Assembly: GCA_964016885.1 (NCBI GenBank)
Contig: OZ024742.1
Span: 37,076,001 to 37,140,000 of the forward strand
Direction of reading: 5' to 3'
Origin: Eledone cirrhosa
Lineage: Eukaryota
DNA length: 64,000 nt
The position numbers were made by a program, and so were the translations under genes. Shown in pieces: positions 1 to 64,000 of the stretch (its first letter is position 1; the number at the start of each line of letters is the position of its first letter). A model generated the notes under the pieces. That model ran no database searches, was not told the origin of the DNA, and saw only the letters and a list, made by a program, of their open reading frames with translations.

Positions 1-3000
1 GGTCTAACATTGCAGTATTGAGGCATTGTAGTGGTTTAACATTGTAGTACTGAGGCATTGTAGTGGGTTAACATTGCAGTACTGAGGCATTGTAGTGGGC
101 TAACATTTCAGTACTGAGGCATTGAAATGGGATAACATTGCAGTACTGAGGCATTGTAGTGGGTTAACATTGCAGTATTGAAGCATTGTAGTGGGTTAAC
201 ATTGCAATAATGAGGCATTGCAGTGAGTTAACATTGCAGTACTGAGACATTGTAGTGTGTTAACATTGTAGTACTGAGGCATTGGAGTGGGCTAACATTG
301 CAGTACTGAGGCATTGTAGTGGGTAACATTGTAGTACTGAGGCATTGTAGGGGGTTAACATTGCAGTACTGAGGCATTGTAGTGTGTTAACATTGCAGTA
401 CTAAGGCATTGTAGTGGGTTAACATTGCAGTATTGAGGCATTGCAGTGAGTTAACATTGCAGTACTGAGACATTGTAGTGTGTTAACATTGTAGTACTGA
501 GGCATTGTAGTGGGCTAACATTGCAGTACTGAGGCATTGTAGTGTGTTAACTTTGTAGTACTGAAGTATTGTAGGAGGTTAACATTGCAGTACTAAGGCA
601 TTGTAGTGTGTTAAAATTGCAGTACTGAGGCATTGTAGTGGGCTAACATTGTAGTACTGGGGCATTGTAGTGGTCTAACATTGCAGTATTGAGGCATTGT
701 AGTGGTTTAACATTGTAGTACTGAGGCATTGTAGTGGGTTAACATTGCAGTACTGAGGCATTGTAGTGGGCTAACATTTCAGTACTGAGGCATTGAAATG
801 GGATAACATTGCAGTACTGAGGCATTGTAGTGGGTTAACATTGTAGTGCTGAGACATTGTAGTGCGTTAACATTGCAGTACTGAGGCATTGTAGTGGGTT
901 AACATTGCAGTACTGAGGCATTGTAGTGGGTTAACATTGCAGTATTGAGGCATTGCAGTGAGTTAACATTGCAGTACTGAGACATTGTAGTGTGTTAACA
1001 TTGCAGTACTGAGGCATTGTAGTGGGCTAACATTGCAGTACTGAGACATTATAGTGCATTAACATTGCAGTACTGAGGCATTGTAGTGGGTTAACATTGT
1101 AGTACTGAGGCATTGTAGCGTGTTAACATTGTAGTACTGAGACATTGGAGTGGGTTAACATTGTAGTACTGAGGTATTGTAGGGGGTTAACATTGCAGTA
1201 CTGAGACATTGTAGTGTGTTAACTTTGTAGTACTGAGGTATTGTAGTGGGTTAACATTGCAGTACTGAGGCATTGTTGTGTGTTAACATTTCAGTACTGA
1301 GGCATTGTAGTGGGCTAACATTGTAGTACTGAGGCATTGTAGTGGTCTAACATTGCAGTATTGAGGCATTGTAGTGGGTTAACATTGTAGTACTGAGGCA
1401 TTGTAGTGGGTTAACATTATAGTACTGGGCATTGTAGTGTGTTAACATTGCAGTACTGAGGCATTGAAATGGGATAACATTGCAGTACTGAGATATTGTA
1501 GTGTGTTAACATTGCAGTACTGAGGCATTGTAGTGGGTTAACATTGTAGTGTGTTAACGTTGTAGTACTGAGGCATTGTAGTTGGTTAACATTGCAGTAC
1601 TGACGCATTGAAATGGGCTAACATTGAAGTACTGAGACATTGTAGTGGGTTAACATTGCAGTACAGAGACATTGTAGTGCGTTAAAATTGCAGTACTGAG
1701 GCATTGTAGTGAGTTAACATTGTAGTACTGAGGTATTGTAGTGTGTTAACATTGTAGTACTGAGATATTGTAGTGGGTTAACATTGCAGTACTGAGGCAT
1801 TGTAGTGGGCTAACATTGAAGTACTGAGACGTTGTAGTGGGTTAACATTGCAGTACAGAGACATTGTAGTGCGTTAAAATTGCAGTACTGAGGCATTGTA
1901 GTGAGTTAACATTGTAGTACTGAGGTATTGTAGCGTGTTAACATTGTAGTACTGAGATATTGTAGTGGGTTAACATTGCAGTACTGAGGCATTGTAGTGG
2001 TTTAACATTGCAGTACTGAGGCATTGTAGTGGGTTAACATTGCAGTACTGAGGCATTGTATTGTGTTAACATTGTAGTACTGAGGCATTGTAGTGTGTTA
2101 ACATTGCAGTACTGAGGCATTGTAGTGTGTTAACATTGTAGTACTGAGACATTGTAGTGTGTTAACATTGCAGTACTGAGGCATTGTAGTGGGTTAACAT
2201 TGCAGTACTGAGGCATTGTAGTGGGTTAACATTGCAGTACTGAGGCATTGTAGTGGGTTAACATTGCAGTATTGAGGCATTGCAGTGAGTTAACATTGCA
2301 GTACTGAGACATTGTAGTGTGTTAACATTGCAGTACTGAGGCATTGTAGTGGGCTAACATTGCAGTACTGAGACATTGTAGTGCATTAACATTGCAGTAC
2401 TGAGGCATTGTAGTGGGTTAACATTGTAGTACTGAGGCATTGTAGCGTGTTAACATTGTAGTACTGAGATATTGTAGTGGGTTAACATTGCAGTACTGAG
2501 ACATTGTAGTGTGTTAACATTGTAATACTGAGGCATTGTAGTGTGTTAACATTGCAGTACTGAGGCATTGTAGTGGGATAATATTGCAGTACTGAGGCAC
2601 TGTAGTGGGTTAATGTTTCAATACTGAGGCACTGTAGTGTGTTAATATTGCAGTACTGAAATATTGTAGTGGACTAACATTGTAGTATGGAGGCATTGTA
2701 GTGGGGTAACATTACAGTACTGAGGCGTTGTAGTGGGGTAACATTGCAGTACTGAGGCACTGTAGTGGGCTAACATTGCAGTACTGAGACATTGTAGTGG
2801 GCTAACATTGTAGAATTGAGACATTGTAGTGGGCTAACATTGCAGTATTGAGGTATTGTAGTGGGCTAACTTTGCAGTATTGAGGCATTGTAATGGGCTA
2901 ACGTTGTAGTACTGAGGCATTGTAGTGTGTTAACATTGCAGTACTGAGGCATTGTAGTGGGTTAACATTGCAGTACTGAGGCATTGTAGTGGGTTAACAC

Positions 3001-6000
3001 TGCAGTACTGAGGCATTGTAGTGGGATAACATTGCAGTACTGAGGCATTGTAGTGTGTTAACTTTGAAGTTCTGAGGCATTGTAGTGGGCTAACATTGCA
3101 GTACTGAGGCATTGTAGTGTGTTAACATTGCAGTACTGACGCATTGTAGTGGGATAACAATGTAGTACTGAGGAATTGTGGTGTGTTGGCATTGTAGTGT
3201 GTTAACATTGTAGTACTGAGGCATTGTAGTGGGTAACATTGCAGTACTGAGGCATTGTAGTGTGTTAACATTGTAGTACTGAGACATTGTAGTGGGCTAA
3301 CATTGTAGTGTGTTAACATTATAGTACTGAGACATTGTAGTGGGCTAAAATTGCAGTACTGAGGCATTGTAGTACTGAGACGTTATAGTGGGCTAACATT
3401 GCAGTACTGAGACATTGTAATGTGTTAACATTGCAGTACTGAGGGATTGTAGTGGGCTAACATTGTAGTGTGTTAACATTGTAGTACTGAGGCATTGTAG
3501 TGGACTAACATTGTAGTATTGAGGCATAGTAGTGGGTTAACATTGCAGTACTGAGGCATAGTAGTGGGCTAACATCGTAGTGTGTTAACATTACAGTACT
3601 GAGGCATTGTAGTGGGTTAACATTGCAGTACTGAGGCACTGTAGTGGGCTAACATTGCAGTACTGAGACATTGTAGTGGGCTAACATTGTAGTATTGAGA
3701 CATTATAGTGGGCTAACATTGCAGTATTGAGGCATTGTAGTGGGCTAACATTGCAGTACTGAGGCATTGTAGTGTGTTAACATTGCAGTACTGAGGCATT
3801 GTAGTGGGTTAACATTGCAGTGTGTTAATATTGCAGTACTGAGACATTGTAGTGAGTTAACATTGCAGTACTGAGGCATTGTAGTGGGCTAACATTGTAG
3901 TACTGAGGCATTGTAGTGTGTTAACATTGCAGTACTGACGCATTGTAGTGGGCTAACAATGTAGTACTGAGGAATTGTGGTGTGTTGGCATTGTAGTGTG
4001 TTAACATTGTAGTACTGAGGCATTGTAGTGGGTAACATTGCAGTACTGAGGCATTGTAGTGGGTAACATTGCAGTACTGAGGCATTGTAGTGTGTTAACA
4101 TTGTAGTACTGAGACATTGTAGTGGGCTAACATTGTAGTGTGTTAACATTATAGTACTGAGACATTGTAGTGGGCTAACATTGAAGTACTGAGGCATTGT
4201 AGTACTGAGACGTTGTAGTGGGCTAACATTATAGTACTGAGACATTGTAGTGTGTTAACATTGCAGTACTGAGGGATTGTAGTGGGCTAACATTGTAGTG
4301 TGTTAACATTGTAGTACTGAGGCATTGTAGTGGACTAACATTGTAGTATTGAAGCATAGTAGTGGGTTAACATTGCAGTACTGAGGCATAGTAGTGGGCT
4401 AACATTGTAGTGTGTTAACATTACAGTACTGAGGCATTGTAGTGGGTTAACATTGCAGTATCGAGACATTATAGTGGGCTAACATTGCAGTATCGAGGCA
4501 TTGTAGTGGGCTAACATTGCAGTATTGAGGCATTGTAGTGGGCTAATATTGTAGTACTGAGGCATTGTAGTGGGCTAACATTGTAGTACTGAGGCATTGT
4601 AGTGGGTTAACATTGTAGTACTGAGTCATTGTAGTGTGTTAACATTGTAGTACTGAGGCATTGTAGTGTGTTAACATTGTAGTACTAAGACATTGTAGTG
4701 GGCAAACATTGCAGTATTGAGTCATTGTAGTGGGTTACCATTGCAGTACTGAGGCATTGTAGTGGGATAATGTTTCAGTACTGAGGCACTGTAGTGGGTT
4801 AATGTTGCAATACTGAGGCACTGTAGTGTGTTAATTTTGCAATACTGGGAAATTGTAGTGGGTTAACGTTGTAGTACTGAGACATTGTAATGTGTTAACA
4901 TTGCAGTACTGAGGCATTGTAGTGGACTAACATTGTAGTATTGAGGTATTGTAGTGGGTTAACATTGCAGTAATGAGGCATTGTAGTGTGTTAACATTGT
5001 TGTACTGAGACATTGTAGTGGGCTAACATTGTAGTGTGGTAACATCACAGTACTGAGGCATTGTAGTGCGTTAACATTGCAGTACTTAGGCATTGTAGTG
5101 GGTTAACATTGCAGTACTGAGGCATTGTAGTGGGTTAACATTGCAGTACTGAGACACTGTTGTGTGTTAAAATTGTAGTACTAAGGCATTGTAGTGAGTT
5201 AACATTGCATTACTGAGGTATTGTAGTGGGTTAACATTGCAGTACTAAGGCATTGTAGTGTGTTAACATTGCAGTACTGAGTCATTGTAGTGGGTTAATA
5301 TTGTAGTACTGAGGCATTGTAGTGAATTAACATTGCAGTATTGAGACATTGTGGTGTGTTAACATTGCAGTACTGAAACATTGTAGTGGGTTAACATTGC
5401 AGTACTGAGGCATTGTAGTGGGCTAACATTGCAGTACTGAGGCATTGTAGTGTGTTAACATTGCAGTACTGAGGCAATGTAGTGGGCTAACATTGTAGTA
5501 CTGAGGCATTGTATTGTGTTAACATTGTAGTACTGAGGCATTGTAGTGTGTTAACATTGCAGTACTGAGACATTGTAGTGTGTTAACATTGCAGTACTGA
5601 GGCAATGTAGTGGGCTACCATTGTAGTACTGAGGCATTGTAGTGTGTTAACATTGCAGTACTGAGGCAATGTAGTGGGCTAACATTGTAGTACTGAGGCA
5701 TTGTAGTGTGTTAACATTGCAGTACTGAGGCATTGTAGTGTGTTAACATTGCAGTACTGAGGCATTGTAGCGTGTTAACATTGTAGTACTGAGATATTGT
5801 AGTGGGTTAACATTGCAGTACTGAGACATTGTAGTGTGTTAACATTGTAATACTGAGGCATTGTAGTGGGTTAACATTACAGTACTGAGGCATTGTAGTG
5901 TGTTAACATTGCAGTACTGAGGCATTGTAGTGGGATAATATTGCAGTACTGAGGCACTGTAGTGGGTTAATGTTTCAATACTGAGGCACTGTAGTGTGTT

Positions 6001-9000
6001 AATATTGCAGTACTGAAATATTGTAGTGGACTAACATTGTAGTATGGAGGCATTGTAGTGGGGTAACATTACAGTACTGAGGCGTTGTAGTGGGGTAACA
6101 TTGCAGTACTGAGGCACTGTAGTGGGCTAACATTGCAGTACTGAGACATTGTAGTGGGCTAACATTGTAGAATTGAGACATTGTAGTGGGCTAACATTGC
6201 AGTATTGAGGCATTGTAGTGGGCTAACTTTGCAGTATTGAGGCATTGTAATGGGCTAACGTTGTAGTACTGAGGCATTGTAGTGTGTTAACATTGCAGTA
6301 CTGAGGCATTGTAGTGGGTTAACATTGCAGTACTGAGGCATTGTAGTGGGTTAACATTGCAGTACTGAGGCATTGTAGTGGGATAACATTGCAGTACTGA
6401 GGCACTGTAGTGTTTTAACATTGCAGTACTGAGGCATTGTAGTGGGTTAACATTGCAGTGTGTTAATATTGCAGTACTGAGACATTGTAGTGTGTTAACA
6501 TTGCAGTACTGAGGCATTGTAGTGGGCTAACATTGTAGTACTGAGGCATTGTAGTGTGTTAACATTGCAGTACTGACGCATTGTAGTGGGATAACAATGT
6601 AGTACTGAGGAATTGTGGTGTGTTGGCATTGTAGTGTGTTAACATTGTAGTACTGAGGCATTGTAGTGGGTAACATTGCAGTACTGAGGCATTGTAGTGG
6701 GTAACATTGCAGTACTGAGGCATTGTAGTGTGTTAACATTGTAGTACTGAGACATTGTAGTGGGCTAACATTGTAGTGTGTTAACATTATAGTACTGAGA
6801 CATTGTAGTGGGCTAACATTGAAGTACTGAGGCATTGTAGTACTGAGACGTTATAGTGGGCTAACATTGCAGTACTGAGACATTGTAGTGTGTTAACATT
6901 GCAGTACTGAGGGATTGTAGTGGGCTAACATTGTAGTGTGTTAACATTGTAGTACTGAGGCATTGTAGTGGACTAACATTGTAGTATTGAGGCATAGTAG
7001 TGGGTTAACATTGCAGTACTGAGGCATAGTAGTGGGCTAACATTGTAGTGTGTTAACATTACAGTACTGAGGCATTGTAGTGGGTTAACATTGCAGTACT
7101 GAGGCACTGTAGTGGGCTACCATTGCAGTACTGAGACATTGTAGTGGGCTAACATTGTAGTATTGAGACATTATAGTGGGCTAACATTGCAGTATTGAGG
7201 CATTGTAGTGGGCTAACATTGCAGTACTGAGGCATTGTAGTGTGTTAACATTGCAGTACTGAGGCATTGTAGTGGGTTAACATTGCAGTGTGTTAATATT
7301 ACAGTACTGAGACATTGTAGTGAGTTAACATTGCAGTACTGAGGCATTGTAGTGGGCTAACATTGTAGTACTGAGGCATTGTAGTGTGTTAACATTGCAG
7401 TACTGACGCATTGTAATGGGCTAACAATGTAGTACTGAGGAATTGTGGTGTGTTGGCATTGTAGTGTGTTAACATTGTAGTACTGAGACATTGTAGTGGG
7501 CTAACATTGTAGTGTGTTAACATTATAGTACTGAGACATTGTAGTGGGCTAACATTGCAGTACTGAGGCATTGTAGTACTGAGACGTTGTAGTGGGCTAA
7601 CATTATAGTACTGAGACATTGTAGTGTGTTAACATTGCAGTACTGAGGGATTGTAGTGGGCTAACATTGTAGTGTGTTAACATTGTAGTACTGAGGCATT
7701 GTAGTGGACTAACATTGTAGTATTGAAGCATAGTAGTGGGTTAACATTGCAGTACTGAGGCATAGTAGTGGGCTAACATTGTAGTGTGTTAACATTACAG
7801 TACTGAGGCATTGTAGTGGGTTAACATTGCAGTATTGAGACATTATAGTGGGCTAACATTGCAGTATCGAGGCATTGTAGTGGGCTAACATTGCAGTATT
7901 GAGGCATTGTAGTGGGCTAATATTGTAGTACTGAGGCATTGTAGTGGGTTAACATTGTAGTGGGCTAAAATTGTAGTATTGAGACATTATAGTAGGCTAA
8001 CATTGCAGTATCGAGACATTGTAGTGGGCTAACATTGTAGTACTGAGGCATTGTATTGGGTTAACATTGTAGTACTGAGTCATTGTAGTGTGTTAACATT
8101 GTAGTACTGAGGCATTGTAGTGTGTTAACATTGTAGTACTAAGACATTGTAGTGGGCAAACATTGCAGTATTGAGTCATTGTAGTGGGTTACCATTGCAG
8201 TACTGAGGCATTGTAGTGGGATAATATTTCAGTACTAAGGCACTGTAGTGGGTTAATGTTGCAATACTGAGGCACTGTAGTGTGTTAATTTTGCAATACT
8301 GGGAAATTGTAGTGGGTTAACGTTGTAGTACTGAGACATTGTAATGTGTTAACATTGCAGTACTGAGGCATTGTAGTGGACTAACATTGTAGTATTGAGG
8401 TATTGTAGTGGGTTAACATTGCAGTAATGAGGCATTGTAGTGTGTTAACATTGTTGTACTGAGACATTGTAGTGGGCTAACATTGTAGTGTGGTAACATC
8501 ACAGTACTGAGGCATTGTAGTGCGTTAACATTGCAGTACTTAGGCATTGTAGTGGGTTAACATTGCAGTACTGAGGCATTGTAGTGGGTTAACATTGCAG
8601 TACTGAGGCATTGTAGTGGGCTAACATTGTAGTACTGAGGCATTGTAGTGTGTTAACATTGCAGTACTGACGCATTGTAGTGGGATAACAATGTAGTACT
8701 GAGGAATTGTGGTGTGTTGGCATTGTAGTGTGTTAACATTGTAGTACTGAGGCATTGTAGTGGGTAACATTGCAGTACTGAGGCATTGTAGTGTGTTAAC
8801 ATTGTAGTACTGAGACATTGTAGTGGGCTAACATTGTAGTGTGTTAACATTATAGTACTGAGACATTGTAGTGGGCTAACATTGCAGTACTGAGGCATTG
8901 TAGTACTGAGACGTTATAGTGGGCTAACATTGCAGTACTGAGACATTGTAGTGTGTTAACATTGCAGTACTGAGGGATTGTAGTGGGCTAACATTGTAGT

Positions 9001-12000
9001 GTGTTAACATTGTAGTACTGAGGCATTGTAGTGGACTAACATTGTAGTATTGAGGCATAGTAGTGGGTTAACATTGCAGTACTGAGGCATAGTAGTGGGC
9101 TAACATTGTAGTGTGTTAACATTACAGTACTGAGGCATAGTAGTGGGTTAACATTGCAGTACTGAGGCACTGTAGTGGGCTAACATTGCAGTACTGAGAC
9201 ATTGTAGTGGGCTAACATTGTAGTATTGAGACATTATAGTGGGCTAACATTGCAGTATTGAGGCATTGTAGTGGGCTAACATTGCAGTACTGAGGCATTG
9301 TAGTGTGTTAACATTGCAGTACTGAGGCATTGTAGTGGGTTAACATTGCAGTGTGTTAATATTACAGTACTGAGACATTGTAGTGAGTTAACATTGCAGT
9401 ACTGAGGCATTGTAGTGGGCTAACATTGTAGTACTGAGGCATTGTAGTGTGTTAACATTGCAGTACTGACGCATTGTAATGGGCTAACAATGTAGTACTG
9501 AGGAATTGTGGTGTGTTGGCATTGTAGTGTGTTAACATTGTAGTACTGAGACATTGTAGTGGGCTAACATTGTAGTGTGTTAACATTATAGTACTGAGAC
9601 ATTGTAGTGGGCTAACATTGCAGTACTGAGGCATTGTAGTACTGAGACGTTGTAGTGGGCTAACATTATAGTACTGAGACATTGTAGTGTGTTAACATTG
9701 CAGTACTGAGGGATTGTAGTGGGCTAACATTGTAGTGTGTTAACATTGTAGTACTGAGGCATTGTAGTGGACTAACATTGTAGTATTGAAGCATAGTAGT
9801 GGGTTAACATTGCAGTACTGAGGCATAGTAGTGGGCTAACATTGTAGTGTGTTAACATTACAGTACTGAGGCATTGTAGTGGGTTAACATTGCAGTATTG
9901 AGACATTATAGTGGGCTAACATTGCAGTATCGAGGCATTGTAGTGGGCTAACATTGCAGTATTGAGGCATTGTAGTGGGCTAATATTGTAGTACTGAGGC
10001 ATTGTAGTGGGTTAACATTGTAGTACTGAGACATTGTAGTGGGCTAACATTGTAGTATTGAGACATTATAGTGGGCTAACATTGCAGTATCGAGACATTG
10101 TAGTGGGCTAACATTGTAGTACTGAGGCATTGTATTGGGTTAACATTGTAGTACTGAGTCATTGTAGTGTGTTAACATTGTAGTACTGAGGCATTGTAGT
10201 GTGTTAACATTGTAGTACTAAGACATTGTAGTGGGCAAACATTGCAGTATTGAGTCATTGTAGTGGGTTACCATTGCAGTACTGAGGCATTGTAGTGGGA
10301 TAATATTTCAGTACTGAGGCACTGTAGTGGGCTAATGTTGCAATACTGAGGCACTGTAGTGTGTTAATTTTGCAATACTGGGAAATTGTAGTGGGTTAAC
10401 GTTGTAGTACTGAGACATTGTAATGTGTTAACATTGCAGTACTGAGGCATTGTAGTGGACTAACATTGTAGTATTGAGGTATTGTAGTGGGTTAACATTG
10501 CAGTAATGAGGCATTGTAGTGTGTTAACATTGTTGTACTGAGACATTGTAGTGGGCTAACATTGTAGTGTGGTAACATCACAGTACTGAGGCATTGTAGT
10601 GCGTTAACATTGCAGTACTTAGGCATTGTAGTGGGTTAACATTGCAGTACTGAGGCATTGTAGTGGGTTAACATTGCAGTACTGAGGCATTGTAGTGGGT
10701 TAACATTGCAGTACTGAGACACTGTTGTGTGTTAAAATTGTAGTACTAAGGCATTGTAGTGAGTTAACATTGCATTACTGAGGTATTGTAGTGGGTTAAC
10801 ATTGCAGTACTAAGGCATTGTAGTGTGTTAACATTGCAGTACTGAGTCATTGTAGTGGGTTAATATTGTAGTACTGAGGCATTGTAGTGAATTAACATTG
10901 CAGTATTGAGACATTGTGGTGTGTTAACATTGCAGTTCTGAAACATTGTAGTGGGTTAACATTGCAGTACTGAGGCATTGTAGTGGGCTAACATTGCAGT
11001 ACTGAGGCATTGTAGTGTGTTAACATTGCAGTACTGAGGCAATGTAGTGGGCTAACATTGTAGTACTGAGGCATTGTATTGTGTTAACATTGTAGTACTG
11101 AGGCATTGTAGTGTGTTAACATTGCAGTACTGAGACATTGTAGTGTGTTAACATTGCAGTACTGAGGCATTGTAGTGTGTTAACATTGCAGTACTGAGGC
11201 ATTGTAGCGTGTTAACATTGTAGTACTGAGATATTGTAGTGGGTTAACATTGCAGTACTGAGACATTGTAGTGTGTTAACATTGTAATACTGAGGCATTG
11301 TAGTGGGTTAACATTACAGTACTGAGGCATTGTAGTGTGTTAACATTGCAGTACTGAGGCATTGTAGTGGGATAATATTGCAGTACTGAGGCACTGCAGT
11401 GGGTTAATGTTTCAATACTGAGGCACTGTAGTGTGTTAATATTGCAGTACTGAAATATTGTAGTGGACTAACATTGTAGTATGGAGGCATTGTAGTGGGG
11501 TAACATTACAGTACTGAGGCGTTGTAGTGGGGTAACATTGCAGTACTGAGGCACTGTAGTGGGCTAACATTGCAGTACTGAGACATTGTAGTGGGCTAAC
11601 ATTGTAGAATTGAGACATTGTAGTGGGCTAACATTGCAGTATTGAGGCATTGTAGTGGGCTAACTTTGCAGTATTGAGGCATTGTAATGGGCTAACGTTG
11701 TAGTACTGAGGCATTGTAGTGTGTTAACATTGCAGTACTGAGGCATTGTAGTGGGTTAACATTGCAGTACTGAGGCATTGTAGTGGGTTAACATTGCAGT
11801 ACTGAGGCATTGTAGTGGGATAACATTGCAGTACTGAGGCACTGTAGTGTTTTAACTTTGCAGTTCTGAGGCATTGTAGTGGGCTAACATTGCAGTACTG
11901 AGGCATTGTAGTGGGTTAACATTGCAGTGTGTTAATATTGCAGTACTGAGACATTGTAGTGAGTTAACATTGCAGTACTGAGGCATTGTAGTGGGCTAAC

Positions 12001-15000
12001 ATTGTAGTACTGAGGCATTGTAGTGTGTTAACATTGCAGTACTGACGCATTGTAGTGGGATAACAATGTAGTACTGAGGAATTGTGGTGTGTTGGCATTG
12101 TAGTGTGTTAACATTGTAGTACTGAGGCATTGTAGTGGGTAACATTGCAGTACTGAGGCATTGTAGTGGGTAACATTGCAGTACTGAGGCATTGTAGTGT
12201 GTTAACATTGTAGTACTGAGACATTGTAGTGGGCTAACATTGTAGTGTGTTAACATTATAGTACTGAGACATTGTAGTGGGCTAACATTGCAGTACTGAG
12301 GCATTGTAGTACTGAGACGTTATAGTGGGCTAACATTGCAGTACTGAGACATTGTAGTGTGTTAACATTGCAGTACTGAGGGATTGTAGTGGGCTAACAT
12401 TGTAGTGTGTTAACATTGTAGTACTGAGGCATTGTAGTGGACTAACATTGTAGTATTGAGGCATAGTAGTGGGTTAACATTGCAGTACTGAGGCATAGTA
12501 GTGGGCTAACATTGTAGTGTGTTAACATTACAGTACTGAGGCATTGTAGTGGGTTAACATTGCAGTACTGAGGCACTGTAGTGGGCTAACATTGCAGTAC
12601 TGAGACATTGTAGTGGGCTAACGTTGTAGTATTGAGACATTATAGTGGGCTAACATTGCAGTATTGAGGCATTGTAGTGGGCTAACATTGCAGTACTGAG
12701 GCATTGTAGTGTGTTAACATTGCAGTACTGAGGCATTGTAGTGGGTTAACATTGCAGTGTGTTAATATTACAGTACTGAGACATTGTAGTGAGTTAACAT
12801 TGCAGTACTGAGGCATTGTAGTGGGCTAACATTGTAGTACTGAGGCATTGTAGTGTGTTAACATTGCAGTACTGACGCATTGTAGTGGGCTAACAATGTA
12901 GTACTGAGGAATTGTGGTGTGTTGGCATTGTAGTGTGTTACCATTGTAGTACTGAGGCATTGTAGTGGGTAACATTGCAGTACTGAGGCATTGTAGTGGG
13001 TAACATTGCAGTACTGAGGCATTGTAGTGTGTTAACATTGTAGTACTGAGACATTGTAGTGGGCTAACATTGTAGTGTGTTAACATTATAGTACTGAGAC
13101 ATTGTAGTGGGCTAACATTGTAGTACTGAGGCATTGTAGTACTGAGACGTTGTAGTGGGCTAACATTATAGTACTGAGACATTGTAGTGTGTTAACATTG
13201 CAGTACTGAGGGATTGTAGTGGGCTAACATTGTAGTGTGTTAACATTGTAGTACTGAGGCATTGTAGTGGACTAACATTGTAGTATTGAAGCATAGTAGT
13301 GGGTTAACATTGCAGTACTGAGGCATAGTAGTGGGCTAACATTGTAGTGTGTTAACATTACAGTACTGAGGCATTGTAGTGGGTTAACATTGCAGTATTG
13401 AGACATTATAGTGGGCTAACATTGCAGTATCGAGGCATTGTAGTGGGCTAACATTGCAGTATTGAGGCATTGTAGTGGGCTAATATTGTAGTACTGAGGC
13501 ATTGTAGTGGGTTAACATTGTAGTACTGAGACATTGTAGTGGGCTAACATTGTAGTATTGAGACATTATAGTGGGCTAACATTGCAGTATCGAGACATTG
13601 TAGTGGGCTAACATTGTAGTACTGAGTCATTGTAGTGTGTTAACATTGTAGTACTGAGGCATTGTAGTGTGTTAACATTGTAGTACTAAGACATTGTAGT
13701 GTGCAAACATTGCAGTATTGAGTCATTGTAGTGGGTTACCATTGCAGTACTGAGGCATTGTAGTGGGATAATATTTCAGTACTGAGGCACTGTAGTGGGT
13801 TAATGTTGCAATACTGAGGCACTGTAGTGTGTTAATTTTGCAATACTGGGAAATTGTAGTGGGTTAACGTTGTAGTACTGAGACATTGTAATGTGTTAAC
13901 ATTGCAGTACTGAGGCATTGTAGTGGACTAACATTGTAGTATTGAGGTATTGTAGTGGGTAACATTGCAGTAATGAGGCATTGTAGTGTGTTAACATTGT
14001 TGTACTGAGACATTGTAGTGGGCTAACATTGTAGTGTGGTAACATCACAGTACTGAGGCATTGTAGTGCGTTAACATTGCAGTACTTAGGCATTGTAGTG
14101 GGTTAACATTGCAGTACTGAGGCATTGTAGTGGGTTAACATTGCAGTACTGAGACACTGTTGTGTGTTAAACTTGTAGTACTAAGGCATTGTAGTGAGTT
14201 AACATTGCATTACTGAGGTATTGTAGTGGGTTAACATTGCAGTACTAAGGCATTGTAGTGTGTTAACATTGCAGTACTGAGTCATTGTAGTGGGTTAATA
14301 TTGTAGTACTGAGGCATTGTAGTGAATTAACATTGCAGTATTGAGACATTGTGGTGTGTTAACATTGCAGTACTGAAACATTGTAGTGGGTTAACATTGC
14401 AGTACTGAGGCATTGTAGTGGGCTAACATTGCAGTACTGAGGCATTGTAGTGTGTTAACATTGCAGTACTGAGGCAATGTAGTGGGCTAACATTGTAGTA
14501 CTGAGGCATTGTATTGTGTTAACATTGTAGTACTGAGGCATTGTAGTGTGTTAACATTGTAGTACTGAGGCATTGTAGTGTGTTAACATTGCAGTACTGA
14601 GGCAATGTAGTGGGCTAAAATTGTAGTACTGAGGCATTGTAGTGTGTTAACATTGCAGTACTGAGGCATTGTAGTGTGTTAACATTGCAGTACTGAGGCA
14701 ATGTAGTGTGTTAACATTGTAGTACTGAGGCATTGTAGTGTGTTAACATTGCAGTACTGAGGCATTGTAGTGTGTTAACATTGCAGTACTGAGGCAATGT
14801 AGTGAGCTAACATTGTAGTACTGAGGCATTGTATTGTGTTAACATTGTAGTACTGAGGCATTGTAGTGGGTTAACATTGCAGTACTGAGGCATTGTAGTG
14901 TGTTAACATTGTAGTACTGAGACATTGTAGTGGGCTAACATTGCAGTACTGAGGCATTGTAGTGTGTTAACATTGTAGTACTGAGGCATTGTAGTGGGTT

Positions 15001-18000
15001 AACATTACAGTACTGAGGCATTGTAGTGGGCTAACATTGCAGTACTGAGGCATTGTAGTGTGCTAACATTGCAGTACTGAGGCATTGTAGTGGCTTAACA
15101 TTGCTGTACTGAGGCATTGTAGTGGGCTAACATTTTTATGTGTTAACATTGTAGTACTGAGACATTGTAGTGGACTAACATTGCAGTACTGAGGCGTTGT
15201 AGTGTCTTAACATTGTAGTACTGAGACATTGTAGTGGGTTAACATTGCAGTACTGAGGCATTGTAGTGTGTTAACATTGCAGTACTGAGGCATTGTAGTG
15301 GGTTAACATTACAGTACTGAGGCATTGTAGTGGGCTAACATTGCAGTACTGAGGCATTGTAGTGTGCTAACATTGCAGTACTGAGGCATTGAAGTGGCTT
15401 AACATTGCTGTACTGAGGCATTGTAGTGGGCTAACATTGCAGTACTGAGGCATTGTAGTGGGCTAACATTGCAGTACTGAGGCATTGTAGTGTGTTAACA
15501 TTGCAGTATTGAGGAATTGTAGTTGGCTAACATTGCAGTATTGAGGAATTGTAGTGGGTAACATTGCAGTACTGAGGAATTGTAGTGGGCTAACATTTTA
15601 GTGGGTAACATTGCAGTACTGAGGAATTGTAGTTGGCTAACATTGCAGTATTGAGGCATTGTAGTGGGTAACATTGCAGTACTAAGGCATTGTAGTGGGT
15701 AACATTGCAGTACTGAGACATTGTAGTGAGTTAACATTGCAGTACTGAGCCATTGTAGTGGGCTAACATTGCAGTACTGAGGCATTGTAGTGTGTTAACA
15801 TTGCAGTATTGAGGCATTGTAGTGGGTTAATATTGCAGTACTGAGACATTGTAGTATGTTAACATTGCAGTACTGAGGGATTGTAGTGGGCTAACATTGC
15901 AGTACTGAGGCATTGTAGTGTGTTAACATTGTAGTACTGAGACATTGTAGTGGGCTGACATTGCTGTACTGAGGCGTTGAAATGGGATAACAATGCAGTA
16001 CTGAGGCATTGTAGTGGGCTAACATTGCAGTACTGAGGCATTGTAGTGGGCTAACATTGTAATACTAAGACATTGTAGTGTGTTAACATTGCAGTACTGA
16101 GGCATTGTAGTGGGCTAACATTGTAATACTGAGACATTGTAGTGTGTTACCATTGCAGTATTGAGGCATTGTAGTGGGCTAACATTGCAGTAATGAGGCA
16201 TTGTAGTGAGTTAACATTGCAGTACTGAGGCATTGTAGTGTTAACATTGCAGTACTGAGGCATTGTAGTGTTAACATTGGAGTATTGAGGCATTGTAGTG
16301 GGCTAACATTGTAATACTGAGACATTGTAGTGTGTTAACATTGCAGTACTGAGGCATTGTACTGAGTCAACATTGTAGTACTGAGACATTGTAGTGGGCT
16401 AACATTGCAGTACCGAGGCATTATAGTGGGTTACCATTGCAGTATTGAGGCATTGTAGTGAGTTAACATTGCAGTATTGAGGCATTGTAGTGGGTTAACA
16501 TTGCAGTACTGAGACATTGTAGTGTGTTAACATTGCAGTACTGAGACATTGTAGTGGGCTAACATTGTAGTACTGAGACACTGTAGTGTGTTAACATTGC
16601 AGTACTGATGTATTGTAGTGGGTTAACATTGCAGTACTGAGACATTGTAGTGGGCTAACATTGTAGTACTGAGGCATTGTAGTGGGTTAACATTGCAGTA
16701 CTGAGGCATTGTAGTGTGTTAACATTGCAGTACTGAGGCATTGTAGTGGGTTAACATTGCAGTACTGAGACATTGTAGTGGGCTAACATTGTAGTACTGA
16801 GGCATTGTAGTGGGCTAACATTGTAGTACTGAGGCATTGTAGTGGGTTAACATTGCAGTACTGAGACATTGTAGTGGGCTAACATTGCAGTATTGAGGCA
16901 TTGTAGTGTGTTAACATTGCAGTACTGAGGCATTGTAGTGTGTTAACATTGCAGTACTGAGGCATTGTAGTGTGTTAACATTGCAGTACTGAGGCATTGT
17001 AGTGGGTTAAGATTGCAGTACTGAGGCATTGTAGTGTGTTAAGATTGCAGTACTGAGGCATTGTAGTGGGCTAACATTGCAGTACTGATGTATTGTAGGG
17101 AGGTAACATTGCAGTACTGAGGCATTGTAGTGTGTAACATTACAGTACTGAGGCATTGTAGTGTGTTAACATTGCAGTACTGAGGCATTGTAGTGTGTTA
17201 ACATTGCAGTACTGAGGCATTGTAGTGGGTTAACATTGCAGTACTGAGGCATTGTAGTGTGTTAAGATTGCAGTACTGAGGCATTGTAGTGGGCTAACAT
17301 TGCAGTACTGATGTATTGTAGTGAGTTAACATTGCAGTACTGAGGCATTGTAGTGGGTTAACATTACAGTACTGAGGCATTGTAGTGTGTTAACATTGCA
17401 GTACTGAGGCATTGTAGTGTGTTAACATTGCAGTACTCAGGCATTGTAGTGGGTTAACATTGCAGTACTGAGGCATTGTAGTGTGTTAAGATTGCAGTAC
17501 TGAGGCATTGTAGTGGGCTAACATTGCAGTACTGATGTATTGTAGTGAGTTAACATTGCAGTACTGAGGCATTGTAGTGGGTTAACATTACAGTACTGAG
17601 GCATTGTAGTCTGTTAACATTGCAGTACTGAGGCATTGTAGTGTGTTAACATTGCAGTACTGAGGCATTGCTGTGGGTTAACATTGCAGTACTGAGGCAT
17701 TGTAGTGTGTTAACATTGCAGTACTGAGGCATTGTAGTGGGCTAACATTGTAGTACTGAGGCATTGTAGTGGGTAACATTGTAGTACTGAGGCATTGTAG
17801 TGGTTTAACATTGCAGTACTAAGGCATTGTAGTGGGCTAACATTGCAGTACTGAGGCATTGTAGTGGGCTAACATTGCAGTACTGAGGCATTGTAGTGTG
17901 TTAACATTGCAGTACTGAGGCATTGTAGTGGGCTAACATTGTAGTGGGTTAACATTGCAGTACTAAGGCATTGTAGTGGGCTAACATTGTAGTACTGAGG

Positions 18001-21000
18001 CATTGTAGTGTGTTAACATTGCAGTACTGAGGCATTGTAGTGGGCTAACATTGTAGTGTGTTAACATTGCAGTACTGAGGCTCTATAGTGGGCTAACATT
18101 GCAGTACGGAGACATTGTACTGGGCTAACATTGCAGTACTGAGGCATTGTAGTGGGTTAACATTGCAGTACTGAGACATTGTAGTGTGTTAACATTGCAG
18201 TACTGAGGTATTGTAGTTGGTTAACATTGCAGTACTGAGGCATTGTAGTGTGTTAACATTGCAGTATTGAGGCATTGTAGTGGGTTAACATTGTAGTGGG
18301 TTAACATTGTAGTACTGAGGCATTGTAGTTTGTTAACATTGCAGTACTGAGGCATTGTAGTGGGCTAACATTGTAGTACTGAGGCATTGTAGTGGGTTAA
18401 CATTGCAGTACTGAGGCATTGTAGTGTGTTAACATTGCAGTACTGAGGCATTGTAGTGAGTTAACATTGCAGTACTGAGGCATTGTAGTGTTAACATTGC
18501 TGTACTGAGGCATTGTAGTGGGCTAACATTGCAGTACTGAGGCATTGTAGTGGGCTAACATTGCAGTACTGAGGCATTGTAGTGTGTTAACATTGCAGTA
18601 TTGAGGAATTGTAGTTGGCTAACATTGCAGTATTGAGGAATTGTAGTGGGTAACATTGCAGTACTGAGGAATTGTAGTGGGCTAACATTTTAGTGGGTAA
18701 CATTGCAGTACTGAGGAATTGTAGTTGGCTAACATTGCAGTATTGAGGCATTGTAGTGGGTAACATTGCAGTACTAAGGCATTGTAGTGGGTAACATTGC
18801 AGTACTGAGACATTGTAGTGGGCTAACATTGCAGTACTGAGGCATTGTAGTGTGTTAACATTGCAGTATTGAGGCATTGTAGTGGGTTAATATTGCAGTA
18901 CTGAGACATTGTAGTATGTTAACATTGCAGTACTGAGGGATTGTAGTGGGCTAACATTGCAGTACTGAGGCATTGTAGTGTGTTAACATTGTAGTACTGA
19001 GACATTGTAGTGGGCTGACATTGCTGTACTGAGGCGTTGAAATGGGATAACAATGCAGTACTGAGGCATTGTAGTGGGCTAACATTGCAGTACTGAGGCA
19101 TTGTAGTGGGCTAACATTGTAATACTGAGACATTGTAGTGTGTTAACATTGCAGTACTGAGGCATTGTAGTGAGTTAACATTGTAGTACTGAGACATTGT
19201 AGTGGGCTAACATTGCAGTACAGAGACATTGTAGTGGGTTACCATTGCAGTATTGAGGCATTGTAGTGAGTTAACATTGCAGTATTGAGGCATTGTAGTG
19301 GGTTAACATTGCAGTACTGAGACATTGTAGTGTGTTAACATTGCAGTACTGAGACATTGTAGTGGGCTAACATTGTAGTACTGAGGCATTGTAGTGGGTT
19401 AACATTGCAGTACTGAGGCATTGTAGTGTGTTAACATTGCAGTACTGAGGCATTGTAGTGTTAACATTGCAGTACTGAGGCATTGTAGTGTTAACATTGG
19501 AGTATTAAGGCATTGTAGTGGGCTAACATTGTAATACTGAGACATTGTAGTGTGTTAACATTGCAGTACTGAGGCATTGTACTGAGTCAACATTGTAGTA
19601 CTGAGACATTGTAGTGGGCTAACATTGCAGTACCGAGGCATTATAGTGGGTTACCATTGCAGTATTGAGGCATTGTAGTGAGTTAACATTGCAGTATTGA
19701 GGCATTGTAGTGGGTTAACATTGCAGTACTGAGACATTGTAGTGTGTTAACATTGCAGTACTGAGACATTGTAGTGGGCTAACATTGTAGTACTGAGACA
19801 CTGTAGTGTGTTAACATTGCAGTACTGATGTATTGTAGTGGGCTAACATTGCAGTATTGAGGCATTGTAGTGTGTTAACATTGCAGTACTGAGGCATTGT
19901 AGTGTGTTAACATTGCAGTACTGAGGCATTGTAGTGGGTTAACATTTCAGTACTGAGACATTGTAGTGGGCTAACATTGTAGTACTGAGGCATTGTAGTG
20001 GGTTAACATTGCAGTACTGAGGCATTGTAGTGTGTTAACATTGCAGTACTGAGGCATTGTAGTGGGTTAACATTGCAGTACTGAGACATTGTAGTGGGCT
20101 AACATTGTAGTACTGAGGCATTGTAGTGGGCTAACATTGTAGTACTGAGGCATTGTAGTGGGTTAACATTGCAGTACTGAGACATTGTAGTGGGCTAACA
20201 TTGCAGTATTGAGGCATTGTAGTGTGTTAACATTGCAGTACTGAGGCATTGTAGTGTGTTAACATTGCAGTACTGAGGCATTGTAGTGTGTTAACATTGC
20301 AGTACTGAGGCATTGTAGTGGGTTAAGATTGCAGTACTGAGGCATTGTAGTGTGTTAAGATTGCAGTACTGAGGCATTGTAGTGGGCTAACATTGCAGTA
20401 CTGATGTATTGTAGTGAGGTAACATTGCAGTACTGAGGCATTGTAGTGTGTAACATTACAGTACTGAGGCATTGTAGTGTGTTAACATTGCAGTACTGAG
20501 GCATTGTAGTGTGTTAACATTGCAGTACTGAGGCATTGTAGTGGGTTAACATTGCAGTACTGAGGCATTGTAGTGTGTTAAGATTGCAGTACTGAGGCAT
20601 TGTAGTGGGCTAACATTGCAGTACTGATGTATTGTAGTGAGTTAACATTGCAGTACTGAGGCATTGTAGTGGGTTAACATTACAGTACTGAGGCATTGTA
20701 GTGTGTTAACATTGCAGTACTGAGGCATTGTAGTGTGTTAACATTGCAGTACTCAGGCATTGTAGTGGGTTAACATTGCAGTACTGAGGCATTGTAGTGT
20801 GTTAAGATTGCAGTACTGAGGCATTGTAGTGGGCTAACATTGCAGTACTGATGTATTGTAGTGAGTTAACATTGCAGTACTGAGGCATTGTAGTGGGTTA
20901 ACATTACAGTACTGAGGCATTGTAGTCTGTTAACATTGCAGTACTGAGGCATTGTAGTGTGTTAACATTGCAGTACTGAGGCATTGCTGTGGGTTAACAT

Positions 21001-24000
21001 TGCAGTACTGAGGCATTGTAGTGTGTTAACATTGCAGTACTGAGGCATTGTAGTGGGCTAACATTGTAGTACTGAGGCATTGTAGTGGGTAACATTGTAG
21101 TACTGAGGCATTGTAGTGGTTTAACATTGCAGTACTAAGGCATTGTAGTGGGCTAACATTGCAGTACTGAGGCATTGTAGTGGGCTAACATTGCAGTACT
21201 GAGGCATTGTAGTGTGTTAACATTGCAGTACTGAGGCATTGTAGTGGGCTAACATTGTAGTGGGTTAACATTGCAGTACTAAGGCATTGTAGTGGGCTAA
21301 CATTGTAGTACTGAGGCATTGTAGTGTGTTAACATTGCAGTACTGAGGCATTGTAGTGGGCTAACATTGTAGTGTGTTAACATTGCAGTACTGAGGCTCT
21401 ATAGTGGGCTAACATTGCAGTACGGAGACATTGTACTGGGCTAACATTGCAGTACTGAGGCATTGTAGTGGGTTAACATTGCAGTCCTGAGACATTGTAG
21501 TGTGTTAACATTGCAGTACTGAGGTATTGTAGTTGGTTAACATTGCAGTACTGAGGCATTGTAGTGTGTTAACATTGCAGTATTGAGGCATTGTAGTGGG
21601 TTAACATTGTAGTGGGTTAACATTGTAGTACTGAGGCATTGTAGTTTGTTAACATTGCAGTACTGAGGCATTGTAGTGGGCTAACATTGTAGTACTGAGG
21701 CATTGTAGTGGGTTAACATTGCAGTACTGAGGCATTGTAGTGTGTTAACATTGCAGTACTGAGGCATTGTAGTGAGTTAACATTGCAGTACTGAGGCATT
21801 GTAGTGTTAACATTGCAGTACTGAGGCATTGTAGTGTTAACATTGGAGTATTGAGGCATTGTAGTGGGCTAACATTGTAATACTGAGACATTGTAGTGTG
21901 TTAACATTGCAGTACTGAGGCATTGTACTGAGTTAACATTGTAGTACTGAGGCATTGTAGTGGGCTAACATTGCAGTACCGAGGCATTATAGTGGGTTAC
22001 CATTGCAGTATTGAGGCATTGTAGTGGGCTAACATTGCAGTACTGAGGCATTGTAGTGGGCTAACATTGCAGTACTGAGGCATTGTAGTGTGTTAACATT
22101 GTAGTACTGAGACATTGTAGTGTGTTAACATTGCAGTACTGAGACATTGTAGTGGGCTAACATTGTAGTACTGAGACACTGTAGTGTGTTAACATTGCAG
22201 TACTGATGTATTGTAGTGGGCTAACATTGCAGTATTGAGGCATTGTAGTGTGTTAACATTGCAGTACTGAGGCATTGTAGTGTGTTAACATTGCAGTACT
22301 GAGGCATTGTAGTGGGTTAACATTGCAGTACTGAGACATTGTAGTGGGCTAACATTGTAGTACTGAGGCATTGTAGTGGGCTAACATTGTAGTACTGAGG
22401 CATTGTAGTGGGTTAACATTGCAGTACTGAGACATTGTAGTGGGCTAACATTGCAGTATTGAGGCATTGTAGTGTGTTAACATTGCAGTACTGAGGCATT
22501 GTAGTGTGTTAACATTGCAGTACTGAGGCATTGTAGTGTGTTAACATTGCAGTACTGAGGCATTGTAGTGGGTTAACTTTGCAGTACTGAGGCATTGTAG
22601 TGTGTTAAGATTGCAGTACTGAGGCATTGTAGTGGGCTAACATTGCAGTACTGATGTATTGTAGTGAGGTAACATTGCAGTACTGAGGCATTGTAGTGGG
22701 TAACATTACAGTACTGAGGCATTGTAGTGTGTTAACATTGCAGTACTGAGGCATTGTAGTGTGTTAACATTGCAGTACTGAGGCATTGTAGTGGGTTAAC
22801 ATTGCAGTACTGAGGCATTGTAGTGTGTTAAGATTGCAGTACTGAGGCATTGTAGTGGGCTAACATTGCAGTACTGATGTATTGTAGTGAGTTAACATTG
22901 CAGTACTGAGGCATTGTAGTGGGTTAACATTACAGTACTGAGGCATTGTAGTGTGTTAACATTGCAGTACTGAGGCATTGTAGTGTGTTAACATTGCAGT
23001 ACTGAGGCATTGCTGTGGGTTAACATTGCAGTACTGAGGCATTGTAGTGTGTTAACATTGCAGTACTGAGGCATTGTAGTGGGCTAACATTGTAGTACTG
23101 AGGCATTGTAGTGGGTAACATTGTAGTACTGAGGCATTGTAGTGGTTTAACATTGCAGTACTAAGGCATTGTAGTGGGCTAACATTGCAGTACTGAGGCA
23201 TTGTAGTGGGCTAACATTGCAGTACTGAGGCATTGTAGTGTGTTAACATTGCAGTACTGAGGCATTGTAGTGGGCTAACATTGTAGTGGGTTAACATTGC
23301 AGTACTAAGGCATTGTAGTGGGCTAACATTGTAGTACTGAGGCATTGTAGTGTGTTAACATTGCAGTACTGAGGCATTGTAGTGGGCTAACATTGTAGTG
23401 TGTTAACATTGCAGTACTGAGGCTCTGTAGTGGGCTAACATTGCAGTACGGAGACATTGTACTGGGCTAACATTGCAGTACTGAGGCATTGTAGTGGGTT
23501 AACATTGCAGTACTGAGACATTGTAGTGTGTTAACATTGCAGTACTGAGGTATTGTAGTTGGTTAACATTGCAGTACTGAGGCATTGTAGTGTGTTAACA
23601 TTGCAGTATTGCGGCATTGTAGTGGGTTAACATTGTAGTGGGTTAACATTGTAGTACTGAGGCATTGTAGTTTGTTAACATTGCAGTACTGAGGCATTGT
23701 AGTGGGCTAACATTGTAGTACTGAGGCATTGTAGTGGGTTAACATTGCAGTACTGAGGCATTGTAGTGTGTTAACATTGCAGTACTGAGGGATTGTAGTG
23801 TGTTAACATTGCAGTACTGAGGCATTGTAGTGGGATAACATTGCAGTACTGAGACATTGTAGTGGGCTAACATTACAGTACTGAGTCATTGTAGTGTGTT
23901 AACATTGCAGTACTGAGGCATTGTAGTGTGTTAACATTGCAGTACTGAGGCATTGTAGTGGGCTAACATTGTAGTACTGAGGCATTGTAGTGGGTAACAT

Positions 24001-26750
24001 TGTAGTGGGTTAACATTGCAGTACTGAGGCACTGTAGTGTGTTAACATTGCAGTACTGAGGCATTGTAGTGGGCTAACATTGTAGTACTGAGACATTGTA
24101 GTGAGTTAACATTGCAGTACTGAGGCATTGTAGTGTGTTAACATTGCAGTACTGAGGCATTGTAGTGGGCTAACATTGCAGTACTGAGACATTGTAGTGG
24201 GCTAACATTACAGTACTGAGTCATTGTAGTGTGTTAACATTGCAGTACTGAGGCATTGTAGTGTGTTTACATTGCAGTACTGAGGCATTGTAGTGGGCTA
24301 ACATTGCAGTACTGATGTATTGTAGTGAGTTAGCATTGCAGTACTGAGGCATTGTAGTGGGTTAACATTACAGTACTGAGGCATTGTAGTGTGTTAACAT
24401 TGCAGAACTGAGGCATTGTAGTGTGTTAACATTGCAGTACTGAGGCATTGTAGTGGGCTAACTATGTAGTACTGAGGCATTGTAGTGGGTAACATTGTAG
24501 TACTGAGGCATTGTAGTGGTTTAACATTACAGTACTGAGGCATTGTAGTGGGCTAAAATTGCAGTACTAAGGCATTGTAGTGGGCTAACATTGTAGTACT
24601 GAGGCATTGTAGTGAGTTAACATTGCAGTACTGAGGCATTGTAGTGGGCTAACATTGCAGTACTGAGGCATTGTAGTGGGTTAATGTTGCAGTACTGAGG
24701 CATTGTAGTGGGTTAATGTTGCAGTACTGAGGTATTGTAGTGGGTTAACATTGCAGTACTGAGACATTGTAGTGTGTTAACATTGCAGTACTGAGGTATT
24801 GTAGTGGGTTAACATTGCAGTACTGAGGCATTGTAGTGTGTTAACATTGTAGTACTGAGGCATTTTAGTGGGCTAACATTGTAGTACTGAGGCATTGTAG
24901 TGGGCTAACATTGCAGTACTGAGACATTGTAGTGAGTTAACATTGCAGTACTGAGGCATTGTAGTGGGCTAACATTGTAGTACTGAGGCATTGTAGTGTG
25001 TTAACATTGCAGTACTGAGGCATTGTAGTGGGCTAACATTGCAGTACTGATATATTGTAGTGAGTTAACATTGCAGTACTGAGGCATTGTAGTGGGTTAA
25101 CATTACAGTACTGAGGCATTGTAGTGTGTTAACATTGCAGTACTGAGGCATTGTAGTGTGTTAACATTGCAGTACTGAGGCATTGTAGTGGGTTAACATT
25201 GCAGTACTGAGGCATTGCATTGTGTTAACATTGCAGTACTGATGCATTGTAGTGGGCTAACATTGTAGTACTGAGGCATTGTAGTGGGTAACATTGTAGT
25301 ACTGAGGCATTGTAGTACTAAGGCATTGTAGTGGGCTAACATTGCAGTACTGAGGCATTGTAGTGGGCTAACATCGAAGTACTGAGGCATTGTAGTGTGT
25401 TAACATTGTAGTACTGAGGCATTGTAGTGGGTTAACATTGCAGTACTGAGGCATTGTAGTGTGTTAACATTGCAGTACTGAGGCATTGTAGTGGACTAAC
25501 ATTGCAGTACTGAGACATTGTAGTGTGTTAACATTGTAGTACTGAGGCATTGTAGTGGGTTAATATTACAGTACTGAGGCATTGTAGTGGGCTAACATTG
25601 TAGTACTGAGGCATTGTAGTGGCTTAACATTGCAGTACTGAGGCAATGTAGTGTGTTAACATTGCAGTACTGAGGCATTGTAGTGGGCTAACATTGTAGT
25701 ACTGAGGCATTGTAGTTTGTTAACATTGCAGTACTGAGGCATTGTAGTGGGATAACATTATAGTACTGAGGCATTGTAGTGGGCTAACATTGCAGTACTG
25801 AGACATTGTAGTGAGTTAACATTGCAGTACTGAGGCATTGTAGTGGGCTAACATTGTAGTACTGAGGCATTGTAGTGGCTTAACATTGCAGTACTGAGGC
25901 AATGTAGTGTGTTAACATTGCAGTACTGAGGCATTGTAGTGTGTTAACATTGCAGTACTGAGGCATTGTAGTGGGCTAACATTGTAGTACTGAGGCATTG
26001 TAGTTTGTTAACATTGCAGTACTGAGGCATTGTAGTGGGATAACATTATAGTACTGAGGCATTGTAGTGGGCTAACATTGTAGTACTGAGGCATTGTAGT
26101 GGCTAACATTGTAGTACTGAGACATTGTAGTGGGTTAACATTGCAGTACTGAGGCATTGTAGTGGGCTAACATTGCAGTACTGAGGCATTGTAGTGTGTT
26201 AACATTGCAGTACTGAGATATTGTAGTGTGCTAACATTGTAGTACTGAGGCATTGTAGTGGGTTAACATTGCAGTACTGAGGCATTGTAGTGGGCTAACA
26301 TTGTAGTGTGTTAACATTGTAGTACTGAGACATTGTAGTGGGCTAACATTGTAGTACTGAAACATTGTAGTGGGCTAACATTGCAGTACTTAAACACTGT
26401 AGTGTGTTAACATTGTAGTAATGAGGCATTGTAGTGGGTTAACATCACAGTGCTGAAACATTGTAGTGGGCTAACATTGTAGTACTGAGACATTGTAGTG
26501 GGCTTACATTGTAGTACTGAGGCATTGTTGTGGGTTAACATTGCAGTACTGAGACATTGTAGTGGGCTAACATTGCAGTACTGAAACATTGCAGTACTGA
26601 GGCATTGTAGTGGGCTAACAATGCTATACTGAGGTATTGTTGTCGGTTAACCTTGTAGTACTGAGGCATTGTGGTGAGCTAACAATGCTATACTGAGGTA
26701 TTGTGGCAGTCTAACATTGCACTACTGGGGTAATGCTGTGGGCTAATGTT
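1..26750. repeat. 32-bp tandem satellite, consensus TTAACATTGCAGTACTGAGGCATTGTAGTG(G/T)G; runs off the 5' edge
   Basis: Directly visible continuous array. The unit is two related 16-mers (ttaaCATTGCAGTact / gaggCATTGTAGTggg) with GTTAAC and AGTACT palindromes. It degenerates over the last ~150 bp. Confidence 0.99.
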
Positions 26751-26794
26751 ACTAACGTAGCATGCCTTGCTTGTTGCTATTCACAAGTTAAGAC

Positions 26795-26985
26795 ATATGG
26801 CTTAGTGGTTAGGAGGCTGGATTCCTGATTCTTAATGTATGAATCCAATGCCTGGTTCAAGTAGCACGTTTCATCCTTAAGCTAGACTCTTTATTTCATG
26901 TTTCTCCAATCCACTCAGCTTGAAGAAAGTGGATGCAATGACACTGGTACCAAGCAGTATTACCCTTTGCTTTACACTTGTACAA
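26795..26985 (+). mobile_element. Degenerate tRNA-derived SINE-like element
   Basis: A-box-like TGGCTTAGTGGTTAGG followed by a decayed B-box-like segment. Boundaries are approximate. Confidence 0.5.
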
Positions 26986-27184
26986 CATCATATATAGTGT
27001 ATATATTGAGTATGGATAATGTATATATAGTATATATAGGGTATATATTGTGTCTATATGAGTTGTAACAACATTTGTGTCAAGTTGTATTGGGTTTTGC
27101 CTTTCCCTTGGAAAACATCATATATAGTGTGTATATAATGTATATAATGCATTTAGCATATATATAGTGTGTAAAGTGTTTATG

Positions 27185-27330
27185 TAAAGTCGTTAGGGTA
27201 TCAGATTTAGAACGGCGCCATTATATGTTCTAGCTCACTGCGTTCTGAGTTCAAATCCCATCTAGGTCAACTTTGCCTTTCATTCTTTTAAGGTCAATAA
27301 GTAAAGTATCAGTCTAGTACTGAGGTTGAT
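27185..27330 (+). mobile_element. SINE fragment (GAGTTCAAATCC...CAACTTTGCCTTTCAT family)
   Basis: B-box GAGTTCAAATCC plus a core shared with the copies at 41800-41950 (-) and 49120-49750 (+). Confidence 0.75.
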
Positions 27331-27799
27331 TCTTCCTCTATCTCTCTCTGGAAGAAATTTGTTATGTTCCAACATGGAGATAGAGGTGCTCCACCAGGTT
27401 TTAAATGCCCAAGATTTACAGTTCCACTATAACGCCATGGAGAGTTAAGGGCCTGTTTTTATAAAGTGTATATATAGTGTATGTATGAATTCTGATGACA
27501 CAGGTGCCAAGCTGTATCAACCTTTGTCTTCCCTTTAGACAATATTTGTGACATAGAGAGGTGAGACTTGCATGCCCAAAACACCTTGCCCAATCTTGTG
27601 TTGTAAACCCATGGTCTGTGAGTCATGTAAGCTCACCCCATAGCCAGTCATCACTGTGGCCGCTTTTTTTCCCCTTTCTACTTATTCTCAACTGCCTTGT
27701 TGCCTAATTAACTGCCTAAACTCATCATGGCCCAAAGAGGGGGAGGGGTTATATTATCAACTGTCTCGTTAACTAATTAATTGCTTTAATTCATTACAG

Positions 27800-27936
27800 G
27801 ACTCAGACACACTGAAAGAGCTTTTCAAATTAGAAAAAGAAGAGGAAAGCCTGTCAGAGAAGCTAAAACAAGTGGAAACCAATAACACGGAACTGGACAT
27901 GCATGTTAAAGCACTGGATGAAGACATCAAAGACTA
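27800..27936 (+). CDS. Coiled-coil protein gene, internal exon A (DSDTLKELFKLEKEEESLSEKLKQVETNNTELDMHVKALDEDIKD-Y)
   Basis: ttacAG acceptor, open frame, GTGAGA donor. It ends in phase 2 (TA), completed to TAT by the next exon. E/K/L heptad-like composition. Confidence 0.85.
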
Positions 27937-28039
27937 GTGAGAATTTGGGGATGTATTGATGGTTGGTGGCCAATGTGGTGGGGATAGGGGTGGTTGTTGT
28001 TGTTGTTATCTGATATATTGAACAATGTGGTAGATTTAA

Positions 28040-29790
28040 TTAGGCAGTAGACATAATTAGGTAGTAGACCTAATTAGGTAGTAGACCTAATAAGGCAGTA
28101 GACATAATTAGGTAGTAGACCTGATTAGGTAGTAGACCTAATAAGGCAGTAGACCTAATTAGGTACTAGACCTAATAAGGCAGTAGACCTAATAAGGCAG
28201 TAGACCTAATAAGGCAGTAGACATAATTAGGTAGTAGACCTAATTAGGTACTAGACATAATAAGGCAGTAGACCTAATTAGGTACTAGACATAATAAGGC
28301 AGTAGACCTAATTAGGCAGTAGACCTAATTAGGTACTAGACATAATAAGGCAGTAGACCTAATTAGGCAGTAGACCTAATTAGGTAGTAGACCAAATTAA
28401 GTACTAGACCTAATAAGGCAGTAGACCTAATTAGGCAGTAGACCTAATTAGGTACTAGACATAATAAGGCAGTAGACCTAATAAAGCAGTAGACATAATA
28501 AGGCAGTAGACCTAATTAAGCAGTAGATATAATTAGGTACTAGACATAATAAGACAGTAGACCTAATTAGGTACTAGACATAAGGCAGTAGACATAATAA
28601 CGCAGTAGACCTAATTAAGCAGTAGATATAATTAGGTACTAGACATAATAAGGCAGTAGACCTAATTAGGTACTAGACATAAGGCAGTAGACATAATTAC
28701 GCAGTAGACCTAATTAGGCAGTAGACCTAATTAGGTAGTAGACCTAATAAAGCAGTAGACCTAATTAGGTACTAGACCTAATAAGGCAGTAGACCTAATA
28801 AGGCAGTAGACCTAATTAGGTACTAGACCTAATAAGGCAGTAGACCTAATTAGATACTAGACCTAATTAGGCAGTAGACCTAATAAGGTACTAGACATAA
28901 TAAGGCAGTAGACCTAATTAGGTACTAGACATAATAAGGCAGTAGACCTAATAAGGCAGTAGACCTAATTAGACAGTAGACCTAATTAGGTAGTAAACCT
29001 AATTAGGCAGTAGACCTAATTAGGTAGTAGACCTAATTAGGCAGTAGACCTAATTAGCTGTTATATTTAATTAGGTGGGAGAAATTGTTAAGTGGTAGAC
29101 ATAATTAGCTTTTGGACCCAATTAGCTGTTAGACTTAATTAGGTCGTATACTTAATTATCTGATATATTTAATTAGGTGGTGAATTTAATTAGAGGACAG
29201 ACATAATTAGCAGGTAGCCCTAATTTAACTGATAGACCTAATTAGGTAGTAGCACTATTAGGTAATAGAACTTATTAGGTGAAAGACTTAATTAACTGGT
29301 AGACTCAATTAGGTTGGCTTTAATTAGGTAGATGACACAATTAAGTGGTTGACCGAATTAAGTGGTAGACACTGGTAGTAGAGTTAATTATATGGTAGAT
29401 TTAATTAGGGGATAGAACTAATTAGCTGGTAGACTCAATTAAGAGGTAGATATAATTAGATGATATACTTAATTAGCTGGTAAACCTAATTAGCTGAGAG
29501 ATTCATATGGTCAACTTAATTAAGTGGTAGATTTAATCAGGTAGGGACTTAATTAATTGATATACTTAATTAACCAGTAGATGCATGTGATAGATTTAAT
29601 TAGGTGGTGCCTTAATTAGGTGGTAGACCTAATTCGGGGATGGTAAACCTAATTAGCAGTTTGACTTAATTAGCAGGTAGATGTAATTAGCAGGTAGACC
29701 TAATTAGCAGATATACCTAATTAGCAGGTAGACCTAATTAGCAGGTAGACCTAATTAGGTGGTAAACATAATTAGGTGGTAGACATAATT
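28040..29790. repeat. 17-bp minisatellite (GGCAGTAGACCTAATTA / GGTACTAGACATAATAA variants) with degenerate 3' half
   Basis: Homogeneous 17-bp period from ~28040 to 29060, containing the palindrome CCTAATTAGG. Decayed TAATTAG units continue to ~29790. Confidence 0.95.
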
Positions 29791-29859
29791 TTAATGGTAA
29801 AAAATTGAGTTTTAACAACTCATAAACATAATTGGAATTCTATAAGAATCCAGCTTTGA

Positions 29860-29959
29860 TAGCTTCAGTAAAGGCAGAGGGATATGTAGTCTTGATAACT
29901 ACTAAGAAGTGAGAAATGGTGGCATCGCCGATTACTTCCCCCTGCCTTTGCTGAAGTTA
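29860..29959. mobile_element. ~100-bp MITE-like inverted-repeat element
   Basis: TAGCTTCAGTAAAGGCAGAGGGA matches the reverse complement of TCCCCCTGCCTTTGCTGAAGTTA at 20/23 positions. TA at both ends is compatible with a Tc1/mariner-type target duplication. Confidence 0.6.
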
Positions 29960-29986
29960 GGTATGTGATGTTTGTCATTATCTTAA

Positions 29987-30138
29987 CCCTTTAGCATTTA
30001 CATTACTCAATATTTACTATTGTATTTTCGCGGTAAAAGCTTTACCTCACAAGTATCTCATATAATATCGAATCTACGAGATTTTGATGTTATTTATTTT
30101 GAGAACAATAGCTTAATATCGGTATTAATGCTAAAGGG
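29987..30138. mobile_element. piggyBac-type MITE
   Basis: TTAA|CCCTTTAGCATT ... AATGCTAAAGGG|TTAA: perfect 12-bp TIRs with CCC/GGG ends and a TTAA target-site duplication. Confidence 0.85.
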
Positions 30139-30283
30139 TTAAAATTCATGGCGAAAGGCCTTCACAATGTTTTTAAATAAACATACCGTATATTATTAAA
30201 TATACAATATGTACATTCATATGTATATTGCTATATCAGAGCACCAATGCAAATAATATTTTCTTATATTTTACCTATTCCAG

Positions 30284-30467
30284 TAACACATACATTAACT
30301 TCAATGAGAAAGCTTTGCATCGGATAAACTATGAGATTATCAAAATGAAGAACCAATTACTTTTAGGTCAGGATGAACTGAAAAGACTCGAAGATTTAAA
30401 CACGCATTATGAAATGTCAATCAAAATGCAACAGGAGAAAGTCGTTGCAAAGGAGAGAGCTTTAAAG
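30284..30467 (+). CDS. Coiled-coil protein gene, internal exon B (NTYINFNEKALHRINYEIIKMKNQLLLGQDELKRLEDLNTHYEMSIKMQQEKVVAKERALK)
   Basis: Polypyrimidine + ccAG acceptor, phase matches exon A, AAG|GTTAGC donor. Lies within ORF 30228..30476. Confidence 0.88.
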
Positions 30468-30839
30468 GTTAGCTAATCCCAATCATATTCTTTTATTCTT
30501 TTACTATGTATATATGGCTGACTGAATATGCACATGTGTATTTTCTTTTTTTTTTTAGTTCCTTCCTCTTCTCACTCTCTATCTTTCTATTTCATCTTTT
30601 ATTTCTCATTCTATCTTCTGATGAAAGACTAGTGTCTGAAACATTAAGACTCTTTTCCTATTATTTAACGTGCTAAACTAATATATTTCTTCATTGTACT
30701 GTATCATTTCCTTTGTTATTTCTGTTTACATTTTACATACATGTATATATATATCTACCACTGTAAATGTGGTTGGTGTTAGGAAGGGCATCCAGCTGTA
30801 AAAAACCTGTTTTCTTTCTTTTAAGTGTACTTTTCCTAG

Positions 30840-31570
30840 GCTGCAACCTTCAGTTTCTCTTCCCCTTGCTCCATCTCCTTGCATAATACTCATCTCCAGT
30901 ATGAGCAATCATTTGCAACCTCTTCCCATCTCTGGACATTCAAATCTATTGATTTCATATCCCTCTTGTAGATATTTTTGAAACAAAGATGAGGTCATCC
31001 TCCTGCTTTTTTGCCAGTGGCCAGTTCCTCATACAGTAGGCCTTTTGGAATCCTCTCATTGACATACAATGTATGTTGTCTAGCCAGTTCAGATGGTGTT
31101 GTTTGAGCAGAGAGAAAAGGCTGGGTACTTTGGTGTTAGTGACTCAATTGGTCCACTTAATATCCAGAATTCATATCAGGCTACGAAGGTGGAAGGCATT
31201 GAGATGCGACTCCTGTCTGTAGTAAAAGCTCCATGACTTGCTGCCATAAAGTAGCGTGCTGAGGATGCACGGCCTGTAGACTGCAATCTTGGTGTTCGTG
31301 GTCACTTTTCTGTTTTCCCAGACTCTCTTGGTCAGCCTGGCAAATGTGGAGGCTGCTCATCCAACTCACCTGCTGCACTTGGAGCCCAGGTAGAGATTGT
31401 TCATGATGGTGGAGCTGAGGCAGATGAATTCATAAACTACCTTCAGTTCATAGTTGTTGATGGTGATAGTAGGGAGGTGCTTGATGCCTTGGTCTAGTAC
31501 GTTGGCCTTCTTCAGACTAATAGTCAAACTGAATTCCTAGCAGGCCCTTGAGAAGTTGTCCATAAAATGC
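30840..31570 (-). mobile_element. Decayed RTE-clade LINE, RT C-terminal region
   Basis: Minus-strand translation gives ...FARLTKRVWENRKVTTNTKIAVYRPCILSTLLYGSKSW...LNAFHLRSL, typical of RTE/BovB-like ORF ends. Contains stops and frameshifts. Confidence 0.75.
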
Positions 31571-31629
31571 TGCATTTGTTCTTTATTATTCATTATCAAT
31601 ACAGCATCTTTCTACTCATCATGATCCTT

Positions 31630-34450
31630 AATCATCTCTTTGAGCTTCAGTGGTTTGAGATTAGCTCTCATCATCTCTGCCCAGGTCTACCTTGGTCTTC
31701 TTCTATTGCAGCTTCCCTTCTACTGGGACTTCTTGACACTTCTTCACATAGTGATCACCATCCTTAAGCATCACATGTCCTCTTTCTTGCATATTACACC
31801 TTATTCCTCTTATACCCAGTTTTTCTCTCAGTTCATCCATGCTTCATCATTCATGTGTATTAACATTCACTGAAACATGCTTGCTTTATTTCTCTGCAGC
31901 TTTCACATATCCTCTACATTTACTGTCCATGTCTCACTATCATGCACCATTGCACATTGCACAACTGGCCTTTCATTCGTAGACAGATTGTTGTTATCAA
32001 CAAAGGTAGTAGCACCTTGAACTTTTTCTACCTTGTTCTTATTCTAGCTACTATCCTCTTGGAGCATCCTCTTCCACTGCTAATTAGATCACCTAGGTAA
32101 CACAAGCTATCAACAACTTCTATAAATCTTTCCTGGGATTGGAAGAGGTTTGTTTCACTGATGCTCTTACTACCAATTATCCGTGTGTATCTGCTACATA
32201 CAAAGTCCACCTTTTCTTTTAGTCTGCTTGCTGTCCCACTACATCAAGATTTACATTGTGTGCAATTGTATAAATGGCTGCCCACTCCATTTCTACAAAT
32301 GTAATCAGTGTCCTGTTTCTTTCCTACTTACTAAAACTGGTTTTTGTCAAGTTTATTCTTAGCCCTTTTGATTCTAATTTCTGTTTCCTCAGCTGGAATT
32401 TCTTCTAGTTCTTCCACAAATTCAGCTATAAAAACCAGATCATCAGTATACAGTATACAGAAGTTCCTATGGACAGCCTATAGCACAGAGATTATAATAA
32501 ACAAGATTGAGCCTTCATGCACTTATACCTGTACCATGAATTCCGTAACAAACTCATTTCCTACTCTTACTTTACTTATAGCTCTTCTGTACATGATGTG
32601 CACTGCTCTCACAAACCACTCTTTTACAATTAGTTTCCTTAAGGACTACCAGATGACAGATTGTGGTACACTGCCTTCTCTAGATCAATAAAAGCTAGAT
32701 ATAGAGGCTTACTCTTAGCTAGAAACTTCTATCTGTAGTATTTATCCCTGTCACAAGACCAAATTGCATCTCATCTAATTTGATACTTTAGTTTTGATAG
32801 AACTTTTTCTGTCATTTTCATAACTTGGTCCATCAGTTTTATACTTCTAATTCCTCCTTTCTAGAGCATCACTTTTTCAATTATAGCAATTAATGAGTAT
32901 GCTGGTCTAGTTTCTGGGTATGACCCTATCCTGTATTACCTGATTGACTATGGGTGTGACTAATTCAACTCCAACTTCCTCAGAAGATTTCAGTATCTCT
33001 GATGGTCAATTGACTTTATCATTTTTCATCTCCTTCATTGCTTCTTTGACACTAAAATTGTCAATTTTGATAGCTAGTCCTTCTGTTGGGTCAGTTGGGG
33101 GTAGTCCCTCTTCCTCCCACTCATTATCCACATTTTTCAAACCTCATAGTAGCATTTCCAGGCCTCTTTCGTTTTAGCTTCAGTAATGCTATGTGTATAA
33201 GTGTCATTTTGAACACATTTTTCCCCAACATCATCCTGATTCTTACTGACACACTGTTTTGCAATGTGGAACGCTTCACAGAACATTAGCAAACCTTCTG
33301 CTTTCAGCCTCTTTGCATGCTATGTATATTCGGCGTTTACTTTCTCTTTTAGCTATCTGGTATTAATCTTTGTCATCCCCATTTTTACAAATCTATCTCT
33401 TAGTTTTAATGACTCTATCCACAGTGCCGTTCCACCACCAAGTCACCCTCTGCCTAGCTACTGATTAGCTCCATCCACAAGTCTCTCCAGTAGCCTGTAC
33501 TAGGTTGTCATGTAGGAACTTCTAATTGTTCTCTATTTCATATATATCTAGCTCCTCCTTCTTCTCACCATATACATTACACAAGGCTTTCCTGGACCTA
33601 TATTAAACAGAATGGTCTTTTAGCTTCCATTCTCTGCTCCTTCAGATTTCCCATTTCTTTCTCTATCTTGTGCTTATTCTGATGTCTTTAATATCTGAGT
33701 TATGTTGGGCAGTACATTCTTCTTCAGGGAAGGATTTAACATTCATAACCATCTATCACCCCATTTGCTCACAAGTAACAAGTCAATCTGGCTTGTGTGT
33801 TCATCTGATTGGTAGGTGATCAGATGGCTGGTTTCCTGAAGTTAGTGTTGCAAATGGTTAATTCAATTGTATCAATGAATTTTAGGAGCCTTGTTTTCTC
33901 TTCATTTCCTGAGCAATAACCATATCCATTATGTACTCCAGTGTAATTCAACATGCCCTCTGAAGTTACCAAATGTCTCTGTCATGTGCAATTGAAGTTG
34001 TCTGTAGGAGTTACTTTTGTTCTTTATTTAGTTCTGCTTGTGATGCATAGGTAGAGATAATTGTTGTCATTTATGCCTTTGTAGTTGCTCCTTTCCAGAA
34101 CCTATAACTATTCTGAGCTTGATAATTCTGTCATTTACCCTAACTAATTCAAATACCTTATATATCCACTTCTCAGATAGTAGAATGCCTACTCCACCTA
34201 CCCTCTCATCTTGTCTCACCCAGAAAAGATTATTGTTTGCCTATGAGTAACTTAACAATTTCTCCTGATGTACCATTCAGAGAACCCACATTGAGAATGG
34301 TAGCCCTGAGATGTGTTACTTGGCAATAGTGATTAGTTCATCCTTTGGGAGTAGATGACTGTTTCTGAAAGGGAATATGGGTGAGTGATTGCTTGTTGAA
34401 AGTGGAAGGGTTCTCGCACATGGCTTGCTTATCATCCTACTACTGTGCAC
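31630..34450 (-). mobile_element. Long, heavily decayed LINE (APE endonuclease + RT; RTE-X-like)
   Basis: Minus-strand fragments such as EVVDSLCYLGDLISSGRGCS..IVARIR (ORF 32028..32210) and endonuclease-like motifs near 33750-34300. Many stops. Confidence 0.7.
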
Positions 34451-35053
34451 AGCACTAACCTGACTAGTATCATATTCACACACACACATATATCATCATC
34501 ATCGTTTTTATGTCAACTTGTCCATGTTCACATGGGTTGAATGACATGTCTTTTGTGGCAATGTTTTACAGTCAAATGCCCTTCCTGACACTAATCCTTT
34601 TTAGTTACTTTTTAGAACACAAGGCGGTAGTAGTGGTGCTGTTGTTATTACCACTGCTGCCGCTGCTGCTGCCAAGTTTCCAATCAATTATATCTTTATT
34701 GAAAAAGGCCTAGAGCAGGAATCCCTAAACGTTTTAGACCATTGGCCCCTTTCATGAAGTCCTTGAACTCCTCATCAACCCCAGGCATATAGTACAAAAA
34801 TAAATAAGTAAATAAATAAATCAGTTAAAGGAATATAATATAAATAGACAATAAAGACTAATTATATTCATATAAATCAAAGCCTGTATAAGCAAGTTGT
34901 ATTTTATTGTATTATTTTATATATTTTCATTTCTTATACAAATGTCAGGTTTGGGCCACCCAAGAGTTAAATTGATCCCTTGAAGGTCAATACTGACTTT
35001 TGGAGATATCCAGCCCAGAGAAAAATTCTAATAATTTTCCTTCTTGATATCAG

Positions 35054-35185
35054 GAACTGCTGCAGAGTATAATGAAAAAAATTGATGATGCAAACAACAC
35101 TTACAACATTTTGATACTTCAAGTTGAGGAATCTTCTTCAAATCTCGCAAATGTAAGAGAAGATTATGAGAAAGAGAAAGAAATG
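35054..35185 (+). CDS. Coiled-coil protein gene, internal exon C (ELLQSIMKKIDDANNTYNILILQVEESSSNLANVREDYEKEKEM)
   Basis: tatcAG acceptor after a pyrimidine tract, 132 nt open in phase 0, ATG|GTGAGT donor. Confidence 0.88.
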
Positions 35186-35239
35186 GTGAGTGTATTCTTC
35201 TGCTTGTTTTAGTTGATGGACTGTGACTCTGCTGGGACA

Positions 35240-35832
35240 CTGCCTTAATTTAGCTGATCCTATCAATACCAGTACATTTTTTTCCATAGCATCTAATATA
35301 AAGATGGGTTGGAAGAAGTTTAGGGAGCTGCTTCCTCTGTTGACAAAGAAGGGTTTCTCCCTACGAACGAAAGGCCAGTTATATGATGCATGTGTGAGAT
35401 GCGTGATGCTGCATGGTAGTGAGACATGGGCAGCAACTGCGGAGGATATGCGACGGCTGGAGAGAAATGAAGCAAGCATGCTCTGTTGGATGTGTAATGT
35501 CAATGTGCGTGAATGACCAAGCATATAAGAGGGATAAGGTGTAGTGTGTGGGAGAGAAGACTGCGTTGGTATGGACATGTGATGCATATGGAGGATGACC
35601 ACTGGGTAAAGAAGTGCCAAGAAATCACAATAGAAGGAAGATGCAGTAGAGGAAGACCACGAAAATCATGGGTGGAGGTGGTGAGAGCAGACCTCAGATC
35701 GCTGAGGCTCACGGAGGAGATGACAAAGGACCATAATGAATAGAGAGATGCTCTGCTGAATAGGACCCATCCCACCCTTGCAAGCAGGGAAAAGTGGACG
35801 TAAAATGGTGATGATGATGATGATGATGATGA
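35240..35832 (+). mobile_element. 5'-truncated LINE 3' end with (GAT)n tail
   Basis: GWKKFRELLPLLTKKGFSLRTKGQLYDACVRCVMLHGSETW and RLRWYGHV...RGRPRKSW (ORFs 35223..35516, 35513..35743), then a GATGATGAT tail. Confidence 0.85.
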
Positions 35833-35989
35833 CACAGCCATGTCATATATTTATTTGCTATGTCTGGAGGAAACCCTTCTGAGACTGATGAAATTGAGGC
35901 TGTTGATGTTCAGTTTAAATTGTTGCAGGTCAATTTCTGCAGGAAAATTATGTACAGGAAGAAAATTCAAGAGGGACGACATTCTGGAG

Positions 35990-36330
35990 AGTAGGGACTA
36001 GACATAGTAGTTAGTGTGGGTCCTAGGCTGTTGTACACAATGTTTGTGATGAGAGGAAGAGAGAGGAGTGAGACAAGAGCCCTGAGTGGAGGTGGCATGT
36101 GGTCAGCCAAATCTGTGGTGCAGAGACCATTGTAGTAGTGGTAGAAATGTAACAGCTACATTTAAGTGGAAGGTATGTATGGGAAAGATGGGGGGTTGCA
36201 GATGGAGAGGATGTGTGCTTGATCTAGGGAATAGTGTAAACATGGAAGGTGTGAAAAGATTGTGTTACATGGGATATGTGTTGAATGGAAAAGGTGGATC
36301 AGACTCAGCGACAGTGACTAGAGTGTGATG
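35990..36330 (+). mobile_element. LINE RT fragment
   Basis: ...MEGVKRLCYMGYVLNGKGGSDSATVTRV resembles the 'VxxFxYLG' region of RTE-type RTs. Confidence 0.5.
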
Positions 36331-36405
36331 TATGTGTGTAGGGGTGAAAGGCAGGTGAAGAGGATGTTGATGTCTTTACATTTTCTCCTATTATTTATTT
36401 TTCAG

Positions 36406-36498
36406 CTCCTTGAAAGGGAACAATTCTCAATTGCCGCCATAGCCTTTCTGGATGAAAAATCAGAAAAACTTAAAGCTATCAAATCTCAAAAGGAACAG
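36406..36498 (+). CDS. Coiled-coil protein gene, internal exon D (LLEREQFSIAAIAFLDEKSEKLKAIKSQKEQ)
   Basis: Strong ttatttttcAG acceptor, 93 nt in phase 0, CAG|GTAAAT donor. Confidence 0.88.
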
Positions 36499-38797
36499 GT
36501 AAATTTCATATTGAAACAATAGGTTGCTTTTTGGGGAAAGCAAGGATCAAATGGATTTTTTTAAAGGAAGAGTTAGCTGCTATTTCTAGCAATTCAAGCA
36601 GCTATATAGAAGATCTCACATTGGTGAAGTCACTATCTATGAGCTAATTTGTATTTGTTTTTTTGGTCAAATAGATCTTTTGGCGGGAGATTTGGCTACT
36701 ATACAAGTAGCAATATAGAGGCCCTCTCATTGGCTTAGTCACTATCAAAAACTTACTTACTTATACTTGTGTTGGTGTTCACCCAGAATGGGTTGAGTTG
36801 ACTTCAATCAGTGTATCCACTGCCTTTTGAACAGTGGTTGCCTATGCATGACAATCACTGATATCTGACACAGATATGGTCAGCCAGTAACGATTCCAAT
36901 GATAGACACCATATATAAAAAGACCAGATATTAGCTAAACATCTAACTTGATTGTGCCAATTCCCATCTTCAACTGTCCCCCTCGCCATTTGCACCTTCC
37001 TGGGAGGGTCTCAGGTATGACTGCATTACAGATGAATTCACCTTATGGGCAGAAGATGAAAAGAAAATGATTCATTGGATCCACGCAACTCCTGCTTTAC
37101 TAAAGAGGAACCTGTCTCTACTAATGAGAAACTGCAATCTGCAGAAGTATGTAACCTCTGTTAGTATTAGTTATTGAAAGGCCAAAATCACAGTTATCAA
37201 ACTGCACAAGGGTTCAAGCCCTTAATCTACAACCTGTTGTCGATACAAGCCAGGGATATCAATTACCCAGGATTTATGATGCTGCATCTTCAAACCCTGA
37301 TGGAAGAGATGTGGTCAATGACAGAGATCAACATGTTAAATCTATTCGATTGGAGAAAGCCAAATGACCTTTAAATACTGGTACTATAAACTTACGCAAC
37401 ATATAGCAGAAAAATAAACAAAATAAACAGCTCACAAAATTATTTAATGATGTCAACATGAACCTTTTAGCAGTATTTGATCACAAAATAGTGCACGAAC
37501 AAGAGATAAAATGCACTCAGTTGGAAAAGTGCCAACTAATTACAGCATCAGCATGGAAGAATGAGAGCAATGCCACATAAGTGGTGTGGGAATTATCCTT
37601 GACAAGGGAACTGAAATGGTACTTAGAAGTATCACGTGTCAATAACAGAATTATGACTGCAAGCTTTGGTGGGAATCCAGCTACCACAGCCATCATGCTC
37701 TATGCTCCAGTTGAAGGATCTCAGAATGCTGAGGAGCACTACAACAATCTTGCTATAATTTGTTCAGTCCCTGCTCACAACATGACAATCTTACTTGGTG
37801 ACTGTAATGTACACATTGGAACAAAAGATGGTTCTTTCACATTTCACGAACATACCAACAACAATGGCTACTTACTCTTGGACCTTGCATTGGAAACCAA
37901 TATGGTTATCTCAAGCACTCGGTTCCAGAAGAAAAAGGGCAAGCTCTGGACATTTGTCTCTGACAATTAAAAGTGGAAGAATTTTGTTTGAAATGTTGAA
38001 GATTACAACAGATTTGCAAGTCTTGACTCTGATTACAGGGTTTTGTCAGAACAAATTAAGCTCAGCTTACGTACTTGTGCATCACCAAGGAAGAAGCAGG
38101 CATATGATTGGAATACCCTGAAAAGCAATAGAGATCTACACTAACTGTATAGCGTCACAGTGAAAAATCGATTTGCTGCACTGCAAAGTGGATTGGAATC
38201 AATAACAGGCCTTTACCAACATTTAATTACAGCTACCAAAGAAGTGAAAGAACAAATGAAACCATCAAAGAATTGAGCTTGTTACAGCAAGGAAGAATGT
38301 GCAAAAAGCATTTAATTGCTTTCAAAAGAATGCCACTGAAGATCATAGGCTTGAATTGCAAACTGTCAAAGCTGCTCTTCAAAATGCCCATGACACAGTT
38401 GAGAAAGAGGAGCTAGACTGCATGGTTGATCAAGTTAAGATAGCAAATGCAAATTCAATGCTTAGAGAAAGCTAGAAACTGATTAATGAGATAAGTGGAA
38501 AGAGGACAGTGAAATCAGGAATCAACTAAGGAAACAGCAAGGAAGAGCATGTTCAAAAGTGGTATCAGCACTTCAACTAGTTGCTTGGAAAGTTTCCACT
38601 TGTTAATGAAGAGGATGATGAGGTTCAACATGTCTTCAACAATCTCACCTACAAAACTGGACCTTTTGACTTGAAAGAACTTCAAAGTGCCAAGAACAGA
38701 CTGAAGGAAGGAAAGGCTGCTGGCCCTGATGGAATCCCGCCTGCCTGAGGTTATAAAAAAATGCAATATGAACGACGTAGTACTGGATTTTGCAAAT

Positions 38798-39465
38798 CAT
38801 CATCATCAGTCCCTTGACTTCTGTAGTCGTCGGGGGGATCCTACTGCAGACGTAGTACACACTCAAAATAGTCTATCAACGGTGGCCGTCAACAAATCTG
38901 GTGTCATCATTTGCGTCCATTCTTTGACATTGTCCAACCAGTTTTTGTGTTGGCGTACCCTCCTGTGTACACCTTCAACAGTGTCTTCCATGATGGTCTT
39001 TCACAGGCTGTCATGTTGTGTGATGTGGCCAAACCACACCAGTTTTCTCCTCTTGACACTGGTGAGGAGAGGTTCCTTGTGACCCACAAAACTTTTAACC
39101 TTACTCTGCACATATTCATTAGTTTTACATTCCCAATAGGAAATACGAAGGAGTTTTCTCGTGAATTTGTCCTCAAATGCCTGGATCCTTCTCTCTGTGT
39201 CTGCCAAAAGTGTCCAGGTTTCACACCCAAGAGGAGGACGGAAACAACCAGCAATTTGTACAATCTGTACTTGGTCTGAAAACTGATGTTGCTCCTCCAT
39301 ATTCATGTCAATTTGGCCATCACTGCCATAGTTGCGGCAATCCACGTGTGGATTTCTGCAGTGCAGTACCATCTTTTGACAAAACTGAAACTGGACACTT
39401 CCTCCACTGAATGTCCGTTCATGGTGATGTTGACACAGGTGCTAATAGGCTCTTGCAAAACCAGG
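38798..39465 (-). mobile_element. Nested RTE LINE 3' fragment
   Basis: YKLLVVSVLLLG / CETWTLLADTERRIQAFEDKFTRKLLRISY...RRKLVWFGHI (ORFs 38907..39263, 39001..39372). (CAT)n at 38798 is its tail on the - strand. Confidence 0.8.
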
Positions 39466-39475
39466 AAAGTCCTAA

Positions 39476-39925
39476 TCATTATCATCATTTTACATCCGCT
39501 TTTCCCTGCTTGCAAGGGTGGGACGGGTCCTATTCAGCACAGCATCTCTCCATTCGTCATGGTCCTTTGTCATATCCTCCGTGAGCTTCAGCAATCTGAG
39601 GTCTGCTCTCACCACCTCTGCCCATGATTTTTGTGGTCTTCTTCTACTGCGTCTTCCTTCTACTGGGATTTCTTGGCACTTCTTTACCTAGCGATTATCC
39701 TGCCTGTGCATCACATGGCCATACCAATGCAGTCTTCTCTCCCACACACCACAGTTTCTCTCTCAACTTGTCTATGCTTGGTCATTCACGCACATTGACA
39801 TTGCACATGCAACTGAGCATGCTTGCTTCATTTCTCTCCAACCGTCGCATATTCTCCGCAGTTGCTGCCCATGTCTCACTATCAGGGATCATATAACCGG
39901 CCTTTCGTTCGTAGGGAGAAACCCT
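39476..39925 (-). mobile_element. Nested LINE 3' fragment, same family as 35240-35832 but inverted
   Basis: Reverse complement shares long stretches with 35350-35820 (GGGTTTCTCCCTACGAACGAAAGGCC, CCCACCCTTGCAAGCAGGGAAAAG, ATG tail). Confidence 0.85.
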
Positions 39926-41307
39926 ACTATTATATATGTAGTTTTCCCTACCTGTTAGTTTGCCTGCTATCCCATTACATCTCTTGTGTATCTAAGATCT
40001 GCATTGTGTACATTCTATAGAATTTATGCCAACTCCTTTCTACATATCGAACATGGCCATTTCCCTGATGGAATCAGAGTTTTGTCCTCTTTTCTACTTA
40101 TCAACACTTAAGCCTGAAAATGATTTGATACCAATACCAAAGTCAGGAAACCTTAGCAACGAAACCTACCACAGAGGAACAGTACTATCCAGCTTCTCAC
40201 TCAAGGTCATCTACAGAATGATTCTCAACAGGATTTAACCAGTACTCAATAGCAAACTGAGAACAAACAAAAATGGATTTAGACCTAGGTGATCAACAAC
40301 TTCATAGGTCTTAGTTCTGCAGTGCATCGTAGGTGTTAAATCAAGATAACTTCCTGCCATCACCACCTTTGTGGACTTCAGTAAATCTATCATAGCATTC
40401 ATTGTGGCAAGATCCACGAAGAACTAATTCTTGCCATTGCAAAGACTTATGAATGGACTAGAGTTTGTGTGCTGTCACCTGACAGAGAAATAGAATTCTT
40501 CTGAATTGTGGCTGGGGTGCCACAAGGAGGCATCTTTGTGCTGTACCTGTTTGCCTTTGTCTTGGATTATGCAATGCAACATGCTATAGACAACAGGCAT
40601 GGAAGCCTTGGTTGTAAGGAGAGGAATACACCTACATTGACAATCTGATCAAAGACACTGGCCTGGATTGCGTCCAGGACCACAAGGTGGTGATGTTAAA
40701 CCAAAACGTGTAGTGGAGGAACTTTGTCGCTGTGGTCTCGGTTGAAACCAGCTAAGAAGAAGAGTATGTGAGCAAACAATGGTTCTGTGACAAGAAGCTA
40801 TTTGTTTTGACATAGTTTATATTTATTTGAAAACCTTCCATCATAAGTTTATGTAAAAACCTTTGTTATGTTCTAAACAACAACTTAACATACCTATATG
40901 TATTTATCTTTTGTTAAATTATATACCATCTTAACTCTTTTGAGACAAAACTGCTTGAACCTGCTTCTTCTCCATCTCCACCCTGTTTCTACAGTATAAA
41001 ACTGTATATTATTAAATATATTTATCTAAAAATCTTCCATCATAATTTTATGTTAGAACTTTTGTTAAGCTATGTCCTAAACACCAGTTGAATAAGGGTA
41101 AAGTTTGTTATATTACCCTCTGAATTCTTGATTATATGGTGATGATGGTGGTGAGGAGGAGGAGGAGGAGATTCATAACAAAATAAGTTTGGACACCGCT
41201 GTTATAATGTATCCAGATCTGGCTGTTATTCCTAGCATGGTGACTGATCATATACAAACTCTCCCATTGACTTATGCAATGATTTGTTGTTGTTCAATAT
41301 TTTGCAG

Positions 41308-41421
41308 CAGTTGCAGGCTTTAAAACGTAAAATAGACAAACTCCATAAAAAATTCTGTGAAAGAGTCATTGATGAAAGCACTTATATAGAACGACTGGAG
41401 CCATATGTGGCTGTCTTAACT
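41308..41421 (+). CDS. Coiled-coil protein gene, internal exon E (QLQALKRKIDKLHKKFCERVIDESTYIERLEPYVAVLT)
   Basis: ttttgCAG acceptor (tandem CAGCAG), 114 nt open in phase 0, ACT|GTAAGT donor. Confidence 0.85.
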
Positions 41422-41564
41422 GTAAGTAAGAGAAATTTTGTTTGAATTTCTGAGATGAGAAAGTGCATAACCGACTGGTTAGGTTAGTGAGTTTGGCTCT
41501 TCATCTGTGACAACCTGTCCAATCCATGCGATCATGGAAAAACAGACATTAAATGATGATGTTA

Positions 41565-41636
41565 TCTATCTATCTATGATGTATGTATGTAGGTATGTAT
41601 GATGTATGTATGTATATATGATGTATGTATGTATGT
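41565..41636. repeat. (TATC)/(TATG)n microsatellite
   Basis: Directly visible. Confidence 0.9.
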
Positions 41637-41799
41637 GGTCCTGCAACTCCTCATAGAGTCGTATGGTCACCATATTGACATATGCCGTTTCTTGGACATT
41701 TTAAGCCTGGCAGAGCCCATCCCTCTCCAGCCCTGAGTACAGCAGATTTCTTCCAGAAAAAGATAGAAAGTGAGAGAGAGGAAATGAGAAAGAGATATA

Positions 41800-41950
41800 G
41801 AGGAAGAATCAACCCCAGTACTAGACTGGTACTTTTTTTTACCAACCTCGAAAGGGTGAAAGGCAAATTTGAACTCCGAGAGCAGAGAGCCAGAACGAAT
41901 ACCATATAGCATTCTATCTGATGTTCTAACGGCTCTACCAATTTGCCACC
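41800..41950 (-). mobile_element. SINE (GAGTTCAAAT family), reverse orientation
   Basis: Reverse complement reads GGTGGCAAATTGGTAGAGCCGTTAGAAC...GAGTTCAAATTTGCCTTTCACCCTTTCGAGG. Confidence 0.75.
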
Positions 41951-42449
41951 TATATATATATAAAGAGAGAGAGAGAGAGAGATATGTATGTATGCATATA
42001 TAAAAGAGAAAATAGAGCTAGAGGTATCTGCTTTTTTTAGGCAAATTCACGTTTTTCTAAAGTGGATGTGTAACAAAAGGGAAGAAGCAACTTACCAGTT
42101 AGTTAGTTGTGCTCAATGTAATCAAAGGAGTTGTGTAACATAAATATCTTGATGATACGAGATGCATCACTGAGTATGGTACATAGGTTCCAAGGATTAT
42201 TCCACAGAGTATTATAATATATACAGGATATCTATACTTGTTTAAGGTTAATATGCTGGTGCGTCCATTATCTAAAGGGTAATGTAGTATAAGTGTACTA
42301 TAAGTTAGTTGTGGTTGTGTATGTATGAAAGTGAGATGCGTGTATTACCTAAGCTAGTGCTATAGAATATATATAATGGTATGGAGGTTGATCAGTGGTA
42401 TAGATGCAAGGTTGTCGACATAAGGAATAGGAGAATTTAGAAGATTGTG

Positions 42450-42680
42450 TTAATATTGATGGTATTTTGAAAAGGTTTTCAGAGTTCTGTGTTGGCAATT
42501 AAAAATTCTGTCATATCTTGAGTTTAATAGATCTTTTCCTAACATAATCTCCAGTACTTCCAAGGAGCAGAGATCGCAATTGCATCTCTTCCCCTGATAT
42601 AACCTAGCAGATCGTAAAATTGACAATGATAACTCATAGACTATATTACTCTGTTTCAAATCCCAGATTTTCTTCACAAG
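42450..42680 (-). mobile_element. Penelope-like element, C-terminal (GIY-YIG-associated) fragment
   Basis: SILRSARLYQGKRCNCDLCSLEVLEIM..DLLNSRYDRIFNCQH fits the 'A..Y....C.LC..E...I....LLN.R.....C.H' ending of Penelope-like ORFs. Confidence 0.65.
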
Positions 42681-42754
42681 CAGTTAATTTCTGCAGGTCC
42701 AGATTTTTAAACAAGTGGGTGTGCACATATAGTTTTTTTTTTTTACATGTTTAT

Positions 42755-43545
42755 AAGTTCCCAAAAGGTTCATTGAAAATAGTAGAAAGCTTCTGCTATC
42801 TTGGTGATCTCATTAGTAGTGGTGATGGATGTACCAAACCTATTATAGTGAGAGTGAGAATGAGTTGGAAGAAGTTCAGGGTACTGTCACCTCTAGCAAT
42901 AAAAAGCTTTTCTATCAGTGAAGGGCAAATAATTTTATGCATGCATTCAAACTTGCAAGGCAATGAGACTGTGATCTGAAGTGGTTCGACCTACCTTGTG
43001 TCTCCAATTTACTCCGGACCAAGTCATCCACAGTCCATGTGACTTATACCTGACTGAGGATAACAGAAACTCTCTTATGTTTGCACAACATGTCCGCACT
43101 CGACCACGTCCTCAGGGGAAAGAGGCAGTCAATAGATCCTGCACCCCCATGTGACCCCACTCATCCTTCCACTTTTGGTAAGGCGTCCCCCAACTTCCAA
43201 CTGTCCTACAGAGACATGGACAACAAGTGCAAAAGATTTGTGGCAACTAAAAAGAAATGAAGCACATGCTTCACTGAATGTGCAATGTTTGTGGGCATGA
43301 ACAACAGAGAAGAAATGAACTGAGAGAAAAGTTGGGTATAAGAGGAATTGAATGTTACATGTAAGAAAGACAATTGCACTGGTATGAACATGTGATGTAG
43401 GAGAAAAAGTGTCAAGTGCTTAAATTGGATAGAACCTGTGGAAGAGGGTGACCAAAGAAGAGTGGTGATAAATAACCTAAAAAGCTGAACCTCACAAAAG
43501 GACTGAATGTACTGATGATATGCCATTATACAAAAGACCCATTCA
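42755..43545 (+). mobile_element. LINE 3' fragments (RTE-X-like) split by an unclassified ~230-bp insert at ~42975-43205
   Basis: LKIVESFCYLGDLISSGDGC...RVRMSWKKFR in ORF 42620..42979. A related downstream part continues after ~43205. Confidence 0.65.
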
Positions 43546-43629
43546 CCAATACAAACACTGTGACACTAAAAATAAACGTGGGAAGAAACCAAAAACTACA
43601 TCGTTTGGCAATTGAACAGAGACAAAATA

Positions 43630-43873
43630 CAGTCAAAGAGGACTCTGGACAATCATGTGACAACCTCTCTGGTGTTGGTGCCATGATAGAATGCACCCAG
43701 TCCACTCTGTAAAGTGGTAGTGCTGGTGCCATGAAAAAATGCAGCCAGTACACTCTGTAAGGTGGTTGGTGTTAGGAAGGGGATCCAGCCATATGAGTGA
43801 AATGAGGTCACTCCAACCTGTCTGATCTCAATCCATCACAATCCATGCTGACATAAAAACAATGAAAATGATG

Positions 43874-43875
<2 letters not shown>
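43630..43875 (+). mobile_element. Interspersed repeat (GTGGTTGGTGTTAGGAAGGGCATCCAGC family) with a small internal duplication
   Basis: The same motif occurs at ~30760-30810. GGTGCCATG..ATGCA.CCAGT.CACTCTGTAA is duplicated internally. Confidence 0.6.

Positions 43876-43877
<2 letters not shown>

Positions 43878-43916
<39 letters not shown>
43878..43916. repeat. (TA)n microsatellite
   Basis: Directly visible. Confidence 0.95.
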
Positions 43917-43920
<4 letters not shown>

Positions 43921-44256
43921 ACTTACATATAGTGGTAAAATTCTAAAAGAGAGCCCTTCAATTTTTGCTAACTTGCAAGGTCGCTGGATTCTGACTAATG
44001 AGGATGAATCATGTGTCTGAATGTGTGTTTCTGTGTTTTTGTTTACTGTTTTGTTTATGTCCCATAGTTTAACAGTTTAACAAGCAGTGAACCTTAAAAA
44101 TAAGTATCAAATTTGAAAAGAAAGTTCTGGGGATCAATATGATTGAAGCAGGTACTCCAGTGTGACCACAGTCTGATGACTGAGACTGGTAAATAGATTA
44201 AAAGAATGATAGACTGAAAGAATAAAAGAACCTCAATGTTGTTATATTTCTTACAG

Positions 44257-44402
44257 GAGGATATGCAAATTCTAGAAATGAAAGAATCAGAAATTTTAAC
44301 TTCAGAGGTTTCAATGGAGGAAGAAATTACTGTAATGGAAGAACAGAAAACTATTTTCAATAGTGCAGCTAATAAAATAAGAAAAACAATAAAGAAGAAG
44401 CG
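44257..44402 (+). CDS. Coiled-coil protein gene, internal exon F (EDMQILEMKESEILTSEVSMEEEITVMEEQKTIFNSAANKIRKTIKKK-R)
   Basis: tttcttacAG acceptor, 146 nt open, CG|GTAAGT donor (phase 2). No stop, so the gene continues downstream. Confidence 0.88.
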
Positions 44403-44479
44403 GTAAGTTGATGATGATAAAATGGATCCCCCATCAGTTTTGATGACCATTCAGTTGTTCTGTTCGATCAACTATATGT

Positions 44480-45300
44480 CCAACTCATGAGTATTTCACA
44501 GACATATGTGTATCTTCAATATAGTTCCTAGGGAAATTAAGTGTAACACAATATGTAACATGACTGCTCCTTTAAATTACATGTAAAAAAACAAAAAAAA
44601 CACCTTGTCTGAGTTGTGCCTCGGAGGGGAACTTTCTAGGTACAAAACCCATGGCCAGGTGTGAGCCTTGCGAGCTGGAATAGCTCTTCCAGCGCATCTC
44701 CCTCATCATCCTCTGGGGAAACGCCTTCTCCATTCTGTATGCCTGGGCCATGGGACGGTCAGCGCGTGAGCCCCCATTTGCTCATAATAGTGAGAGATGG
44801 GGAGACTGAGGCAGTGAGAGTTTGGTTCCTTTGTGTTCGGACCTTGTGTATGTGTATATGTTTCACGGGGACACACTCATGAATGAAAAGTCAAATTGTG
44901 GTGATCCTTGAGTTTAACAATGATAATGACAACAAGAATGATGGTAGTTATCAATAAACGCTATTTATGACTGAAGGGGATCTTTACCCTTTGTGTAAGT
45001 AGCTGACTATTCCACTTGTATATATATATACCCTTAACATAATTAGTATGTCACTATAAGGTAAAATCAGTATGACACTATAAGTGACAGGCACCCCTTT
45101 GAATTACAGATGAAGTCCATCCTGTATTAGAGAATAAGTGGCTGAGTATTCCACAAACACATGTACCTTTAGAATGATTATTAGGCAAAATCAGCATGGC
45201 AAACTATGTGACAAAACTGGACCTTTGAATTACAGGTATATTCCATCTTATACTATAGTGTAAGTGACTGAGTATTCCACAGACATGTGCACTTTTTGTG
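44480..45300 (+). repeat. Cluster of degenerate ~120-130-bp repeats (TGAGTATTCCACAGACA...CTTTGAATTACAG)
   Basis: Related copies at ~44485, ~45000, ~45140 and ~45265 (partial). Probably SINE-derived. Confidence 0.6.
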
Positions 45301-45447
45301 GAAGAGCTTGAGAAGAAATTCTTGTTGTGTAGAAACAAAACTTAGAATGAAAAGGGCTGAGTAAACTTTAGTGATTAGGAAAGAGAACGAGACCTTAATT
45401 CCATCAGAGAAGTGGCCTTGCCAAACTATATTGTTACTTTAATAAAA

Positions 45448-45477
45448 TACCCGGGCATTGCCGGGTACCTCAGCTAG
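45448..45477 (+). mobile_element. Helitron-like 3' terminus
   Basis: GC-rich hairpin TACCCGG-gcattg-CCGGGTA followed 6 nt later by CTAG|T, the canonical Helitron 3' signature. The 5' end was not identified. Confidence 0.65.
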
Positions 45478-45655
45478 TTATATATAAATGTGTATGTGTG
45501 TGTGCGCGCGCAAGTGTATGTACTTGTGTGTGTAAACCAGCAAAACACGACCATCACTGACAACAAATGCGGAGAGAGAATCCCTCATGGTTGATTCCCA
45601 ACCTGCTAGAAATAGCATTGAGACTCGGGATATTTTTCTTCTTTGATTTTATAAA

Positions 45656-46103
45656 ATCTAAACTATAATAAAGTAAGAAGCGCGGGACTGCGTACGGTTT
45701 ATAATTTTTTTTATCCCCTTAGTAAAATAAGTTGGATTACTTTGAATAAATAATGAATGAACATTACATAATTGATCTACTAAATTTCGTGGCTGTTCAT
45801 TAAATATATTTTATTACTTATTTAAAGATTCACTTCTTTAAAATTGTCAAATGTCAACACTTCCGGTTAGTGATCGTTTAAATAAATATTCATATATTTC
45901 CATCACTAATTTTCTCCTAATGCAGTTTATATATAATATCGTCTTTTTTTTAATGTATCGTGAATTACGTTACTGATTACATAAGACAGTGTAACAGTCT
46001 TTGTTCAATCTCTGTGTATATTGTCAATTACGATTTTATTTGATGTATCATATCTACATTTATATATACTTGCGTATAATATCAACAATATACACACTAC
46101 ACA
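45656..46103 (+). repeat. Left arm of ~445-bp inverted repeat
   Basis: Reverse complement of 48381-48824, roughly 90-95% identical by manual alignment (e.g. AAGAAGCGCGGGACTGCGTACGGTTT vs AAACCGTACGCAGTCCCGCGCTTCTT). Confidence 0.95.
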
Positions 46104-46510
46104 AACTAAACATCTTGAGGCAAGTCAGCACGCTCGCAGTATTACCACGGATGATGGCGAGGCTATGGCGCTGAAATAACCAGCCACCCCAACGGGCATC
46201 ACCTGACACCTCAGTAAAGTGAGCCGCCAGCGAGGACAAAAACTTCAACAGGCTGGAAAAAATAATTATTTGATAAGTCCAGGTATTTCCAAATTTTATT
46301 CCGTTCGGCAATGGAAGCAGTGACCTCCACATTTACCACAGCGTCCATGATGTGGGAGGAAGCAAAAGAGTCACTGACTGAGGTGTCTCAAATGAAACAC
46401 CTACCTCTCACCCAGGGACAAAAGGTAAGGCTTTCTGGTCCCTTCCCATCACTTCTCCATAAACCAGAATTATGGAAGTCTACAGGTTCCCGTTCCACGG
46501 AGGTAAGCCC
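46104..46510 (-). pseudogene. Decayed C-terminus of a CRE-clade non-LTR retrotransposon ORF (restriction-like PD-(D/E)xK endonuclease)
   Basis: Manual - strand translation: EREPVDFHNSGLWRSDGKGPESLTFCPWVRGRCFI*DTSVSDSFASSH...TASIAERNKIWKYLDLSNNYFFQPVEV, then after a frameshift FLSSLAAHFTEVSGDARWGGWLFQRHSLAIIRGNTASVL. This fits 'EPxGL.R.DGKRPDG.T..PW..G....WD.T..D..A...AE..K..KY......F.P...FQRLS.AI.RGNAAS'. Confidence 0.8.
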
Positions 46511-47309
46511 CTCATACTTTAGTTATTTTTCTTCCAAAGGCATTAAAATAAATGTTTACAATTATTACTGACATCAATAGAGACAGGATGTCATTAAAAT
46601 TAGAGAAATATATCGAAGTTTATCCAGTGTTATTCCAAGTGACAACATTAATAGGAGAAAAAGAAAAGAACCATTAACTTATATTCTACGTATTGACAGT
46701 GTAATATATTTATAGGGTTCCTAACGATAATTAATTGATTATATGTATGTATTTCTATTTAATCTTATATATTTGTTATCTGGCGATAAAATGTATGTAT
46801 ACTTGAAATCGGTACGGGTAAGAGGTTGATAGAAATGGAAATCTGGTTTATTCGACGACAGACCTTAGGTTTCCTTGCTTGACAAGATGAACATAGTTTG
46901 ATAATGTTGAATTATCTTATAGCGATGGAAATTTTAGCTCTTTGGGTCTCCGAATCATCTCCCTACTGGCTGCTATTAGGACGGAGTTGGCTACCCATAT
47001 GTGTTGGAATGTCCTTCACCCTTGCTCCCTCATTATCATCCACGGTAAGACGTTCTCCATTCTGTCCACTGGGATCGGAGTTAGCGTTGATATAGGTTGC
47101 TGATATGGCCAATGAAACCCCGAAAGAATTTGACGTACTCTCTCGTGTGTGTAGCGTTGAGTATCATTTTTAAAACCCGCGTCAAACGATTTTCTCATTT
47201 AACTTCCAACAAAATCAATATTGAAGTTTGGGTTAGCATCTCTTTATCTATCTGACTCTCTCTCTCTGTATATGTACACACACAGATTATATATAAATAA
47301 GTGTATGCC

Positions 47310-48164
47310 ATGCTTATTTTGTTTTTATTGCCCAACATTTTTTCTGTCTGCTTTTGTTCTTATATGGTGGAGTCATATCCAAATACATCTATTTATTGCA
47401 ATGGCACTGCTCAAAGTCCTATCAATATCGATACATTTTATATTAAAATAACTCTAATCAACAAGTTCTCATATATAAACAGAACCCGAATGGAATATTA
47501 TATGTTTATCAATGACAATATTTTGAAAATACAAATCGTAGGATTGTATCTTTTGAAAGGAGGTAACCTTAATGATACTTATATGCTCCTTCACATTCAT
47601 TTCTTTTGGAATTCTGGAAATATCACTCACGGATCTGAACATTCTATCAATAACCGGAGATTTCCACTGGAAATGCATATGATAAATCAGAATTCTCGTT
47701 ACAGGGACTTAGTTTCTGCATTAAACTATTGGAATGGTATGGCCATAGTGGTATTTTTCTTTGAATTAAGTAACTTTGACAACCCTAATCTCGATGAAAT
47801 TATCAACAATATTCCTTATGCAAACACAAGTCAAATGCTGACAGACTTCCAACTTAATCAGTTAATATCGAAAACATTAGACAGTTCTACAATTTATCAG
47901 TACAATGGTAGCCTAACAAATTTTCCTTGTTATGAGTGTGTTCTATGGATAGTTATTGATTCACCTATTCCTATATCTATTAGACAACTAAAACAAATCT
48001 GGAAAATAAGTGACAGCGATTATCTTGCCCGTAGTAATATCCATCCACAACGGCCACATAATAGACGAGCAATTCTTAAAATTGTATCAGCAGTTGATAA
48101 AACTATTAGTTTTAATCTGTTATTAGTCGTTTTTCAATGTTATATATTTAGTTTAAATATTTAA
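47310..48164 (+). CDS. Intronless alpha-carbonic anhydrase-like protein (284 aa), secreted and probably GPI/membrane-anchored, likely catalytically impaired (CARP-like)
   Basis: ORF 47301..48164, first in-frame ATG 47310 in gccATG context. Motifs CNGTAQSPINI, HIHFFW, GSEH, FPLEMH, YQYNGSLTNFPCYECVLWIV, PISIRQL, NIHPQRPHNRR. Hydrophobic N- and C-termini. Confidence 0.92.
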   Translation: MLILFLLPNIFSVCFCSYMVESYPNTSIYCNGTAQSPINIDTFYIKITLINKFSYINRTRMEYYMFINDNILKIQIVGLYLLKGGNLNDTYMLLHIHFFWNSGNITHGSEHSINNRRFPLEMHMINQNSRYRDLVSALNYWNGMAIVVFFFELSNFDNPNLDEIINNIPYANTSQMLTDFQLNQLISKTLDSSTIYQYNGSLTNFPCYECVLWIVIDSPIPISIRQLKQIWKISDSDYLARSNIHPQRPHNRRAILKIVSAVDKTISFNLLLVVFQCYIFSLNI

Positions 48165-48251
48165 TATCTCTATTGTATATTTTATTCACCTCTTACAGGG
48201 TGGAGGAGGTGAAGTTTTTTATTTATTTTATTTTTTTTGTATAAGTTGAAA

Positions 48252-48257
48252 AATAAA
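48252..48257 (+). terminator. Putative polyadenylation signal for the CA-like gene
   Basis: AATAAA ~88 nt after the stop, followed by GT/T-rich sequence (TGTTATTGTT). Confidence 0.45.
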
Positions 48258-48380
48258 GACAAATGTTATTGTTATATATTTACAAAATTTATTTCGTTTC
48301 TGGACACCTTTCTACAGGTGTAGAAACTATCCCAATGGAAAATTATATTTACTAGCAGAAATACCACCCTTCTGCTAGCA

Positions 48381-48824
48381 TGTGTAGTGTGTATATTGAT
48401 ATTATACGCACGTATATATGCATGTAGATATAATACATCAAATAAAATCGTAATTGACAATATACACAGAAATTGAACGAAAACTGTGTTACACTGCCTT
48501 GTGTAATCAGTAACGTAATCCATGATACATTAAAAAAAGACGATATTATATATAAACTGCATTAGGAGAAAATTAGTGACAGAAATATATGAATATTTAT
48601 TTAAACGATCACTAACCGTAAGTGTTGACATTTGAAAATTTTAAAGAAGTGAATCTTTAAATAAGTAATAAAATATATTTAATGAACAGCCACGAAATTT
48701 AGTGAATAAATTATGTAATATTCATTCATTATTTATTCAAAGTAATCCAACTTATTTTACCAAGGGGATAAAAAATGTTAAACCGTACGCAGTCCCGCGC
48801 TTCTTATTTTATTATAATTTAGAT
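48381..48824 (-). repeat. Right arm of ~445-bp inverted repeat
   Basis: Reverse complement of 45656-46103. Confidence 0.95.
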
Positions 48825-49119
48825 ATCAATAATGTTTTCAATTTCATGGCGAAAGTTGTGTATAATAGTTAGTAAAATTAGTTTCGTTTGAAGTTGTTAG
48901 TTTTGCTGTTTAGTTTTATCAATAATAGTAGAATAATAAAAATATATGAAACGAAGTTTAGTTAAGGATATTCCAGTTGAGATGGCACTAAGGAAGTACA
49001 TGGAAATATTTCCAGCAGCTAAGCAACTTTACACCTCTTTCTTTTTATTTTATTTTTATCTTTTTTAAATTCTATTTCTAGTAAGTGATCTCTGGTTATT
49101 TGTACTTATTTCAACTTTC

Positions 49120-49785
49120 AGAGTTACAGCCCTTTATGGTTTGAGTTCAAATCCCGCCGAGGTTAACTTTGCCTTTCATCCTTACGGGGTCGATAAAATA
49201 AAGTACCAGTAATGCGCTGGGATAATTGCTGGTCTTGTGCCAAAAGTAGAAACAATTATTAATTCTTTCATCTGAGTTCAAATCCCGCCGAGGTTAACCT
49301 TGCCTTTCATCCTTACGGGGTCGATAAAATAAAGCACCAATAATGCACTGAGGTCGATTTAATCGACTTTACCCTCTCCAAAAATTGCTGGCCTTGTGCC
49401 TATATAAGAAATCATTATTAATTTTTTCATCGGGCAGTGGATTGGCAGTATCGGTAGAGGGTCAGACGTCATGCTTTGACGCATAGAATTACGGCCCTCT
49501 CCATTTTGAGTTCAAATCCCGCTAAGGTCAACTTTGCCTTTCATCCTTACGGGGTCGATAAAATAAAGTACCAGTAATGTACTGAATAATTGCTGGCCTT
49601 GTGCCAAAAGTAGAAACAATTATTAATTCTTTCATAATTACGGGGTCGATAAAATACCAGTAACACACTGGATGCGATTTAATCGACTTTCTCCTCCATC
49701 AAAATTATTGGCCTTGTGCCTAAATCAGAAACCAATATTAACCCTTTCACAAGCATGCTGCATTGGCAGAATTGGTTGAGCACCT
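49120..49785 (+). mobile_element. Head-to-tail cluster of 3-4 SINE copies plus a final SINE head
   Basis: GAGTTCAAATCCCGC..AGGT.AAC.TTGCCTTTCATCCTTACGGGGTCGATAAAATAAAG.ACCA at ~49143, ~49274 and ~49508, partial copy at ~49638. A-box-like TGGCAG.AT.GGT at ~49443 and ~49764. Confidence 0.85.
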
Positions 49786-52700
49786 TGTTTTCCCCTGTCC
49801 ACCTTGTCTTCACCTGTGTGCCTTGTCTTCCTCTGTCTACCTTGTCTTCACCTGTCTACCTTGTCTTCATATGTCTACCTTGTCTTCATATGTCTACGTT
49901 GTCTTCACCTGTCTACCTTGTCTTCACCTGTCTACCTTGTCTTCATATGTCTACCTTGTCTTCACCTGTCTACCTTGTCTTCACCTGTCTACCTTGTCTT
50001 CACATGTCTACCTTGTCTTCATATGTCTACCTTGTCTTCATATGTCTACATTGTCTTCACCTGTCTACATTGTCTTCACCTGTCCACCTTGTCTTCACAT
50101 GTCTATCTTGTCTTCCCCTGTCTTCACATGTCTATCTTGTCTTCCCCTGTCTTCATATGTCTACCTTATCTTCACCTGTCCACCCTGTCTTCATATGTCT
50201 ACCTTGTCTTCATATGTCTACCTTGTCTTCACATGTCTACCTTGTCTTTATATGTCTACCTTGCCTTTATATGTCTACCTTGTCTTCACCTATCTACCTT
50301 GTCTTCATATGTCTACCTTGTCTTCACCTGTCTACTTTGTCTTCATATGTCTACCTTGTCTTCACCTGTCGATCTTGTCTTCACCTGTCTACCTTGTCTT
50401 CATATGTCTACCTTGTCTTCCCATGTCTACCTTGTCTTCACCTGTCTACCTTGTCTTCACCTGTCCAGCTTGTCTTCATATGTCTACCTTGTCTTCACCT
50501 CTCTACTTTGTCTTCACCTGTCTACCTTGTCTTCACCTGTCTACCTTGTCTTCATATGTCTACCTTGTCTTCACCTGTCTACCTTGTCTTCACCTGTCTA
50601 CCTTGTCTTCACCTGTCTACCTTGTCTTCATATGTCTACCTTGTCTTCATATGTCTACCTTGTCTTCACCTGTCTACCTTGTCTTCATATGTCTACCTTG
50701 TCTTCACCTGTCTACCTTGTCTTCACCTGTCTACCTTGTCTTCACCTGTCTACCTTGTCTTCATATGTCTACCTTGTCTTCATATGTCTACCTTGTCTTC
50801 ACCTGTCTACATTGTCTTCACCTGTCCACCTTGTCTTCACATGTCTACCTTGTCTTCATATGTCTTCCTTGTCTTCATATGTCTACCTTGTCTTCCCCTG
50901 TCTACCTTGTCTTCACCTGTCGACCTTGTCTTCACCTGTCTACCTTGTCTTCATATGTCTACCTTGTCTTCCCATGTCTACCTTGTCTTCACCTGTCTAC
51001 CTTGTCTTCACCTGTCCAGCTTGTCTTCATATGTCTACCTTGTCTTCACCTGTCTACCTTGTCTTCACCTGTCTACCTTGTCTTCACCTGTCTACCTTGT
51101 CTTCATATGTCTACCTTGTCTTCATATGTCTACCTTGTCTTCACCTGTCTACATTGTCTTCACCTGTCCACCTTGTCTTCACATGTCTATCTTGTCTTCC
51201 CCTGTCTTCATATGTCTACCTTATCTTCACCTGTCCACCCTGTCTTCATATGTCTACCTTGTCTTCATATGTCTACCTTGTCTTCACATGTCTACCTTGT
51301 CTTTATATGTCTACCTTGCCTTTATATGTCTACCTTGTCTTCACCTATCTACCTTGTCTTCATATGTCTACCTTGTCTTCACCTGTCTACTTTGTCTTCA
51401 TATGTCTACCTTGTCTTCACCTGTCGACCTTGTCTTCCCCTGTCTACCTTGTCTTCATATGTCTACCTTGTCTTCCCATGTCTACCTTGTCTTCACCTGT
51501 CTACCTTGTCTTCACCTGTCCAGCTTGTCTTCATATGTCTACCTTGTCTTCACCTCTCTACTTTGTCTTCACCTGTCTACCTTGTCTTCACCTGTCTACC
51601 TTGTCTTCATATGTCTACCTTGTCTTCATATGTCTACCTTGTCTTCACATGTCTACCTTGTCTTCACCTGTCTACCTTGTCTTCACCTGTCCACCTTGTC
51701 TTCATTATGTCTACCTTGTCTTCCCCTGTCTACCTTGTCTTCACCTGTCTACCTTGTCTTCACCTGTCTACCTTGCCTTCATATGTCTACCTTGTCTTCA
51801 CCTGTCTACCTTGTCTTCATATGTCTACCTTGTCTTCATATATCTACCTTGTCTTCACCTGTCTACCTTGTCTTCACCTGTCCACCTTGTCTTCATATGT
51901 CTACCTTGTCTACCTTGTCTTCACCTGTCTACCTTGTCTTCACCTGTCTACCTTGTCTTCACCTGTATACCTTGTCTGCATATGTCTACCTTGTCTTAAC
52001 CTGTCTACCTTGTCTTCATATGTCTACCTTGTCTTCACATGTCTACCTTGTCTTCACCTGTCTACCTTGTCTTCACCTGTATACCTTGTCTGCATATGTC
52101 TACCTTGTCTTCACCTGTCTACCTTGTCTTCATATGTCTACCTTGTCTTCACCTGTCTACCTTGTCTTCACCTGTCCACCTTGTCTTCATATGTCTACCT
52201 TGTCTTCATATATCTACCTTGTCTTCACCTGTCTACCTTGTCTTCACCTGTCCACCTTGTCTTCATATGTCTACCTTGTCTACCTTGTCTTCACCTGTCT
52301 ACCTTGTCTTCACCGGTCTACCTTGTCTTCACCTCTCTACCTTGTCTTCATATGTCTACCTTGTCTTCATATGTCTACCTTGACTTCACCTGTCTACCTT
52401 GTCTTCATATGTCTACCTTGTCTTCACCTGTCTACCTTGTCTTCACCTGTCTACCTTGTCTTCACCTGTCTACCTTGTCTTCATATGTCTACCTTGTTTT
52501 CATATGTCTACCTTGTCTTCACCTGTCTACCTTGTCTTCATATGTCTACCTTGTCTTCACCTGTCTACCTTGTCTTCATATGTCTACCTTGTTTTCATAT
52601 GTCTACCTTGTCTTCACCTGTCTACCTTGTCTTCACCTGTCTACCTTGTCTTCACCTTTCTACCTTGTCTTCATATGTCTACCTTGTCTTCACCTGTCTA

Positions 52701-55700
52701 CCTTGTCTTCATATGTCTACCTTGTCTTCATATGTCTACCTTGTCTTCATGTCTACCTTGTCTTCACCTGTCTACCTTGTCTTCATATCTCTACCTTGTC
52801 TTCACCTGTCTACCTTGTCTTCATATGTGTACCTTGTCTTCCCCTGTCTACCTAGTCTTCACCTGTCTCCCTTGTCTTCATATGTCTACCTTATCTTCAT
52901 ATGTTTACCTTGTCTTCATATGTCTTCCTTGTCTTCACCTGTCTACCTTGTCTTCACCTGTCTACCTTGTCTTCACCTGTCTACCTTGTCTTCATATGTC
53001 TACCTTGTCTTCCCCTGTCTACCTTGTCTTCACCTGTCTACCTTGTCTTAACCTGTCTACCTTGTCTTCACCTGACTATCTTGTCTTCATATGTCTACCT
53101 TGTCTTTACCTGTCTACCTTGTCTTCACCTGTCTCCCTTGTCTTGTCCTGTCTACCTTGTCTTCATATGTCTACCTTATCTTCACCTGTCTACCTTGTCT
53201 TCATATATCTACCTTGTCTTCACCTGTCTACCTTGTCTTCATATGTCTACCTTGTCTTTACATGTCTACCTTGTCATTATATGTCTAGCTTGTCTTCACC
53301 TGTCTACCTTGTCTTCATATGTCTACCTTATCTTCATATGTCTACCTTGTCTTCATATGTCTACCTTGTCTTCACCCGTCTACCTTGTCTTCATATGTCT
53401 ACCTTGTCTTCATATGTCTAACTTGTCTTCACCTGTCTACCTTATCTTCACCTGTCTACTCTTGTCTTCCCCTCTCTACCTTGTCTTCCCCTGTCTACCT
53501 TGTCTTCATATGTCTACCTTGTCTTCACCTGTCTATCTTGTCTTCCCCTGTCTACCTTGTCTTCCCCTGTCTACCTTGTCTTCACATGTCTACCTTGTCT
53601 TCATGTCTACCTTGTCTTCACCTATCTACCTTGTCTTCATATGTCTACCTTGTCTTCACCTGTCTACCTTGTCTTCACCTGTCTACCTTGTCTTCACCTG
53701 TCTACCTTGTCTTCATATGTCTACCTTGTCTTCCCCTGTCTACCTTGTCTTCACCTGTCTACCTTGTCTTCACCTGTCTACCTTGTCTTCACCTGTCCAC
53801 CTTGTCTTCACATGCCTATCTTGTCTTCCCCTGTCTACCTTGTCTTCATATGTCTACCTTATCTTCACCTGTCTACCTTGTCTTCATATGTCTACCTTGT
53901 CTTCATATGTCTACCTTGTCTTCACATGTCTACCTTGTCTTTATATGTCTACCTTGTCTTTATATGTCTACCTTGTATTCACATGTCTACCTTGTCTTTA
54001 TATGTCTACCTTGTCTTTATATGTCTATCTTGTCTTCATATGTCTACCTTGTCTTTACCTCTCTACCTTGTCTTCACCTGTCTACCTTGTCTTCCCCTGT
54101 CTACCTTGTCTTCATATGTCTACCTTATCTTCACCTGTCTACCTTGTCTTCATATATCTACCTTGTCTTCACCTGTCTACCTTGTCTTCATATGTCTACC
54201 TTGTCTTTACATGTCTACCTTGTCTTTATATGTCTAGCTTGTCTTCACCTGTCTACCTTGTCTTCATATGTCTACCTTGTCTTCATATGTCTACCTTGTC
54301 TTCATATGTCTACCTTGTCTTCACCTGTCTATCTTGTCTTCATATGTCTACCTTGTCTTCATATGTCTAACTTGTCTTCACCTGTCTACCTTGTCTTCAC
54401 CTGTCTACCCTTGTCTTCAACTGTCTACCTTGTCTTCCCCTGTCTACCTTGTCTTCATATGTCTACCTTGTCTTCACCTGTCTATCTTGTCTTCCCCTGT
54501 CTACCTTGTCTTCATATGTCTACGTTATCTTCACCTGTCTACCTTGTCTTCATATGTCTACCTTGTCTTCACCTGTCTACCTTGTCTTCATATCTCTACC
54601 TTGTCTTCACCTGTCTACCTTGTCTTCACCTGTCTACCTTGTCTTCCCCTGTCTACCTTGTCTTCACCTGTCTACCTTGTCTTCACCTGTCTACCTTGTC
54701 TTCACCTGTCCACCTTGTCTTCACATGCCTATCTTGTCTTCCCCTGTCTACCTTGTCTTCATATGTCTACCTTATCTTCACCTGTCTACCTTGTCTTCAT
54801 ATGTCTACCTTGTCTTCATATGTCTACCTTGTCTTCACATGTCTACCTTGTCTTTATATGTCTACCTTGTCTTTATATGTCTACCTTGTCTTCACATGTC
54901 TACCTTGTCTTTATATGTCTATATGTCTACCTTGTCTTCCCCTGTCTACCTTGTCTTCACCTGTCTACCTTGTCTTCATATGTTTAACTTGTCTTCACCT
55001 GTCTACCTTTTCTTCCCCTGTCTACCTTGTCTTCACCTGTCTAACTTGTCTTCCCCTGTCTACCTTGTCCTCACCTGTCTACCTTGTCATCATATGTCTA
55101 CCTTGTCTTCACCTGTCTACCTTGTCTTCACCTGTCTACCTTGCCTTCACCTGTCTACCTTGTCTTCATATGTCTACCTTGTCTTCACATGTCTACCTTG
55201 TCTTCACCTGTCGACCTTGTCTTCCCCTGTCTACCTTGTCTTCATATGTCTACCTTGTCTTCCCATGTCTACCTTGTCTTCACCTGTCTACCTTGTCTTC
55301 ACCTGTCCAGCTTGTCTTCATATGTCTACCTTGTCTTCACCTCTCTACTTTGTCTTCACCTGTCTACCTTGTCTTCACCTGTCTACCTTGTCTTCATATG
55401 TCTACCTTGTCTTCATATGTCTACCTTGTCTTCACATGTCTACCTTGTCTTCACCTGTCTACCTTGTCTTCACCTGTCCACCTTGTCTTCATTATGTCTA
55501 CCTTGTCTTCCCCTGTCTACCTTGTCTTCACCTGTCTACCTTGTCTTCACCTGTCTACCTTGCCTTCATATGTCTACCTTGTCTTCACCTGTCTACCTTG
55601 TCTTCATATGTCTACCTTGTCTTCATATATCTACCTTGTCTTCACCTGTCTACCTTGTCTTCACCTGTCCACCTTGTCTTCATATGTCTACCTTGTCTTC

Positions 55701-58700
55701 ACCTGTCTACCTTGTCTTCACCTGTCTACCTTGTCTTCACCTGTATACCTTGTCTGCATATGTCTACCTTGTCTTAACCTGTCTACCTTGTCTTCATATG
55801 TCTACCTTGTCTTCACATGTCTACCTTGTCTTCACCTGTCTACCTTGTCTTCACCTGTATACCTTGTCTGCATATGTCTACCTTGTCTTCACCTGTCTAC
55901 CTTGTCTTCATATGTCTACCTTGTCTTCACCTGTCTACCTTGTCTTCACCTGTCCACCTTGTCTTCATATGTCTACCTTGTCTTCATATATCTACCTTGT
56001 CTTCACCTGTCTACCTTGTCTTCACCTGTCCACCTTGTCTTCATATGTCTACCTTGTCTACCTTGTCTTCACCTGTCTACCTTGTCTTCACCGGTCTACC
56101 TTGTCTTCACCTCTCTACCTTGTCTTCATATGTCTACCTTGTCTTCATATGTCTACCTTGACTTCACCTGTCTACCTTGTCTTCATATGTCTACCTTGTC
56201 TTCACCTGTCTACCTTGTCTTCACCTGTCTACCTTGTCTTCACCTGTCTACCTTGTCTTCATATGTCTACCTTGTTTTCATATGTCTACCTTGTCTTCAC
56301 CTGTCTACCTTGTCTTCATATGTCTACCTTGTCTTCACCTGTCTACCTTGTCTTCATATGTCTACCTTGTTTTCATATGTCTACCTTGTCTTCACCTGTC
56401 TACCTTGTCTTCACCTGTCTACCTTGTCTTCACCTTTCTACCTTGTCTTCATATGTCTACCTTGTCTTCACCTGTCTACCTTGTCTTCATATATCTACCT
56501 TGTCTTCATATGTCTACCTTGTCTTCATGTCTACCTTGTCTTCACCTGTCTACCTTGTCTTCATATCTCTACCTTGTCTTCACCTGTCTACCTTGTCTTC
56601 ATATGTGTACCTTGTCTTCCCCTGTCTACCTAGTCTTCACCTGTCTCCCTTGTCTTCATATGTCTACCTTATCTTCATATGTTTACCTTGTCTTCATATG
56701 TCTTCCTTGTCTTCACCTGTCTACCTTGTCTTCACCTGTCTACCTTGTCTTCACCTGTCTACCTTGTCTTCATATGTCTACCTTGTCTTCCCCTGTCTAC
56801 CTTGTCTTCACCTGTCTACCTTGTCTTAACCTGTCTACCTTGTCTTCACCTGACTATCTTGTCTTCATATGTCTACCTTGTCTTTACCTGTCTACCTTGT
56901 CTTCACCTGTCTCCCTTGTCTTGTCCTGTCTACCTTGTCTTCATATGTCTACCTTATCTTCACCTGTCTACCTTGTCTTCATATATCTACCTTGTCTTCA
57001 CCTGTCTACCTTGTCTTCATATGTCTACCTTGTCTTTACATGTCTACCTTGTCATTATATGTCTAGCTTGTCTTCACCTGTCTACCTTGTCTTCATATGT
57101 CTACCTTATCTTCATATGTCTACCTTGTCTTCATATGTCTACCTTGTCTTCACCCGTCTACCTTGTCTTCATATGTCTACCTTGTCTTCATATGTCTAAC
57201 TTGTCTTCACCTGTCTACCTTATCTTCACCTGTCTACTCTTGTCTTCCCCTCTCTACCTTGTCTTCCCCTGTCTACCTTGTCTTCATATGTCTACCTTGT
57301 CTTCACCTGTCTATCTTGTCTTCCCCTGTCTACCTTGTCTTCCCCTGTCTACCTTGTCTTCACATGTCTACCTTGTCTTCATGTCTACCTTGTCTTCACC
57401 TATCTACCTTGTCTTCATATGTCTACCTTGTCTTCACCTGTCTACCTTGTCTTCACCTGTCTACCTTGTCTTCATATGTGTACCTTGTCTTCACCTGTCT
57501 ACCTAGTCTTCACCTGTCTCCCTTGTCTTCATATGTCTACCTTGTTTTCATATGTTTACCTTGTCTTCATATGTCTACCTTGTCTTCACCTGTCTACCTT
57601 GTCTTCACCTGTCTACCTTGTCTTCACCTGTCTACCTTGTCTTCATATGTCTACCTTGTCTTCCCCTGTCTACCTTGTCTTCACCTGTCTACCTTGTCTT
57701 CACCTGTCTACCTTGTCTTCACCTGTCCACCTTGTCTTCACATGCCTATCTTGTCTTCCCCTGTCTACCTTGTCTTCATATGTCTACCTTATCTTCACCT
57801 GTCTACCTTGTCTTCATATGTCTACCTTGTCTTCATATGTCTACCTTGTCTTCACATGTCTACCTTGTCTTTATATGTCTACCTTGTCTTTATATGTCTA
57901 CCTTGTATTCACATGTCTACCTTGTCTTTATATGTCTACCTTGTCTTTATATGTCTATCTTGTCTTCATATGTCTACCTTGTCTTTACCTCTCTACCTTG
58001 TCTTCACCTGTCTACCTTGTCTTCCCCTGTCTACCTTGTCTTCATATGTCTACCTTATCTTCACCTGTCTACCTTGTCTTCATATATCTACCTTGTCTTC
58101 ACCTGTCTACCTTGTCTTCATATGTCTACCTTGTCTTTACATGTCTACCTTGTCTTTATATGTCTAGCTTGTCTTCACCTGTCTACCTTGTCTTCATATG
58201 TCTACCTTGTCTTCATATGTCTACCTTGTCTTCATATGTCTACCTTGTCTTCACCTGTCTATCTTGTCTTCATATGTCTACCTTGTCTTCATATGTCTAA
58301 CTTGTCTTCACCTGTCTACCTTGTCTTCACCTGTCTACCCTTGTCTTCAACTGTCTACCTTGTCTTCCCCTGTCTACCTTGTCTTCATATGTCTACCTTG
58401 TCTTCACCTGTCTATCTTGTCTTCCCCTGTCTACCTTGTCTTCATATGTCTACGTTATCTTCACCTGTCTACCTTGTCTTCATATGTCTACCTTGTCTTC
58501 ACCTGTCTACCTTGTCTTCATATCTCTACCTTGTCTTCACCTGTCTACCTTGTCTTCACCTGTCTACCTTGTCTTCCCCTGTCTACCTTGTCTTCACCTG
58601 TCTACCTTGTCTTCACCTGTCTACCTTGTCTTCACCTGTCCACCTTGTCTTCACATGCCTATCTTGTCTTCCCCTGTCTACCTTGTCTTCATATGTCTAC

Positions 58701-61700
58701 CTTATCTTCACCTGTCTACCTTGTCTTCATATGTCTACCTTGTCTTCACATGTCTACCTTGTCTTCACATGTCTACCTTGTCTTTATATGTCTACCTTGT
58801 CTTTATATGTCTACCTTGTCTTCACATGTCTACCTTGTCTTTATATGTCTATATGTCTACCTTGTCTTCCCCTGTCTACCTTGTCTTCACCTGTATACCT
58901 TGTCTTCATATGTCTACCTTGTCTTCACCTGTCTACCTTGTCTTCATATGTTTAACTTGTCTTCACCTGTCTACCTTTTCTTCCCCTGTCTACCTTGTCT
59001 TCACCTGTCTAACTTGTCTTCCCCTGTCTACCTTGTCCTCACCTGTCTACCTTGTCATCATATGTCTACCTTGTCTTCACCTGTCTACCTTGTCTTCACC
59101 TGTCTACCTTGCCTTCACCTGTCTACCTTGTCTTCATATGTCTACCTTGTCTTCACATGTCTACCTTGTCTTCACCTGTCTACCTTGTCTTCACCTGTCC
59201 ACCTTGTTTTCATATGTCTACCTTGTCTTCCCCTGTCTACCTTGTCTTCACCTGTCTACCTTGTCTTCACCTGTCTACCTTGTCTTCATATGTCTACCTT
59301 GTCTTCACCTGTCTACCTTGTCTTCACCTGTCTACCTTGTCTTCACCTGTCTACCTTGTCTTCATATGTCTACCTTGTCTTCATATATCTACCTTGTCTT
59401 CACCTGTCTACCTTGTCTTCACCTGTCCACTTTGTCTTCATATGTCTACCTTGTCTTCCCCTGTCTAACTTGTCTTCATATGTCTACCTTGTCTTCACCT
59501 GTCTACCTTGTCTTCACCTGTCTACCTTGTCTTCATATGTCTACCTTGTCTTCATATATCTACATTGTCTTCACCAGTGTACCTTGTCTTCACCTGTCTA
59601 CCTTGTCTTCATATGTCTACCTTGTCTTCACCTGTCTACCTTGTCTTCACCTGTCTACCTTGTCTTCACCTGTCTACCTTGTCTTCATATGTCTACTTTG
59701 TCTTCCCCTGTCTACCTTGTCTTCACCTGTCTACCTTGTCTTCACCTGTCTACCTTGTCTTCATATGTCTACCTTGTCTTCCCCTGTCTACCTTGTCTTC
59801 ACCTGTCTACCTTGTCTTCACCTGTCTACCTTGTCTTCATATGTCTACCTTGTCTTCACCTGTCTACCTTGTCTTCACCTGTCTACCTTGTCTTCATATG
59901 TCTACCTTGTCTTCATATATCTACATTGTCTTCACCTGTGTACCTTGTCTTCACCTGTCTACCTTGTCTTCATATGTCTACCTTGTCTTCACCTGTCTAC
60001 CTTGTCTTCATATGTCTACCTTGTCTTCACCTGTATACCTTGTCTTCATATGTCTACCTTGTCTTCACCTGTCTACCTTGTCTTCACATGTCTACATTGT
60101 CTTCATGTCTACTTTGTCTTCACCTGTCTACCTTGTCTTCATATGTCTACCTTGTCTTCCTCTGTCTACCTTGTCTTCACCTGTCTACCTTGTCTTCACC
60201 TGTCTACCTTGTCTTCACCTGTCTACCTTATCTTCATATGTCTACCTTGTCTTCATATGTCTACCTTGTCTTCCTCTGTCTACCTTGTCTTCACCTGTCT
60301 ACCTTGTCTTCACCTGTCTACCTTGTCTTCATATGTCTACCTTGTCTTCACCTGTCTACCTTGTCTTCACCTGTCTACCTTGTCTTCACCTGTCTACCTT
60401 ATCTTCATATGTCTACCTTGTCTTCCTCTGTCTACCTTGTCTTCACCTGTCTACCTTGTCTTCACCTGTATACCTTGTCTTCATATGTCTACCTTGTCTT
60501 CACCTGTCTACCTTGTCTTCATATGTCTACCTTGTCTTCCCCTGTCTAACTTGTCTTCACATGTCTACCTTGTCTTCACCTGTCTACCTTGTCTTCACCT
60601 GTATACCTTGTCTTCATATGTCTACCTTGTCTTCACCTCTCTACCTTGTCTTCACCTGTCTACCTTGTCTTCACCTGTCTACCTTGTCTTCATATGTCTA
60701 CCTTGTCTTCACCTGTCTACCTTGTCTTCATATGTCTACCTTGTCTTCACATGTCTACCTTGTCTTCACCTGTCTACCTTGTCTTCACCTGTCCACCTTT
60801 TCTTCATATGTCTACCTTGTCTTCCCCTGTCTACCTTGTCTTCACCTGTCTACCTTGTCTTCACCTGTCTACCTTGTTTTCATATGTCTAGCTTGTCTTC
60901 ACCTGTCTACCTTGTCTTTACCTGTCTACCTTGTCTTCACCTGTCTACCTTGTCTTCATATGTCTACCTTGTCTTCATATATCTACCTTGTCTTCACCTG
61001 TCTACCTTGTCTTCACCTGTCCACCTTGTCTTCATATGTCTACCTTGTCTACCTTGTCTTCACCTGTCTACCTTGTCTTCACCTGTCTACCTTGTCTTCA
61101 TATGTCTACCTTGTCTTCACCTGTCTACCTTGTCTTCACCTGTCTACCTTGTCTTCATATGTCTAGCTTGTCTTCACCTGTCTACCTTGTCTTTACCTGT
61201 CTACCTTGTCTTCACCTGTCCACCTTGTCTTCATATGTCTACCTTGTCTACCTTGTCTTCACCTGTCTACCTTGTCTTCACCTGTCTACCTTGTCTTCAT
61301 ATGTCTACCTCGTCTTCACCTGTCTACCTTGTCTTCATATATCTACCTTGTCTTCACCTGTCTACCTTGTCTTCACCTGTCTACCTTGTCTTCATATGTC
61401 TACCTTGTCTTCACCTGTCTACCTTGTCTTCATATGTCTACCTTGTCTTCACATGTCTACCTTGTCTTCATGTCTACCTTTTCTTCACCTGTCTACCTTG
61501 TCTTCATATCTCTACCTTGTCTTCACCTGTCTACCTTGTCTTCATATGTGTACCTTGTCTTCCCCTGTCTACCTAGTCTTCACCTGTCTCCCTTGTCTTC
61601 ATATGTCTACCTTGTCTTCATATGTTTACCTTGTCTTCATATGTCTACCTTGTCTTCCCCTGTCTACCTTGTCTTCACCTGTCTATCTTGTCTTCATATG

Positions 61701-64000
61701 TCTACCTTGTCTTCACATGTCTACCTTGTCTTTATATGTCTACCTTGTCTTTATATGTCTACCTTGTATTCACATGTCTACCTTGTCTTTATATGTCTAC
61801 CTTGTCTTTATATGTCTACCTTGTCTTTATATGTCTACCTTGTCTTCACCTGTCTACCTTGTCTTCACCTGTCTATCTTGTCTTCATATGTCTACCTTGT
61901 CTTTACCTCTCTACCTTGTCTTCACCTGTCTACCTTGTCTTCCCCTGTCTACCTTGTCTTCATATGTCTACCTTATCTTCACCTGTCTACCTTGTCTTCA
62001 TATATTTACCTTGTCTTCACCTGTCTACCTTGTCTTCATATGTCTACCTTGTCTTTACATGTCTACCTTGTCTTTATATGTCTAGCTTGTCTTCACCTGT
62101 CTACCTGTCTTCATATGTCTACCTTGTCTCATATGTCTACCTTGTCTTCATGTCTACCTTGTCTTCATATGTCTAACTTGTCTTTATATGTCTACCTTGT
62201 CTTCACATGTCTACCTTGTCTTCACCTGTCTACCCTTGTCTTCACCTGTCTACCTTGTCTTCCCCTGTCTATCTTTTCTTCATATGTCTACCTTGTCTTC
62301 ACCTGTCTATCTTGTCTTCCCCTGTCTACCTTGTCTTCATATGTCTACGTTATCTTCACCTGTCTACCTTGTCTTCATATGTCTACTTTGTCTTCACCTG
62401 TCTACCTTGTCTTCATATCTCTACCTTGTCTTCACCTGTCTACCTTGTCTTCACCTGTCTACCTTGTCTTCCCCTGCCTACCTTGTCTTCACCTGTCTAC
62501 CTTGTCTTCACCTGTCTACCTTGTCTTCACCTGTCTACCTTGTCTTCACCTGTCTACCTTCTCTTCCCCTGCCTACCTTGTCTTCACCTGTCTACCTTGT
62601 CTTCACCTGTCTACCTTGTCTTCACCTGTCCACCTTGTCTTCACATGCCTATCTTGTCTTCCCCTGTCTACCTTGTCTTCATATGTCTACCTTATCTTCA
62701 CCTGTCTACCTTGTCTTAATATGTCTACCTTGTCTTCATATGTCTACCTTGTCTTCATATGTCTACCTTGTCTTCACCTGTCTACCTTGTCTTCATATGT
62801 CTACCTTGTCTTCACATGTCTACCTTGTCTTTATATGTCTACCTTGTCTTTATATGTCTACCTTGTCTTTATATGTCTACCTTGTCTTCACATGTCTACC
62901 TTGTCTTTATATGTCTACCTTGTCTTCCCTTGTCTTCACCTGTCTACCTTGTCTTCATATGTCTACCTTGTCTTCATATGTCTACCTTGTCTTCACCTGT
63001 CTACCTTGTCTTCACCTCTCTACCTTGTCTTCATATGTCTACCTTGTCTTCAGATGTCTACCTTTTCTTCCCCTGTCTACCTTGTCTTCACCTGTCTACC
63101 TTGTCATCATATCTCTACCTTGTCTTCACTGTCTACCTTGTCTTCACCTGTCTACCTTGTCTTCACCTGTCTACCTTGTCTTCATACGTCTACCTTGTCT
63201 TCACCTGTCTACCTTGTCTTCACCTGTCCACCTTGTCTTCACATGTTTACCTTGCCTTCCCCTGCCTACCTTGTCTTCACCTGTCTACCTTGTCTTCACC
63301 TGTCTATCTTGTCTTTATATGTCTACCTTGTATTCCCCTGTCTACCTTGTCTTCACCTGTCTACCTTGTCTTCACCTGTCTACCTTGTCTTCCCCTGTCT
63401 ACCTTGTCTTCATATGTCTACCTTGTCTTCACCTGTCTATCTTGTTTTCCCCTGTCTACCTTGTCTTCATATGTCTACGTTATCTTCACCTGTCTACCTT
63501 GTCTTCATATGTCTACCTTGTCTTCATATATCTACCTTGTCTTCACCTGTGTACCTTGTCTTCACCTGTCCACCTTGTCTTCACCTGTCCACCTTGTCTT
63601 CATATCTCTACCTTGTCTGCACCTGTCTACCTTGTCTTCACCTGTCTACCTTGTCTTCCCCTGTCTACCTTGTCTTCACATGTCTACCTTGTCTTCACCT
63701 GTCTACCTTGTCTTCAGCTGTCTACCTTGTCTTCATATGTCTACCTTGTCTTCATATGTCTACCTTGTCTTCACCTGCCTACCTTGTCTTCACCTGTCTA
63801 CCTTGTCTTCACATGTCTACCTTGTCTTCACCTGTCTACCTTGTCTTCATATCTCTACCTTGTCTTCACCTGTCTACCTTGTCTTCACCTGTCTACCTTG
63901 TCTTCCCCTGTCTACCTTGTCTTCACCTGTCTACCTTGTCTTCACCTGTCTTCCCTTGTCTTCATATGTCTTCCTTGTCTTCATATGTCCACCTTGTCTT
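49781..64000. repeat. 19-bp tandem satellite, consensus TGTCTACCTTGTCTTCA(CC/TA); runs off the 3' edge
   Basis: Directly visible. The unit is a 9+10 dimer (TGTCTACCT / TGTCTTCACC) with variant tails CACC, CATA, CACA, CCCC, TATA. Confidence 0.99.

What the first reader, a model, noticed from the sequence alone, without database searches (positions are those of the whole stretch)
47310..48164. CA-like ORF has a rewired active site but an intact frame
Seen, against canonical alpha-CA motifs (human CA II numbering): QxHxHW reads HIHFFW, so zinc ligand His96 is Phe and Gln92 is His. His94, Glu106, His107, Glu117, His119 and Thr199 are kept. TTPPC reads TNFPC, the His64 region reads NDNI, and NxRPxQP reads NIHPQRP. 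It has a signal-peptide-like N-terminus, the Cys pair typical of extracellular CAs, many N-glycosylation sequons (NTS, NGT, NRT, NDT, NIT, NGS) and a hydrophobic C-tail. Known: loss of a zinc His defines acatalytic CA-related domains (CA8/10/11, PTPRG/PTPRZ, poxvirus D8), which act as binding modules. Inference: an 855-nt stop-free frame in very AT-rich DNA implies selection or recent origin. It may be a surface ligand-binding protein, or the new His at position 92 may offer an alternative metal site.
Basis: partly seen in the sequence, partly recalled or inferred. Interest (0 to 1): 0.75.

Follow-up and report, generated by a model that had tools for sequence, protein, structure and literature searches.

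The report
Octopod retrogene encoding disabled carbonic anhydrase
An intron-free copy of a carbonic anhydrase gene, shared with other octopods, keeps its frame and predicted fold but has lost a zinc-binding histidine and the proton shuttle, so it likely encodes a non-catalytic cell-surface protein of a kind that animals have evolved several times.

Summary
47310-48164 (+) is an intact 284-aa alpha-carbonic anhydrase (CA) ORF with His96->Phe (TTT, two bases from His; matched by three short-read contig sets of one sample), Gln92->His and no His64. It is not an assembly error, a young pseudogene or a viral/parasite gene. It is the only intronless CA among 11 CA loci found in this genome. It forms a clade (100/100) with Octopus bimaculoides XP_052826225.1 (41% identical) and one unnamed protein, next to an 8-exon canonical GPI-type CA of the same genome, so it is likely an old retrogene. 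Each clade member lost different catalytic parts (here His96; in the other two Glu106 and Thr199, plus His96 in one); all lack His64. The 'rewired' His92 site is not supported: His92 sits beside an intact triad in 4 of 72 relatives and in a paralog here, and both orthologs have Gln92. Best reading (0.62): a selected, likely non-catalytic, GPI-type surface glycoprotein, i.e. another independently derived extracellular CA-related protein, as already described in cnidarians and Toxoplasma. Expression and ligand are untested. A new member of a known kind; moderate-low interest.

The parts
47310..48164 (+). Single-exon ORF, 284 aa (P0001), alpha-CA-related protein
   Evidence: only full-length, intronless PF00194 match of 28 matches in G000
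47310..47360 (+). Signal-peptide-like hydrophobic N-terminus (aa 1 to about 17)
   Evidence: hydropathy peak 2.42; aligns with the N-termini of P0154 and P0018; no signal-peptide predictor run
47391..48077 (+). Alpha-carbonic anhydrase domain, aa 28-256
   Evidence: PF00194 E 9.6e-49; AlphaFold2 mean pLDDT 90.7; Foldseek to CA II E 3e-24, TM about 0.84 by target length
47517..47519 (+). Asn70 at the His64 proton-shuttle position; the loop is replaced in all 3 clade members
47592..47606 (+). His95 (pos. 92), His97 (His94 kept), Phe99 (His96 lost; codon TTT at 47604-47606)
   Evidence: codon matched by contigs of X1-X3
47637..47678 (+). Glu110 (Glu106), His111 (His107), Glu121 (Glu117), His123 (His119), all kept
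47916..47930 (+). Thr203 (Thr199 kept), Thr200->Asn, Pro201->Phe, Cys207 (predicted disulfide partner of Cys30)
48090..48161 (+). Small-residue stretch, spacer and hydrophobic C-tail resembling a GPI signal
   Evidence: same layout in P0154 and the C1 paralog; no GPI predictor run
48252..48257 (+). AATAAA, candidate polyadenylation signal 88 nt after the stop
   Evidence: function untested
47252..47285 (+). Branch-point-like CTGAC, (CT)n tract and CAG: candidate acceptor of a 5'-UTR intron
   Evidence: sequence; speculative, no RNA

Best explanation
This is an intronless alpha-carbonic anhydrase gene of an octopod-associated clade, likely an old retrocopy of a GPI-type CA, that lacks His96 and His64 and is predicted to encode a non-catalytic, glycosylated cell-surface protein likely acting by binding rather than by CO2 hydration. 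Shown: intact frame, the lesions, no introns where the C1 paralog has seven, orthologs with other lesions, constraint on family-conserved sites. Inferred steps: (1) an mRNA of the C1-type membrane CA lineage was reverse-transcribed and inserted; (2) the His64 loop was lost in the clade ancestor and catalysis stopped being selected; (3) lineages then lost different catalytic residues (His96 here, Glu106/Thr199 in the other two) while the fold, disulfide, signal peptide and tail were kept; (4) the protein would be GPI-tethered outside the cell and use the remodelled cleft or loops to bind a partner, as the CA domains of PTPRG/PTPRZ do (recalled).
For: Only intronless match among 11 CA loci; the other 27 of 28 PF00194 matches are exon-sized. 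The 8-exon C1 gene is canonical (three His, Glu106, Thr199, His64), 33% identical, with the same signal/tail layout; its 7 intron positions are bridged by the ORF. Tree: clade with P0154 and P0018 100/100, joined to the C1 group at 94/90 (99 and 92 in the 76-row quick tree). P0009 and P0018 find this ORF as best hit in G000, and it finds them as its top two single-domain hits. Age and constraint: synonymous sites against C1 saturated (pS 0.78) with pN 0.44; identity to P0154 is 50 of 85 at conserved columns against 61 of 188 elsewhere (Fisher p 6e-5); neutral substitution to 60% identity left 0 of 2000 simulated frames open. His96 is His in 72 of 72 other CAs. Fold confidently predicted. Precedent: secreted CARPs arose many times in cnidarians (PMC4981384, passages); a GPI-anchored Toxoplasma CARP with His94->Phe was inactive (PMC5437132, passages).
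Against: No expression evidence here. Both allelic differences inside the ORF are nonsynonymous (N51D, I216T), composition is AT-skewed (FYMINK 42% against 30-34% in five relatives), and six family-conserved residues are lost on this branch alone, which also fits weakening selection. A frame would stay open in 14% of neutral runs down to 90% identity, so recent loss of function is not excluded. The join to the C1 group is not starred and includes a misplaced long-branch row. Whether the orthologs are intronless was not seen, so retroposition is inferred from this genome alone. Signal peptide and GPI are judged by eye and hydropathy only. No partner is known.
Confidence: 0.62

Rival explanations
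1. A retrogene that was functional for most of its history but is now decaying or silent in this lineage.
For: 2 of 2 allelic differences are nonsynonymous, one (I216T) at a column that is Phe in 78% of relatives; long terminal branch (0.88 changes per site); AT-skewed composition; loss of Trp16, Pro201, Arg246 and Gln249, which both orthologs keep.
Against: Frame, start context, both Cys and the tail are intact on both alleles seen; neutral decay to 80% identity leaves only 35 of 2000 frames open; two SNPs are uninformative (about 70% of random changes are nonsynonymous).
Confidence: 0.17
2. A metal site persists (His94, His119, water, perhaps the new His92) and the protein keeps weak CO2-hydrase or esterase activity or binds metal: the first reader's rewired site.
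For: His94, His119, Glu106, Glu117 and Thr199 are kept in this ORF, unlike in its orthologs. Some His replacements retain activity: His94->Asn in CA II and the Gln119 eta-CA (PMC5437132, passages).
Against: Phe cannot ligate metal, unlike Asn or Gln. His92 occurs with an intact triad in 4 of 72 relatives, including a coelacanth CA4-like and a prawn CA2-like protein, and in the C20 paralog, so it is an ordinary second-shell variant. Both orthologs have Gln92, including P0018 which also lost His96. His64, Thr200 and Pro201 are also gone. A His92/His94 pair would be expected to need residue 121 as third ligand (structural reasoning from recalled CA II geometry), and that is Ile.
Confidence: 0.13
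3. A horizontally acquired (bacterial, viral or parasite) intronless CA, or a contaminant.
For: Intronless and AT-rich; one unnamed long-branch row (P0160) falls inside the neighbouring group in the tree.
Against: Lies in a 379-Mb contig with short-read support; the closest named relative is an O. bimaculoides gene on a 97.8-Mb contig; groups with the C1 paralog and away from P0003/P0162; signal plus GPI-like tail matches the C1 gene.
Confidence: 0.03
4. A young processed pseudogene or an assembly error at the Phe codon.
For: Intronless copy in repeat-rich DNA.
Against: No close parent: best paralog 33% identical, third-position identity 37%; orthologs exist; TTT differs from His codons at two bases and is read in X1-X3.
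Confidence: 0.01

Closest known systems
Octopus bimaculoides XP_052826225.1 / UniProt A0A0L8GUI8 (automatic name 'carbonic anhydrase 2-like')
   Same: Probable ortholog: 41% identical, mutual best hit with G000, same replaced His64 loop, same start context and tail.
   Different: Keeps His94/96/119 and Gln92 but has Glu106->Ala and Thr199->Pro; 3 sequons against 7. Its exon structure was not seen.
Polyphyletic secreted CARPs of cnidarians (e.g. Corallium CruCA2; PMC4981384, passages read)
   Same: Extracellular alpha-CAs that lost zinc His independently and repeatedly from active paralogs; CruCA2 also has Pro at the Thr gatekeeper.
   Different: Other phylum and origin (some by tandem duplication); second disulfide; no retroposition reported in the passages seen.
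Toxoplasma TgCA_RP (PMC5437132, passages read)
   Same: GPI-anchored CA-related protein with a zinc His replaced by Phe, gatekeepers kept, His64 lost; inactive when assayed, yet needed for rhoptry biogenesis.
   Different: Eta-class-like; Phe is at 94 and His119 is Gln; unrelated origin.
CA domains of PTPRG/PTPRZ (PDB 3jxh, 5e5u)
   Same: Top sequence hits in the PDB (E 1e-26, level with CA II); acatalytic extracellular binding modules (function recalled).
   Different: They lose His94 and His119 and keep His96; they are domains of long receptors, while this ORF ends in a hydrophobic tail.
CARP VIII/X/XI clade
   Same: Acatalytic alpha-CA fold.
   Different: Conserved R-H-Q type triad and slow evolution (PMC4981384); five CARP-like loci of G000 form their own clade (100/99) without this ORF.
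GPI-anchored CA IV / CA XV type and the canonical C1 paralog (G000:C1:403649954-403664219)
   Same: Signal peptide, Cys23-Cys203, hydrophobic tail; likely parent lineage.
   Different: Eight exons and a complete active site in C1.

Membership tests
alpha-carbonic anhydrase fold (PF00194) | Profile match above the curated cut-off and CA fold | tested here: met
   166.7 bits against cut-off 27; Foldseek CA II E 3e-24
catalytic alpha-CA | Zinc triad His94/His96/His119 | tested here: not met
   His96 is Phe
catalytic alpha-CA | Gatekeepers Glu106 and Thr199 | tested here: met
   Glu110, Thr203; the flanking Thr200 and Pro201 are changed
catalytic alpha-CA | Proton shuttle His64 (not obligatory; His in 57 of 72 relatives) | tested here: not met
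   Asn70
catalytic alpha-CA | Zn binding and CO2 hydration | not testable with these tools
   needs assay
CA-related protein (functional sense) | CA fold lacking at least one zinc His | tested here: met
   definition as in PMC5437132 and PMC4981384
CA-related protein (functional sense) | Measured lack of activity | not testable with these tools
   needs assay
CARP VIII/X/XI clade | Groups with the CARP clade; position 94 replaced (R-H-Q type) | tested here: not met
   His94 and His119 kept; separate from the five CARP-like loci (those loci are labelled CARP-like by motif, no named CARP was in the tree)
receptor phosphatase CA domain (PTPRG/PTPRZ) | CA domain continued by FN3, transmembrane and phosphatase domains | tested here: not met
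   ORF stops 28 aa after the domain, as do both orthologs; splicing to distant exons cannot be excluded without RNA
GPI-anchored CA (CA IV/XV type) | Signal peptide, Cys23-Cys203, omega site plus hydrophobic tail | tested here: inconclusive
   Cys pair met; termini hydrophobic; no predictor available; omega+2 would be Val here, Ala in P0154
retrogene | No introns where the parent has them; unlinked to the parent | tested here: met
   7 C1 intron positions bridged; C3 versus C1
retrogene | Poly(A) remnant and target-site duplication | tested here: inconclusive
   none obvious by eye; not expected at saturated divergence; no dedicated search run
retrogene | Transcribed | not testable with these tools

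The most novel reading that the evidence does not exclude
An octopod-specific retrogene turned a GPI-anchored carbonic anhydrase into a fast-evolving surface recognition protein, for example on gametes, in the way the egg receptor JUNO is a folate receptor that lost its ligand (recalled analogy). Its emptied cleft, remodelled differently in each lineage (His96->Phe here, His96->Tyr plus Glu106/Thr199 loss, or Glu106/Thr199 loss alone), would be the species-specific binding site.
Probability: 0.1. Interest if true: 0.7.

Novelty: new member of a known kind. Interest (0 to 1): 0.33.

Why it matters
It adds a cephalopod case to the repeated conversion of extracellular carbonic anhydrases into pseudo-enzymes, with an unusually clean history: a known parent type, a likely retroposition, and three orthologs that each broke the active site in a different way. 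It also shows that the public name 'carbonic anhydrase 2-like' for the O. bimaculoides ortholog probably overstates its activity. If the protein proves tissue-restricted and binds a partner it would be a lineage-specific octopod surface receptor; otherwise it is an annotation correction.

Tried and rejected
No RNA holder was listed for the stretch; this is no evidence on expression. RAD-seq runs X4-X6 gave almost no reads on the ORF and none on the Phe codon. dN/dS against the C1 paralog could not be estimated (pS 0.78, saturated) and no DNA of the orthologs was held. The first exon assembly of the C1 gene had off-by-one boundaries; its numbers were discarded and replaced. Word-seeded homolog searches found only 2 distant hits with the ORF, no clade member beyond P0009 and P0018 among 12 hits with the alignment, and no shorter fragments, so the clade's range (squid, cuttlefish, Nautilus) is open. 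The ESM Atlas returned only generic CA clusters. Pfam on 22 other open frames of 27.0-49.7 kb found one sub-threshold hit and no neighbour gene, so synteny was not tested. Metal-site geometry could not be measured, as model coordinates are not returned; the VIA-align look gave no result. Ten literature searches gave no paper on this gene or clade; the two accessions had 0 occurrences in the 12 of 13 papers listed. Accessions XP_052826225 and A0A0L8GUI8 could not be mapped to the six O. bimaculoides CAs listed in the supplement of PMC6639325, so it may be among them under an older number. A0A0L8GUI8 and six clade peptides were absent from the O. vulgaris skin-mucus supplement (PMC10138644; file cut when stored). 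Supplements of other octopus proteome or expression papers were not seen and may hold tissue data. Three look-ups in earlier findings returned nothing. No complex prediction was run: no candidate partner.

Full report
Observation. The window holds a 284-codon ORF at 47310-48164 on the + strand between large satellite arrays. It matches Pfam PF00194 at E 9.6e-49. An AlphaFold2 model built on a 75-row alignment has mean pLDDT 90.7 and superposes on human CA II (Foldseek E 3e-24, rmsd 2.2-2.6 A). There are seven sequons and hydrophobic termini. The Phe codon is TTT, two bases from His, and contigs of three short-read runs of one sample span the ORF without a difference there. An assembly error is excluded.

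Where it comes from. The genome G000 is 3.0 Gb. A PF00194 search gave 28 matches from 46 candidates; 27 are exon-sized pieces of 10 other loci and only this one covers the domain in one frame (counts are lower bounds). The nearest paralog, on C1, was assembled from its GT-AG exons: 8 exons, 290 aa, complete active site, signal peptide, hydrophobic tail, 33% identical. The ORF runs through all seven of its intron positions. A scan of 1.84 billion representatives put two single-domain proteins ahead of all other single-domain hits: P0009 (E 1e-59, 41%) and P0018 (E 2e-50, 39%). P0009 and its cluster mate P0154 are Octopus bimaculoides A0A0L8GUI8 / XP_052826225.1; P0018 is unnamed. Both find this ORF as best match in G000. 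In a 26-row tree the three form a clade at 100/100, joined at 94/90 (not starred) to the C1 gene and two unnamed relatives, with one long-branch row misplaced inside that neighbour group; five CARP-like loci form a separate clade. A 76-row quick tree agrees (99 and 92). The simplest history is an old retroposition from the C1-type membrane CA lineage. This is inferred from one genome, because the orthologs' exon structure was not seen.

Selection. Against C1, synonymous sites are saturated (pS 0.78) and pN is 0.44, so the copy is old. Identity to the O. bimaculoides ortholog is 50 of 85 at family-conserved columns and 61 of 188 elsewhere (p 6e-5), which reflects constraint on the two branches together. 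The terminal branch is about 0.9 changes per site; in neutral simulations with substitutions only, 0 of 2000 frames stayed open at 60% identity, 6 at 70%, 35 at 80% and 286 at 90%. The frame was therefore selected over most of the branch, but a recent loss of function is not excluded. Against the functional reading: both allelic differences in the ORF are nonsynonymous (N51D, I216T), the composition is AT-skewed, and six conserved residues (Trp16, His96, Val121, Pro201, Arg246, Gln249) differ from the O. bimaculoides ortholog and the family on this branch (P0018 also changed 96 and 121).

Active site. All three clade members lack the His64 loop. This ORF lost His96, which is His in 72 of 72 outside rows. 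P0154 keeps the three His but has Ala106 and Pro199. P0018 has Tyr96, Ala106 and Pro199. Of 39 columns at least 90% conserved in the outside rows, the three have lost 10, 8 and 11; outside rows lose a median of 1, though those rows define the columns. Different lesions in each lineage are what one expects if catalysis stopped being selected in the ancestor while the fold was kept. His92 is not special: 4 of 72 outside rows carry it with an intact triad, among them a coelacanth CA4-like and a prawn CA2-like protein, as does the C20 paralog of this genome, and P0018 lost His96 while keeping Gln92. In CA II, His94->Ala gives the largest loss of zinc affinity among the mutants compiled in PMC10175565 (passage); data on His96 mutants are recalled only (Kiefer and Fierke 1994, seen as a reference entry). 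Activity can survive His->Asn or His->Gln (PMC5437132, passages), but Phe has no donor atom. I could not measure the geometry, so a weak two-His metal site stays possible (0.13).

Mechanism. Most likely (0.62) the protein is secreted, glycosylated, GPI-tethered and non-catalytic, and works by binding a partner at the cell surface. Shown: frame, lesions, intron loss relative to C1, orthologs, constraint. Predicted: fold. Inferred: retroposition, GPI anchor, inactivity, binding role. Untested: expression, tissue, partner.

Comparison. It works like other extracellular CA-related proteins. Secreted CARPs arose many times in cnidarians (PMC4981384, passages); Toxoplasma has an inactive GPI-anchored CARP with a zinc His replaced by Phe (PMC5437132, passages); mussel mantle CAs with changed His residues are also reported (PMC6639325, passages, section 19 and supplement rows). 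It is not a member of the CARP VIII/X/XI clade or a receptor phosphatase domain by the tests above. Ten searches of the held library (listings and abstract openings) showed no paper on this clade; subscription papers and most supplements were not covered. Other papers opened: PMC13367328 and PMC7460868 (passages, nothing bearing), PMC10138644 (passages and supplement searches, no clade peptide).

Verdict. Real, correctly described, and explained as a lineage-specific CA pseudo-enzyme. The part that made it look striking, a rewired metal site, is not supported. New member of a known kind; interest 0.33. The boldest open reading, a fast-evolving recognition protein, has probability about 0.1 and needs expression data first.

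Noticed in passing
G000:C2:77849538-77877065 (-); loci L018, L021, L029, L042, L043: A second degenerate alpha-CA, with introns: Glu at position 94 and Pro at 199; long branch, not grouped with the window clade. Could be another pseudo-enzyme or a receptor phosphatase CA domain.
   Followed up: partly
G000:C20:17922900-17938731 (-); loci L007, L026, L027, L044: Multi-exon CA with His at position 92 beside an intact His94/96/119 triad, Glu106 and Thr199, and a hydrophobic tail.
   Followed up: yes
G000:C1:403649954-403664219 (-); loci L033-L035: Canonical 8-exon GPI-type alpha-CA with a 15-nt second exon; likely parent lineage of the window gene.
   Followed up: yes
G000 C5 (35.2 and 38.5-38.8 Mb), C27 (10.6 Mb), C3 (123.9-124.0 Mb), C14 (45.9 Mb): Five CARP-like multi-exon loci with Lys at the His94 position, forming one clade (100/99).
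   Followed up: partly
window 5-26746, 28027-29790, 49782-64000: Large satellites of 32, 17 and 19 bp units; the 19-bp array gives many long spurious ORFs on the + strand. The gene sits in a 20-kb island between them.
   Followed up: no
window 35138-35850, 37581-39896, 41651-42979: Broken frames that read like LINE endonuclease and reverse-transcriptase remnants (recalled resemblance; no Pfam hit).
   Followed up: no
window 48350-48830: Very high-copy dispersed repeat starting about 190 nt after the stop codon (summed contig depth above 1e5).
   Followed up: no
window 47252-47285: Branch-point-like motif, pyrimidine tract and CAG 25 nt before the ATG; possible 5'-UTR intron acceptor, as often gained by retrogenes.
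   Followed up: no
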